64,000 nucleotides of DNA from Bacillota bacterium (GTDB taxonomy: Bacteria; Bacillota; Clostridia; Oscillospirales; Ruminococcaceae). The stretch lies in the NCBI GenBank assembly GCA_023395435.1, contig JAEWZG010000061.1, positions 14,296 to 78,295 on the forward strand, in the 5' to 3' direction. Positions 1 to 64,000 of the stretch are shown one piece after another; position 1 is the stretch's first letter; every line of letters begins with the position of its first letter. The position numbers were made by a program, and so were the translations under genes. Under the pieces are notes generated by a model that saw only the letters and a list, made by a program, of their open reading frames with translations, did no database searches and had not been told where the DNA came from.

Positions 1-395
1 GTAAGTTGTGCTTTGAACGCAGTAACTTCTTTTTTTAGATTTTCTAGTTTATTCTGCTCATCAATGTATGAATCCTGAATATTTTCAAGCATTTTATCTG
101 ACTTGCCTTTTGCTTCAGCAACTATTCTCTCAGCTTCCATCTCAGCATCAACAATAATCTGACGTCCCTGCTTCTGAGCTCCAAGTATAGCAACTTTAAT
201 TGCATCCTCATCTTCACGATATTCATTTACTTTATCAACCAACTTATGAATTTTAGCTTCACTTTCATCGTATGACTTTATAATTTTAGCAACAGAGAAA
301 GCAACTTCTTTAAGGAATGTGTCAACTTCATCAATTCTGTATCCGCGTGCTGCTTTTTCAAATCTCTTTTCGCTTATTTCCTTTGGACTTATCAT
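1..395 (-). CDS. divIVA: Cell-division protein DivIVA (C-terminus cut by window edge)
   Basis: Own translation from ATG 395-393: MISPKEISEKRFEKAARGYRIDEVDTFLKEV..., the canonical DivIVA N-terminus. RBS GGGGGA lies upstream. Follows ylmH/sepF as in Firmicutes. Confidence 0.85.
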   Translation of the reverse strand, partial: MISPKEISEKRFEKAARGYRIDEVDTFLKEVAFSVAKIIKSYDESEAKIHKLVDKVNEYREDEDAIKVAILGAQKQGRQIIVDAEMEAERIVAEAKGKSDKMLENIQDSYIDEQNKLENLKKEVTAFKAQL

Positions 396-405
396 AATAA
401 TCCCC

Positions 406-1194
406 CTATACAAATTTATCTATTTCTATACAATATTTATTCTTTTTTGACATTCCATTTATAGATTTAAAAAAATATTTTCCGTATCCTCTTGCTGAAA
501 AACAATCATTTTCTTTTAGAACGTAACTTGCATTATTTATATCAACATAATTAACCTTAACACTTCCGGATTTAATAAGAACCAATGATTTTTCTCTACT
601 TAGCTTTGTAACAAGACTAATAATACAATCAAGTCTTAAAGATGATACAGTTCCGTTAATATTTTTAAAGCTATCTTTTATATTAAAATCAAAAGAGTTA
701 ATATCATCAGAAATCTTCACCCCTGCAGAACCAATTTTTCTGACATTGTTAATGACAAAACTATAAATAGATTCATTAAGAAAGATTAAACATTTATTAT
801 TATTGACAAGAATATCGCCTATCATATCTCTTCTTATCTGCAGACCCATTAATGCGCCAAGAAAATCCCTGTGAGATAATTCATCATCAGTCCTGTATAA
901 AAATAATACAGGCTTAATAGGAAAATCTGTATTATTTTCAAAATCACTATAAGGCGGAAAGACGCCAAGAATAATTCTTGCAGCATTTTCATATCCGCCA
1001 TAGAATGAATAATTATTAAAATTCATATAGGATAGTACACTTTTACAAACTTCCAACTGATGAATATCAAGAAAAGCTGAATACTTAACTGTGTATTTGT
1101 TTTTAGACAAATTAATCCAATCAAATACACGCCTTGATAATATTTTGTCATCATCTGACAGAACTTTAAAATAATCGGTATCAGTAAATAACAT
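406..1194 (-). CDS. ylmH: YlmH-like S4-domain RNA-binding protein
   Basis: 262-aa ORF between sepF and divIVA. C-terminal S4-like segment (LRLDCIISLVTKLSREKSLVLIKSGSVKVN). Confidence 0.7.
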   Translation of the reverse strand: MLFTDTDYFKVLSDDDKILSRRVFDWINLSKNKYTVKYSAFLDIHQLEVCKSVLSYMNFNNYSFYGGYENAARIILGVFPPYSDFENNTDFPIKPVLFLYRTDDELSHRDFLGALMGLQIRRDMIGDILVNNNKCLIFLNESIYSFVINNVRKIGSAGVKISDDINSFDFNIKDSFKNINGTVSSLRLDCIISLVTKLSREKSLVLIKSGSVKVNYVDINNASYVLKENDCFSARGYGKYFFKSINGMSKKNKYCIEIDKFV

Positions 1195-1604
1195 TAAAGA
1201 GTATAGCCACTGTTCTCAAGTTCACCCATAAGATCAACACCTGAGAAACCAACATTTCTTGGCATAATTGCAAATGTCTTCTGCGCCATCATTTTTATAT
1301 CAGCACCATTTGCATAAGCTACACCAGAAAGAAAGTCTAATATTCTTTTTGCATCCTCATTCTTGACTGTTTCAAGGTTGAGTAATACAGTCTTAGAAGC
1401 ATTAAGGTCATCACCAATAGATTTTACTTCTGAAAAATCAGTAGGACGAGCTAATACTATTTGAAGAGTAGTTGAAGTATTTATTTTAACTTCCCTGTTC
1501 TTCTTTTCAAATACAGGAGCTTCTTCTACCTCATCAAAATCATCATCATAATCATCTTCGTCGTTTGACATAAAGAAATTTTTAAAACTCTGAACTACAC
1601 CCAT
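1194..1604 (-). CDS. sepF: Cell-division protein SepF
   Basis: 136 aa with an acidic N-terminal linker then a conserved SepF core (VLARPTDFSEVKSIGDDL...VLLNLE...AKRILDFLSG). Synteny with ylmE/ylmH. Confidence 0.85.
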   Translation of the reverse strand: MGVVQSFKNFFMSNDEDDYDDDFDEVEEAPVFEKKNREVKINTSTTLQIVLARPTDFSEVKSIGDDLNASKTVLLNLETVKNEDAKRILDFLSGVAYANGADIKMMAQKTFAIMPRNVGFSGVDLMGELENSGYTL

Positions 1605-1618
1605 GTTAATACCTCCAA

Positions 1619-2329
1619 TTATTTTCTTTTTCCAAATAATCCAGTTCCTATTCTGACAATATTGGAACCATATTTTATAGCTAAAGGATAATCATTAGTC
1701 ATTCCCATTGAAAGAAATGTCATATCAATATTTTCTGATTTCTTGCTCCTTAGGTCAATAAAAAGCTTCTGCATTTTTTCATAAAGACTTTCAGGAGAAT
1801 TTACAGGAGGGATCGCCATCAATCCTTTTACTTTTATGTTTTGAAGCTGTGAAATTTCATCTATAAGAAAACAAACTTCACTAAACTCTACACCAGATTT
1901 TGAAATTTCATTACCAACGTTTACTTCAATAAGTATATCCATAATCAGATTATTCTGTCGTGCGTGTTTATCAATCTCACTTGCAAGCTTGAAGCTATCA
2001 ACAGATTCGATCATTGAAACATCATTTATAATGTACTTAACCTTATTTGTCTGCAAATGACCAATAAAATGAACAGCTGCTCTTTTATCGTAAAAATCCT
2101 TTTTTGACAAAAATTCCTGAACACGGTTTTCACCTAATAAATCAATTCCGTTTTCAATTGCAACGTTAATAATTTCCGGCTCTACAGTTTTTGTGACAGC
2201 CATTATCTGAATAATATCATTGTCAGAGTGATATTTAGATTTTAACTGATTAACATTATAACAAATATTGTGATAATTTTCAACTACATACAAATATTTA
2301 TTTGAATTATTGGGTTGAATTTGTTCCAA
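1619..2329 (-). CDS. ylmE: YggS/YlmE PLP-homeostasis protein
   Basis: Motifs AVTKTV, GENRVQE, HFIGHLQTNKVK, SMGMTNDY. I place the start at TTG 2329, 8 nt after GAGGAGGA, rather than the longer track ORF that overlaps the upstream gene. Confidence 0.8.
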   Translation of the reverse strand: MEQIQPNNSNKYLYVVENYHNICYNVNQLKSKYHSDNDIIQIMAVTKTVEPEIINVAIENGIDLLGENRVQEFLSKKDFYDKRAAVHFIGHLQTNKVKYIINDVSMIESVDSFKLASEIDKHARQNNLIMDILIEVNVGNEISKSGVEFSEVCFLIDEISQLQNIKVKGLMAIPPVNSPESLYEKMQKLFIDLRSKKSENIDMTFLSMGMTNDYPLAIKYGSNIVRIGTGLFGKRK

Positions 2330-3518
2330 GAGCTTTATCCTCCTCAAAAACAATCTTGTCATGTATCTGAACATACTCAGAATCTGATTTGTTCCTTGAC
2401 AAGACAAAATCATCACCTTCATAAATTATATCTAACTTTTTGAATATAATTTTTTGACCGTAAGAAACGTAAACCCCACGCTCACCAGCTTTATTAAAGT
2501 TTATTGCATTTCTCGTGATTTTTACGCCTGAATATTCATTAAAAATAATATCAATATGTCTTACTCTATCCTGAACAAGGTCATAATTAAGATAATCACA
2601 TGACATTATTATTTTATATTTTCCATTTCCTAATGAAGTCATACTTTCAACATATGCCGGTATATTTTCAGTAATACCGTTAATTTTAATATTTATTGTC
2701 TTTTTTTCTATGTAGTTATTTTCAGAACTTACAACGCCGACAATTTTCCATTTATAATCATCAATTATTTTACCAACTGAATCAGAATTTTTCTGGATAC
2801 TTGAAGATAGAATTTTCTTGATTTCTTCAGGAGTAATTGACTTTATGGTTTCAAAATTAAGCTTAGATTCAAATCCGTCAGTATAATTAACAAAGTAACC
2901 TGAATTTTTCGTAGTTATTGTTGAAATAGGTTGCCCAAGCTTTCTATTCAATTCAGTTATTCTTGAATTAATATCCTGTTGATGTTTTATAAATGAACTG
3001 CCATTTTCTGCATTAGTTGCGACAGAATATATATTCATAAGTACTAAAATTTCTTTTTTTGTACTTGCTATTTTGTCAATATCATTGTTCTCAATATAAT
3101 TCTGAAGAAGCAGATACTTTTCATCAATTTGTTTTGAAATAAATTCAGGTTGCGCAGCAGAAACCGTACCAGTATTTATTGATCTTGATATAAGGCTTAG
3201 CTCTTCCTTAAGCCTTTCGATCTCATTTAGAGATTCTACCTGAGAAGAATCGGAATAAACTTGAGCTACTACAGAATTTTTAGCAATTTTACTTCCATCT
3301 GAATTAGGATAATTAAGGACTCCTTTCCCATCAAAAGGAATGACCTTTTCATTTCTGACGCAAATACCTTCAAAACTCAATGAGTCATTAACAGTGTATA
3401 AAACTGCTTGCTCGTATTTTTCTTTATCAGAAAATACATTGTATAGCTGGCTGACAACCATTATAACAATAAAAAGTGAAATCGCAAAAGCCGTCAGCTT
3501 AATTGTCAAAGAATTCAT
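2307..3518 (-). CDS. Membrane-anchored HlyD-like (barrel-sandwich/coiled-coil) protein, function unknown
   Basis: 403 aa. N-terminal TM helix, lipoyl-like segment (GSKIAKNSVVAQVY), central coiled coil. Confidence 0.4.
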   Translation of the reverse strand: MNSLTIKLTAFAISLFIVIMVVSQLYNVFSDKEKYEQAVLYTVNDSLSFEGICVRNEKVIPFDGKGVLNYPNSDGSKIAKNSVVAQVYSDSSQVESLNEIERLKEELSLISRSINTGTVSAAQPEFISKQIDEKYLLLQNYIENNDIDKIASTKKEILVLMNIYSVATNAENGSSFIKHQQDINSRITELNRKLGQPISTITTKNSGYFVNYTDGFESKLNFETIKSITPEEIKKILSSSIQKNSDSVGKIIDDYKWKIVGVVSSENNYIEKKTINIKINGITENIPAYVESMTSLGNGKYKIIMSCDYLNYDLVQDRVRHIDIIFNEYSGVKITRNAINFNKAGERGVYVSYGQKIIFKKLDIIYEGDDFVLSRNKSDSEYVQIHDKIVFEEDKALGTNSTQ

Positions 3519-3527
3519 ATAGACCTC

Positions 3528-3767
3528 TTATATTGAATTATCGTTACTGTCAAGGATATTTATTGCTCTTGCTGGAATTATGGTAGAAATCGCATGTTTA
3601 TAAACAAGATTCTGCTTCCCTTCACAGTCGAGAATTACTGTGTAATTATCAAAACCTTTTACCATACCCTTGAACTGGAAACCATTAGTGAGATAAATCG
3701 TCACTGCAATATGGTCTTTTCTTGCCTGATTTAAGAAAACGTCCTGCAAATTCATACCTTTGGTCAT
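3528..3767 (-). CDS. hfq: RNA chaperone Hfq
   Basis: [40 protein letters not shown]...[12 protein letters not shown] 3767 lies 7 nt after AGGTGG. Confidence 0.9.
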
Positions 3768-3802
3768 ACTGATTCCACCTTTCAAATAATAATATTATTA
3801 TA

Positions 3803-4756
3803 TCACAGTATTTGTGATAATTCTATTATTTTTACAGCTTGACTAATTATTTTTTCCTCTATAAAATTATTTTCATCAATATAAATCCAATTAATTCTGC
3901 TATCCCGTCTAAACCATGTTAACTGTCGTTTTGCATATCTCCTTGTTTGTTGTTTTAATATATTTAAACAATTTAGTAGGGTATCCTCCCCTTTAAAGTA
4001 AGGTATCAACTCCTTATACCCTATTGCCTGACAAGCAGTGCTAAGATTTCTATTTTGAAAGACCTCATTAGCTTCATCAACCAATCCCATTCCGACCATC
4101 TTGTCCACTCTAAGATTTATTCTGTCATAAAGCTTTTGCCTATCCGTACAATCAAGTCCAATAATATAAGGATTATAAGGACTTTCTTCCATTCGGCTTT
4201 TGATCTTCTTAGTACTGATTTTTTCACCGGTTAACTCATAGACCTCAATAGCACGAATTATTCTTGTAAGATTATTTTCATGTAACTGCTGAGCGGTTTC
4301 GGGATCAATTTCATAAAGCTTTTCAAGAAGATATCTATTTCCTTTTTCATTAGCTTCTTTAAATAATCTTTCTCTGATTTTTGAGTCAGAAGAAGTATCA
4401 TCAAACTTTATATTATCTATCAAGGAACTTATATATAACCCAGTTCCGCCAACAATTATTGGTATCTTACCACGTGAATTAATTTCTTCAATTTTTTCTT
4501 TAGCCAACACGACATAATTTGCCACACTAAAGCTTTCATCAGAATTTAAGTAACTAATAAGATAATGTGGAATCCCCTGCATTTCCTCGTTAGTTGGCTT
4601 TGCAGTGGCTATATCCATACCCTTATATATTTGCATTGAATCAGCTGAAATAATCTCACCATTGAATTTTTTTGCTATTTGAATTGATAACGAAGTTTTC
4701 CCCGATGCAGTTGGTCCAACAATAACTATTAAAGGTGTTTTCATCACATTCCTCAT
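3803..4756 (-). CDS. miaA: tRNA dimethylallyltransferase
   Basis: P-loop GPTASGKT, SADSMQIYKGMDIATAKP, RQLTWFR. Confidence 0.92.
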   Translation of the reverse strand: MRNVMKTPLIVIVGPTASGKTSLSIQIAKKFNGEIISADSMQIYKGMDIATAKPTNEEMQGIPHYLISYLNSDESFSVANYVVLAKEKIEEINSRGKIPIIVGGTGLYISSLIDNIKFDDTSSDSKIRERLFKEANEKGNRYLLEKLYEIDPETAQQLHENNLTRIIRAIEVYELTGEKISTKKIKSRMEESPYNPYIIGLDCTDRQKLYDRINLRVDKMVGMGLVDEANEVFQNRNLSTACQAIGYKELIPYFKGEDTLLNCLNILKQQTRRYAKRQLTWFRRDSRINWIYIDENNFIEEKIISQAVKIIELSQIL

Positions 4757-6694
4757 CTATAAAACTCTTTTAAATTGCTTTTCAATTTCTTTTTTTGTTA
4801 GTTTTATAAGTACTGGTCTTCCGTGTGGACAATACTTGATATTATTATCATTATATATCTTTTTAACAAGAGATAACAATTCAATTTTATCTGATTTATC
4901 ATTAGCTTTAATTGCCGACTTGCAGGCAATTGAATGAAAAAGCTCGTCAAATACATTGTTTGATGGATTCTTTTTCTGCTCTATCAGATTATCTGCAAGT
5001 TCCGGAATTAAATCACTTATGTCGGCATTGTTTAATACTGTCGGAATACCATCAATAATTATTTTTGAGCCATCAGCTTCTTTAAAAGAAAAGCCAAGAC
5101 AGTTTATCTTATCTTTATTTGAAATAAATGCATCAAACTCTTCATAACTTAAAAGGACCTCAACAGGCTCTAAAAGCAGCTGAGTATTAAGCATTGAATT
5201 ATCATTTTTTATTTTCTCAAAAATATATCTCTCATGAGCAGCATGCTTATCAACAAGCAACAGCTCATTATCGATCTGTGCTATAATATACGTCGAAAAA
5301 GCCTCGCCAATTATATTAATTTCAAGTTCTTTCTCCTGTTTTTGGTCAGTAACAATATAAACAGACTTCACTTTTTTCATAAAAGCATTCTGATTTATAT
5401 ATTTAAAATCAGATAAATCTTCTTTTACCACTGGTGTTTTAATGTTTTCAAAAGCGTGGTTTGATTTGACTTCATTATCTTTCGTGTTTTCGACAATACT
5501 TTGAATATGTATTGTCTTTTGATCTGATTTAATAAAACTTTTATTTGGGGGAAGATAATCTTCCTGCTTACTATTGAAATTTAGATTATTTAGATTAATT
5601 TGTAGCTGATTTGACTTTTCGTCATCAACAGGTTTTATATCATAAAGTTCTGATTTAGTAAAGTTAGGCTGGTTATTTATTTTTAATTCTGTTGGAGTAT
5701 CATTTTCAAGAAGTGCATTTTTAACTGCAAAATATACAGCATCAAATACCATTTTCTCATCAGAAAACCGCACTTCAATTTTTGCTGGGTGAACATTAAC
5801 ATCAACAATATTTGGGGCTATCTCAAGATTCAATACACAACAAGGAAATTTCCCAGTCATAATTGAATTCCTGTATGCTTCTTCTAATGATACTGTACAA
5901 GTAACAGACTTTACATATCTGTTATTTATAAAAAAGTTCTGGAAAGCACGGTTTGAACGTGAAAGCAAAGGCTTCACTGTGTATCCACTTACCTTAATGT
6001 TATTATAGTCAAAATTTACAGGTATTAGCGATTTAGCAAAATCCTTACCAAAAACACTATAAATTGCTGAATAAATCTTGCCATCACCAGGTGTTATAAG
6101 CTCCTGCTTGTTATCTCTGATAAATTTAAAAGAAATTTCAGGATGTGACAAAGCAATTTTATTAATAACAGAAGCAATAGCATTACCTTCTGAAACTGCC
6201 TTCTTTAAAAACTTCAAACGGGCCGGAACATTATAAAACAAATCACGAATTATAATTGTTGTTCCATCAGGACAGCCGCTTTTTTCAAGATGTTTTTCTT
6301 CTGAACCTTCGATAGTATAATGTGTTCCATATTCCTCTTCAAGACGTTTAGTTATTACATCAACTTTTGAAACAGCAGAAATTGACGCAAGTGCCTCGCC
6401 TCTGAATCCTAAAGTCAAAATGCTTTCAAGGTCAGCCTTTGATTTAATTTTGCTTGTTGCATGGCGCAAAAAAGCTAACGGAATATCATTTTCAAATATT
6501 CCACAGCCATTATCGGTAACTCTCATATAAGAAATGCCACCATTTTTTATTTCAACAGTAATAATACTCGCACCAGAGTCAATTGAATTCTCTACAACCT
6601 CTTTTATGACAGAACAAGGTCTTTCAATGACTTCACCAGCAGCAATAAGCTCGGATATTTCTTTAGAAAGCACATTAATCCTGTTCATAAACAT
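4757..6694 (-). CDS. mutL: DNA mismatch repair protein MutL
   Basis: GHKL ATPase N-terminus (IAAGEVIERPCSVIKEVVENSIDSGA). Sits in the mutS-mutL-miaA order. Confidence 0.92.
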   Translation of the reverse strand: MFMNRINVLSKEISELIAAGEVIERPCSVIKEVVENSIDSGASIITVEIKNGGISYMRVTDNGCGIFENDIPLAFLRHATSKIKSKADLESILTLGFRGEALASISAVSKVDVITKRLEEEYGTHYTIEGSEEKHLEKSGCPDGTTIIIRDLFYNVPARLKFLKKAVSEGNAIASVINKIALSHPEISFKFIRDNKQELITPGDGKIYSAIYSVFGKDFAKSLIPVNFDYNNIKVSGYTVKPLLSRSNRAFQNFFINNRYVKSVTCTVSLEEAYRNSIMTGKFPCCVLNLEIAPNIVDVNVHPAKIEVRFSDEKMVFDAVYFAVKNALLENDTPTELKINNQPNFTKSELYDIKPVDDEKSNQLQINLNNLNFNSKQEDYLPPNKSFIKSDQKTIHIQSIVENTKDNEVKSNHAFENIKTPVVKEDLSDFKYINQNAFMKKVKSVYIVTDQKQEKELEINIIGEAFSTYIIAQIDNELLLVDKHAAHERYIFEKIKNDNSMLNTQLLLEPVEVLLSYEEFDAFISNKDKINCLGFSFKEADGSKIIIDGIPTVLNNADISDLIPELADNLIEQKKNPSNNVFDELFHSIACKSAIKANDKSDKIELLSLVKKIYNDNNIKYCPHGRPVLIKLTKKEIEKQFKRVL

Positions 6695-6700
6695 CTACCT

Positions 6701-9310
6701 CTATATGTATTTCAATAAATCTTTTATAAAATATCTTAAATCTTCGTCATTGAGTTCGTCAATATTCGTTTTCCTCAATTTATCTGATAAAATATTCTCA
6801 CCGATTGTTTCAAAAGAAATTTGCCCTGCTGAATTTACAGAAGCAATCTTCTTTTCGTGATCAACTTCAAGGTTGCTTAAAAGTTCCCTTGCTCTTGAAA
6901 TAATCTTGTTTGGTATTCCCGCAAGCTTTGCTACTTCAATACCATAGCTGTCATCAACGCCACCGCGAACAATCTTTCTCAGGAATTTGATATCTTCGCC
7001 ACGTTTTGAAACAGCAACACTGTAATTCTTAACACCCGGCAAGTCATTTTCAAGCTCAATAAGTTCATGATAATGGGTCGCAAACAGTGTTTTGCATCCT
7101 AGTTGTTTTGATGTAGCAATATGTTCTGATACTGCTCTTGCTATGCTTATTCCATCAAAGGTAGAAGTACCTCTTCCGACTTCATCAAGAATAACAAGAC
7201 TATGCTTAGTTGCATTTTTTACTATTTCAGAAACCTCACTCATTTCAACCATAAATGTTGACTGACCAGCCGTCAAATCATCCGAAGCACCTACTCTTGT
7301 AAAAATCTGATCAACTATTGATATTTTTGCATAATCACAAGGTACAAACGAACCTATCTGTGCCATTAAAGTAATTAATGCAACCTGGCGCATGAATGTT
7401 GACTTACCTGACATATTAGGACCTGTGATAATCATCATCTTATTGTCAGTTAAATCAAGATAAGTATCATTAGGAACAAACATTTCATCCTTCTGCATAA
7501 GTTCAACAACAGGATGTCGTCCGTTTTTGATATCAATTACTCCGTCAATTGCAATTTCAGGCTTTGTGTACCCATTTTTCATCGCAGTAACAGCAAAAGA
7601 AGCAAGAACGTCAACAGTTGCTATTGCTGAGGCAGTTTCCTGCACATTGATAAGCTGAGTTGCAATAAAATCCCGAACTTCAATAAAAATATTAGATTCA
7701 AGTGAAATTATCTTATCGTTAGCCCCTAAAATTGTATTTTCAGCATTTTTAAGCTCTTCAGTAATGAATCTTTCGCAGTTTGCAAGAGTTTGTTTTCTAA
7801 TATAATTATCCGGTATAAGATCAAAATTTGATTTTGTTATCTCAATATAATAACCAAATACCCTGTTATAACCAATTTTCAGGTTCTTGATTCCTGTTAT
7901 TTCTTTTTCTCGCTGTTCAATCTCATCAATAATTCCTTTTCCACCGGAAATTATTGATCGAAGTTTGTCAAGTTCCTCATTAAAGCCGTCTTTGATTACC
8001 CCACCATCCTTAACATTTATAGGTGGTTCATCCACTATCGAATTTTCAACAAGATTTGAAATTGCATCAAGTGTATCAATATTATTGTTTAACGCAACAA
8101 GAAGTTTGGATGAAAAGCCTGAAAGAATTTCTTTTATTTGCGGTAGTTTTAACGCTGTTAATGAAAGAGATTTCAAATCACGAGGTGTTGCTGTTTTAAA
8201 CATTACCCTTGTCATTAATCTTTCAAGGTCATATACTTCCGATAAACATTCCTGAAGTTCGGATAACTCAATAGGGTTTGATAGTAACTTATCAACAGCA
8301 TCCAATCGGTCGATAATTTTTGTAGGGTTTATCAAAGGCTGTTCAATATAGGTTTTAAGAAGCCTCTTCCCCATTGAAGTTTTTGTCTGCTCAAGAACCC
8401 ACAAAAGACTACCTCTGCGTTCCTTGTTCCGCATCGTTTCAATAAGTTCAAGATTTCTCCTGGCAGTTAAGCCTAATTTCATTGCAGTTTCTGTCTTGTG
8501 AATATTAATCTTAGAAAACCTGCCTATTAGAGCTTTTTGTGTGTTGCTGAAATATGAAAATAGTGCAGTGACACTTCTAATTCCAGAACTTTCAACATCA
8601 AGCTTTAACTCATCAAAGCTTTTTACATTGAATTGCTTTAAAACAATATTTGTTTTGCTTATGAAATCATATTCAGAATCATCAATAATCTGAACGCTTG
8701 CTTTGAGCTTGTCCTTAATAAAAGCAGTACAATCCTTAAGCTTTAAGAATTCGTCATTAAAAAGAATTTCAACAGGAACAAAACGTGAAAACTCATCAAT
8801 AATATGTATCTGAAGGTTTTTTATATCATACTCAAAAAGATGCACTTCACCTGTTGAAATATCAGCAAAACAGATTGAGCATTCCTTATCATGATAATAA
8901 ATTGCACATATGTAATTATTTGAATCATCTTCAAGAAGATTAGATTCAATTATTGTTCCAGGGGTTACAATTCTTACTATTTCACGGGTTACAATACCCT
9001 TTGATAATGCTGGGTCACTTGTCTGCTCACAAATTGCAACATTATATCCTTTGTTAATAAGCTTTTTTAAATAAGCTTCACAGGCGTGATAAGGCACTCC
9101 GCACATTGGTGCTCTTTCATCAAGTCCACAATCACGACCTGTTAAAGTCAATTCAAGCTCTTTTGAAACAGTCAGTGCATCATCAAAAAACATCTCATAG
9201 AAATCCCCGAGTCGGAAGAACAATATATGATTCATATATGATTTTTTAATATCAATATATTGCTGCATCATCGGGGAAACTTTTGAAACATCTACTTCAG
9301 CTAATTTCAA
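6701..9310 (-). CDS. mutS: DNA mismatch repair protein MutS
   Basis: 869 aa. TPMMQQY, FYEMFFDDA, Walker A GPNMSGKST, STFMVEM. Confidence 0.95.
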   Translation of the reverse strand: MKLAEVDVSKVSPMMQQYIDIKKSYMNHILFFRLGDFYEMFFDDALTVSKELELTLTGRDCGLDERAPMCGVPYHACEAYLKKLINKGYNVAICEQTSDPALSKGIVTREIVRIVTPGTIIESNLLEDDSNNYICAIYYHDKECSICFADISTGEVHLFEYDIKNLQIHIIDEFSRFVPVEILFNDEFLKLKDCTAFIKDKLKASVQIIDDSEYDFISKTNIVLKQFNVKSFDELKLDVESSGIRSVTALFSYFSNTQKALIGRFSKINIHKTETAMKLGLTARRNLELIETMRNKERRGSLLWVLEQTKTSMGKRLLKTYIEQPLINPTKIIDRLDAVDKLLSNPIELSELQECLSEVYDLERLMTRVMFKTATPRDLKSLSLTALKLPQIKEILSGFSSKLLVALNNNIDTLDAISNLVENSIVDEPPINVKDGGVIKDGFNEELDKLRSIISGGKGIIDEIEQREKEITGIKNLKIGYNRVFGYYIEITKSNFDLIPDNYIRKQTLANCERFITEELKNAENTILGANDKIISLESNIFIEVRDFIATQLINVQETASAIATVDVLASFAVTAMKNGYTKPEIAIDGVIDIKNGRHPVVELMQKDEMFVPNDTYLDLTDNKMMIITGPNMSGKSTFMRQVALITLMAQIGSFVPCDYAKISIVDQIFTRVGASDDLTAGQSTFMVEMSEVSEIVKNATKHSLVILDEVGRGTSTFDGISIARAVSEHIATSKQLGCKTLFATHYHELIELENDLPGVKNYSVAVSKRGEDIKFLRKIVRGGVDDSYGIEVAKLAGIPNKIISRARELLSNLEVDHEKKIASVNSAGQISFETIGENILSDKLRKTNIDELNDEDLRYFIKDLLKYI

Positions 9311-9322
9311 GCTTATTCACTC

Positions 9323-9733
9323 CTAGTGGCAACCTGAACAAGAGCCACAGCTACCTGAACAGGATGATGATACTTCAACGGGACAAGTTAATGGATCCTC
9401 ACCGTTTGCTGACATTGTAATAACCATATTAACTTGTGAAAGAAGTGTATCCATTTCATTCTTTGCTTCATTGAATTTACTCATATTATCATTTGCCATA
9501 ATATTTCCATAAAGAGATTTAATTTCAGAATCAAGCTCGTTTAACTTTTCCTGATCTTTTTCAGCTTTTGACATTTCAGTATTAAGCTGAACTCTCTTCA
9601 TGTTAAACTCCTGAATCATATTCTGAAGTTCTTCATCATTATCATTACTCGTCTTAGCCAGCTGATATTTTGCATATCTTTCATCAGCCTGAAGCGCTAC
9701 ACCAAGTTCTCTTGCCTTATCAATTACGTTCAT
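9323..9733 (-). CDS. YlbF/YmcA-family regulatory protein with Cys-rich C-terminal tail
   Basis: Helical YlbF-like body. Tail CPVEVSSSCSGSCGSCSGCH. ATG 9733 preceded by AAAGGGGA. Confidence 0.6.
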   Translation of the reverse strand: MNVIDKARELGVALQADERYAKYQLAKTSNDNDEELQNMIQEFNMKRVQLNTEMSKAEKDQEKLNELDSEIKSLYGNIMANDNMSKFNEAKNEMDTLLSQVNMVITMSANGEDPLTCPVEVSSSCSGSCGSCSGCH

Positions 9734-9746
9734 TTTTATTCCCCTT

Positions 9747-11162
9747 TTATTCATTTATTTCACCAAGCAAAGCCCAGTTAGTAATTTTATTAATTTTTAC
9801 ATCAACAAAATGCCCTATCAAAGACTTATCGCCTTTGAATTCGACAATTATGTTTTCATTATTCTTACCCGTCAGATAAGTATTATTCTTTTTACCTTCA
9901 CCCTCAACAAGCACTCTGACAGTTTTGTTAATGTATCGTGAAAACCTGTTTGTTACAATTTCACGCTGTATCAGTAGAAGTTCTCTAAGCCATTTTCCTT
10001 TTATTTCATCGGAAATATCGTCAGGTAATTCTGCTGCTTTTGTTCCAGACCTTTTTGAATAAACGAAAGTATAAAGATTATCAAAGCCAACATGCCTTAT
10101 TGCTTTAATTGTCTCAAGATAATCGTCATAGGTTTCGCCAGGAAAACCTACAATAATATCAGAAGAAAATGAAAAATCAGCTTTCTTGCTCCTCGCATAG
10201 TCTACAATTTTATAATAATCTTCTATTGTATATTTACGGTTCATTGCCTTGAGAATTCTATTACTTCCCGCCTGAAAAGGTAGATGAAGATGCTTGCAGA
10301 CCTTGTCGCATTCAATAATTGCGTCGATAAGTTCATTTGTTGCATCTTTTGGATGAGAACTAACAAATCTTATTCTACAGTCACCCTCAATTTTATTAAG
10401 TTCTCGCAGTAATTGAGGGAATCCATAAGCATATGAATTAACATTCTGCCCCAGTAAAGTAATTTCTTTATATCCTTGGCCGATAAGCTTTCTTACTTCA
10501 CAGATTACTTCTTCAGGTTTCCTGCTTTTTTCTCTTCCTCTAACATATGGTACAATACAATATGTGCAAAAATTATTGCATCCATACATAATCGGAACAT
10601 TTGCTTTTATTTTATCTTCTCTTAGTATATCAATACCTTCAATAATTTCTAAATTATTTTCTTCAAGATTAAATATTCTTTTCTTCTGAGTCAATAATTC
10701 AAAAATCATTTCAGGTAACTTATGAAAAACATATGTTCCGAAAACAAGGTCAACCTGTGGATATGTTTTTTTGATTTTATCAGCAATATGTTCCTGCTGA
10801 GCCATACACCCGCATATTCCAATAATCAGATTATTGTTTTTTGCTTTAAGGTGCTTTAACTCGCCGATATTACCAAAAACTCTTGACTCTGCATTTTCAC
10901 GGACAGCACAAGTGTTGTAAATAATTAAATCAGCTTTTTCTTGATTATCAGTGAAACCATATCCCATTTTTGAAAGCATTCCCTTGATTTTTTCGCCATC
11001 ACTTACATTCTGCTGACAGCCAAAACTATGGATATGAGCCAATGGAGGAGACTCAACATATATACAGTTGATGATTTCACTAATCTTAGTAATATATTCA
11101 TTTTGAGATTGCATATTAACAGAAATTACCTTATCCAATGTGTTCCCCTCATTTATAAACAT
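9747..11162 (-). CDS. miaB: tRNA-2-methylthio-N6-dimethylallyladenosine synthase (radical SAM)
   Basis: FGCQQN, CNNFCTYCIVPYVRGRE, C-terminal TRAM domain. The true start may be an internal Met. Confidence 0.9.
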   Translation of the reverse strand: MFINEGNTLDKVISVNMQSQNEYITKISEIINCIYVESPPLAHIHSFGCQQNVSDGEKIKGMLSKMGYGFTDNQEKADLIIYNTCAVRENAESRVFGNIGELKHLKAKNNNLIIGICGCMAQQEHIADKIKKTYPQVDLVFGTYVFHKLPEMIFELLTQKKRIFNLEENNLEIIEGIDILREDKIKANVPIMYGCNNFCTYCIVPYVRGREKSRKPEEVICEVRKLIGQGYKEITLLGQNVNSYAYGFPQLLRELNKIEGDCRIRFVSSHPKDATNELIDAIIECDKVCKHLHLPFQAGSNRILKAMNRKYTIEDYYKIVDYARSKKADFSFSSDIIVGFPGETYDDYLETIKAIRHVGFDNLYTFVYSKRSGTKAAELPDDISDEIKGKWLRELLLIQREIVTNRFSRYINKTVRVLVEGEGKKNNTYLTGKNNENIIVEFKGDKSLIGHFVDVKINKITNWALLGEINE

Positions 11163-11304
11163 ATATTATATTATAGCATAATCGACAGAATTTATCAACA
11201 AATTAATACATATTAATTTTGTTAATATTAGTATACAAAAAATAATGCAAATCATAAAAATATATGCTATAATATAAAATACATAATTTAAAATCGGGGT
11301 TAAT

Positions 11305-12300
11305 ATGGAGTATAATATACTGATTAAAAACTGGGGCAGAATGTTCACTGTTCCGTGTACTGTTGTTGATGAATATATAAAACTTGCAAGTGGTAATGCT
11401 GTTAAAGTATTGCTTTGTTTATTGTGCAGTAATTCAAATAAATATAAATCTCAAGACATTGCTTCCATGACTGGAATTAATATTTCTGAAGTTGATGATG
11501 CTATAGAATTTTGGTGTCAGCTTGAAGTCATAGAAAATATAAGTAAGCCAACTAAAATTAAAGATAATGAGAAAGATAAAATTATTCAAAAGCCAGAAAT
11601 AAAATCTATTATCGAAGCCGAAAACCCAGCAAAAAATACTCTTTCTACTAAAACTTCTGTTAAGTATTCACCAAGAGAAATTGAAAAAATAGTTCAGAAT
11701 TCAGCAGATTTAAAATTTATGATGGACAACATTCAAACGATATTAAAAAAAACTATTACATATACAGAACAATGCTCTCTTGTTAATCTTCACGAGTACT
11801 ACGGTTTTTCAGTCAGCATAATTCTCATGCTGTTTGACTATTGTCATAGTATTGGTAAAACAAGAATTGCATATGTTGAAGCTATTGCAAAAGACTGGTT
11901 TGAACGTGATATAGTAACACACGAAGCTGTTGAAAAAGAAATTATTAGATTAATTGACTATAATTCGTTTGAGAATAAAATTAAATTTGCTTTTGGATTA
12001 GAAACAAAGCCTTCCCCAAAACAAAAAAAATTTATTGATAATTGGATGAAGCTTGGTTTAAGTATTGATATGATTACATTTGCATATGAAAAATGTGTTG
12101 ATAATACCAATAAATTAAGCTTTGAGTACATAAACAAAATTCTTGTTAGCTGGGCTGATAATAAATACACAAAAAGAGAAGATGTTAAAGAGCAAAAACC
12201 AGTACAACGTACTGAGAAAAAATCCGATAAGAAAAATGAGCATTCATATGACCTTGACGAAATAATTAAAAAGTCATTCAGGACTGCAACAAAAAATTAA
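11305..12300 (+). CDS. DnaD-domain replication initiation/helicase-loading protein
   Basis: 331 aa with two DnaD-like repeats (YVEAIAKDWFERDI; YINKILVSWADNKY). Immediately upstream of dnaI. Confidence 0.7.
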   Translation: MEYNILIKNWGRMFTVPCTVVDEYIKLASGNAVKVLLCLLCSNSNKYKSQDIASMTGINISEVDDAIEFWCQLEVIENISKPTKIKDNEKDKIIQKPEIKSIIEAENPAKNTLSTKTSVKYSPREIEKIVQNSADLKFMMDNIQTILKKTITYTEQCSLVNLHEYYGFSVSIILMLFDYCHSIGKTRIAYVEAIAKDWFERDIVTHEAVEKEIIRLIDYNSFENKIKFAFGLETKPSPKQKKFIDNWMKLGLSIDMITFAYEKCVDNTNKLSFEYINKILVSWADNKYTKREDVKEQKPVQRTEKKSDKKNEHSYDLDEIIKKSFRTATKN

Positions 12301-12311
12301 AGGAGTAATAT

Positions 12312-13298
12312 ATGATTTATAGTAAAGAGGTTTTTACTCAGGCTGAAACTGAAATAAGCCGAAGGCATATACAAGCTTTGACAATTTTTGAGCAAAGACA
12401 GACTGAAATAGAACAGATAGCTCCTGAAATTGCTGCGGTTAATAATCAGCTTATTAATACAAGCGTTGAACTTTCAAAAGCAATTATGAATAAGAACAAT
12501 AATGTTAAAGAAGCTATTGAAAAAATAAAGGAAGAAAACTTAAAATCTCAGAAGATTATAAAAATTCTTTTAAAAGATTTTGGCTTCCCTGAAGATTACC
12601 TTGACCTTCACTACAGTTGTGAAAAATGCAATGATACAGGATATGTAAAAGGCATACGTTGTGAATGCTTTAATGAACTTTTAAAAAAATATGCTGTAAA
12701 GGAAATTAACCGTAACAGTAACATCAAGCTTGAAGATTTCTATAATTTCAACCTAAACTATTACCCAGATACAGTTGATGAAGGCACCGGAATTGTTCCA
12801 CGACTTGAAATGGCTGCTAATCTTAATTATTGCAAACAATATGTATATGATTTTTCTTATAAGTCACCAAGTCTATTTTTTATTGGAAAAACAGGTCTTG
12901 GCAAAACTTTCTTATCCTCAGCCATAGCAAAAGATTTATTACAGAAGGGTTATAATGTTGCTTTTGATTCAATACAGAACTTTCTTCGTGCTATTGAAAA
13001 TGAACATTTTGGTCGTGCAGTGAACACTGATACACTACAAACCTTAATTGACGCTGATCTTGTTATACTTGATGATCTTGGCTCTGAATTTTCATCATCT
13101 TTCTATTCAACAGCACTTTATAATATAATTAATTCAAGACTTAATAAGGAATTACCGACCATAGTAAGTTCAAATCTTTCACTTAGTGAACTTCAGAATA
13201 AATACGATGATCGAATTATATCACGAATTACTGGAATGTATTCTATAATAAACTTTATAGGAAAAGATATAAGATTTATTCATGCAATGAATAAGTAA
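12312..13298 (+). CDS. dnaI: Primosomal helicase loader DnaI/DnaC-like AAA+ ATPase
   Basis: Zn-binding CEKCNDTGY..CEC, Walker A GKTGLGKT, Walker B LVILDDLG. Confidence 0.8.
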   Translation: MIYSKEVFTQAETEISRRHIQALTIFEQRQTEIEQIAPEIAAVNNQLINTSVELSKAIMNKNNNVKEAIEKIKEENLKSQKIIKILLKDFGFPEDYLDLHYSCEKCNDTGYVKGIRCECFNELLKKYAVKEINRNSNIKLEDFYNFNLNYYPDTVDEGTGIVPRLEMAANLNYCKQYVYDFSYKSPSLFFIGKTGLGKTFLSSAIAKDLLQKGYNVAFDSIQNFLRAIENEHFGRAVNTDTLQTLIDADLVILDDLGSEFSSSFYSTALYNIINSRLNKELPTIVSSNLSLSELQNKYDDRIISRITGMYSIINFIGKDIRFIHAMNK

Positions 13299-13301
13299 AA
13301 A

Positions 13302-13329
13302 AACAGCACTTCAATTTTGAAGTGCTGTT
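13302..13329. terminator. Bidirectional rho-independent terminator between dnaI and tyrS
   Basis: AACAGCACTTCAA-tt-TTGAAGTGCTGTT, flanked by an A-run and a T-run. Confidence 0.7.
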
Positions 13330-13336
13330 ACTATTT

Positions 13337-14566
13337 TTAAGCAAGAATTATTTTATGAAATACTTTCTTTCCTTTTTTTATAATTATAAAACCTTCGGTA
13401 AAATCTTCTTTTGAAAGATTAAGTGAATTTGCATCTACCTTTTTATCGTTTACTGAAACACCACCCTGTGTTACAAGACGTCTTGCCTCGCCCTTTGAAG
13501 GGCAAAGAGCTGATTTAACGAGAAGATCAATAATAGAAATATTTTCATCAACAAAATCAGCATCAGTAATTTCTGTTGTAGGCATATCATCTGATACACT
13601 CCCTGCACCGAATACAGCTTTCGCAGCATCAAGACATTTTTGTGCCTCATCTTCTGAATGAACCATCTTTGTTACTTCAAAAGCGAGTATTTCTTTTGCT
13701 TTATTGAGTTCACTACCCTGCCACTTTTCCATTTCCTCAATTTCTTCAATAGGCAGGAATGTCAAAAGCTTCAAACAATTGATAACATCATCATCACTGA
13801 CATTTCTCCAGTACTGAAAGAAGTCATAAGGTGTACATTTTTCCGGATCAAGCCACAAAGCACCCTTTTCAGTCTTGCCCATCTTCTTGCCTTCTTTTGT
13901 TGTAAGAAGCGTAAATGTCATACCATAAACTTCTTTTCCTTCCACACGTCTGACAAGGTCAACACCATTAATAATATTTGACCACTGATCATCTCCGCCA
14001 AGCTCCATTTTTACATCAAGTTCTTTGTTAAGATGTAAAAAGTCATAGCTCTGCATTAGCATGTAATTAAATTCAAGGAAGCTTAATCCTTTTTCAAGAC
14101 GTGATTTAAAGCATTCAGCAGTAAGCATTTTATTTACTGAGAAATATCTTCCGATATCTCTGAGGAACTCAATATAATTCATATTCATGAGCCAGTCGCC
14201 GTTCTTGACCATCAACGCTTTATCTTCACCAAATTCAATGAACTTTGACATCTGTCTTTTAAAGCACTCTGCGTTATGGTTAATTTCATCGACAGTAAGC
14301 ATTTTTCTCATATCAGTTTTTCCAGTAGGATCACCAACCATTGTTGTTCCCGTTCCTAAAAGTGCAACAGGAATATGACCAGCCATCTGCAATCTTTTCA
14401 TAACTACAAGCTGCAAGAAATGTCCAACATGAAGGCTATCAGCAGTTGCATCAAATCCAATGTAAAATTTTATACCCTTCTGTGCATCAAGTAGTTCTTT
14501 AATTTTCTCTTCATTAGTAGTCTGTGCAACTAGACCACGTCTTTTTAGTTCTTCAAAAATAGTCAT
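13337..14566 (-). CDS. tyrS: Tyrosyl-tRNA synthetase
   Basis: HVGH (HIGH) and KMGKT (KMSKS) motifs. C-terminal S4 domain. Confidence 0.95.
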
Positions 14567-14595
14567 AATTATCTCCTTAATTAATTTAATACAAA

Positions 14596-14875
14596 CAAAA
14601 ATCCTCTGTCAAGTAAAAATACTTAACAGAGGACGATTAACATACAAAATGTTACCCCGTGGTACCACCTCAATTTACTGAAATTATATTTCAGCCTCAT
14701 TGACACTATAACGGGCGCAAAACCGTATATTCCTACTTATATGTTCAGAATATAAGCTCCAAGATGTATTCACAAAAATCTAAATACCTTTTTCCAGCGA
14801 CCAAAGGCTCTCTGTAATTATCAATTTAAGCTACTTGCTCTCTTCACAGCTTTTGTATTATGTTATCACAATTGA
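14596..14875 (-). promoter_or_regulatory. T-box riboswitch leader, Tyr specifier
   Basis: On the - strand: AGAGAG bulge and GCUGGAA distal loop. GAA-UAC-A specifier (UAC = 14768-14766). T-box core GGUGGUACCACGG with UGGU bulge (A73 tRNA). Terminator hairpin CCTCTGTTAAG..CTTGACAGAGG plus T-run. Confidence 0.85.
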
Positions 14876-14890
14876 AAAATAATGTCAATG

Positions 14891-16570
14891 TTAATTTTTA
14901 ACTAACCTTTTTGATGTAGATAGTAGTTCTTCAGCATTTTTAAGCATTAGATCAGTAATATTATCACCGCCCATTATTCTTGCGATTTCTTTCTTTCTAT
15001 TGTTAAAATCAAGAGTCATGACTTGTGTAACAGTTGAATTATTAACAACATTCTTTTCAATATACAAATGATTGTCAGCCATTACAGCAATCTGAGCTAG
15101 ATGAGTAACACAAAGCACTTGCCTAAACTTTGATATTTCTTCAAGCTTTATTCCTATCTTCTGTGCAGCGCGTCCACTCACGCCAGTATCAATTTCATCA
15201 AAAATTAATGTAGGAATATTATCTTTATCGGCAAGAACGTTTTTAAGTGCAAGCATAATTCTTGAAAGCTCACCACCAGAAGCAATCTTTGCAATAGGTT
15301 TAGGTAGCTCACCAATATTAGCAGAAATAAGGAATTCGATGTTGTCCATTCCGTGAACAGTAAGCTTTCCTTTTGTCTTTAGAACTTCAAGCTTTACATT
15401 CGGCATATCGAGGAATACTAGTTCATTTGTAACCTGTTCAATAAACTTTTTTGACGCATTCTCACGTGCAACAGAAAGATTTTTTGCTTTTTGCGTAACT
15501 TTATTGAGTAAAATTGATTTTTTCTCTTTAAGAGCTTCAATTTTATTCTCATTACCTGTAAACTGTTCAAGCTCACTAACAGATTTGTTATAATAATTAA
15601 TTACATCAGAAAGCTCAGGTCCATATTTACGTTTAATTTTGTTAAATAACTCGCGTCGATTTGAAATATATTCAAAACGTTCAGGTGAAATATCAATCTT
15701 GGAAATTATGCTTGAAATTTCAGAAGAAATATCATCAAGTTCAATACTTGCATCCTTAAGGCGTTTTGATAATGGCTCAAGCTCAGGCATAATATCAACC
15801 ATAGCAAAAAGCTTTTCTGCTGAATTATCAACATCAACAATAGAACCACTAAAATCATCATTCCCAGAAAGTAATATATTTGCGCTGTTCAGACCTTCAA
15901 AAAGCTTTGAAAAATTCTTTGAGTGATTAAAATCATCCTCAATTTCTTTATCTTCATTCTCAGATATTTCAAGCTCTTCAATTTCATTAATACATTCTTG
16001 TAACTCTTTTATACGTAATTCTTTTTCTTTTTCATTTGCTACAAGAGAATTTATTTCCCTTGCAGTATCCTGTAACATCTTAAAGCATTCGCGATAATCA
16101 TTAAGCATATCACCAAGTGAACCAAAATTGTCAAGAATTTCGATATGTTTTTCGGGTTTAAGTAATATTTGATTGTCGTGTTGCCCATGTATATTAATAA
16201 GTGTTTCTCCGATTTCCTTCAGAACAGTTATATTTATTGCACGCATATTTATTCTGGCAACACTTCCGCCGTCTGCAGAAATTTCACGGGTTAGAGTAAT
16301 CTGATTTTCTTCACATGAAAGTCCGTATTTGTTAAGCATGTCCACTGTATCTTTTGGAACATCAGTAAAAAGTGCAGAAATAATTGCTTTATCGCAACCT
16401 GTACGGACAATATCCTTTGTTGTTCTCTGCCCAAGAATTGCATTTATACCGTTAATCAGGATTGATTTACCTGCACCTGTCTCACCAGTAAATATATTTA
16501 AATTATTGCAGAATGATATTGAAGCTTTTTTTATTACAGCTAAATTTTCAATATACAACTCTCTGAGCAT
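14891..16570 (-). CDS. recN: DNA repair protein RecN
   Basis: 559 aa SMC-like. GETGAGKS Walker A, SGGELSR signature, LIFDEIDTG. Confidence 0.92.
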   Translation of the reverse strand: MLRELYIENLAVIKKASISFCNNLNIFTGETGAGKSILINGINAILGQRTTKDIVRTGCDKAIISALFTDVPKDTVDMLNKYGLSCEENQITLTREISADGGSVARINMRAINITVLKEIGETLINIHGQHDNQILLKPEKHIEILDNFGSLGDMLNDYRECFKMLQDTAREINSLVANEKEKELRIKELQECINEIEELEISENEDKEIEDDFNHSKNFSKLFEGLNSANILLSGNDDFSGSIVDVDNSAEKLFAMVDIMPELEPLSKRLKDASIELDDISSEISSIISKIDISPERFEYISNRRELFNKIKRKYGPELSDVINYYNKSVSELEQFTGNENKIEALKEKKSILLNKVTQKAKNLSVARENASKKFIEQVTNELVFLDMPNVKLEVLKTKGKLTVHGMDNIEFLISANIGELPKPIAKIASGGELSRIMLALKNVLADKDNIPTLIFDEIDTGVSGRAAQKIGIKLEEISKFRQVLCVTHLAQIAVMADNHLYIEKNVVNNSTVTQVMTLDFNNRKKEIARIMGGDNITDLMLKNAEELLSTSKRLVKN

Positions 16571-16578
16571 CCAATCAC

Positions 16579-17034
16579 CTACTTAGAAATAAGATTATTT
16601 AAATTTTCAACTAGTCGAACAGCATCATTTTCTGTTCTCATTACAACAAAAATTGTATCGTCTCCCGCAAGCGTTCCAACAATATTCTGAAAATCTGCAC
16701 TATCAAGCTTTGCACAAACAGCATTAGCCATACCTACATGGCATTTTATTACAACCATGTTCATTGCATAATCAATAGCAATTACCGATTCACTAAACAA
16801 GGAAATGAGCATTGAAAGTGGATTTTTTTCTTTCAGATTAGGTGGCACTGAGTATTTATATTCGCCAGATGATGAAAGTATTTTTACAAGCTTAAGTTCC
16901 TTAATATCTCTTGAAACAGTAGCCTGTGTAACATTATATCCACACTCAAGTAATTTTTGTTGTAGAGATTCTTGTGTGTCTATATCATAATTTTCAATAA
17001 GCTCAAGTATCTTTACATGCCTTTTTCTTTTCAT
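16579..17034 (-). CDS. argR: Arginine repressor
   Basis: 151 aa. Winged helix (QATVSRDIKEL) and C-terminal GTLAGDDTIFV motif. Confidence 0.9.
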   Translation of the reverse strand: MKRKRHVKILELIENYDIDTQESLQQKLLECGYNVTQATVSRDIKELKLVKILSSSGEYKYSVPPNLKEKNPLSMLISLFSESVIAIDYAMNMVVIKCHVGMANAVCAKLDSADFQNIVGTLAGDDTIFVVMRTENDAVRLVENLNNLISK

Positions 17035-17915
17035 TACTTCACCGCCTCATTTTCTTCCTTCAATGGTTTCATAAGCTTCTTGTTAACCGAATTATAGAAG
17101 TTTGAACCATTAAAATCTATAAGATAAATATAATTATTTGATTTTGATATATAGAGTTCATCTTCAGTTGAAAAAGGGATTTCCTCATTACCATCAAAGC
17201 TAATTACAACATCTGTATCCTTTGTTGAAGTATAACCTACCTTCAAAGTTTTTTCAGATGAAAATATCATTGTTCTTGCAAATAAAGAAAATGGACATAT
17301 TTGTGTGAACTCAATACATTCCATATCTGGTTCAATGATTGGCCCGCCAGCTGATAATGAGTAAGCCGTTGCACCTGTAGGGGTACTGAAAATCAATCCA
17401 TCAGCACGAAGTGAACTTATAACGTTATTATTCATAGATACTTCAAAATCAGCAATCTTACAAAAAGGTGCTCTTGCAACAACTATATCATTCAATGCTG
17501 ACTGTTCAAATTTTCTTCCGTCTTTAAAATTAATAACACCTTTAAGCATCATTCTTTTTACAATAGTGTAATTACCTTCAACAAAGTTTTTCAGGTAAGA
17601 TAATTCATTAGACTCTATTGAAGCCATAAATCCAAGGCGTCCACTGTTTATTCCTAATATAGGCTTGTGGAAAGGTGCAACAATTTTTGAGCACTTAAGA
17701 ATTGTTCCGTCCCCACCAATAACAATTATTGCATCACATTGTCTAACTGATTTTTCAAAATCAGTAAAAACAATATAGCTATATTCACAAAAAAACTTAG
17801 AATACTGATTATCCATATAAATATCAACATTCAGATTATGTAATATTTCGCAGGTTTCTATTACACATTTCTCTGCATTGGATTTGTTAAGGTTAGGGAA
17901 AATTACGATTTTCAC
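17034..17915 (-). CDS. nadK: NAD kinase
   Basis: GGDGT motif, NSGRLGFM, ADGLIFSTPTGATAYSLSAGGP. Confidence 0.9.
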   Translation of the reverse strand: MKIVIFPNLNKSNAEKCVIETCEILHNLNVDIYMDNQYSKFFCEYSYIVFTDFEKSVRQCDAIIVIGGDGTILKCSKIVAPFHKPILGINSGRLGFMASIESNELSYLKNFVEGNYTIVKRMMLKGVINFKDGRKFEQSALNDIVVARAPFCKIADFEVSMNNNVISSLRADGLIFSTPTGATAYSLSAGGPIIEPDMECIEFTQICPFSLFARTMIFSSEKTLKVGYTSTKDTDVVISFDGNEEIPFSTEDELYISKSNNYIYLIDFNGSNFYNSVNKKLMKPLKEENEAVK

Positions 17916-17937
17916 ACTATTACCTCCGTTAAGTTAT

Positions 17938-18729
17938 TTAAAAAGAATTAAACACCGAACTTACAAAACTTTTTATATCAAAAATAAACTTACTATTAAA
18001 TTCATTTTTCAAATAAATCAAATACTCAATATTACCTTCAGGACCTTTGATTGGCGAAAAAGTCAGTGCTTCAATATTATAATTCTGCTCTTCAGCAAAT
18101 CTTATAATTTTATTCAATACTTCAATATGCGCAGATTGTGATTTAACTACTCCTTTTTTACCTACCTGTGCCTTTCCCGCCTCAAACTGCGGTTTTATAA
18201 GACAAACTATTTCTCCGTTATCTGCAAGAAATTTTTTTAAAACCGGAAGAATTAACGTTAAAGATATAAAGGAAACATCAACGCTTATAAAATTAAGTTT
18301 CTCATTAATTTGATCGTCTGTCAAGTATCTTACATTCACACCCTCTATGTTAACTACTCGCTTATCTTCTTGGAGTTTTATAGCAAGCTGATCGTGACCA
18401 ACATCAACTGAATATACTTTTTTTGCACCATTTTGTAGCATACAATCAGTAAAGCCACCTGTTGATGCACCAATATCAGCACATATTCTATCCTTTAAAT
18501 CAAGCTTGAAATAATTAATAGCTTTTTCAAGCTTAAGTCCACCTCTGCTAACATATTTTAATATTTCACCAGAAATTATAATGTCAGCATTATCATCAAA
18601 CTGCTGAGATGGTTTTTTACAAACAACACCATTAACAATTACAAGACCTGATAAAATATGTTCTTTCGCTTTTTCTCTGCTTGATATTAGTTTTTTATGA
18701 ACTACCAAGCTATCAAGTCTTACTGCCAT
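17938..18729 (-). CDS. tlyA: TlyA-family 16S/23S rRNA 2'-O-methyltransferase
   Basis: N-terminal S4 domain, YVSRGGLKLEKA, SAM motif DIGASTGGFTDC. Confidence 0.85.
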   Translation of the reverse strand: MAVRLDSLVVHKKLISSREKAKEHILSGLVIVNGVVCKKPSQQFDDNADIIISGEILKYVSRGGLKLEKAINYFKLDLKDRICADIGASTGGFTDCMLQNGAKKVYSVDVGHDQLAIKLQEDKRVVNIEGVNVRYLTDDQINEKLNFISVDVSFISLTLILPVLKKFLADNGEIVCLIKPQFEAGKAQVGKKGVVKSQSAHIEVLNKIIRFAEEQNYNIEALTFSPIKGPEGNIEYLIYLKNEFNSKFIFDIKSFVSSVFNSF

Positions 18730-20603
18730 TGATTTAACTCCTGTTTAATGGTATTAATAATAGAATTACTATCAAATCCAACATTAATTAATGCGTTTTC
18801 AACCGTTGCCTGCTTAACATACTGTGTTATCGCCTTGCTGAAATACTTGCCTTTGAAATCAGATGAACATAGCATAAACCCAAGCTTTTCTGATATTGAT
18901 CCATTCTGCATTGATTCTTCAAAAAAGAAAATATGTTTATATTTTTTAATAATATTAATAATTTCAATATCTATTGGAAAAATCTTTGTAAGCTTTAAAA
19001 CATCACAATTTATATTATCCATAGAAAGCATATTTTTCGCATTGATTATATTTAAACTAAGTCTTCCGTAAGAAATAATTAATATATCACTGTTGTTATT
19101 AAAGTGATAGTAATCTGTGCAAGGATAAATATTCATAATCTGATTATTCTGTGCACCCTTTGGATACCTTACTCCTACAATACCAGTATCCTTATATAAA
19201 GCATTATTAAGACATAATCTCATCTCATCATATCCATAAGGTGAATATATTGTGACATTTGGAATTGTAGTCAGGAACGGAACATCAAAAAGTCCCTGAT
19301 GGGTTTCGCCATCTTCACCGATTATTCCAGCCCTATCTATTCCCAATACAATATGTGAGTTATCTATCGAAGCATCATGTAAAATCTGATCATATGCTCT
19401 TTGTAAAAATGATGAATAAACACAGAAAACAGGTATACATCCCATTTTTGACAAAGCAGCAGAAAATGTTACAGCGTGTTGCTCAGCAATTCCTACATCA
19501 TAAAACCTATTAATATGTTTTGGTTTAAAATACTGCAACCCAGTACCATATTTCATAGCGGCAGTAATTGCAAAAATTCTATCATCAGAATCAGCAAGAC
19601 GTGAAAGTTCTTTTCCCCATTCAGAAGAATAACTGTCACTTTCTACAACATCAGGATTGCCAGTTGCTATTTCAAATCTACTTACAGCATGGTAACGTCC
19701 TGGATTCAGTTCGGCAGGAGCATAGCCCTTGCCCTTATAAGTATTAACATGTATAAATACTGGACGATGCATTGCTCGTGCATTATTGAAAGCCTCACAA
19801 AGATCGTGAATATTATGTCCATCAACAGGACCGATAAACTCAAAGCCGAAATCCTCAAACATAGTACTATGCAATAGCATTTCCTTTATAGTGTTCTTCT
19901 GAGATTTAATCAATGTTTTAATAGGCTTACCTACCAAAGGAGTTTTATTAAGAGTTTTTTCAATTATGTTTTTAGTTTTCTGATATGATTGTGTTGTACG
20001 CATTGTAGATAGGTATTTTGATAATGCCCCAACATTTTTTGATATCGACATTTCATTATGATTAAGTATTACAATAAGGTTAGTATCACTTTTCCCAGCA
20101 TTGTTCAAGCCTTCGTATGCAAGCCCGCCAGTCAAAGCACCATCACCTATTACAGCTATTGCATAGTGATTATCTTTATTATTTTTCATAACAGTGGCAA
20201 ATCCAAGTGCAGCAGATATTGATGTACTGCTGTGACCACTGATAAAGGCATCGTATTCTGATTCTGTTGGCTTGGTAAAACCAGAAATGCCATTTTCCTG
20301 CCTCAAAGTTGAAAAAGAATTCAATCTACCTGTCAGAATTTTATGAGTGTAAGATTGATGCCCAACATCCCAGATAATTTTATCCTTTGGTGCATCAAAA
20401 ATCTTATATAAAGCAAGTGTCAGTTCAACTGTACCTAAATTTGAAGCTAAGTGTCCTCCAGTTTTCGATACACTTTTTATTAATATACTTCTTATTTGTG
20501 GGCTTAGCTTAACAAGATCTGCATAAGAAAGTTTTTTTATATCTTCAGGTAAATTTAAATCCTTCAACCGTACTGTTGAGCTGTCAGTATTTATACTTTT
20601 CAT
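18720..20603 (-). CDS. dxs: 1-deoxy-D-xylulose-5-phosphate synthase
   Basis: 627 aa. GGHLASNLGTVELT, GDGALTGG, IAEQHAVTF. Confidence 0.93.
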   Translation of the reverse strand: MKSINTDSSTVRLKDLNLPEDIKKLSYADLVKLSPQIRSILIKSVSKTGGHLASNLGTVELTLALYKIFDAPKDKIIWDVGHQSYTHKILTGRLNSFSTLRQENGISGFTKPTESEYDAFISGHSSTSISAALGFATVMKNNKDNHYAIAVIGDGALTGGLAYEGLNNAGKSDTNLIVILNHNEMSISKNVGALSKYLSTMRTTQSYQKTKNIIEKTLNKTPLVGKPIKTLIKSQKNTIKEMLLHSTMFEDFGFEFIGPVDGHNIHDLCEAFNNARAMHRPVFIHVNTYKGKGYAPAELNPGRYHAVSRFEIATGNPDVVESDSYSSEWGKELSRLADSDDRIFAITAAMKYGTGLQYFKPKHINRFYDVGIAEQHAVTFSAALSKMGCIPVFCVYSSFLQRAYDQILHDASIDNSHIVLGIDRAGIIGEDGETHQGLFDVPFLTTIPNVTIYSPYGYDEMRLCLNNALYKDTGIVGVRYPKGAQNNQIMNIYPCTDYYHFNNNSDILIISYGRLSLNIINAKNMLSMDNINCDVLKLTKIFPIDIEIINIIKKYKHIFFFEESMQNGSISEKLGFMLCSSDFKGKYFSKAITQYVKQATVENALINVGFDSNSIINTIKQELNQWQ

Positions 20604-21076
20604 TATTTCATTGGCACCATAAGCGCAATTAAAATTCCAAGTAATGCACCACCAAGAACTTCATATGGCGTATGTCCTAAGAATTCCTTGAGCTCCTTAC
20701 TTTTATTTTTAATGATGATTTTATCATCTGAATTGACATGTTCGTTAAATGCTTTATTTATTCTATTTATTTCTTTTGCGTGAAGCCCAGCAGCGTGCCT
20801 TACTCCCATTGCATCATACAAGACTATTAATGCAACAATTAATATAATTGCAAATTCAGGAGAAGATACTCCACATATCCTATAGGTTGCAACCGTCGCA
20901 GAACAAACAAACGCAGAATGAGAGCTTGGCATTCCTCCAGCTCCTATCAGTCTTTCAGCTTTAAATTTCTTTGTAATGAAGAAATTTAAAAGCGTTTTTA
21001 ATACCTGAGCAAAAAACCAGGATATTATAGCTGAAAATAAAATATAATTATAGTTATTCTGCAAAAATGATTTCAT
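20603..21076 (-). CDS. Divergent PAP2/DUF212-family membrane protein
   Basis: 157 aa polytopic. GGMPSSHSAF and YDAMGVRHAAG motifs. Confidence 0.7.
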   Translation of the reverse strand: MKSFLQNNYNYILFSAIISWFFAQVLKTLLNFFITKKFKAERLIGAGGMPSSHSAFVCSATVATYRICGVSSPEFAIILIVALIVLYDAMGVRHAAGLHAKEINRINKAFNEHVNSDDKIIIKNKSKELKEFLGHTPYEVLGGALLGILIALMVPMK

Positions 21077-21085
21077 AACGTAACG

Positions 21086-21979
21086 TTAATTCTCCCTATA
21101 TAATAACATTTTTGTCAGATCAATTAAGAAAGCTGTGTTTTCGAAATTGCCAAGTATTTTCAAAGCATGTTCTGTGAGTCGTGTAGCAATTTCTTTGGAC
21201 TTTTCAAGACCGAATAAAGTAACATATGTTGTTTTGTTGTTACTATCATCACTGTTAATCGGTTTACCAAGCTTCTCAAAAGAGCTTGTTACATCAAGTA
21301 TATCATCAATAATCTGAAATGCCTGTCCTATACTTGCAGCATATTGCCTTGCGTAATCAATCTTCTTATTATCAGCGCCAGCTAATATACATCCGATAAC
21401 ACAAGAAGCTGAAATTAAAGCTCCAGTTTTTAATGAAACAAGGCTTACCTGAGTTTCCTCGGACATTTGCTTTCCTTCATTTTCAAGATCAATAACCTGT
21501 CCGCCTATCATTCCATCAACGCCAACCATTGTAGCAAGTTCATTAACTACCTTAGTAGCACTTTCAAAAGATATATTGCCTTTTATTGCTTCGTCAGTAA
21601 TAACCTGATATGGCATCGTTGCAAGTGCATCACCAGCTAGTAGCGAAATAGCTTCACCAAAAGCCTTATGGCAGGATGGCTTCCCACGCCTGAAATCGTC
21701 ATTATCCATACAAGGTAAGTCATCATGTATGAGTGAAAAGGTATGAATCATTTCTACTGCACAGGCAATTGGTAAGACATCACTTTTTCCACCACACATC
21801 TTATAAAATTCCAATACAAGAATGGGTCTTATTCTTTTTCCTCCTGCAGATAATGAATATTCCATAGCTTTAATAACATTACCTTGTAAAAGTTCATTAT
21901 CAATAGTCATATATTCAGTAAGCTTATTATTAATCATCACACAGTAATCAGTCAGTATCTGTTTATTATCTGAATTCAT
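21086..21979 (-). CDS. ispA: Farnesyl/geranyl diphosphate synthase
   Basis: Two Asp-rich motifs: LIHDDLPCMDNDDFRRG and FQIIDDILD. Confidence 0.9.
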   Translation of the reverse strand: MNSDNKQILTDYCVMINNKLTEYMTIDNELLQGNVIKAMEYSLSAGGKRIRPILVLEFYKMCGGKSDVLPIACAVEMIHTFSLIHDDLPCMDNDDFRRGKPSCHKAFGEAISLLAGDALATMPYQVITDEAIKGNISFESATKVVNELATMVGVDGMIGGQVIDLENEGKQMSEETQVSLVSLKTGALISASCVIGCILAGADNKKIDYARQYAASIGQAFQIIDDILDVTSSFEKLGKPINSDDSNNKTTYVTLFGLEKSKEIATRLTEHALKILGNFENTAFLIDLTKMLLYREN

Positions 21980-22170
21980 ATTTCACCATTACCTATTTTC
22001 TCGTTATATTGTGTTATTTTAACCTTTGCATTATCAATCTCTTTTTTGCAGGATATTGATAACTCAATTCCTTCCTGGTAAAGCTTTATTGAATCCTCAA
22101 GAGACAATTCACCGCTCTCAAGCTTTTCAACAATTTTATTCAATTTTAAAACTGCCTCTTCAAATTTCAT
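21976..22170 (-). CDS. xseB: Exodeoxyribonuclease VII small subunit
   Basis: 64 aa (FEEAVLKLNKIVEKLESGELSLEDSIKLYQEG). Overlaps ispA and follows xseA. Confidence 0.88.
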   Translation of the reverse strand: MKFEEAVLKLNKIVEKLESGELSLEDSIKLYQEGIELSISCKKEIDNAKVKITQYNEKIGNGEI

Positions 22171-22180
22171 GCTACACCTC

Positions 22181-23368
22181 CTATGCTTTTGTTACTTTGG
22201 CTTTCAACTGTGAATCACTGAATTTAATTACTAATTCATCACCGACTTTAACATTTTTATTACTGTTAACAATAGTATTATCCTTATATACAAGAGAATA
22301 TCCACGCGAAAGAATATTCAAAGGGCTCAACGAATTAAGTAAAGATATCTTTTCACACAACTCATAATCTTTATTGTTAACTATATTTGAATAACTGTTC
22401 TTGAGCCTTAATGAAAGACTCATAACTTCTGAATTATTAAGGTCAATTATGCTTTCTGGTGATAATGACTTCAATTGTGTATTATTCTTTTGGAGAAGTA
22501 TATTACACTGATCAATTTTATTATTAATCGCACTCTTTATCCTGTATGTGTAGCCATATAAGACATCAATAAGATAATTCTTATCAGGAACAATAAGTTC
22601 AGCCGCTGCTGATGGAGTTGGTGCTCTAAAATCAGAAACAAAATCTGATAGGGATACATCTGTTTCATGCCCAACAGCAGAAACAACTGGGGTATTGCAC
22701 AAAAAGATTTGTCTGACTACCCTCTCATCACTGAAACAGAAAAGATCCTCAAATGAACCGCCACCACGTCCAATAATAAGTACATCATTATTGTCTATAT
22801 CAGCTTGTTTCAAACTCCTACACAATGAATCTGGTGCCTGTTCGCCCTGAACAATTGCAGGATAAATGGTAATACTTACAACAGGATAACGTCTTGAAAT
22901 AATTTTGAGCATATCTTGAAGTCCAGCACCTGATGCGGAAGTAATAATTCCTATTCTATCTGGTAGCTGTGGGAGTGGCTTTTTATATTCCTCATCAAAA
23001 AGTCCTTCTTTTGAAAGCTTTTCTTTAAGCTGTTCATAAGCAAGATAAAGTGCACCGTAACCTGAAGGCAGCATATCAGTAACATAAAGTTGATAAGCTC
23101 CGTCACGTTCATAAACATCAACATTTCCGGAAACTACAACACTCATACCCTCGTGTGGAATAAATTTAAGCCTTGAAGCACTTGATGAAAACATAACAGC
23201 TTTAATTAAGCTTGTTTCATCCTTTAAAGTAAAATAAAGATGACCTGATTTATAATGGTTTACGAAATTTGAAATCTCCCCCTGAACCATTACACCTTTA
23301 AGCTTAATATCACTTTTCAATTTAAAGGATATATAATTATTGAGTTGTGATATTGTCAGAATACTCAT
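22181..23368 (-). CDS. xseA: Exodeoxyribonuclease VII large subunit
   Basis: 395 aa. OB-fold N-terminus (V.GEISNF..HYKSGHLYFTLKD), GRGGGS, GHETD. Confidence 0.9.
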   Translation of the reverse strand: MSILTISQLNNYISFKLKSDIKLKGVMVQGEISNFVNHYKSGHLYFTLKDETSLIKAVMFSSSASRLKFIPHEGMSVVVSGNVDVYERDGAYQLYVTDMLPSGYGALYLAYEQLKEKLSKEGLFDEEYKKPLPQLPDRIGIITSASGAGLQDMLKIISRRYPVVSITIYPAIVQGEQAPDSLCRSLKQADIDNNDVLIIGRGGGSFEDLFCFSDERVVRQIFLCNTPVVSAVGHETDVSLSDFVSDFRAPTPSAAAELIVPDKNYLIDVLYGYTYRIKSAINNKIDQCNILLQKNNTQLKSLSPESIIDLNNSEVMSLSLRLKNSYSNIVNNKDYELCEKISLLNSLSPLNILSRGYSLVYKDNTIVNSNKNVKVGDELVIKFSDSQLKAKVTKA

Positions 23369-24298
23369 TTATTTCTCCTTTAAATATGCATATACAGCAA
23401 CACCAGTTGCATTATCGCAGGAATATTCAGGCTCAGCAAATTCACAATCAAATTTACTTTTAATATTCTGCCTTATAATTGAATTTGACATGACGCCACC
23501 AGCATACACAAGTGGAAGTTCACCATACTTTGACAATGCACGTTTTGTCATTTCTTCTATTGAAACCGATATATATTCAAGGCAAAAACGTGCAATATCC
23601 TCGTTTGATTCTTTTTTGTAAAGCATATCTCTGCATTTGTTTTCAAGTCCAGAAAGACAACAATTCATATCTTTCATTGTTGGCTTGATTATAAACTTCT
23701 TATCACTTTTAATTGCAAGTTCCTCAAGCTGTTTTCCACAAGGGAATGTCAATCCAAGCATCAGACCAACCCTATCCACAGCTTGTCCCGCCTTTAAATC
23801 GAGCGATGAAGATATCATTGAAACTCTTATTACTTCCTTATCATCTGGTTGAACATAAAGACAATCTGTTGTCCCACCACTTACATGAAAAGCAATAAAA
23901 GTAGTTTCTATATATTCAAGCTTGTTACATGAATATAAGGTGGCAAGAATATGTCCGACCTGATGTGAGGTCTTATGAATACTGCATTTAGATATTGCTG
24001 AAATGCTATCAGCATAGCTTTCACCCGCAAGAAAACATGGCATATATGAACCATCGCAATTACGTGGCCTTACAGATACTCCAACGGCTGAAATACCGTG
24101 CCTATCAATAAATAACTGCGATATAACTTCAGGTAACTGTTTTATGTGATGAAATAAAGCATCACTCTGTCGAATACCAAGCTCACCTTTTTTTACAGGA
24201 AGGAGCTTTTTATTCTGCTTAATAGAATTGGTTTCACTATTATATATTGCAACAGACGTTGTGTAGTTACTTGTATCAATGCCAAAATACTCAGGCAT
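23369..24298 (-). CDS. Kae1/TsaD-like glycoprotease-family (ASKHA fold) protein
   Basis: Start MPEYFGIDTSNYTTSVAIY at 24298, overlapping the nusB stop by 8 nt. HxxxH-like SHQVGHI. GGVMSN near the C-terminus. Confidence 0.5.
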   Translation of the reverse strand: MPEYFGIDTSNYTTSVAIYNSETNSIKQNKKLLPVKKGELGIRQSDALFHHIKQLPEVISQLFIDRHGISAVGVSVRPRNCDGSYMPCFLAGESYADSISAISKCSIHKTSHQVGHILATLYSCNKLEYIETTFIAFHVSGGTTDCLYVQPDDKEVIRVSMISSSLDLKAGQAVDRVGLMLGLTFPCGKQLEELAIKSDKKFIIKPTMKDMNCCLSGLENKCRDMLYKKESNEDIARFCLEYISVSIEEMTKRALSKYGELPLVYAGGVMSNSIIRQNIKSKFDCEFAEPEYSCDNATGVAVYAYLKEK

Positions 24299-24707
24299 TC
24301 TGTTTTCCCTCTTCACTACGTGAATATGCGCCGAGAACTCCATTAATAAATGCAACATCAGGCTCCTGTGCAAATTTCTTTGCAAGAAGTACAGCTTCGT
24401 TTATAGCAACATTCTGTGGAACTCTATTATCGTAAATAGCTTCATATAAAGCTAATCTTAAAATTGCATGATTAACCTTTGGAATTCTGTCCACAGATCT
24501 TTTTTCACTGAATTTCGTAATAATATTGTCAAGTTCAACTGCTTTATCAACTGTTTCAGAAAAAATGTTTATAACATCAGAATTTATTTTTAAATCATCA
24601 ATATTTTCAGCAAGCTCAACTATTTCATCTACTGTATCACTTCTGAACATTTTTTCAAAAATCAGGATAAAAGCTGACTCTCTATTTTCACGTCTTGAAT
24701 TTGGCAT
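24291..24707 (-). CDS. nusB: Transcription antitermination factor NusB
   Basis: 138 aa. RENRESAFILIF..., LRLALYE, INEAVLLAKKF. Confidence 0.9.
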   Translation of the reverse strand: MPNSRRENRESAFILIFEKMFRSDTVDEIVELAENIDDLKINSDVINIFSETVDKAVELDNIITKFSEKRSVDRIPKVNHAILRLALYEAIYDNRVPQNVAINEAVLLAKKFAQEPDVAFINGVLGAYSRSEEGKQNA

Positions 24708-24770
24708 ACTTTCAACTCTTTCTTTTTAATTCAAAACAAAGCAAGCCCTATAAGAGCTTGCTTTATTATA

Positions 24771-25133
24771 TTAATTTTTTTTGATATCTTCAAAAACTAC
24801 GCCCGCAATCTGTACATTTACCCTTGCTACAGCAACTCCAGTCATTGACTGAACACTAGCCTTAACATTACTCTGAATCTGTTCTGCAAGAGTTACTACC
24901 TTATGACCATACTTAACGACAACTCTTACATTGATTTCAACTACATCCCCAGCAAGTCTTATTCTTATAGAGCCCGCCTGATTAGTTTTTGAAAGAAAGC
25001 CCTTTATACTTGCATTTGAACTTGAAAGGCTGTCAACGCCATCGACTTCAAGTGTTGCGAGTCTTACAATTGTTGCTATAACACTTTCAGAAACCTTTAA
25101 TGTTCCGGTCTGCATCTTTTCGCTACGTTCCAT
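24771..25133 (-). CDS. Asp23/Gls24-family alkaline shock protein
   Basis: 120 aa (SESVIATIVRLATLEVDGV...). Conserved position upstream of nusB. Confidence 0.8.
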   Translation of the reverse strand: MERSEKMQTGTLKVSESVIATIVRLATLEVDGVDSLSSSNASIKGFLSKTNQAGSIRIRLAGDVVEINVRVVVKYGHKVVTLAEQIQSNVKASVQSMTGVAVARVNVQIAGVVFEDIKKN

Positions 25134-25239
25134 TTCGCAGCCTCCTTCTTGTGAGTCTAACGAAGGAAATTCTATGCTTCGTTAGTGCTTTTTCAAAATA
25201 CATATATAATTATTATAACATATTTTTTAAAAGACACAA

Positions 25240-25779
25240 CTATTTTACAGGAAGAATTTTTATATTTTCTCTTTCTACCTGTGTCTGGCTTAATAAAATC
25301 TCAAAAATCTGTGATGCCTGACTTGGAAGTAACACTTGACTCTTAACAACTATGTTAGCATTTGTGCCATCAAGATATACTACACAATCCTCAAACCCAG
25401 CCGCTTTAATAAGATTTTCAACTGTTTTTTCAGTTTCAACAAGCTTAGAAAGATTTACTGCTTTTTCTGTAAGCACTGCTTTTTCGCTTTCAGTGATATC
25501 TCCTCCACCGATAATACTCTGTAGTGTAGCAACAGCTTCATCTCTGGCTGTCATCCTATCAATTCTGCACTGTGCAAAGTAATCATTACCAGCAGATTCA
25601 GCATTAACAAAAGCAACATTGTCATAGCTAAAACCTGTATCCTTGATTACATCGGTTGCCTTCAAATCTTTTGCTGTTGGAGACAACAAATAATTAACAT
25701 AAATAGCAATTCCAAGAATCAAAGTAAGGCATGCAAGAATTATCTGCTTCTTTCCGATCATTAAATTTGATTTTTTCAT
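25240..25779 (-). CDS. spoIIIAH: Stage III sporulation protein AH
   Basis: Last gene of the spoIIIA operon. N-terminal TM helix and YscJ/FliF-like C-domain. ATG 25779 after GGAGA. Confidence 0.75.
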   Translation of the reverse strand: MKKSNLMIGKKQIILACLTLILGIAIYVNYLLSPTAKDLKATDVIKDTGFSYDNVAFVNAESAGNDYFAQCRIDRMTARDEAVATLQSIIGGGDITESEKAVLTEKAVNLSKLVETEKTVENLIKAAGFEDCVVYLDGTNANIVVKSQVLLPSQASQIFEILLSQTQVERENIKILPVK

Positions 25780-25891
25780 ATATAATTCTCCATTCTGCAC
25801 ATCGGCAAGTATTTAAAAAGTATAAGCTTATTAAAATATATTTAGGCTCGTATCATTTTATACTTGTTTTATTATGTTTTTTTATTTCTTA

Positions 25892-26440
25892 TTAACCTTT
25901 TGCTACGCAAATTTTATTTGACGGTATATCCAGCACTGCTGAAACAGCTCTGTATATCTTTTCACTCGTTGAAGGACTATTACCTCCTTCACAAACAACT
26001 ATAACTCCACTGACCTTTGGCTTTAATACCTTTTTGACCAGAGCCTCCTTCTCTTTGCCATTATCAATTATCACAACCTTATTCTTATAATCCTGGGATT
26101 CCTTATCTTTCCCATTATCATTTTTTGTATCATACTCCTCTGCATAAACATATTCAGTGGAACCTTCTATTGTAACCATAACCTTGACTTTGCCTACACC
26201 ATCTATTTTTTCAAGGATATTTACAAGCTGGTTTTCTATTTCATCTTGATATTCAGCAGTATTCACACTCATTGTTTTAATTTTGGCAGCTGGCTTTTTA
26301 TCACCATCTGATTTAAAGAAACCTGATAATAGAATTAATAACATTCCAATTATTCCAAGCACTACAAAAACAGTAGTTTTATTTTTCACTTTTACTTTTT
26401 CTGTCAGGTTTTTTTTAATATTTTCAATTGCTTTGTTCAT
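25892..26440 (-). CDS. spoIIIAG: Stage III sporulation protein AG
   Basis: TM helix plus ring-forming domain (VSGVIVVCEGG). ATG 26440 lies 6 nt after GGAGG. Confidence 0.75.
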   Translation of the reverse strand: MNKAIENIKKNLTEKVKVKNKTTVFVVLGIIGMLLILLSGFFKSDGDKKPAAKIKTMSVNTAEYQDEIENQLVNILEKIDGVGKVKVMVTIEGSTEYVYAEEYDTKNDNGKDKESQDYKNKVVIIDNGKEKEALVKKVLKPKVSGVIVVCEGGNSPSTSEKIYRAVSAVLDIPSNKICVAKG

Positions 26441-26924
26441 CATTATCCTCCGTATATGTAATATTAACCTGTGTGCTTCCAATCTCATTCTGAATAACTG
26501 TTTTTACTTTTGAAGAAACATTCTTATCTGTTTTAGTCAGAACAACGTCAGCACCCGTTATACTTATACACTCATTATCATCAATATCCACTTTAAGCGA
26601 AACTTTTTTTGCTCCAATATTATTTATCCTTAGTTTTTCTTCAAGATTCTTTTCTATATTAGTTTTAAAATTATCAGCAAGATTCTGAGTATAGGTTTTC
26701 ATAACAGCCTGATACTGTTCAGATTGCTCTATATCCTTACTAGAAGGAATATCAAAATCGATTTCACTATTAAGTATTGAAGAAGTTATTGCAATTATAA
26801 AAACAAGTGAAAAAATAAAACGTATCTGCTTCTTTAATTTTTCTGACGGTGTAATGATATCAAGCATTGAGATTGCTATTCCAAGAAAACACGCAATTAA
26901 TGTTATTGCTTTTAAAGTATCCAT
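26424..26924 (-). CDS. spoIIIAF: Stage III sporulation protein AF
   Basis: 166 aa, two N-terminal TM helices. Assigned by operon position. Confidence 0.7.
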   Translation of the reverse strand: MDTLKAITLIACFLGIAISMLDIITPSEKLKKQIRFIFSLVFIIAITSSILNSEIDFDIPSSKDIEQSEQYQAVMKTYTQNLADNFKTNIEKNLEEKLRINNIGAKKVSLKVDIDDNECISITGADVVLTKTDKNVSSKVKTVIQNEIGSTQVNITYTEDNDEQSN

Positions 26925-26940
26925 TTTATAGTCCCCTTTA

Positions 26941-28068
26941 TCATCCTATATTCATACTTACCAGCATCATAATAGTTGTTGCAATAATTAACATTAAAGA
27001 AAAGCATACAAGCAAGCTGATAGATATTGAGAGTACTGATGATGTATTCTTAAGAAGTGATGAAACTTTTTTTACTCCAAGCATTTCACTTATAAAGCTT
27101 CCAATAGAAATTGAAATCTTAAAAGCAACTACAGTAATTAATGGAGGAAGAATAGTAAGGAGAAGAATTACTATTCCGAAAGTACCTACTCCCGATCTTA
27201 ACAACCCTATGCTGCCTTTTACCGTTGTGTATGCGTCAGAAATAGCTCCACCAATAACCGGAATAAAACTTGAAACCAGGAACTTGCCCGTCTTAATTCC
27301 AACCGTATCCGCAGATACTCCCACAATGCTTTGAATTGTAATAAGTCCTACAAAGAATGTCATTATAAGTCCTAATGTCCATTGAAGGAATTTTTTTATT
27401 CCGCTTGTTAGTCCACTTAAAGATAAAGCAGGGTTAATAGATTCTATTATTGACATAGCAAAAAATACACCCATCATTGGTAGCAGGAAGTTCACTGATA
27501 TTTGAACTGCAATTTCTGCGACTGCTAAAACACCAATATTGTACACACTTGCTGAAGTAATAGAACCACTTGCTCCAACAACACCTGCGAACACAGGAAC
27601 ATAACACATCATAAAGTTCGATCCGTCATATAGTGTGCTTGCTGTAGTGTTGATACATTCTGCTACATAATTAAATATGATTCCAAGGCATACAAGAACA
27701 CCGATTATATCAATAACTTTTGATAATGATGAAGATGAACTCTGAATTTCAAGATTTTCAACTATAGCAAGGAGCAATACTATTCCTATTAAAATTCCAA
27801 GAAGTTTTATTGGTCTTGCTATCGTACTTTTTATCTGACCGAACAAGTATGAAAAAACATTCTTTATTGAAATCTTTGTAAACGCTGATGGATCCTCCAT
27901 AGTTATATCATTGTCATTGAAATAATCCTGTGCTCCATCTGTTATTGTTTCATCCATGTATGTACCATTATCCTCTACGAATTGTTCTTGAAGTGTTTTA
28001 TCTTCGGCATTTACTCCAATACAACATATCAGCAGAAGTAATATTATTAAAAATATTCTTTTAGCCAT
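26941..28068 (-). CDS. spoIIIAE: Stage III sporulation protein AE
   Basis: 375 aa polytopic membrane protein with signal peptide. Assigned by operon position. Confidence 0.8.
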   Translation of the reverse strand: MAKRIFLIILLLLICCIGVNAEDKTLQEQFVEDNGTYMDETITDGAQDYFNDNDITMEDPSAFTKISIKNVFSYLFGQIKSTIARPIKLLGILIGIVLLLAIVENLEIQSSSSSLSKVIDIIGVLVCLGIIFNYVAECINTTASTLYDGSNFMMCYVPVFAGVVGASGSITSASVYNIGVLAVAEIAVQISVNFLLPMMGVFFAMSIIESINPALSLSGLTSGIKKFLQWTLGLIMTFFVGLITIQSIVGVSADTVGIKTGKFLVSSFIPVIGGAISDAYTTVKGSIGLLRSGVGTFGIVILLLTILPPLITVVAFKISISIGSFISEMLGVKKVSSLLKNTSSVLSISISLLVCFSLMLIIATTIMMLVSMNIG

Positions 28069-28086
28069 AGCCTGCTCCTTTAACGT

Positions 28087-28479
28087 CTATAAACTTATTA
28101 TCCTTTTTATGATATCAACAAGCTCCGAGAACAACGGCAAAGCAATAATCAGTAATGAAATCTTGCCGGCTAATTCAAGCTCACTTGACAATACATTTTC
28201 ATTAGCATCCTTGCAATAATCACACCCAAGCTGTGTAAGATAACATATTCCTATGGCTTTGAAAATAATATCAAGATAATTTTTAGGAACACCTGAAATA
28301 TCAAAAAGACTTTCTATAGAAGAAACTATGGGAGAGAGATATGATATTACCAAAAGAAGAATAAAACCAGCAGTAGCAAGTCCTATTACCAGACCATATT
28401 CTTTATTTGTCTTATCAAAAAGCTTTATTACAATGGTAGCAACAATACATAGTCCGGTTATAGCAACAATGTTCATCAA
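28087..28479 (-). CDS. spoIIIAD: Stage III sporulation protein AD
   Basis: About 130 aa with four TM helices. Assigned by operon position. Confidence 0.75.
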   Translation of the reverse strand: MMNIVAITGLCIVATIVIKLFDKTNKEYGLVIGLATAGFILLLVISYLSPIVSSIESLFDISGVPKNYLDIIFKAIGICYLTQLGCDYCKDANENVLSSELELAGKISLLIIALPLFSELVDIIKRIISL

Positions 28480-28673
28480 TATAACCCGAATACGCTTTTT
28501 ATCGTGTCAAAAAGCGCACCGATTTCAGGTAACATCATCATTAGAACAACAATAATTCCCGCTAATGTTACCATAAAAGCCTGATCATCTCTCTCAGCTC
28601 TTTTTAATAGGGTATTAAGGACAGCTACAATAATGCCAATAGCTGCAATTTTAAAAATTAAGTCTACGTCCAT
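28476..28673 (-). CDS. spoIIIAC: Stage III sporulation protein AC
   Basis: 65 aa with two TM helices. Overlaps spoIIIAD by 4 nt. Confidence 0.75.
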   Translation of the reverse strand: MDVDLIFKIAAIGIIVAVLNTLLKRAERDDQAFMVTLAGIIVVLMMMLPEIGALFDTIKSVFGLY

Positions 28674-28685
28674 TTTATACCTCCG

Positions 28686-29195
28686 TTATATTAACATTAT
28701 TGATACAAACATTCCGCATAAAAGCCCAAGAGAGCGATACAGCTTTGATTTCTTTTCGTAAGCTTCGATTGCTTCTTTCTCAAGACGATTAAAATCAGCT
28801 TTGAAAACCTCAAGACTCTGAAGTTGTCCATCTATATCGCTTGTCCCAAGAGTACTACCAAGAGTTTTTAGGAGCTTTACGTCGCCATCATTCATAAAAG
28901 TGTTAATACTATCAATGTTCTTTTCCCAAGATGATTTAAAAGGCAATCCGACATCAGATTTGAATTCAGACAAGAAAGGCAAAGAGCATACCATCGCATT
29001 TTTTTTAAGATTATCTATCAGTTCATATACAGTAAGCGCTTTATACCTTATAAGAATAGACATTTCCTCTAACATATGACAGACTAAGCCTATTTCGATT
29101 GAGCGCTTTTTCAATTTTTCAGAACAAGTTATTCCTACCATGCTGGTAGAAATAATAATTGCTAACATTCCAATAATTTTAAACATCGCTGTCAC
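28686..29195 (-). CDS. spoIIIAB: Stage III sporulation protein AB
   Basis: 169 aa with TM helices at both ends. Assigned by operon position. Confidence 0.75.
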   Translation of the reverse strand: MTAMFKIIGMLAIIISTSMVGITCSEKLKKRSIEIGLVCHMLEEMSILIRYKALTVYELIDNLKKNAMVCSLPFLSEFKSDVGLPFKSSWEKNIDSINTFMNDGDVKLLKTLGSTLGTSDIDGQLQSLEVFKADFNRLEKEAIEAYEKKSKLYRSLGLLCGMFVSIMLI

Positions 29196-30108
29196 CTATT
29201 TTTCTGATATCAACTATCTGTCCAAGCTTGTCTTTTACACCTAACAAGACTATGTATTCAAAAGCTTTTAATGTTATAAGATCAGATATTCCCTTTTTAT
29301 CAATGGCTTCATTAATTGAGCCTGAATGTGCGGTTGCAACAATCTTTACACCTGAATTGATTGCATTTTTTAAAGCTGAGACATCCTTGTTACTCCCTAT
29401 TTCATCACAAACAATTATTTCAGGCGACATGACACGTATAGATGTGAGTATTCCTTCTGCCTTTGGATATGAATTAAAAACATCACTAAACATTCCAATA
29501 TTATTCTGAGGCTGTCCATTAATAGTTGCCGATATTTCATTTCTTTCATCTATTATTGATAATTTATTTCTATCACCAAGTTTTCTGCATAAGTCTCTTA
29601 AAACTGTTGTTTTTCCACTTGATGGTGGTCCAACAAAAAGAACACTTTTAAGATTATTTCTGAATATCTGTGAATATATATTATCTGAACAACCTATCAT
29701 CTGTCTTGCTATTCTTATATTCAATGATGAAATATCTTTTATATTTTCAATAATCCCATTTTTAATAACTGGTGTCCCGCATAAACCTATTCTGTGCCCA
29801 CCGTTAATTGTTAAAAAACCTAGAGCTATTTCATTTTGAAAACTATGTATGGAATATTTGCAGGATGCCATAAAAACATCTTCAATATCATTATTTGAAA
29901 TTCTTATTCCTTGCTCAGAATTCTTTGTCAGATTTCCGTCAATAGTAAGATAAAATTCCTCATCAATAACAGAAACGGATAAAATCTTCCCGCGTCTTAA
30001 TCTTATTTCCTGAATTGTTGATGCAGAAGAAGAAGCAATTCTGCAAACTGGTGCTTTTAAAACATCGGGTAATACAGAGATAATCTCATCAGGTATTTTG
30101 TAATTCAT
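29179..30108 (-). CDS. spoIIIAA: Stage III sporulation protein AA (secretion-type ATPase)
   Basis: Walker A GPPSSGKTT, Walker B IIVCDEIG. First gene of the operon. Confidence 0.85.
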   Translation of the reverse strand: MNYKIPDEIISVLPDVLKAPVCRIASSSASTIQEIRLRRGKILSVSVIDEEFYLTIDGNLTKNSEQGIRISNNDIEDVFMASCKYSIHSFQNEIALGFLTINGGHRIGLCGTPVIKNGIIENIKDISSLNIRIARQMIGCSDNIYSQIFRNNLKSVLFVGPPSSGKTTVLRDLCRKLGDRNKLSIIDERNEISATINGQPQNNIGMFSDVFNSYPKAEGILTSIRVMSPEIIVCDEIGSNKDVSALKNAINSGVKIVATAHSGSINEAIDKKGISDLITLKAFEYIVLLGVKDKLGQIVDIRKIGDSDV

Positions 30109-30237
30109 TTCATATCCTCCATTATGTTTGTCCTTTGTGAAATAATATGCTTGTACTCTGATAAATATACCTGTAAAATTTCTCTTTTATTTTTAATAAA
30201 AGTATGATATACTTATAAAAAATTGGAAGGAGTACTT

Positions 30238-31362
30238 ATGGACAGAAAACAATTTAAATTCATTTTTGGAACAATAGCAGCTTCAATTCTGCTTATATTT
30301 ACTTTATGGCATTATAAGGCTTTATTTGCAATTTTCTCAAAAATATTAATGATACTGCGTCCGATTATCATTGGATTTGCTATAGCATTTATTTTAAACA
30401 AGCCATATAAGAGGTTTTGCTCACTATATGAAAAGATTCCCCAAAAAAACAAGCACACTAATCTGATTTCAGTACTTTCTTTATTGACTGTTTACATTCT
30501 TTTCTTTACTTTTGTAACAGCTGTAATCATTATTGTTATCCCTCAGATTGTAAGCAGTATTGAAAAATTTGGTGAAAATATAAGTAATTATTTAACCAAC
30601 TTTAAAGACTATACTAACGATATTTATGATAAGCTCAATAATAAACTGCCTGATAATTTTAATATTCTGGATAAACTTTATGGTTACATTGAAAAAGTTC
30701 CTGACTTTTTAAGTACTTTACTTATGGGTGCGTTCGGTTTTACGCAAAGTTTAATTGGCGTTGTTATTGATATTTTCCTAAGTATTATTATTTCAATATA
30801 TTTTCTTACCAGTAAGAAAAAACTCATCCGTCAATTTAAGAAAATTATTATTGCTCTTTTTAAAGAAAAGACTTCAAAGAAAATTCTTAATGCCTTTGAA
30901 ACCACAAACGAAACCTTTTCAAACTTCGTTACAGGCCAGCTAATTGATGCATTTATTGTTGGTACACTATGCTTTATTGGAATGTCATTATTTAAATTTG
31001 AATATGCCTTTCTTATCAGCGTACTTGTTGGCGTAACAAATATTATTCCTATTGTTGGACCATTCCTTGGAACAGTACCAGGTGCATTTATTCTGTTACT
31101 TATTGATCCAATAAAAGCATTATGGTTTATTATATTTATTGTCTGCCTACAGCAAATTGACAGTAATCTTATTTATCCAAGAGTAGTAGGAACAAAAGTA
31201 GGTCTTCCTGCATTATGGGTATTGGTTGCAATAATTATTGGTGGTGGTCTGTTTGGTATATTAGGAATGCTTCTTGCTGTACCGACAATGTCACTAATTT
31301 ATGATCTAACAAGAACAAAAGTAAATACAGCACTTGAAAACAAAATGATTTCAGTCGATTAA
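30238..31362 (+). CDS. AI-2E/PerM-family transporter
   Basis: Polytopic. Motifs NIIPIVGPFLGTVPG and YPRVVG. ATG 30238 after GGAAGGAG. Confidence 0.75.
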   Translation: MDRKQFKFIFGTIAASILLIFTLWHYKALFAIFSKILMILRPIIIGFAIAFILNKPYKRFCSLYEKIPQKNKHTNLISVLSLLTVYILFFTFVTAVIIIVIPQIVSSIEKFGENISNYLTNFKDYTNDIYDKLNNKLPDNFNILDKLYGYIEKVPDFLSTLLMGAFGFTQSLIGVVIDIFLSIIISIYFLTSKKKLIRQFKKIIIALFKEKTSKKILNAFETTNETFSNFVTGQLIDAFIVGTLCFIGMSLFKFEYAFLISVLVGVTNIIPIVGPFLGTVPGAFILLLIDPIKALWFIIFIVCLQQIDSNLIYPRVVGTKVGLPALWVLVAIIIGGGLFGILGMLLAVPTMSLIYDLTRTKVNTALENKMISVD

Positions 31363-31400
31363 AAAAAGAGCCTTTAAGCAATATGCTTAAAGGCTCTTTT
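31361..31400. terminator. Bidirectional terminator between convergent genes
   Basis: AGAGCCTTTAAGC-aatat-GCTTAAAGGCTCT, flanked by an A-run and a T-run. Confidence 0.75.
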
Positions 31401-31408
31401 ATGTTATT

Positions 31409-32392
31409 TTACTGTATACTACTTATCGAGCTTTCTTGCTCTATGTTTTCTTCTGATTTTTTATTTCCTGTTAATAATAAAGTCAAAGCAGTCCAAAGAA
31501 TCAATACAAAAGTAACTGCCAACCCACCTTCAAGGCCGAATTTACCGCCATTGAACAATTCACCATTGCCTACAGGAGTAAACCTGAAAACTGAAGTTTT
31601 AGTATCCATACCGCTTACAAAAATACCGTAGAAATTACCCTGTACAAAATTCCATACTGAATGTATTGCACAAGCACCCCATAAGCTGTTCGTTCTGATT
31701 ACATAAACTGAAATAAAAATTCCATAAAGAATAAGATTAATAAAAGCAAGTGCAGTAATTCCAGAATTAGCAAGATGAAGCATAGAGAAAAGCACTGAAT
31801 TAAGTAATATTGCTGCGACTATTGGAATTTTGTTTGAAAGTGATGGCATTAAGTAACCACGCATAATAACTTCTTCTTCCATCCCCTGAAACAGGAAACC
31901 AATAAAGAAAAGCACAATAAATAAAATATTTCCTTGAGCTATAATACCATTATACTCAAGAGAATTTGTAAGTACACAAATCAAAACACAAGTACTGAAC
32001 ATTGTGAAACCAATTATCATACCTATCAGATATTGTGGAACTGCTCTCTTTTTTACAAAGCCCATTGACCTGAAACTTCTTTTCTCAATACATCTGCAAT
32101 AGATTATTATAAGGAATGTAATAACAACCGTCGTAATAAGTTCAACAAATAATGTTGTTCTTGATGATTCAATCTTAGTTATTAAGTTTTGAATGCTATC
32201 AGGATTTTTAATATCAAAATCACTTGAAGTAAATATCTGTGCAAACATTATAATACCTATTGGTATTGCCTGTGCAAATGAAGTTGCAATAAGTATAACT
32301 ATAAAAATCAATATCTGAACAATTACAGTAGGTTGAAATTTTGCTGATTTAGCATCGTTTAGAAAACTATTTTTAGGCAAAAAATTTATCAT
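31409..32392 (-). CDS. CPBP (CAAX) family intramembrane metalloprotease
   Basis: 327 aa polytopic. EEVIMRGYL, FSMLHL and HSVWNF motifs. Confidence 0.8.
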   Translation of the reverse strand: MINFLPKNSFLNDAKSAKFQPTVIVQILIFIVILIATSFAQAIPIGIIMFAQIFTSSDFDIKNPDSIQNLITKIESSRTTLFVELITTVVITFLIIIYCRCIEKRSFRSMGFVKKRAVPQYLIGMIIGFTMFSTCVLICVLTNSLEYNGIIAQGNILFIVLFFIGFLFQGMEEEVIMRGYLMPSLSNKIPIVAAILLNSVLFSMLHLANSGITALAFINLILYGIFISVYVIRTNSLWGACAIHSVWNFVQGNFYGIFVSGMDTKTSVFRFTPVGNGELFNGGKFGLEGGLAVTFVLILWTALTLLLTGNKKSEENIEQESSISSIQ

Positions 32393-32549
32393 AGTCTAAA
32401 TTCCTTTCATTAAATACTCCAAAATTAATTATACTATAATTGTAAAAAATGTCTATATCTTAAATGAAATTTGCTATGATATTTACATATTCTCTTTATT
32501 TTTCTTGACAAATGATAGTAATGGTTATAAACTATAAATAACAAATATA

Positions 32550-32815
32550 AACTGTTGATGCGGAGATAAATAACAAAGTCTGAATTCAGATTATACGGCC
32601 TCACAGAGAGCAAGCATTTGCTGGGAGCTTGCAGGTACGGTGTTTTAAATGGACCGCGGAGGGCATGGTGAAAAATTAATTTGAGTATCCATGACGTATG
32701 GCTGCGTAAAAGTCAGAGAATATATCAGTATTCTTAATGAGGCAGGGTTTCCCTGTAAATCAAGGTGGCACCACGAGAACAACTCGTCCTTGACCGTTGG
32801 TCATGGACTTTTTTT
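32550..32815 (+). promoter_or_regulatory. T-box riboswitch leader, probable Trp specifier, upstream of iorA
   Basis: AGAGAG bulge and GCUGGGA distal loop. AAA-UGG-A (32650-32652) immediately 5' of CCGC, which pairs with GCGG at 32560-32563. T-box core AAUCAAGGUGGCACCACGAG with UGGC bulge (32766-32769). Terminator GTCCTTGAC-cgttg-GTCATGGAC plus T7 (32786-32815). Confidence 0.8.
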
Positions 32816-32844
32816 ATTTATTTATCTTTAGAAGGAGAAATATT

Positions 32845-34623
32845 ATGATTAAGAAGTTACTTATGGGTAATGAAGCAATAGGACTAGGTGCAATTAGAGC
32901 AGGTGTTTCTGTTGTAACAGGTTATCCTGGGACACCATCAACCGAAATTCTTGAAACAATCGCAAAGAACAATGATGGTTCAATTCATGTTGAATGGTCA
33001 ACAAATGAAAAGTCTGCACTTGAGGTTGCTGCTGGTGCATCATATACTGGTGCAAGAGTTATGGTAACTATGAAGCAGGTTGGACTTAATGTTGCTTCTG
33101 ATCCACTGATGAGCCTGAATTATATTGGCGTTAAAGGCGGAATGGTTATCGTTGTTGCTGATGATCCTGGCCCTATATCATCACAGACTGAACAGGATAC
33201 AAGACATTTTGGGAAGTTCGCAAAAATTGCTGTTTTTGATCCATCAAATGCCGAAGAAGCTTATCTCATGATAGGCAAGGCTTTTGAATATTCAGAAAAA
33301 TATCATCGGCCTGTAATTTTTAGACCTACTACACGAGTCTGCCACAGCTGTGCTCCTGTTGAATTACTTGAGAAAATAAATGTTCCAAAACCAGAAGGCT
33401 TTATTAAAGATAGCAAATGGGTTATCTTTCCTCGCCTGACGTACTTGAACCATATTAAGCTTGAAGAAAACTTGAAGCAAATGAGCGTTGATTTCTGTGA
33501 TTACGAAAGAAACTTTAATATTGGTGAAGGTAAAAAAGGTATAGCAAGCGGTGGCGGAAGCTACGCTTATGTCAAAGAAGCTTTAAAAGGCATTGATGAA
33601 TCAGAATACAATCTACTTAAAATATCGACCTACCCTGTTCCTAAAAAGACCTGTGTAGATTTTCTTAATAGTGTTGATGAGGTTCTTGTTGTTGAAGAAC
33701 TTGACCCTGTTATTGAAAAGGAACTTATCTATCTTTGCGGTTTATATAATATAAAGGTTTCTATTAAAGGAAAGCTTACCGGCGATATTCCAAATGCTGG
33801 TGAAAACTCAGTAGATAATATTATCAGTGTCGTTTATAAATACCTTAATAAAAATTTACCTAATAAAGAAGCTTTGAAATTGCCACAATTACCTGTGCGT
33901 CCACCTGTTTTATGCGCTGGATGCCCTCACAGAGCTTCATTCTTTGCTGTTAAAGAAGCTACAAAAGGAATGAAAGCAGTTTACAGCGGTGATATCGGAT
34001 GTTATACATTAGGTAATGCAAAGCCACTAGATATGGTTGATACCTGCCTATGTATGGGTGCTGGTATTACAGTTGCGCAAGGAATACATATTGTTGAGCC
34101 AGACACATTAAACTTTGCCTTTATTGGTGACTCGACATTCTTCCACACTGGCTTACAAGGAATAATCAATGCAGTTTATAATGAGATCGATATAATTGTT
34201 GTTATACTTGATAATTTAACAACTGCAATGACAGGCAGTCAGCCTCACCCTGGTACTGGCAAAACAATGATGAATGGTATATCACAGAAGATAAGCATTG
34301 AAGCAATGGTAAAAGCAATGAATGTTGATAAGGTTGTAAAAGCTAATCCATTTAATGCCGACGAGGCACAGGATGCTGTCAAGAGTGTTCTTAATGAAAA
34401 AGGTGTAAGGGTAATTATTTTTCAGGCTCCTTGTATCGTAGTTCATAAAGGTAAGGATAAATGCACAATTTCTACCGACAAGTGTACTGGCTGCAAAATA
34501 TGCATAAATAAACTTGGTTGCCCTGCAATTTCTTTTAATAATAAAAAAGCTCAGATTAATCCAACCCTATGTACAGGCTGCGGAATATGCAAGAGTGTCT
34601 GCAAGTTCGGCGCTATTCAATGA
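32845..34623 (+). CDS. iorA: Indolepyruvate:ferredoxin oxidoreductase alpha subunit
   Basis: 592 aa from ATG 32845 (RBS GAAGGAG). TPP-binding GDIGCYT...GDSTFFHTG. C-terminal 2x[4Fe-4S] CTGCKIC..CP / CTGCGICKSVC. Confidence 0.88.
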   Translation: MIKKLLMGNEAIGLGAIRAGVSVVTGYPGTPSTEILETIAKNNDGSIHVEWSTNEKSALEVAAGASYTGARVMVTMKQVGLNVASDPLMSLNYIGVKGGMVIVVADDPGPISSQTEQDTRHFGKFAKIAVFDPSNAEEAYLMIGKAFEYSEKYHRPVIFRPTTRVCHSCAPVELLEKINVPKPEGFIKDSKWVIFPRLTYLNHIKLEENLKQMSVDFCDYERNFNIGEGKKGIASGGGSYAYVKEALKGIDESEYNLLKISTYPVPKKTCVDFLNSVDEVLVVEELDPVIEKELIYLCGLYNIKVSIKGKLTGDIPNAGENSVDNIISVVYKYLNKNLPNKEALKLPQLPVRPPVLCAGCPHRASFFAVKEATKGMKAVYSGDIGCYTLGNAKPLDMVDTCLCMGAGITVAQGIHIVEPDTLNFAFIGDSTFFHTGLQGIINAVYNEIDIIVVILDNLTTAMTGSQPHPGTGKTMMNGISQKISIEAMVKAMNVDKVVKANPFNADEAQDAVKSVLNEKGVRVIIFQAPCIVVHKGKDKCTISTDKCTGCKICINKLGCPAISFNNKKAQINPTLCTGCGICKSVCKFGAIQ

Positions 34624-34653
34624 TTGAATATAAATTATTCTTTGGAGGTAAAA

Positions 34654-35256
34654 ATGATTAGTTTTATATTATCTGGCGTCGGTGGTCAGGGTACTGTTCT
34701 TGCATCGAAGCTTCTTGCAAAATCTGCTATGGAATCAGGACTTGAAGTCAGAACGACAGAAACAATAGGTATGGCACAGCGTGGTGGCTCTGTTGTTAGC
34801 CATATAAGAATGGGAGAAACAGTGGATTCCCCAATTGTGCCAGAAAAAAGTGCTGATGTTATTATTGCTTTTGAACCTTCTGAGGCTGTAAGAGTCCTTC
34901 CTTATTTAAAAGAAAACGGCAGTATGCTCGTATGTGATTCTCCTATAATGCCTGTTACAAGTTCACTAGGTGGCGGTTATGATATTGATGAAATAATTAA
35001 CTTCTTGAAAGTTAACGTTAAAAATCTCACTATTTTCAATGGTGATAAATTTATGGAATGTTGTGGAAATGAAAAAGCATTGAATGTTGCCTTGCTCGGT
35101 ACAACTGCAAACACAGGAGCATTACCTTTCAATACAGAAATATTAGAAAATACTATTAAAAAAAGTATTCCTGAAAAGTTCTTAGATATGAATATGAAAG
35201 CTTACGATTTTGGAAAGAGGTGCGCAAATGACAACAGAAGTATTGAACAGAATTAA
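34654..35256 (+). CDS. iorB: Indolepyruvate:ferredoxin oxidoreductase beta subunit
   Basis: GVGGQGTVLASK, ETIGMAQRGGSV. ATG 34654 after GGAGG. Confidence 0.85.
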   Translation: MISFILSGVGGQGTVLASKLLAKSAMESGLEVRTTETIGMAQRGGSVVSHIRMGETVDSPIVPEKSADVIIAFEPSEAVRVLPYLKENGSMLVCDSPIMPVTSSLGGGYDIDEIINFLKVNVKNLTIFNGDKFMECCGNEKALNVALLGTTANTGALPFNTEILENTIKKSIPEKFLDMNMKAYDFGKRCANDNRSIEQN

Positions 35257-36457
35257 AAAATCAATAAGTCATGCTATGAACAGTGAATTTTACAAAGAGC
35301 ATTTTAAAGGAATTGATACTTCAAGCATTAATTCACAAGAAGATTTTGAAAAACTTCCTTTCTCCGATAAAGGTGATTTAAGAAATGCTTATCCTCTCGG
35401 TCTTCAGGCAGTACCTGACGAAAAAATCGTTCGTATTCACTCTTCATCAGGAACAACAGGAACACCTGTTATTATTCCTTATACACAAAAAGACGTTGAT
35501 GATTGGGCAACTATGTTCAAGAGATGTTACGAAACTGCTGGTATTACTAATACTGACAGAATACATATTACTCCTGGTTATGGTTTGTGGACTGCGGGTA
35601 TTGGTTTTCAGTTAGGTGCTGAAAAGCTTGGTGCTATGACTATTCCAATGGGTCCAGGTAATACAGACAAACAGTTAAAAATGATGGAAGACTTAAAATC
35701 ATCAGTTATATGTGCAACATCTTCATATGCACTTTTGCTTGCAGAAGAAATTGAAAAGCGTGGAATTAAAGATAAAATTGTATTAAAAAAAGCAGTTATC
35801 GGTTCAGAACGCTGGGGCGAGAAAATGAGAAAGCGTATTGCAAATGAGCTTGGCGTTCAGTTATTTGATATTTATGGACTTACAGAAATATATGGTCCTG
35901 GTATAGGTATGAGCTGTCCTTTTGAGCACGGTATGCATATGTGGACTGATTATTTATATTATGAAATAATTGATCCAAAGACAGGTAAGCATGTTAAAAA
36001 AGGCGAAGTCGGTGAGCTTGTTATCACAACTCTCGAAAAAGAAGGTGCACCACTAATACGTTATAGAACGCACGACCTTACAAAAGAAATTGAGGGCGAA
36101 TGTGAATGTGGCTTAAAATTCCCACGAATTGATACAATTATCGGGCGTTCAGATGATATGGTCAAAGTCAAAGGAGCTATTGTGTTCCCCGCCCGTGTTG
36201 AAGAAGTTCTTTCAAAAATTGAAGGTGTCAGCAGTGAATATCAGATTATCATTGATCATCTTAATGGAAAAGACATTCTGTCACTATTCTTTGAAACACC
36301 TATTAATGATGAAAAAGAACGTAAGGAACTGGCTAAACGCGTAGAAAAGGTATTTAAAGAACAGATTAATATTATTCCTGTAACAAAGCCAGTTTCTATC
36401 GGTGAATTGCCACGAAGCGAAAAGAAATCAACAAGAATTTTTGATAACAGATATTAA
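35228..36457 (+). CDS. paaK: Phenylacetate-CoA ligase family (aryl-acetate adenylating enzyme)
   Basis: SSGTTGTP AMP-binding motif, YGLTE, and a PaaK-type short C-domain. Confidence 0.85.
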   Translation: MTTEVLNRIKKSISHAMNSEFYKEHFKGIDTSSINSQEDFEKLPFSDKGDLRNAYPLGLQAVPDEKIVRIHSSSGTTGTPVIIPYTQKDVDDWATMFKRCYETAGITNTDRIHITPGYGLWTAGIGFQLGAEKLGAMTIPMGPGNTDKQLKMMEDLKSSVICATSSYALLLAEEIEKRGIKDKIVLKKAVIGSERWGEKMRKRIANELGVQLFDIYGLTEIYGPGIGMSCPFEHGMHMWTDYLYYEIIDPKTGKHVKKGEVGELVITTLEKEGAPLIRYRTHDLTKEIEGECECGLKFPRIDTIIGRSDDMVKVKGAIVFPARVEEVLSKIEGVSSEYQIIIDHLNGKDILSLFFETPINDEKERKELAKRVEKVFKEQINIIPVTKPVSIGELPRSEKKSTRIFDNRY

Positions 36458-36558
36458 TTTAGCAAAACATCCTCTATTACAGAGGATGTTTTAATTATAT
36501 GTTGTATATATAAAGGCATAATGATATAATATGATTATATATAAATTTATGAGGTATA

Positions 36559-37308
36559 ATGATGTTGAATGAATTTTCAAGAACTCAATTATTATTTGGC
36601 GAACAAGCAATGAATAAGCTGAAAAAAAGCAGAGTAGCTGTTTTCGGTGTTGGTGGTGTTGGTGGATATGTTGTTGAAGCTCTTGCACGAACAGGAATAG
36701 GCATGATTGATGTTATTGATAACGATAAAGTTTCACTTACAAATATCAACAGACAGATTATAGCAACACATAAAACAATTGGGCAAGATAAGGTTGATGT
36801 AATCGAAGAGAGAATACATGATATCTGTCCTGATATTATTGTGAATAAATTTAAATGCTTCTATCTCCCTGAAACAGCAGATCAATTTGATTTTACACAA
36901 TTTGATTATGTTGTTGACGCAATAGATACAGTAAAAGGGAAACTTGAAATTGTAAAGCAAGCAAATTTAGCAAGAGTAAAAATAATTTCCTCTATGGGTG
37001 CTGGAAATAAAGTTGATCCGACTGCTTTTAGAGTAACTGACATATATAAAACAAGTGTTTGTCCTCTTGCAAGGGTAATGAGATATGAACTTCGCAAAAT
37101 GGGAATAAAAAAACTCAAAGTAGTTTATTCTGAGGAACAGGCATTACAGCCACTAAATGATGAATCAATTATTGAGGCTGAAAGCACTAACACAATGAAA
37201 CGTGCAATACCCGGTTCAACAGCGTTTGTTCCTTCTGTTGCTGGATTAATTATTGCAAGCGAGGTAATAAAAGACCTCATAGATATAAACTTAAAAAATC
37301 AAACATAA
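36559..37308 (+). CDS. tcdA: tRNA threonylcarbamoyladenosine dehydratase (ThiF/E1-like)
   Basis: GVGGVGG Rossmann motif, NINRQ, about 250 aa. Confidence 0.8.
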   Translation: MMLNEFSRTQLLFGEQAMNKLKKSRVAVFGVGGVGGYVVEALARTGIGMIDVIDNDKVSLTNINRQIIATHKTIGQDKVDVIEERIHDICPDIIVNKFKCFYLPETADQFDFTQFDYVVDAIDTVKGKLEIVKQANLARVKIISSMGAGNKVDPTAFRVTDIYKTSVCPLARVMRYELRKMGIKKLKVVYSEEQALQPLNDESIIEAESTNTMKRAIPGSTAFVPSVAGLIIASEVIKDLIDINLKNQT

Positions 37309-37436
37309 ATAGTATAATAATATTAATAAACTATTATAAATTTAATAGATAAAATATATTTGGAGTTAATTGTTTAAATTATTGACTTATTATTGGTTAT
37401 ATAGTAAAATAAATATAAAATGAAAGGAGTCTTGAT

Positions 37437-38138
37437 ATGGATAATTTTAATGGATATACCTCTTTTGATAGTCAAAGCAATGTACAGGATAATGTTCAGG
37501 ATATTACAGTTAAGACATTTATGTATATGTTCTTTGCATTAATTGTTTCTGGTTTTTTTGCATTTGTTACTTACGCAACAGGAAATGCTGAGGAAATGAT
37601 TAGTAATGGAACATTCATAATTCTTATTTTTGTTGAACTTGCTACTGTAATAATAACAACTATTCTTGTAAGAAAGAACTTGCCTGCTCCAGCAGCGGTT
37701 TGTGGTACAATATATTGTATCGTTAATGGATTAACACTTTCAGTTATCTTCCTTGCATATGAAATGCAGTCTATTGTTGCAATCTTTTTTGTTACATCAG
37801 CAATCTTTGGTGCTATGGCACTTTATGGTTCAAGAACAAAAAAAGATCTTACTTCAATTGGCAGCCTTTGTTATATGGCTTTAATTGGAATAATACTTAT
37901 TACAATTATTAATATATTCTTTTTAAAGAGTGAAGGACTTGACCTTGTTCTTAGCTACGTTGGTGTATTAGTATTTGTTGGGCTTACTGCTTATGATACT
38001 CAGATGATCAGAAGATTAGCTACAAGCGATAATGGCTTATCACCTTATTCAATAGCAATTCTTTGTGCATTGAATTTATACCTTGACTTTATCAATCTTT
38101 TCTTAAAACTTTTAAGAATTTTCGCTAGAAATAGATAA
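37437..38138 (+). CDS. Bax inhibitor-1/YccA-family membrane protein
   Basis: 233 aa, seven TM helices, C-terminal LYLDFINLFL. Confidence 0.8.
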   Translation: MDNFNGYTSFDSQSNVQDNVQDITVKTFMYMFFALIVSGFFAFVTYATGNAEEMISNGTFIILIFVELATVIITTILVRKNLPAPAAVCGTIYCIVNGLTLSVIFLAYEMQSIVAIFFVTSAIFGAMALYGSRTKKDLTSIGSLCYMALIGIILITIINIFFLKSEGLDLVLSYVGVLVFVGLTAYDTQMIRRLATSDNGLSPYSIAILCALNLYLDFINLFLKLLRIFARNR

Positions 38139-38472
38139 AGCATAATTTTAAAATATACTTATAATCCCATCATTAACGATGGGATTATCTTATTTTGCTT
38201 ATAAAACACCAGGTAATGACTTGGCTTTTGAAAAAAATAAGATAATAAACAGACTAATAATATGATAGAATTTGCGAGAATTCTAATAGAAAAAAGCATT
38301 CTGATACACGAAGTGTATGCAAATTTATAGCAGATAAATATAAAAAAAGAAATTTTATGGTTAGATGTGCTGAAATTATCATAAATAACAAAATGAGTAT
38401 TTACTATTAAAGGGTTGACTTTTAGAAAGTAATATAGTATAATAAATAGGCTTCAATAAAATTGTTTTATAT

Positions 38473-38559
38473 GCCGCTGTGGTGGAATAGGCAGACACAA
38501 GGGACTTAAAATCCCTCGGTAGTAATATCGTACCGGTTCAAGTCCGGTCAGCGGCACCA
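38473..38559 (+). tRNA. tRNA-Leu (anticodon UAA), class II with long variable arm, CCA encoded
   Basis: Acceptor GCCGCTG/CAGCGGC. Anticodon arm AGGGA-CTTAAAA-TCCCT. Variable arm CGGTA-GTAA-TATCG. T-arm ACCGG-TTCAAGT-CCGGT. Terminator at 38577-38605. Confidence 0.92.
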
Positions 38560-38979
38560 TAATGTTATATTTAACCAAAGGGCTCATAGAAATATGAGCC
38601 TTTTTGCATAATATAACGACGATACAAGAGAGTGGTGCAACACCTATAATATCAGCTCTACCAAAAAATAATTATTTCTTTTTTCTTTTACACATAAAAA
38701 TAGCCTTCCAGATTTATCGCATGAAAATTTACATTATTTAACAAAACTGGAAGGCTCGAACGAAGCCTAATTATATTATTATTTGAGAATTTTCAACGTC
38801 TTATGAATTACTGCTCATGCACCTGAACTGCCTATGTTTTAGATACAAGCTTAACCTTTGTATATATTGTTGCAGTTATTATTCTATATTATTTGTTCTG
38901 AAGGATTTGGAAGCTGTTTATGTGATCAAAAATTAATACACTGCAAAGAATAACAGAATAGAACTTTCAAGAAACAAAT

Positions 38980-40377
38980 TTATGACTTTGGCAATGTTAC
39001 CATAAATACACTTCCCTCATTTAAAACGCTCTGAACATCAACAGTACCGCCATGAGCTGATATAATTGATTTTACAATAACCAGTCCTATTCCTGTCCCG
39101 CCAGACTTACGATTACGTGATTTATCTGCTCTGTAAAAGCGTTCAAAAATAAACGGTAAATCTTCTGATGAAATACCAATTCCGTTATCTTGAATGCTAA
39201 GCATTATAGACTTATCCGTCTCTGAAAGATTAATATTGATGTTTCCGCCCTGACTTGTGTATTTTATTGCATTGGATAACAAGTTTATCACTACTTGACT
39301 AATTCTGTCTTTATCAGCAAAAATATCTGCGCAAAAGCCATTAACTGAAACAGACATAGCTTTATTTTTAAGTTCAACTTCAAAATTAAATAGCACCTTT
39401 TTTACTACTTCTATAATATTAACTTGCGTTTTTTCAAGTTTTAAGTTGTTGCTGTCAACCCTTGCAAGGCTTTCCAAATCCTTCACAAGTTTTTCAAGAC
39501 GAACGGCTTCATCATAGCAGCTTTGAAGGCGCTGCGTCGTCGGTTGCCACACACCTTCAACCATAGCTTCAATATGTGTCTGTAAAGTGGTAAGTGGGGT
39601 TCTTAACTCATGGGCAACGTCAGCAGTAAGCTGTTTTCTCAAATTTTCCTGCTTGCCTAATGAATCAGCCAAATGGTTAATAGACCCAGTAAGTTCGTTT
39701 ACCTCTTTTGTGTTTGTAGTTTCTTCAATTCTAACATTGTATTCTCCATCTGAGATTTGTTTTGCTACTCCAGCAGTTATAAGTATTGGGTGACTTATCC
39801 GTTTTGCCATAAAGAATCCAACAAAGACAGAAAAGACAAGTGAAATAACACTTACTAAAATTAGAATTCTATTAAGCGAATTTAAAAATTCAAAATCATC
39901 TTTACTTAGGAAATAAGGACCAAAAAAACTAATATTAGCTTTTCCAATTTCTTTATTTACTAAATAAATTGGAAACTCTTTTGAAGTGAATTCCCCATTG
40001 ATTTGTGGATATTTAGTCATCATTCTATGTGAAATATCATCCATTATCCGTGTACAGCTATTCATGTCACAAACTTCAGCATCCCATATATTATTACTGT
40101 TCACATCATAAACTTTAACAATAAACCCATCATAAAGAGCATTCATACCTATGGTGTGTACAAAATTCATATCCCATTTACCTGTTGCATCGTCATATTG
40201 TTGGCTGATCGATGTTACAATTTCCTTTACTGATGCTTGCTGTTGTCTAGTTATGTATCCTTTAAACTGGTCTTGAATTAAAAAATTAGAGAATAGGCTG
40301 ATTATTGCAATTGATAGCAATGTTACGAATGCAATAGTAAGTGATAGTTTTGTTTTTAAAGTATGTTTCATCCGCAC
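38980..40377 (-). CDS. Sensor histidine kinase (two TM helices, HAMP, HisKA, HATPase)
   Basis: H-box ADVAHELRTPLT, N-box NLLSNAIKYT, G-boxes DNGIGI and GGTGIGL. Confidence 0.88.
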   Translation of the reverse strand: MRMKHTLKTKLSLTIAFVTLLSIAIISLFSNFLIQDQFKGYITRQQQASVKEIVTSISQQYDDATGKWDMNFVHTIGMNALYDGFIVKVYDVNSNNIWDAEVCDMNSCTRIMDDISHRMMTKYPQINGEFTSKEFPIYLVNKEIGKANISFFGPYFLSKDDFEFLNSLNRILILVSVISLVFSVFVGFFMAKRISHPILITAGVAKQISDGEYNVRIEETTNTKEVNELTGSINHLADSLGKQENLRKQLTADVAHELRTPLTTLQTHIEAMVEGVWQPTTQRLQSCYDEAVRLEKLVKDLESLARVDSNNLKLEKTQVNIIEVVKKVLFNFEVELKNKAMSVSVNGFCADIFADKDRISQVVINLLSNAIKYTSQGGNININLSETDKSIMLSIQDNGIGISSEDLPFIFERFYRADKSRNRKSGGTGIGLVIVKSIISAHGGTVDVQSVLNEGSVFMVTLPKS

Positions 40378-40490
40378 ACCTTCCTTTCTCTCAAATTACT
40401 TTAAGGTGACACTGCAAAACCTTTAAGCACAAATTTTCTAAAATATGAGCTATAAGATTATGCCGTGCTACCTTAAGTTTATTTATTAAT

Positions 40491-41189
40491 CTACTCCCCA
40501 CCAAATTTATAACCTGTACCATGGATTGTAAGAATATATGTTGGGTTTTTGGGGTCACTCTCAATTTTTTGCCGAAGATTCTTTATATGGCTATCGATTG
40601 CCCTATCATACCCATTAAACTCATCTCCAAAAGCTATTTGTATTAATTCTTCTCGAGTGAAAACTTTATTTGGATATTTTATCAAGGTTGAAAATATCTT
40701 AAATTCATTTGGTGTAAGATTTAATTCGCATTGATTCTTTTTAATTATGTGGCTTTCAAAATCAACGATTAAATCGTCATTCCCAAAAGTGCTTTTGTTA
40801 TATAGAGGCTGTAAATCGCTTTGTGACCTGCGCAGTACTGCATCAATCCTTGCATAGAGTTCTTTTAGACTGAACGGCTTTGTTATATAATCATCTGCAC
40901 CAATCTCTAAGCCTTTTAGCATATCAGATTCCTCTGCCTTGGCTGTAAGCATAATAATTGGTACACGGGACTTTTTACGAATTGTCATACAAATATCTTC
41001 ACCAGTCATATCTGGTAGCATGAGGTCTAATAATATTAGTGAGATATTTTTTCTTTCAAAAATACCAAGAGCATCATTCCCACTTTCAGCAGAAAACACA
41101 TTAAAATTTTTGCTTTCAAGAAATGACTTGACAACCTCTATTATTTTTTCTTCATCATCGACAATCAATATTGATTTTGCATTATCCAT
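40491..41189 (-). CDS. OmpR/PhoB-family response regulator
   Basis: Receiver domain (ILIVDDEE, DLMLPDMTG, LTAK) and winged helix (LTPNEFKIF..., GTGYKF). ATG 41189 after GAGAGGA. Confidence 0.9.
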   Translation of the reverse strand: MDNAKSILIVDDEEKIIEVVKSFLESKNFNVFSAESGNDALGIFERKNISLILLDLMLPDMTGEDICMTIRKKSRVPIIMLTAKAEESDMLKGLEIGADDYITKPFSLKELYARIDAVLRRSQSDLQPLYNKSTFGNDDLIVDFESHIIKKNQCELNLTPNEFKIFSTLIKYPNKVFTREELIQIAFGDEFNGYDRAIDSHIKNLRQKIESDPKNPTYILTIHGTGYKFGGE

Positions 41190-41250
41190 ATAATATCCTC
41201 TCAAAAACCATTCTCAAAGTCCCTTTAACAAAGGACTTTGAGAAATGCTA

Positions 41251-41457
41251 TTATACTATATCATAACCTTGATCTTCAATTGCAATCTTAATATCATCAA
41301 TTGATACTTTATCTGATTGGTACTCTATTGTAACAGTTTTTTGAGATAAATCAACTTCCACTGTTGCTACGCCATCAAGTGCACCAACAGATTTTTTTAT
41401 TACATTTTCGCAATGGGAACAGGACATCCCATCAACTATTAATATAATTTTTCCCAT
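41251..41457 (-). CDS. copZ: Copper chaperone CopZ (single HMA domain)
   Basis: 68 aa with GMSCSHC motif. ATG 41457 after GGAGGA. Confidence 0.85.
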   Translation of the reverse strand: MGKIILIVDGMSCSHCENVIKKSVGALDGVATVEVDLSQKTVTIEYQSDKVSIDDIKIAIEDQGYDIV

Positions 41458-41508
41458 TATAAGTTCCTCCAACAATATATTTTATTAATACTACTTTACG
41501 ACTTTTAT

Positions 41509-42954
41509 TTATTGTCCGCAACAGCCACCCATTGTTTGTACTGTTTTTGAACTTTCATCTTTTATTTTAACCACATCAGCTTTGCTTAAATAATCCACAA
41601 CAGTAATTTTGCTTCTTATCATTCCCATCCAACAGCTATATGGAATAGTTCCAGTCTTAGAAGGTGTGAACTCTATTACATTATCTCCTTCTTCAAGGTC
41701 TTTTGTAATATTATACTCAGGAATAATAATTGAATTGTTACAGCCATTGATTGTCCCATCTTCCGCTTTTATTGTCCATTTTACTGGTATCCCTGATTGA
41801 ACAGTAATTGGCTCATATTCTCCGCTTTTAAGTGTTGTGGTAACTGTCTGAACACCATCAGCTCCAATAGAAGCTGTATTATTACTGCTTGATTTATTAA
41901 AATCACCAATCATTGATGGAAATGAAAGTCCTGAAACACTAATACCATTTTGGAACATGAATATACCAAGTATGATTACTAATACAGAACTCACCTGCAT
42001 CATTTTGCTTGTAAACTTTTTACTTAAAAATGAGCTCAGAGTGCCAATTCCAAACATTAGTGGTACAGTCCCTAAGCTAAACAATAACATAGATAGTGCA
42101 CCTTTTAGCGGACTTCCAGAAGAAAGTGCATATAACTGCATGGCTTGCAACGGACCACATGGCATAAGTCCATTTAAAAGTCCGACATAAAGAGGGCTTT
42201 TGCTATTTTTGCTTTTTTCTTCATTAATTTTTTTATATAATATCTTTGGCATTCTTATATTAAACTTTCGGAGCCAAGGAAAGAAATTTAGCATATTAAG
42301 TCCCATTATAACCATAAATATACCAGCAATTATTGCTACAATGCCTCTTGCAGTACCTGAAAAGCTAACCACTGAACCAATACCACCAACGATACCACCG
42401 ACGACCGTATAAGAAATAACCCTTCCTAAGTTATATAGGATACTTGGTCTTAAATTTGCTAGCTTACTCTTACTTTGAATACACTGCTTTGAGACACATT
42501 GAGATAAATTGATTCCCCCGCACATTGCAACACAATGTATTGAAGTGAGCAGTCCAATTAAAAATAGCATGCTATATCCTACACCTTGTTTCGCCTTTGG
42601 AAAGTTGTTGAAAATATTGAAGACACCAAAGAGTTTGCCTATCATAAATACAGCAAGAACAATAACTCCAATTCCTAATATCTGTTTTATGTCAGTTTTT
42701 TTACCGATAACTGGATTTTTTGCGTTTGAAACAGTTTTTTTGATTTTATAATCTAAGTCTACAATGATTTTTTCTATTGTTTCCAAATGAATTATATCTG
42801 CATCAAAAGTAACTTTGGCTACTGAGCTTGAGTAGCTTACCTTAGCACTAACAATTCCTGATGTTTTTTTAAGTATATTTTCTATTCTGTTTTCACAGTT
42901 TGTACAGGTCATTCCGTCAATAAAGATTGTTTTTGTAATAATATTTTGTGACAT
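41509..42954 (-). CDS. Fusion: HMA domain, TauE/SafE-like polytopic membrane domain, C-terminal cupredoxin-like domain
   Basis: N-terminal GMTCTNC. About 8 TM helices with paired Cys (HCVAMCGG, LMPCGPLQ). C-terminal beta domain (IPVKWTI..INGCNN..IPYSCWMGM). Ends GGCCGQ. Confidence 0.65.
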   Translation of the reverse strand: MSQNIITKTIFIDGMTCTNCENRIENILKKTSGIVSAKVSYSSSVAKVTFDADIIHLETIEKIIVDLDYKIKKTVSNAKNPVIGKKTDIKQILGIGVIVLAVFMIGKLFGVFNIFNNFPKAKQGVGYSMLFLIGLLTSIHCVAMCGGINLSQCVSKQCIQSKSKLANLRPSILYNLGRVISYTVVGGIVGGIGSVVSFSGTARGIVAIIAGIFMVIMGLNMLNFFPWLRKFNIRMPKILYKKINEEKSKNSKSPLYVGLLNGLMPCGPLQAMQLYALSSGSPLKGALSMLLFSLGTVPLMFGIGTLSSFLSKKFTSKMMQVSSVLVIILGIFMFQNGISVSGLSFPSMIGDFNKSSSNNTASIGADGVQTVTTTLKSGEYEPITVQSGIPVKWTIKAEDGTINGCNNSIIIPEYNITKDLEEGDNVIEFTPSKTGTIPYSCWMGMIRSKITVVDYLSKADVVKIKDESSKTVQTMGGCCGQ

Positions 42955-42995
42955 GAAATCCCTCCTCAATAAATGCTACAATTAACAGAGTTATA

Positions 42996-43529
42996 TTAAC
43001 TCTTCCAATTCTCGAAAACAAACCTTGCCTCTGTTAGATAATCTTTAGATATAGTTATATTTGTTGTATCCACGGTTTTTACATCATCAGTGATTGGAAC
43101 TGGATTACAACCTCCCTTAGTAACCTGAACATCACTCATACCAAACTGGTTACCACAGTTTTGGCAGACAAGAACATCGCGCTTCTGCACATAGTAGCCT
43201 TTACCAGAAGCATAACATACCTGACAGGTATTAAATGCTGTTCGGATGCTGCCGTCCGGTGCCTTAACAGCCATAACCTCCATGTTCGTACCATCAATAG
43301 CTATTGGATAAAATGTAGCCTTATCAGATACTTCACTAATTGGTATTAGAAAATCTCCATTTTCGGACAGTGTAACATTTATCTTTTGGTCAATTTTTTT
43401 GTCTGACGGCTGTTTTGTAAGTAATAAAGCTGTGATGATTATTGCAATAAATGCTGGTATAATAATCATCAGAATTTTTAGCTTATTGGATTTCTGTTTC
43501 ACATTTTTTAAATTTTTAGTATTACTCAT
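42996..43529 (-). CDS. DUF2318-like membrane-anchored Cys4 metal-binding protein
   Basis: N-terminal TM helix. CQVC..GKGYY...LVCQNCGNQF...GGCNPVP. Confidence 0.6.
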   Translation of the reverse strand: MSNTKNLKNVKQKSNKLKILMIIIPAFIAIIITALLLTKQPSDKKIDQKINVTLSENGDFLIPISEVSDKATFYPIAIDGTNMEVMAVKAPDGSIRTAFNTCQVCYASGKGYYVQKRDVLVCQNCGNQFGMSDVQVTKGGCNPVPITDDVKTVDTTNITISKDYLTEARFVFENWKS

Positions 43530-43601
43530 TATAAATTCTTCCTCTCAAATCAAGTTAATGTAAGGTTTGTTACTTACTAATATGAGTATAAAGAAAGATT
43601 T

Positions 43602-43618
43602 TGTAGAAATTATGTAGA
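43602..43618 (-). promoter_or_regulatory. Candidate response-regulator box: direct repeat TGTAGA-N5-TGTAGA over the -35 region
   Basis: Repeats have 11-bp periodicity and lie 11 nt upstream of a TATACT -10 (43590-43585, - strand), ahead of the 42996-43529 operon. Confidence 0.45.
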
Positions 43619-43788
43619 TAAGAATTTTTTATGATTAAAAACAACGAATGCCATGTATTTACATTCAGGAATGAACACATGGCATTTCATTAATATTTAA
43701 GCCTTCCTTTTGCACGATTGGTATTGAGATCATTGCATTTAACGAGTTCAAAGCATATTATTCTTTTTACTAATTGATATTACATTAC

Positions 43789-44457
43789 TTATTTTAAATC
43801 GAAAGGCTTTAGTAATTTATCAAGTTGTACAGTTTTACCTGCATCATTTTTCATTTCCACCTTGGCAAAAACCCAACCTTTGACTTTTGCAGGGTCTACA
43901 CCAGCATCAATGAACATTTGTGGGTTAAGAACAAACACTATGTCCTTATCATTTTTGCTCATATCCTTTGCCCATTCAAATTTATTGCCATCCCCTAAAT
44001 CCACACCATAGTGATCAAGCTTTTCATGATAGCCAATTATATCACGTTTTTGTTTTACAATTTCCTCATATGATGCGATAGCTGTCTTTTTAGCATTATC
44101 TGAAAAAACTTTGTCGCCTAAATCTTGTCCTACCATGATCTTATCATCAACCATAATACCAGCAGGCAGCTTAGAAGCATCTAGTCCTGCATCAAGAAAG
44201 GGTTTCGCATCAGTTTCAATCATAACGTCGTGTGGCGACGATGTTTTAAAATTATTACTCCATATAAATCTTGCAGAGCCGTCTGGTGCATTCAGCGACC
44301 AGCCACCATACATTTCGTCTGATTCAATGTCACTTGCTTTTATAACAGCATCAAATGATGTTATTGAAACTTTGCCAACTACATCAGTGCAGGTACAAGC
44401 CGTAAAAGTAATAATTGCCGCGATAGGCACAATAATTGACATAATTTTCTTATTCAT
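43789..44457 (-). CDS. Lipoprotein of unknown function, co-transcribed with copA
   Basis: Signal peptide plus lipobox ITFTAC. Internal duplication of the F(L/I)DAG(L/V)D motif. ATG 44457 after GGAGGA. Confidence 0.6.
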   Translation of the reverse strand: MNKKIMSIIVPIAAIITFTACTCTDVVGKVSITSFDAVIKASDIESDEMYGGWSLNAPDGSARFIWSNNFKTSSPHDVMIETDAKPFLDAGLDASKLPAGIMVDDKIMVGQDLGDKVFSDNAKKTAIASYEEIVKQKRDIIGYHEKLDHYGVDLGDGNKFEWAKDMSKNDKDIVFVLNPQMFIDAGVDPAKVKGWVFAKVEMKNDAGKTVQLDKLLKPFDLK

Positions 44458-44479
44458 TTTATTTTCCTCCACTTAATAA

Positions 44480-46945
44480 CTAACGATATGGCTTAAAGGC
44501 TTTTAGCCTCAAAGCATTTGCCAGCACGGATACAGATGATAATGACATAGCCGCTGCAGCAAAAATAGGATTTAATATTGGACCACCAAATACAAATAAT
44601 ATGCCTGCTGCAATTGGAATACCCAATACATTATATCCAAATGCCCAAAATAAGTTTTCCTTAATATTGCTAATAGTACTTTTACTTAATTGAATAGCAG
44701 TTGGGACGTCTATTAAATCACTGCGAATTAAAACAATATCGGCCGATTCCATTGCAATATCCGTACCAGAACCAATTGCTATTCCGACATCTGATTGCGC
44801 AAGAGCTGGTGCATCATTAATTCCATCACCAACCATTGATACTATCCTTCCCATCTCCTGAAGCTTTTTGACTTCATTTGCCTTATCGTTAGGAAGTACT
44901 TCTGCCAAAACTCTGTCAATCCCAACTTGTTTTGCAATAGCTTCAGCTGTTTTTTTATTATCACCAGTAATCATTGCAACCTCAATGCCCATTTCATGGA
45001 GCTTTTTAATTGCTTTTGCACTACTATCTTTTACTACATCGGCTACAGCAATAATTCCTGCGAATTTTTCATTTATAGCGACATACATAGGCGTTTTGCC
45101 CTCATTTGCTAGTTTATCTGAAATAGCTTGAAAATCACCAATAAAAATCCCTTGCTCTATCATTAGCTTTTGGTTACCTAACAATACATTTTCATTGTTA
45201 ATCTGCACCTTGATACCATATCCAGGGATTGCATTGAATGCTTGAGCTGAAAGTATTTCAAGCTGTTCTTTTTCTGCACCTCTTACAATAGCTTCACCCA
45301 ATGGGTGTTCAGAACCTTTTTCTGCACTCGCGGCAATTTGCAGGAGTTTATCACGCGTTATTTCAGAAGCAGTAATAATATCCGTAACCTCTGGTTTTCC
45401 CTCTGTAATTGTTCCGGTTTTATCAAAAACAATAGTATTAATTTTATGAGCAGTTTCCAGTGACTCCCCGCCCTTTATTAATACACCATTTTCCGCACCT
45501 TTTCCTGTGCCCACCATTATAGCAGTCGGTGTTGCTAGTCCCAATGCACATGGACAAGCAATTACAAGCACTGCTATAAAAATGGAAATTGAAAATGCCA
45601 AGCTTTGTCCGCTGATTAACCAAGCAGCTGCTGCTAAAACTGCAATACCAAACACAATCGGTACGAAATATCCTGACACAATATCAGCCATTTGTGCAAT
45701 AGGTGCTTTAGAGCCCTGAGCATCTTCAACAAGCTTGATAATTTGTGCTAAAGCTGTATCCGAACCAACTTTAGTGGCACGAAAATTAATAGAACCATTG
45801 CCATTTATACTTGCTGCGTATATATGATCTCCAGATTTTTTTTCTATAGGCATGCTCTCGCCTGTCAACATTGATTCATCTATCGAAGTATATCCCTCAA
45901 CGACTTCACCATCTACGGGTATTTTTTCACCCGGTTTTACTATTATAATATCACCAACTTCTACTTCATCCACTGGAACAACAGTTTCTTTTCCGTCTTG
46001 AATTACAAGCGCGGTCTTTGGAGCAAGTCCCATTAGCTTTTTTATTGCTTCTGAAGTTTTACCTTTTGATACAGCTTCTAAAGATTTGCCCAATAGTATT
46101 AGCGTGATAATTACGCCAGCAGTCTCAAAATACAAATGATCTACAGCTTTAAAATTTCCTAAATAAATTTGAACAGTTGAGATTACACTATATATTACAG
46201 CAGCTGTTGTACCCATTGCTATAAGTGAATCCATGTTTGGTGACCTTTGCCAGATTGCCTTAAAGCCTACCCTATAGAACCTGTTTCCTGCAATTAGTAT
46301 TGGAATTACCAACGCAATTTGAACCAACGCATATGTTAATGGATACTGCATAGGTTTTAAAAACGCCGGGATTGGAAAATGTAACCACCAAATCATTGAA
46401 CCCATTGCAAGATATAATAGAGGGATTCCAAAGATAGCAGATACAGCAAGCTTTCTCCAAAGGGTACGAATTTCCTTTTCTTTTCTTAGTTTATCCTGAT
46501 CAATTGAATTGGCGCTTGAACTTTCTAAAGGATTATAACCAGCATTTTTAATGACTGCTTTTATTTGTGAAATACGCACAACTGATGGGTCATATTTGAT
46601 TGTTGCCTTTTCAGTTGCAAAATTAACGGAACTTGAAAGCACACCGTTCAATTTACCCGTGACTTTTTCAATTCTTTGTGAGCAAGCCGCACAGGTCATC
46701 CCGCTGATTGGAATTGTTACTTCTTTTTCAACTGTTTCTGATATTGAATGATAGCCTGCTTTTTCAATTGCTTCCTGAATTTGTTCTTTCGATACCGTAT
46801 TATCATCAAATGTAATAGTCAATTTTTCTGTAGCAAAATTCACATTTGATTGTATCACACCTGTGAGCTTTGCTGTAACTTTTTCTATTCTTGCGGCACA
46901 GGCAGAACAAGTCATGCCAATGATTTTCATACTAAGTTGTTGCAT
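44480..46945 (-). CDS. copA: Copper-translocating P1B-type ATPase
   Basis: 821 aa. Two HMA domains (GMTCSACA, GMTCAACS), CPC in TM6, DKTGT, GDGINDAP. Confidence 0.95.
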   Translation of the reverse strand: MQQLSMKIIGMTCSACAARIEKVTAKLTGVIQSNVNFATEKLTITFDDNTVSKEQIQEAIEKAGYHSISETVEKEVTIPISGMTCAACSQRIEKVTGKLNGVLSSSVNFATEKATIKYDPSVVRISQIKAVIKNAGYNPLESSSANSIDQDKLRKEKEIRTLWRKLAVSAIFGIPLLYLAMGSMIWWLHFPIPAFLKPMQYPLTYALVQIALVIPILIAGNRFYRVGFKAIWQRSPNMDSLIAMGTTAAVIYSVISTVQIYLGNFKAVDHLYFETAGVIITLILLGKSLEAVSKGKTSEAIKKLMGLAPKTALVIQDGKETVVPVDEVEVGDIIIVKPGEKIPVDGEVVEGYTSIDESMLTGESMPIEKKSGDHIYAASINGNGSINFRATKVGSDTALAQIIKLVEDAQGSKAPIAQMADIVSGYFVPIVFGIAVLAAAAWLISGQSLAFSISIFIAVLVIACPCALGLATPTAIMVGTGKGAENGVLIKGGESLETAHKINTIVFDKTGTITEGKPEVTDIITASEITRDKLLQIAASAEKGSEHPLGEAIVRGAEKEQLEILSAQAFNAIPGYGIKVQINNENVLLGNQKLMIEQGIFIGDFQAISDKLANEGKTPMYVAINEKFAGIIAVADVVKDSSAKAIKKLHEMGIEVAMITGDNKKTAEAIAKQVGIDRVLAEVLPNDKANEVKKLQEMGRIVSMVGDGINDAPALAQSDVGIAIGSGTDIAMESADIVLIRSDLIDVPTAIQLSKSTISNIKENLFWAFGYNVLGIPIAAGILFVFGGPILNPIFAAAAMSLSSVSVLANALRLKAFKPYR

Positions 46946-47050
46946 TTAATTCCTCCTATATAACAAACTTGTAAATTTATATATACCTTTGTACGGTATG
47001 CAAATAATTTCATGAGTTGAATTATTTGCTGTTATATTATCATTATGATA

Positions 47051-47067
47051 TGTAGATTTTATGTAAA
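47051..47067 (-). promoter_or_regulatory. Candidate response-regulator box TGTAGA-N5-TGTAAA upstream of copA
   Basis: Same hexamer, spacing and orientation as 43602-43618. GATAAT or TAATAT -10 candidates lie 9-11 nt downstream on the - strand. Confidence 0.4.
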
Positions 47068-47325
47068 TTTCAAAATATTTCTCAATAATGTTTTGTCAAA
47101 CATGAATAGTTTGAATAGCTATGGTGAGATAAGAGACAAGTTTAAAGCTTCAGACTATGAAACTCAGAATATTTCTGTATATATTTACCTGTTGATTTAT
47201 GTTATACAGCATCATTATTAAGACAAAAGATTATTTCACTAACTTCTGTATGCTTTGATAATTAATTAGTTGACGTTAAAACAGAACAGCAATTATTATA
47301 GCATATTACAACATTGTTAGATATT

Positions 47326-47459
47326 TATACTCATCAAGATAATGATAATTTAAAAATGACTGCTCAAAAATTTGATACTTATTTAATAGGAAAAATACAA
47401 GGGACTTAAAATCCCTCAATAGCAATATTGTACCGGTTCAAGTCCGGTCAGCGGCACCA
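47326..47459 (+). repeat. att-like repeat B: 72-nt island arm plus 62-nt copy of the tRNA-Leu 3' part
   Basis: 47398-47459 matches tRNA-Leu 38498-38559 from the anticodon stem to CCA, with differences confined to the variable arm. 47326-47397 matches 51067-51138. Confidence 0.85.
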
Positions 47460-47617
47460 AAAATAACCTCAGCTTTATACAAGTTGAGGTTATTTTTTTG
47501 TGTCCTAAAAATCTATAAATAAAGGGTTTGCAACATTTCTAACAAAGGCAGTATAATCCTGTTTTAGGGCATTTTCTGAAGCAATAAAGAACAAAATTGT
47601 GGTATGTTACTAAAATC

Positions 47618-47647
47618 ACCCCACCCTAGCCAAAACTTGGGTGGGGT
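47618..47647. terminator. Terminator hairpin downstream of the toxin/immunity operon
   Basis: ACCCCACCC-12 nt-GGGTGGGGT, a 9-bp GC-rich stem. T-run on the - strand reading. Confidence 0.7.
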
Positions 47648-47693
47648 TGATTATCTCTTATTTTATAAGCATTTGATATCAACATCAAAACTT

Positions 47694-48224
47694 CTATTTT
47701 TTCTCACTTGTTACTTGACTTGAATCAGTAAAAGAACTATCACCAATTATATCTGTAAGTGGTTCATAATAAAATATTTCATAATTTAATTCTTCTGAGC
47801 AGGCATTAACTATCTCTAGTGATTTTTTAGGATTTTTATAAACCCATTGAGCAGTTAATGGGTTATCACTGTCAATTCCATACTTTTTCTTAAAAATAGG
47901 TTGTAGCTTTTGTATTTCTTCTTTATAGGTATTATATTTATCGTTACTTTCATCAAAAAATATGCTATTGAATCTATTGACTACAGATTCTGTTTTATCA
48001 GTAACAACAATACCCCTTTTTTCTATTTCGTCTAACTCATCATACCCATACTCATTATGTGAAATAAATCCGTATCTCAGCAGATAAACCTTATAGGAAA
48101 AAGAACTAATCCCATCTTTATATATATCAGGCTTTTTAATATTTTTACTTCTTATATATAAAACACCAACAATAATAATAACAATTGCTAAAATTATTAT
48201 TATGTATTTGACTATTTTTCGCAT
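47694..48224 (-). CDS. Membrane-anchored candidate immunity protein
   Basis: 176 aa. MRK plus one TM helix then a soluble domain. Starts 5 nt after the toxin stop, with RBS AAGGGGA. Confidence 0.5.
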   Translation of the reverse strand: MRKIVKYIIIILAIVIIIVGVLYIRSKNIKKPDIYKDGISSFSYKVYLLRYGFISHNEYGYDELDEIEKRGIVVTDKTESVVNRFNSIFFDESNDKYNTYKEEIQKLQPIFKKKYGIDSDNPLTAQWVYKNPKKSLEIVNACSEELNYEIFYYEPLTDIIGDSSFTDSSQVTSEKK

Positions 48225-48228
48225 TAGA

Positions 48229-49824
48229 TCAATCCCCTTCTACTAATATTCCATCCGGATTATCAGCTTGAATCTTATGAAGAATATTATATATTTTAAT
48301 ATCTCCTTTAAAAACGTCTTCCAACAAAATTTTGTTATATTTCTCACCATACTTAATATTTATTTTATCAATACGTTTTTCGGTATCTAATCCAGGTTGA
48401 ACAGATAAAAAGGGCTTAAATCCTTCTGAATATTCTGCCCTAATGCCATACATTTCAAGCTCTTCATATACAGTTGACCATTTACCCAAATCAATAATTG
48501 TTTTTGCATTTTTTATGTCTTCTCTATATTTTTTTTTAGATTGATGTATATCTCCAATAGCAACAATTACATCCCCTACAAATGGTACTGCTCCAGCTAT
48601 ACTTTTTGCGCCAGCTTTTGAAGTGTGTATTGATAATTGTTTTTCAATTTTTTTCTGAACTTGTTTTTCAATTGCTTCTCTTAATTTATCATATCCTTCA
48701 GTTGCCAGAAATCCCTCTGCTGTTTGCTTAGGAGAAAGTGAAAAAGAATCACCATAATATAAAGCAAATTCTTTTTCCGTCTGATCATTGCGATCATAAT
48801 CAAACCCTTTATTTTCAACTTGAAGAACTTTAGAAATTACTATTTGCTCATTATCAAAATAATATTCTCTTGTTATATCAGAGTACCCCATATTTTCAAG
48901 GCATTTATAATCACCATATTGTAAAATTACGTCACCATTTTGTTGAGTCCCAGAAAAAAAACCAATTTGGTCTTTAAAGGGTGATTTCACTTCAGTAATT
49001 TTACTTAATGCTTTTGTTAAGCTATTTCTTTGCATTGCTAATTTATAAGAATTTAAAGATTCATTATTATCATCGTCTATTCCATGTATTTTAAAAGCTA
49101 AAGCTTCACAGTATTTTTGATACTGGAGAATACTTAACATATCAGAAAAATTACTGAGCTTTCCAGTATCCAATTTCCAAATAGAATGTGCTGGCTTAAT
49201 TTCACGAACTCTAACTGGGGATACGCCCTTTCCCGCTTCAGTTATTATACCGAACTTATTATCTTCATAGCTTTTCTTATCATAAAATTCAGATAAAAAT
49301 TCCGAAACATCACCATCTTCTAATGAAAGAAATATCATTGCCAATATCATATTATCTTCATCTGTTATTTCTTCAGCATTTCTATTTAAAATTACCTTCC
49401 ATTTTTCGTCTGTGCTATAAAACTCTAATATAGTTAGAAACTCCTCAGCAGATGGTTTAATAAAGTTTTGAAAACTATTCTTTTCAAATGTACAACGTAG
49501 ATCGCAAACTCCATTTAGCACCTTTGTTTCCATATTTAAAATTTCAAGTTTTAATTTTAATTCTGATAACCTTCGACTTGTTGTTCTTTCTGCTTCTTCA
49601 CAATCTGCAAAAACTTTGTTTATACATTTCTTTGACATTTCCAATGATTCATTAAATTTGTTATAAAACTTATTAATATAACAGTAAAAATCAACGTCAC
49701 TGTATGATGAGTTCAACTGATTTAGTTTTTCTTTCAGTATATACATTTCTTCAAGACTTAAATCAATATTTTTAAGTAAGGATAGCTTTTTTACGAAGTC
49801 ATAATTACGGATAGTTGTTCCCAT
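48229..49824 (-). CDS. Candidate polymorphic toxin (helical N-region, PT-TG-like motif, unique 105-aa C-terminal domain)
   Basis: 531 aa from ATG 49824 (RBS GAGGAAG). IAGAVPFVGDVIVAIGDI at 48547-48603 resembles the pre-toxin motif in the Rhs orphan at 57661-57795. Confidence 0.5.
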   Translation of the reverse strand: MGTTIRNYDFVKKLSLLKNIDLSLEEMYILKEKLNQLNSSYSDVDFYCYINKFYNKFNESLEMSKKCINKVFADCEEAERTTSRRLSELKLKLEILNMETKVLNGVCDLRCTFEKNSFQNFIKPSAEEFLTILEFYSTDEKWKVILNRNAEEITDEDNMILAMIFLSLEDGDVSEFLSEFYDKKSYEDNKFGIITEAGKGVSPVRVREIKPAHSIWKLDTGKLSNFSDMLSILQYQKYCEALAFKIHGIDDDNNESLNSYKLAMQRNSLTKALSKITEVKSPFKDQIGFFSGTQQNGDVILQYGDYKCLENMGYSDITREYYFDNEQIVISKVLQVENKGFDYDRNDQTEKEFALYYGDSFSLSPKQTAEGFLATEGYDKLREAIEKQVQKKIEKQLSIHTSKAGAKSIAGAVPFVGDVIVAIGDIHQSKKKYREDIKNAKTIIDLGKWSTVYEELEMYGIRAEYSEGFKPFLSVQPGLDTEKRIDKINIKYGEKYNKILLEDVFKGDIKIYNILHKIQADNPDGILVEGD

Positions 49825-49841
49825 ATTATTCTTCCTCTTCT

Positions 49842-58305: not shown

Positions 58306-58367
58306 TACGTCGCCTTGAACAGTATCCTATAATCTGAATTGTTTTACCATAATTATACTACATCACT

Positions 58368-58413
58368 TTTTAGATGTAAAGATAAAGGCCACATCAGATA
58401 AAACTGTGTGACC
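58368..58413 (-). repeat. 46-nt cassette-end element E2
   Basis: Copy of E1/E3, directly downstream of the 67-aa ORF. Confidence 0.8.
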
Positions 58414-58425
58414 TTACTTAATGCA

Positions 58426-58629
58426 TTAATCAATGATATCTGCAATATACAATGGGATATTAACATCTATTCTGTTTCTTAAACATTCCATATGGCAAAA
58501 TAGCTGTTGTTCTTGCTGTAAATCTTGTCGTTTATCCCAGTTTGACAATACCACCAGTGATGTAATATCAATATCATTAGATTCTATATGCTGACCACAA
58601 AAACAGCATTTATATTTCTGACTGTTCAT
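58426..58629 (-). CDS. Small CxxC...HxxC zinc-ribbon-like protein
   Basis: 67 aa (KCCFCGQHI...FCHMEC). A single-gene unit between elements E3 and E2. Confidence 0.45.
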   Translation of the reverse strand: MNSQKYKCCFCGQHIESNDIDITSLVVLSNWDKRQDLQQEQQLFCHMECLRNRIDVNIPLYIADIID

Positions 58630-58706
58630 TCACTAGCACCTCACTTCCATCCATAATTTTTACTTAGTCTGTCTAATAAGCATTTCCAACATTATAATAT
58701 ATAGCT

Positions 58707-58752
58707 TTTGAGATGTAAAGAAAAAGGCCACATCAGATAAAACTGTGTGACC
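58707..58752 (-). repeat. 46-nt cassette-end element E3
   Basis: Copy of E1/E2, directly downstream of the 125-aa immunity candidate. Confidence 0.8.
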
Positions 58753-58765
58753 TAGTTTTATTAAT

Positions 58766-59143
58766 TTATACCCTTTTCACTTCCACCTGCTGACAAAGTA
58801 TAGAAACATCTATTGGACCACCTTGAATTTTGAATAAGTAATACTCATCGCTCTCAGGAATAGCTGGGCTATCTGAAAATGAAAATGAATAGTTCATTTT
58901 TTCAAATTTCAAGCTTACATCATCTTTTTCAAGTTTGAAAGAACTAACGTCTAGAACTAAACATGGCAATGTTTCTTCATTTGGCTCAAACGTAGTATGA
59001 TAATTAAATGCAAATATATTTTTACAGTATATTTCACCTACATCATTTCCATTCGAAGAATTATAGAATTCAAATTTAATATCATTTTTCGACTCAACAA
59101 AAGCCATTTTATTTAGCATCACTTCGGTAAAAATATTCTCCAT
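58766..59143 (-). CDS. Candidate immunity protein of the main Rhs toxin
   Basis: 125 aa. RBS AGGTGG. Starts 21 nt after the toxin-frame stop. Confidence 0.55.
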   Translation of the reverse strand: MENIFTEVMLNKMAFVESKNDIKFEFYNSSNGNDVGEIYCKNIFAFNYHTTFEPNEETLPCLVLDVSSFKLEKDDVSLKFEKMNYSFSFSDSPAIPESDEYYLFKIQGGPIDVSILCQQVEVKRV

Positions 59144-59164
59144 ACCTAACCACCTATCTACTAA

Positions 59165-61354
59165 TTATTTACCTGGTTTTGGAGGTAAGAATGTTCCGTC
59201 TCCAATTGTATCAACAAATTCCCCAGTGTTGTGTCCTCCATTAGGTACAGGAGTCCCATCCCACTGATATCTTACAGTTATCTTTCTTGAGTTATCTGGC
59301 AACCACTCTTTTTTTGTTGTTATTATTTCTCCATTAGGTCTGATATCTACCCTCATCCCATCATCACGCATATATGTTACATAACCGCCTTCTGAAGTAC
59401 CATTACATCTATAGCCTTTATTCAGTAAGTCATTATGAAGGTCTACACGATTCTTCGGAATTGCATTAACAGTCTTAGGCGTTCCCTCAGTAACCGATTT
59501 CGGCAACTTAACAGCTGGCTCAAGCCTATCTTGAACTTTAAGTAATTTACTTGCATTACAATCCGCTTTTGCAGCTTTCGATATAGCTATCATTACTGCT
59601 AAATCAACAGTAATCCTACCAGATACATTACCTCTTTTATATGCGCTTCCATTAATAATATCATTATAAAAAGACTTCTTTATATTATTATAAGTACCAA
59701 CGCCCAAGTCTTTTAGCATCGCACCTTCGCTTACATATGGTAATACGTAATGTTGTTTATATTCCAAATAAACTTCACTAAGTTTATATGTATTATATGG
59801 AATATTTACTATATCAAATGGCAGTTCCACTATTCTTTGCATAGAGCCTATTGTAAATCCTCTTCTATAATTGCTTACATCTTTTAGGCTCGCATTTTAT
59901 CCCATAACATTTAATGCCTGAGAATAACTATTGTCCTTTGGAGCATAAATTACATCAATAACATCCATTGCAGGACTATCATTAAATTTTTCTAATGAAT
60001 CAGTTAAAAACTTTTTTGCTTTTTCAAACCAATGCCCACTCGGATCAATTAAATTAAGCGGATTGTTTCCACAATAAGCGTAAAGATTCTGTGTAAGTGG
60101 ATTCATTACATCGCCTTGAACAGTATCCTGAGTTAAGAATCTTCCTGTTGCAGGGTCATAATAACGTGCTCTTAAGTATTGGAGGCCAGTTATGTAGTCA
60201 TAACTCTCACCGTTATAACCATATGTGTTGAAGTTTGACCAACCAGATTCCCTCTGATTACCAAATTCATCATATTTATATGATACCATATTATAGCCAT
60301 ATTGTGAAGTTAAATTTGATACAGAGCCTCTTCCGTCATACATATAATAATCTTTTTCCCATGCATTTTCAGCGCTGTTCATGCCATTACCATATGTATA
60401 TGTTTTTGGGTTATAGCAACTTGCAGTTTCCTCTGCAAGAACCTGTGTATATTCGTTATTAACATCATTAACATAAGATGTTGCTTTATATTGTCCGTTC
60501 CAGTCGCCTGAATAATTGTTTGGAATATATACTCTGTCAGAAGGATGTGTATATGCATCCTTCATCAATCCATCAACAAATTCATTGAACTTATTATCAG
60601 TCTCGAACTTCTTTGATGGCAATTCACTATCACTATTACAGCCACCAGTATAAGTAAGTCTGCTGTTAAAGTCATTGTCATATTCCATCTGGTTATGATT
60701 ATGACAACCGAAATCTTCAAGTCCAAGTGTAAATACTCTATCTCCATTACCATCATAAAGAGCAGCCATCAAAAGTCTTCCGTTGCCTCTGATTGCTTAT
60801 AATCTGTTTTCAATAGTATAGTTATACTCTACAACTTTTGTACCATTGGTGTCAACTTTGACAAGATTACCGTTTACATCATATGTATATGCCTGATTGA
60901 ATCTACCTGCACTGTCAATAGTTTTTAGTCTGTCTGCTTCATCATAATTATATTTTGTAGTGTATTTATTATTGTTAATAGATTCATCCATCTGAATACG
61001 ATTGCCACAAGCATCATAAGCATATTTTACGTATTTTGTAGTTCCTTTTTGGGTTTCCTTAACAATTTCAAGTTCTCCTCTGCCATTATACCCATATTCA
61101 TTGACTACTTTAGTGTAATCCTGTTCAATTTCTTCTTTTGTAATATTTCCTAAAGAATCATATTCATACTGGAAACAAGAGATTACTCTGCCCCATTTTT
61201 CATAGTTGGTAAGTTTTGAAACCTGGTTAAGCTTGTTATATTCAGTTATCGTTTTTGTATCATTTGGTCTTATTGTCTGAGTAAGATTTCCTTTTTTGTC
61301 ATAGACATATAGATTCTCAATATCTTGTTGAACATTTGTTGAACATTTTATCAA
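59165..61354 (-). pseudogene. Rhs/YD-repeat toxin remnant: 5'-truncated core plus C-terminal toxin, with two in-frame TAA stops
   Basis: YD repeats (YEYDSLGNIT, YAYDACGNR, YTYDVNGNL), RYYDPATGRF and the core end NPLNLIDPSGH. Track ORFs 60797-61354, 59897-60772 and 59165-59842 are all in one frame, separated only by TAA 60799-60797 and TAA 59899-59897. The frame opens right after the tRNA-Thr terminator. Confidence 0.8.
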
Positions 61355-61356
61355 CT

Positions 61357-61400
61357 AAAAAATAATAGGCATCTGCAGAAGTCCTGCAAATGCCTATTTT
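61357..61400 (-). terminator. Terminator of tRNA-Thr
   Basis: AATAGGCATTTGCAG-gactt-CTGCAGATGCCTATT followed by a T-run on the - strand. Confidence 0.75.
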
Positions 61401-61413
61401 GCGTTGTTTTAAT

Positions 61414-61489
61414 TGGAGCTGTTAAGCAGATTCGAACTGCCGACCTCTTCCTTACCAAGGAAGTGCTCTGCCTACTGAGCTATAACAGC
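61414..61489 (-). tRNA. tRNA-Thr (anticodon GGU), CCA encoded
   Basis: Reverse complement GCTGTTA-TA-GCTCAGTAGGCAGAGC-A-CTTCC-TTGGTAA-GGAAG-AGGTC-GGCAG-TTCGAAT-CTGCT-TAACAGC-T-CCA. Confidence 0.92.
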
Positions 61490-61540
61490 ATATCACGATA
61501 TAATATTATATTATATCATTGATAAAAAGTCAATAATTAT

Positions 61541-62122
61541 TTATTTTTCTTCTAAGTAAAAAGTAGCTTCCATATCTGCTATATTTGTAGCAAGTGCAAG
61601 AGGAAACATCTCAAGCGCATTCCCTATGGAAATTTTGTTTTCTTCACCCGAAAAACCCATATGATATCTGATTGCAAATGCTTCTTCACGAGATAACCTC
61701 ATAAAGCCTGTTATTATATATACTGATTTTTCACCATGGCCGTATGGAAGAGTATCACTAAACTCAAAAGTGTCAACCTTTATCCACTTTCCGTCGTCAC
61801 CTTTTACATTCCTAAAGCTTGGTTTATATGTATTAATTTTGCATAAGTCATGTAACAACGCAACAACAGCAATTGTCTCATCGGAATATTTTAGGTTATA
61901 TGTATTTATTACCCTATCACTCTCAAGGTAAGCCTTAAGACAGTCATATACATTCAGGGAATGTTCACAAAGCCCACCTTTATACGAACCATGAAATCTT
62001 GTACTTGCCGGAGCTTCAAAAAAATCACAGTTCTTTGATGTCAAATACTCAAGTAGTTTATCGGCTCCATCTCTTTTAATATATGTATTATATATCTCTA
62101 AAAATCTTTCTTTAAAAGACAT
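61541..62122 (-). CDS. HD-domain phosphohydrolase
   Basis: 193 aa. H...HD (ALLHDLCK) metal-binding motifs. Confidence 0.7.
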   Translation of the reverse strand: MSFKERFLEIYNTYIKRDGADKLLEYLTSKNCDFFEAPASTRFHGSYKGGLCEHSLNVYDCLKAYLESDRVINTYNLKYSDETIAVVALLHDLCKINTYKPSFRNVKGDDGKWIKVDTFEFSDTLPYGHGEKSVYIITGFMRLSREEAFAIRYHMGFSGEENKISIGNALEMFPLALATNIADMEATFYLEEK

Positions 62123-62174
62123 AGTTACTCTCCCTATTATGTAAGTATATATCCAGATATATTATCTTCAGTTA

Positions 62175-62939
62175 TTATCTGCCACTAAATCTTTGGAGGA
62201 ACTGTTTAGTACGTTCGTTCTGAGTATTTCCAAACACTTCATCAGGTGTTCCCTCTTCAACAATTACGCCTTCATCCATAAATATAACGCGATCAGCAAC
62301 ATCACGTGCAAAAGCCATTTCATGCGTTACTATAACCATTGTCATTTTATCTTTTGCAAGATCTTTAATGACTTTCAATATCTCACCTGTAAGCTCTGGA
62401 TCGAGAGCACTGGTTGGTTCATCAAAGAAAAGTATCTCAGGATTTAAAGCAAGAGCTCTTGCTATTGAAACACGCTGTTGTTGCCCACCTGAAAGGTCGC
62501 AAGGATATGCGTTTACCTTATCACTCAGTCCCATTTTCTTAAGAAGTTTATCAGCTGTTTCATTTGCAATCTGTTTATTCTGTTTTAATACATCAACAGG
62601 AGCCTGAATTATGTTTTTTATAACACTCATATGTGGAAAAAGATTGAAATTCTGAAAAACAAGACCTATCTTTAAGCGTATTGCACGAAGAACCTTAGGT
62701 TCTGCATATTGAGGCTTATTGTTGTTATAGCCAACTATCATATCCATATCACAGACTTTTATCGTACCACCATTAACTTTTTCAAGTTGATTAATACATC
62801 TTAACAAAGTTGATTTGCCTGAGCCAGATGGACCAATTATCGCAATAACTTCACCAACATTAACATCAAATGAAATGTCCTTTAAGACTTTTGTTTTATT
62901 AAATTTTTTTGATATATTTCTTACTTCTAAAATAGCCAT
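62175..62939 (-). CDS. Polar amino-acid ABC transporter ATP-binding protein
   Basis: [38 protein letters not shown]. Confidence 0.92.
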
Positions 62940-62950
62940 AATCTTACCTC

Positions 62951-63658
62951 TTATTTATAATAATTAAGTCTCTTCTCTGCAAACCAAAAAAATACCGTAA
63001 TAAATGAACACATTAAAAGATAAAAAGCTCCCGCTATAAATAAAGGTGTAAGACTTACATATAAATTTTTCTGCTGCGTAGCTATTACAAACAATTCATT
63101 AACAGCAATAATTGAAGCAAGAGAGGTATCCTTAACAAGTGTAATAACCTCATTCGATGTTGCAGGAAGCACTCTTTTTATAACCTGTGGAAGAATTATT
63201 TTAAAGAATGTCTGTTTCTTTGTAAAGCCAAGACTCGAGGCTGCTTCATACTGTCCCTTCGGTATTGATAAAATACCGCCTCTGAATATCTCGGCAAAAT
63301 ATGCTGCATAGTTAATTGAAAAAGCAACTATGATTGCAGTAAATCTATCCATATTTTCTATCTGGTAAGTATCAAAGAAATCTTTTAAAAATCCTGGAGG
63401 ATTCTGCTGAAGAGTTGGTATTGCAAAGAAAACAACAATAATCTGAAGCATTAGAGGAGTTCCGCGCATTATAAGTATGTAAAGATTAAGAAACCAAGAT
63501 AATGGCTTGCATTTCGACATTCTTCCTAATGCAACAAGCATACCAACAGGAATTGAAAACAATAATGTAAGTCCAAATATTTTTAAGGTTGTCCCTACAC
63601 CACTACTGAGTATATTTATAACTTTTGCATAATCCATTTTTAATACATCCCCATACAT
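62951..63658 (-). CDS. Polar amino-acid ABC transporter permease (HisM/GlnP type)
   Basis: EAA-like loop ([21 protein letters not shown]). The start may be the internal Met at 63637. Confidence 0.88.
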
Positions 63659-63737
63659 TTAATACTTTATCATTATAACGTAAAAAAGCGTGAAAGGCAA
63701 TAACTTTCACGCTTTGATAATCAGAAAAAATATCCAG

Positions 63738-64000
63738 TTATTTAACTGTTGTAACATCCTTGCCAAACCATTTATTTGATATTTCAGCAAGTTTTCCGTC
63801 ATTTTTCATTTCAATAAGTGTTGCTTCAATTTTGTCTTTTAAGGCATTTTCCCCTTTTCTAAAACCAATAACATACTGCTCTTCTTCAAGACCATCAGGA
63901 AGAACTACATAATCCTTATGATTAGCATTAATGAAATAATCAGCAACAACAACATCAAGGAATACAGCATCTACTGTCTTCATATCAAGTTCAACGAAGG
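63738..64000 (-). CDS. Amino-acid ABC transporter substrate-binding protein (N-terminus beyond window)
   Basis: C-terminal SBP family-3 sequence (...IGFRKGENALKDKIEATLIEMKNDGKLAEISNKWFG). The frame is open to the window edge. Confidence 0.8.
   Translation of the reverse strand, partial: FVELDMKTVDAVFLDVVVADYFINANHKDYVVLPDGLEEEQYVIGFRKGENALKDKIEATLIEMKNDGKLAEISNKWFGKDVTTVK

Follow-up and report, generated by a model that had tools for sequence, protein, structure and literature searches.

A tryptophan-type T-box leader ahead of iorA-iorB-ligase suggests tryptophan synthesis from indoleacetate in a Ruminococcaceae bacterium

In the 64,000-nucleotide stretch of Bacillota (Ruminococcaceae) DNA analysed here (the window), an operon for indolepyruvate:ferredoxin oxidoreductase (IOR) and an aryl-acetate-CoA ligase is preceded by a leader (32546-32815) that is probably a working class-I tRNA-Trp T-box, switching on a Trp assimilation route at Trp shortage. 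The arrangement suggests that the three genes build Trp from scavenged indoleacetate in this host, an anaerobe of gut type, and in several relatives. If this is true, genes usually presumed to degrade aromatic amino acids act in Trp synthesis. T-boxes turn genes on when the cognate tRNA is uncharged; we infer that tRNA-Trp binds, that Trp limitation induces the operon, that an aryl acid (indoleacetate or another) is the substrate, that flux is reductive and that the host is a Trp auxotroph.

The Rfam model RF00230 was matched over its full length (1-219/219) at 32546-32794 (+), with 90.9 bits and an E-value of 1.3e-20, which bears out the T-box hallmarks that a preliminary description of this DNA had claimed before iorA. 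This score is just below the gathering score of the model (93), by 2.1 bits, and for this reason the leader was missed by the default whole-window scan; the shortfall is attributed to two inserted hairpins, one in Stem I (32578-32591) and one before Stem III (32717-32734). The predicted promoter matched 10 of 12 positions in a consensus scan, and implies a putative transcription start a few bases 5' of the T-box. The features of the promoter and of the leader up to Stem III are as follows:

32505-32533, + strand: predicted sigma-70-like promoter (-35 TTGACA 32505-32510, 17-nt spacer, -10 TAAACT 32528-32533)
32546-32815, + strand: complete transcriptional T-box leader (Stem I, Stem II, IIA/B, Stem III, antiterminator and terminator; RF00230)
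32552-32662, + strand: Stem I (C32552/U32553 paired with G32661/G32662; model alignment)
32578-32591, + strand: extra hairpin in Stem I (GUCUG-AAUU-CAGAU), an insertion relative to the model (gap block in the alignment)
32605-32632, + strand: AG bulge AGAGA (32605-32609) and distal stem-loop (GCAAGC, 11-nt loop, GCUUGC), from alignment and covariation
32650-32652, + strand: specifier codon UGG (Trp), followed by the conserved 3' purine A32653 (model alignment)
32664-32693, + strand: Stem II, with a GAA...AGUA S-turn (model alignment)
32695-32706, + strand: Stem IIA (model alignment; its pseudoknot is predicted)
32717-32734, + strand: second extra hairpin (AGAAUA-UAUCAG-UAUUCU), a model insertion between IIA/B and Stem III
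32743-32755, + strand: Stem III (CAGGG-UUU-CCCUG), from the model alignment and present in the centroid fold

In the model alignment, Stem I carries the K-turn (GA) motif UGA...GGA, and its AGAGA is invariant across the aligned leaders; in T-boxes, the AG bulge and distal stem-loop form the docking platform for the tRNA elbow. The extra hairpin in Stem I is lineage-specific, being found in the related locus L084 and missing from L085 and L088, while the hairpin at 32717-32734 is present in the minimum-free-energy fold and has similar insertions in L084, L085 and L088.

The preliminary description had read UGG (32650-32652) as the specifier, followed by A and by a CCGC pairing with GCGG on the 5' side. 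The model alignment places UGG in the specifier slot and pairs this helix (GCGG 32560-32563 with CCGC 32654-32657) directly below it, in agreement with that reading. The UGG-A of the iorA leader also occupies the identical model register as the UAC-A of the other T-box considered in the window, whose UAC and UGGU had likewise been correctly described:

14626-14856, - strand: tyrS T-box leader (RF00230, 148.7 bits; specifier UAC, bulge UGGU), upstream of tyrS (13337-14566)

Where the GAA of a leader is canonical, UGG comes after it in precisely the manner of the tyrS UAC. The codon UAC at 32636-32638, considered as an alternative specifier, is located in an upper internal loop of Stem I, outside the specifier loop, and was rejected.

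Covariation was evaluated on eight aligned leaders, in all of which AAUGG is unchanged, unlike its flanks. In Stem I, 95.8% of cells were paired and both sides had changed at 11 of 15 pairs, giving a covariation score of 0.86 (at most 0.17 in slid controls, and reached by none of 500 shuffles). Compensatory changes were found at three of the four pairs of the helix under the codon and at all six pairs of the distal helix. These changes and the invariant AAUGG argue against a decayed or non-functional leader, or a presented codon other than UGG with the Trp reading as an alignment artefact, as do the full-length model match, the intact antiterminator and terminator described below, and the orthologous leaders of L084 (97.5 bits) and L007 (111.8 bits), both above the RF00230 threshold. 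Such an explanation could draw on the sub-threshold score and the two insertions, on the moderate posterior probabilities near the specifier in the model alignment, on a degenerate specifier-loop S-turn (AGAUAA/AAA, as against AGUA/GAA), and on the unexceptional minimum-free-energy fold of the entire leader (z -1.8); we consider it extremely unlikely.

The 3' part of the leader and the start of the operon contain the following elements:

32761-32792, + strand: antiterminator (A1 CAAGG/CCUUG, A2 ACGAG/CUCGU; 10/10 pairs, -7.8 kcal/mol)
32766-32772, + strand: 7-nt T-box bulge UGGCACC, of which UGGC is complementary to the tRNA 3' GCCA
32786-32808, + strand: intrinsic terminator hairpin GUCCUUGACC-GUU-GGUCAUGGAC (about -13 kcal/mol), followed by U7 at 32809-32815
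32833-32837, + strand: ribosome-binding site AGGAG, 5' of the iorA ATG at 32845

Both elements of the switch that had been proposed, an antiterminator bulge with UGGC and an intrinsic terminator directly 5' of iorA, were thus recovered, the first from the model alignment and the second at 32786-32815, before the ribosome-binding site; the terminator scan picked up the inner part of the hairpin. The terminator shares nucleotides with the antiterminator 3' arm; the two cannot form at once, and an antiterminator with a competing terminator was found in every leader analysed. The UGGC bulge is restricted to leaders with a UGG specifier (13 of 17); the remaining four, which are distant Trp leaders, carry UGGU, which would give a G-U wobble with G73, and UGGU is also found in all four non-Trp T-boxes of the same loci. 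The restriction of UGGC to Trp leaders fits the discriminator base of bacterial tRNA-Trp, which is G73 (PMC12135181). No tRNA-Trp gene turned up either in the window or among the fetched loci, so G73 is assumed for the host on the general bacterial pattern.

The specifier was then compared between loci. UGG is in the specifier register of all 17 leaders adjoining ior clusters (the window and 16 other loci), which represent 13 sequence clusters below 85% leader identity and IorA proteins that are 56-100% identical; these loci also hold four unrelated T-boxes, with UAC, UAC, UUC and GCC. Together with the covariation under the codon and the occurrence of UGGC only with UGG, this supports the Trp specificity attributed to the leader. 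The iorA-iorB-ligase module itself is conserved across phyla: among 88 IorA-matching sequences the ligase is adjacent in 57, and an MCT-type MFS transporter often comes first. About 90% of the sampled ior loci are without a T-box, and none was found at L048, the single Bacteroidota locus sampled; the T-box is an addition made in particular lineages to a widespread module.

Within Trp-T-box ior operons, an MCT/OFA-type MFS transporter was found in L084, L093 and L122, and a TrpP-type ECF importer in L129 and L132. In L046, a Trp T-box precedes trpP-ecfAA'T and the ligase, immediately 3' of iorAB. L140 has this ECF-iorAB-ligase operon as well, with a TRAP-like (G/U)AG attenuator taking the place of the T-box (nine repeats; it is the sole match within 1.7 Mb, and shuffled sequence gave none). 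In L136, the module adjoins a T-box-controlled trpE, which shows the module to be compatible with de novo synthesis of Trp.

The genes of the window operon are as follows:

32845-34623, + strand: iorA, IOR alpha subunit, 592 aa (gene call)
34654-35256, + strand: iorB, IOR beta subunit, 200 aa (gene call; Pfam POR)
35228-36457, + strand: PaaK-family AMP-forming aryl-acetate-CoA ligase, 409 aa (profile search)
36464-36492, + strand: terminator-like hairpin at the operon end (12-pair stem; terminator scan)

IorA passed the TIGR03336 equivalog cutoff (724 bits for a cutoff of 650.9) and has POR_N, TPP_enzyme_C and Fer4 domains. For IorB, IOR-beta models gave the best matches (E 1e-55), each falling short of its equivalog cutoff. 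The ligase, with AMP-binding and AMP-binding_C_2 domains, reached 378 bits with TIGR02155, below the equivalog cutoff of 646; its nearest solved structure is 4R1L (E 1e-104), deposited as a phenylacetate-CoA ligase and, we presume, a Bacteroides protein. No aminotransferase gene was found in the operon or the window, and no transporter gene in the window operon.

The mechanism proposed from these data would operate as follows. Stem I would present UGG to the CCA anticodon of tRNA-Trp; when this tRNA is uncharged, its 3' GCCA would pair with the bulge UGGC and stabilise the antiterminator, allowing read-through into iorA-iorB-ligase, and when it is charged the terminator (32786-32815) would form. 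The ligase would make the CoA thioester of imported indole-3-acetate, perhaps also of other aryl-acetates; IorAB, working in reverse with reduced ferredoxin and CO2, would carboxylate indoleacetyl-CoA to indolepyruvate, and a housekeeping aminotransferase encoded elsewhere would yield Trp. CoA-ester synthesis is favoured by AMP-forming ligases (PMC13285125), and thioester synthesis would thus be favoured here. The anabolic role put forward in the preliminary description is supported by genomic context, as far as sequence can indicate, namely the importers, the TRAP-like site, the trpE neighbour and the AMP-forming ligase. Production of indoleacetate is rare among gut isolates (PMC13290082).

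An oxidative IorAB, converting arylpyruvate to aryl-acetyl-CoA as in peptide fermenters, would agree with the first description of IOR as a catabolic enzyme, with its oxidative function in C. difficile, gut acetogens and reportedly B. thetaiotaomicron, and with the reversibility of 2-oxoacid:ferredoxin oxidoreductases. The T-box would then be unrelated to Trp supply, either redirecting Phe/Tyr catabolism at Trp shortage or inherited from a neighbour. This is very unlikely: inducing aromatic amino acid catabolism at Trp lack would be regulatory nonsense, the partner here is an ATP-consuming AMP-forming ligase whereas catabolic layouts have an acyl kinase or ADP-forming ligase with an aminotransferase, and the co-transcribed transporters are importers and not exporters. 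Moreover, the T-box-ior link spans the full range of IorA identities given above and several operon architectures, which argues against a one-off relic.

It is also possible, although unlikely, that the T-box is a real Trp T-box but serves another purpose. In one form, the module would provide general aryl-acid assimilation (Phe, Tyr and Trp from phenylacetate, 4-hydroxyphenylacetate and indoleacetate), with Trp, the scarcest and costliest, as sentinel. IORs use phenyl-, hydroxyphenyl- and indolepyruvate (PMC13285125), so enzyme specificity fails to explain Trp-only control; the ligase is nearest to proteins deposited as phenylacetate-CoA ligases, and the module is common outside Trp-specific control. 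Against this, UUC or UAC is the specifier in none of the 17 leaders, the second regulator (the TRAP-like site) is likewise Trp-specific, and trp is the only biosynthetic operon found adjacent. In the other form, the operon of the relatives would serve mainly Trp import, and iorAB-ligase would be accessory to it: the ECF S-component is a match to the TrpP family of tryptophan transporters, whose members are annotated as Trp importers, and the co-transcribed transporters may therefore carry Trp and not indoleacetate. The window operon has no transporter, however, which excludes import as its function here.

Among known systems, the leader shares with class I T-boxes (RF00230; archetype B. subtilis tyrS, and the window tyrS leader) the Stem I-III anatomy, the 7-nt UGGNACC bulge and the opposition of antiterminator and intrinsic terminator (anatomy described in PMC7583486). 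It differs from the archetype in its UGG/UGGC, two extra hairpins, degenerate S-turn and sub-gathering score, and in controlling non-synthetase genes.

Trp T-boxes are known to control trpS, the trp operon and rtpA/anti-TRAP. The window leader resembles them in its UGG, in the signal of uncharged tRNA-Trp and in raising Trp supply, but its target is a ferredoxin oxidoreductase with a CoA ligase. The same leader type is also found on trpE (L136) and on the trpP-type ECF genes (L046), and trpP is among the T-box-associated genes of C. difficile (PMC7438776). Among searchable open papers, a set without the surveys of Vitreschak 2008 and Gutierrez-Preciado 2009, none was found to link a T-box to ior genes.

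The idea of an aryl-acetate-to-amino-acid pathway is already published for methanogens and rumen bacteria and in a 2026 Bacteroides proposal. Rumen bacteria reportedly make Trp from indoleacetate (Allison). In M. maripaludis, aryl acids feed aromatic amino acids via IOR (Porat 2004, as relayed in PMC4162585), and Phe synthesis from phenylacetate by rumen bacteria is cited in PMC7356843. The route from aryl-acetate through aryl-acetyl-CoA and, by IOR, arylpyruvate to transamination is alike, with the same IOR family; the window differs in its Clostridia host and in an amino-acid-specific RNA switch as the regulatory link. In Bacteroides, which has the same iorAB and PaaK-like pairing, the AMP-forming ligase adjacent to IOR was assayed as an arylacetate-CoA ligase and a biosynthetic role was proposed (PMC13285125); the IOR of B. 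thetaiotaomicron is also tied to phenylacetate production, so that the direction there is debated (PMC13285125). The C. difficile catabolic operon CD2382-iorAB-butK, with the same IorAB family within Clostridia, is SigL-dependent and includes an aromatic aminotransferase and an ATP-yielding acyl kinase (PMC7438776); it uses a sigma-54 promoter and activator, in contrast to the AMP-forming ligase and starvation-sensing T-box of the window. Finally, the Cys T-box on ubiG-mccBA of C. acetobutylicum, for Met-to-Cys conversion (PMC2566862), offers a precedent for a T-box on a conversion or salvage route that is neither a synthetase nor a de novo pathway, although with another amino acid and chemistry, and with an S-box and an antisense RNA in addition.

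The ior operon of the window is preceded by a T-box leader (32546-32815, + strand) and has the following features:

TTGACA 32505-32510, 17-nt spacer, TAAACT 32528-32533, + strand: sigma-70-like promoter upstream of the ORF at 32845
32578-32591, + strand: inserted hairpin 1, inside Stem I, common to the closest relatives only
32650-32652, + strand: specifier codon UGG, the conserved purine A32653 coming next
32717-32734, + strand: inserted hairpin 2, between Stem IIA/B and Stem III, with a comparable insertion also in the related leaders L085 and L088
32761-32792, + strand: antiterminator (CAAGG, bulge UGGCACC, ACGAG, loop, CUCGU, CCUUG), 10 of 10 pairs, -7.8 kcal/mol
32786-32808, + strand: terminator GUCCUUGACC-GUU-GGUCAUGGAC, about -13 kcal/mol, with U7 at 32809-32815
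32833-32837, + strand: ribosome-binding site AGGAG ahead of the iorA ATG at 32845
32845-34623, + strand: iorA, TIGR03336 equivalog (724 bits, above the cutoff of 650.9), with POR_N, TPP_enzyme_C and Fer4 domains
34654-35256, + strand: iorB, every best match being an IOR-beta model that scores under its cutoff (188.7 versus 238)
35228-36457, + strand: PaaK-family AMP-forming ligase (TIGR02155, 378 bits, below the cutoff of 646)
36464-36492, + strand: terminator-like hairpin closing the operon

Judged by its TIGR02155 score, which is under the cutoff, the ligase belongs to the PaaK family of aryl-acid ligases but not to the PaaK equivalogs. Among solved structures it comes closest to 4R1L, whose deposited name is phenylacetate-CoA ligase (E 1e-104), and its domains agree with the family. 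The neighbouring genes are unrelated to the operon (a CPBP protease and the spoIIIA operon upstream; ThiF/TcdA, BaxI and a tRNA-Leu downstream), and gene calls gave no trp gene or aminotransferase in the operon or in the window. These calls were made on the parent metagenomic contig k141_78416 (ENA ERZ27269283, 206 kb), of which the window is 29607-93606. The nearest named relatives of the TyrRS encoded in the window come from Oscillospiraceae and Clostridiales MAGs (76-80% identity); the host is an uncultured spore former within the Clostridia. Downstream of the tRNA-Leu (38473-38559), a copper/heavy-metal cluster (~38980-47000) contains a two-component system, HMA chaperones, a DsbD_TM/cupredoxin protein, an FtrD-like protein and a P-type ATPase. 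An AraC regulator and an ABC-2 exporter lie between two runs of short ORFs with no Pfam matches (~47700-52200 and 56200-62100, - strand; gene calls on the collinear contig L090), the second of which encloses a tRNA-Thr (61414-61489); this is possibly an island of mobile or phage origin.

Within RF00230 the leader is an ordinary T-box. When 32400-32900 was scanned permissively, 32546-32794 (+ strand) matched the model over its full length (1-219 of 219), with 90.9 bits and an E-value of 1.3e-20, which bears out the T-box hallmarks named in the preliminary description. Because this score is 2.1 bits short of the gathering score of RF00230 (93), the leader is absent from the Rfam scan of the whole window at gathering threshold, which reported the tyrS T-box and two tRNAs only. 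The shortfall of ~2 bits is due to the two inserted hairpins, which the model counts as insertions; the gathering score is passed by the orthologous leaders L084 (97.5 bits) and L007, from Parasporobacterium paucivorans DSM 15970 (111.8 bits). At the base of Stem I (T-box anatomy is reviewed in PMC7583486), the K-turn UGA...GGA is present, as is the helix GCGG/CCGC; the S-turn site of the specifier loop reads AGAUAA on its 5' side and AAA on its 3' side, versus the AGUA/GAA norm; canonical GAA is found in the distant orthologous leaders L007, L016, L046 and L136. The AG bulge AGAGA (32605-32609) is invariant across leaders and six of six pairs of the distal helix are altered on both sides; AG bulge and distal loop together are predicted to provide the tRNA-elbow platform. 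A covariance scan and a secondary-structure fold had been proposed as checks of the specifier loop, and of the two it was the scan that proved informative. The minimum free energy fold computed for the entire leader does not stand out (z -1.8) and combines terminator-state with long-range pairs, as expected of a two-state RNA; it was given no weight, and structure calls rest on the model alignment and on covariation.

In the register of the model alignment, AAA-UGG-A-CCGC-GGA-GG of the window leader is matched to GAA-UAC-A-UCUU-GGA-GC of the tyrS leader. The latter is a canonical Tyr T-box (14626-14856, - strand, 148.7 bits) upstream of tyrS (13337-14566, - strand) and was used as a register control; it carries the UAC codon and the UGGU bulge previously ascribed to it. 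The UGG codon, the A that follows it and the pairing of CCGC (32654-32657) with GCGG (32560-32563) occupy the same positions in the alignment as in the preliminary description. A competing codon considered there, UAC at 32636-32638, lies out of register, in an internal loop of the upper part of Stem I, and was rejected as specifier. AUG and GGA were rejected likewise, since in leaders that have the canonical GAA, UGG comes after it in exactly the position of UAC in tyrS. The 4-bp helix under the codon covaries at three of its four pairs, with the variants GCGG/CCGC, GUGG/CCAC, UGAG/CUCA, CAAG/CUUG and UAAG/CUUA.

Comparison loci holding ior clusters (L-numbers) came from three sources: look-ups of the exact proteins of close IorA homologs, species-representative genomes (80 loci) and metagenomes (80 loci). 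Leaders were sought in them by Rfam scans and with a profile derived from those found first. Seventeen T-box leaders (13 clusters at <85% leader identity) adjoin ior clusters, namely those of the window, L091, L084, L085, L088, L092, L093, L122, L123, L129, L132, L137, L007, L016, L017, L046 and L136, with identities down to 41% to the window leader and of 56-100% between the corresponding IorA proteins and that of the window. UGG stands in the specifier register of all 17, and the other T-boxes within the same loci (n=4) have UAC (window tyrS, L068), UUC (L047) and GCC (L055). In an alignment of eight leaders, pairing is 95.8% in the helices of Stem I that frame the codon, with changes on both sides at 11 of 15 pairs; the covariation score of 0.86 was reached by none of 500 shuffles and compares with at most 0.17 when partners are slid by 1-3 columns. 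Pair counting was restricted to Stem I because MAFFT misregistered the 3' arms of the antiterminators in distant leaders; antiterminators and terminators were examined sequence by sequence, a simple per-sequence search having misplaced the terminator in L122 and L136 and the antiterminator partner strands in L007. As far as sequence analysis goes, the T-box and its Trp specificity can be considered as established. L088, the locus of a 72% relative, also has a TPP riboswitch (12422-12531, - strand, 66.6 bits, above the gathering score); it precedes an NMT1/ABC transporter cluster and is close to the ior operon.

The 5' arm of the terminator is the 3' arm of the antiterminator, so that the two structures are mutually exclusive; the intrinsic terminator directly before iorA had been recognized correctly and is the competitor of the antiterminator. 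A bulged antiterminator and a competing terminator with its U-run are found in all eight aligned leaders and in most of the later ones. T-box leaders switch genes on when the cognate tRNA is uncharged, and the one studied here would be expected to bind uncharged tRNA-Trp and to be induced by Trp limitation. Its bulge reads UGGC, as previously noted, within the UGGCACC of the antiterminator; among the Trp leaders the bulge is UGGC in 13 and UGGU in four (L007, L016, L017, L046), and it is UGGU in all four non-Trp leaders, UGGC being confined in this dataset to leaders with a UGG specifier. Bacterial tRNA-Trp has G73, which is read by TrpRS residues strictly conserved in bacteria (PMC12135181), so that UGGC would offer a Watson-Crick pair and UGGU a wobble, and C32769 would pair with G73 of tRNA-Trp. 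No tRNA-Trp gene was found in the window or in ~107 loci.

Among the fetched loci and the window, IorA was matched in 88 sequences, and 57 of these have a PaaK-like ligase gene at most 1.5 kb downstream on the same strand, a set that takes in nearly all sequences with IorA identity of at least 45%. The linkage occurs in Bacillota, Coriobacteriia, Treponema, Bacteroidota, Synergistota and Methanosarcinales, and the T-box is absent from ~90% of the sampled ior loci; the loci are a non-random sample, so that the frequencies are indicative only. The iorAB-ligase module is of general occurrence, with the T-box as an addition to it. An MFS transporter gene directly precedes iorA in many T-box-free metagenome loci. 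In ~30 of them (L094-L146, e.g. L097 2315-7166), an MCT/OFA-type MFS-iorA-iorB-ligase unit was observed with no T-box, many of these samples being presumably termite-gut metagenomes, to go by their sample codes.

Importer genes are also found under the T-box. In L084 (IorA 91%), L093 and L122, the Trp T-box is followed by an MFS gene and iorA-iorB-ligase; these transporters, 58% identical to one another, are monocarboxylate/oxalate-formate family members that score 258 bits with the SfMCT model, under its cutoff of 320. In L129 and L132, the Trp T-box precedes genes for an ECF S-component, two EcfA ATPases and EcfT, then iorA-iorB-ligase, and the S-component is 43% identical to that of L046 (Ruminococcaceae UMGS577), which matches Pfam TrpP. 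In L046 itself (8512-13332), the Trp T-box comes after iorAB and is followed by trpP-ecfA-ecfA'-ecfT and the ligase gene, the ior module being divided into two transcription units by the T-box and the TrpP-family ECF genes. The T-box of L135 and L136 was tried as a second arrangement of this kind and rejected: in L136 (5979-7844; also in L135) ligase-iorA-iorB is followed by a UGG/UGGC T-box whose target is trpE (Chorismate_bind and Anth_synt_I_N), not ior or ligase genes, and this T-box was left out of the leaders considered to control ior. As trpE encodes anthranilate synthase component I, the ior module abuts a trp biosynthesis operon in the L136/L135 lineage. The module coexists there with de novo Trp synthesis and is thus not confined to auxotrophs.

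Another type of leader precedes the TrpP-like-ECF-iorA-iorB-ligase operon of L140 (metagenome contig Ga0134100_1000855), which has no T-box. It contains nine GAG/UAG triplets at 236-277, with spacers of 2, 2, 2, 2, 1, 2, 2 and 2 nt, followed by a hairpin and a U-run (whole region 236-335), and in its fold the last repeats pair with the terminator region. When at least seven (G/U)AG repeats were searched by regular expression, this was the sole site in 1.70 Mb of loci on both strands, and none was found in shuffles. In TRAP attenuators, (G/U)AG is repeated nine to eleven times at short spacing, the repeats overlap an antiterminator that precedes a terminator, and the genome encodes TRAP (mtrB). 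The L140 repeats resemble this signature and would make the leader a putative TRAP-type attenuator, a Trp-sensing mechanism unrelated to the T-box.

IOR genes are common in anaerobes and are usually read as serving amino-acid catabolism, which yields phenylacetate and indoleacetate, metabolites that affect the host. Since a T-box is on when its tRNA is uncharged, catabolism of the Trp family under Trp starvation would be perverse; moreover, the partner ligase spends ATP on thioester formation. Regulatory and genomic context point the same way, to an anabolic aryl-acid pathway whose enzyme families are present. The best-supported reading is a route from indoleacetate to Trp under Trp limitation: imported indoleacetate would be converted to indoleacetyl-CoA by the ligase, then to indolepyruvate by IorAB using reduced ferredoxin and CO2, and finally to Trp by an aminotransferase encoded elsewhere, the whole route being induced by Trp limitation through the T-box. 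It is from the observed RNA anatomy, codon, conservation, gene families and gene context that we infer the substrate and the reductive direction. The anabolic reading is weakened by the T-box-free state of ~90% of sampled ior loci, by the lack of an aminotransferase gene in the operon or window, by the coexistence with de novo Trp synthesis in L136, by the range of IOR enzymes, which take all three arylpyruvates (PMC13285125), and by the TrpP-type transporters, which may carry Trp itself.

The T-box family and the idea of the pathway are already known, and what is new, among open full-text papers, is the ior module as a target of a T-box regulon. No such paper was found with both 'T-box' and 'indolepyruvate', an earlier mention in classic surveys, RegPrecise or TBDB being possible, and the two papers naming 'T-box' and 'iorA' did so in unrelated contexts only. 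On balance we lean towards the view that IorAB and the PaaK-like ligase, with an optional MCT- or TrpP-type importer, constitute a dedicated bacterial salvage of Trp from environmental indole-3-acetate by reductive carboxylation, which several lineages of Clostridia have put into their Trp regulon with two unrelated RNA sensors, the tRNA-Trp T-box and a TRAP-type attenuator. A Trp T-box on ior genes is a natural annotation of purpose and points to Trp supply over Trp destruction, and such regulatory evidence for the bacterial iorAB-ligase module recurs across lineages and, counting the putative TRAP-type leader, with two sensor types. If the salvage reading is true, the physiological direction given in the annotation of many 'iorAB' genes from the gut, the rumen and the termite gut is wrong, and their carriers would be sinks, not sources, of host-active indoleacetate. 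Indoleacetate pools in gut and rumen would then have unrecognised consumers, and an additional Trp route would have to be included when the Clostridia of these habitats are modelled metabolically or their auxotrophies are predicted. The synthesis of Trp from indoleacetate by rumen bacteria, reportedly observed in the 1960s, would also gain a genetic basis. Parasporobacterium paucivorans DSM 15970, a cultured carrier of a T-box-ior operon, offers a direct experimental handle.

The idea of a biosynthetic aryl-acid route is old. In M. maripaludis, aryl acids feed aromatic amino acid synthesis, with IOR named as the route, according to Porat 2004 as cited in PMC4162585, and synthesis of Phe from phenylacetate in the rumen is described in work cited in PMC7356843. 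In Bacteroides, the ligase encoded next to ior was assayed as an arylacetate-CoA ligase, and a 2026 proposal considers the IOR as possibly biosynthetic, 'similar to methanogenic archaea' (PMC13285125). In a 2026 screen, indoleacetate production was rare among 206 gut isolates (PMC13290082), which agrees with the idea that many ior genes serve other ends than its production. The catabolic layouts found in the literature differ from that of the window. In C. difficile, the partners of the IOR-type enzyme are an aminotransferase and an acyl kinase, under the control of SigL (PMC7438776), and elsewhere IOR-type enzymes are accompanied by Pta/Ack or by ADP-forming ligases (PMC13285125), whereas the operon of the window has an AMP-forming ligase and a T-box. 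The earlier judgement that catabolism fits less well is supported by the logic of the T-box and by an ATP-consuming, thioester-forming partner unlike those of the catabolic layouts.
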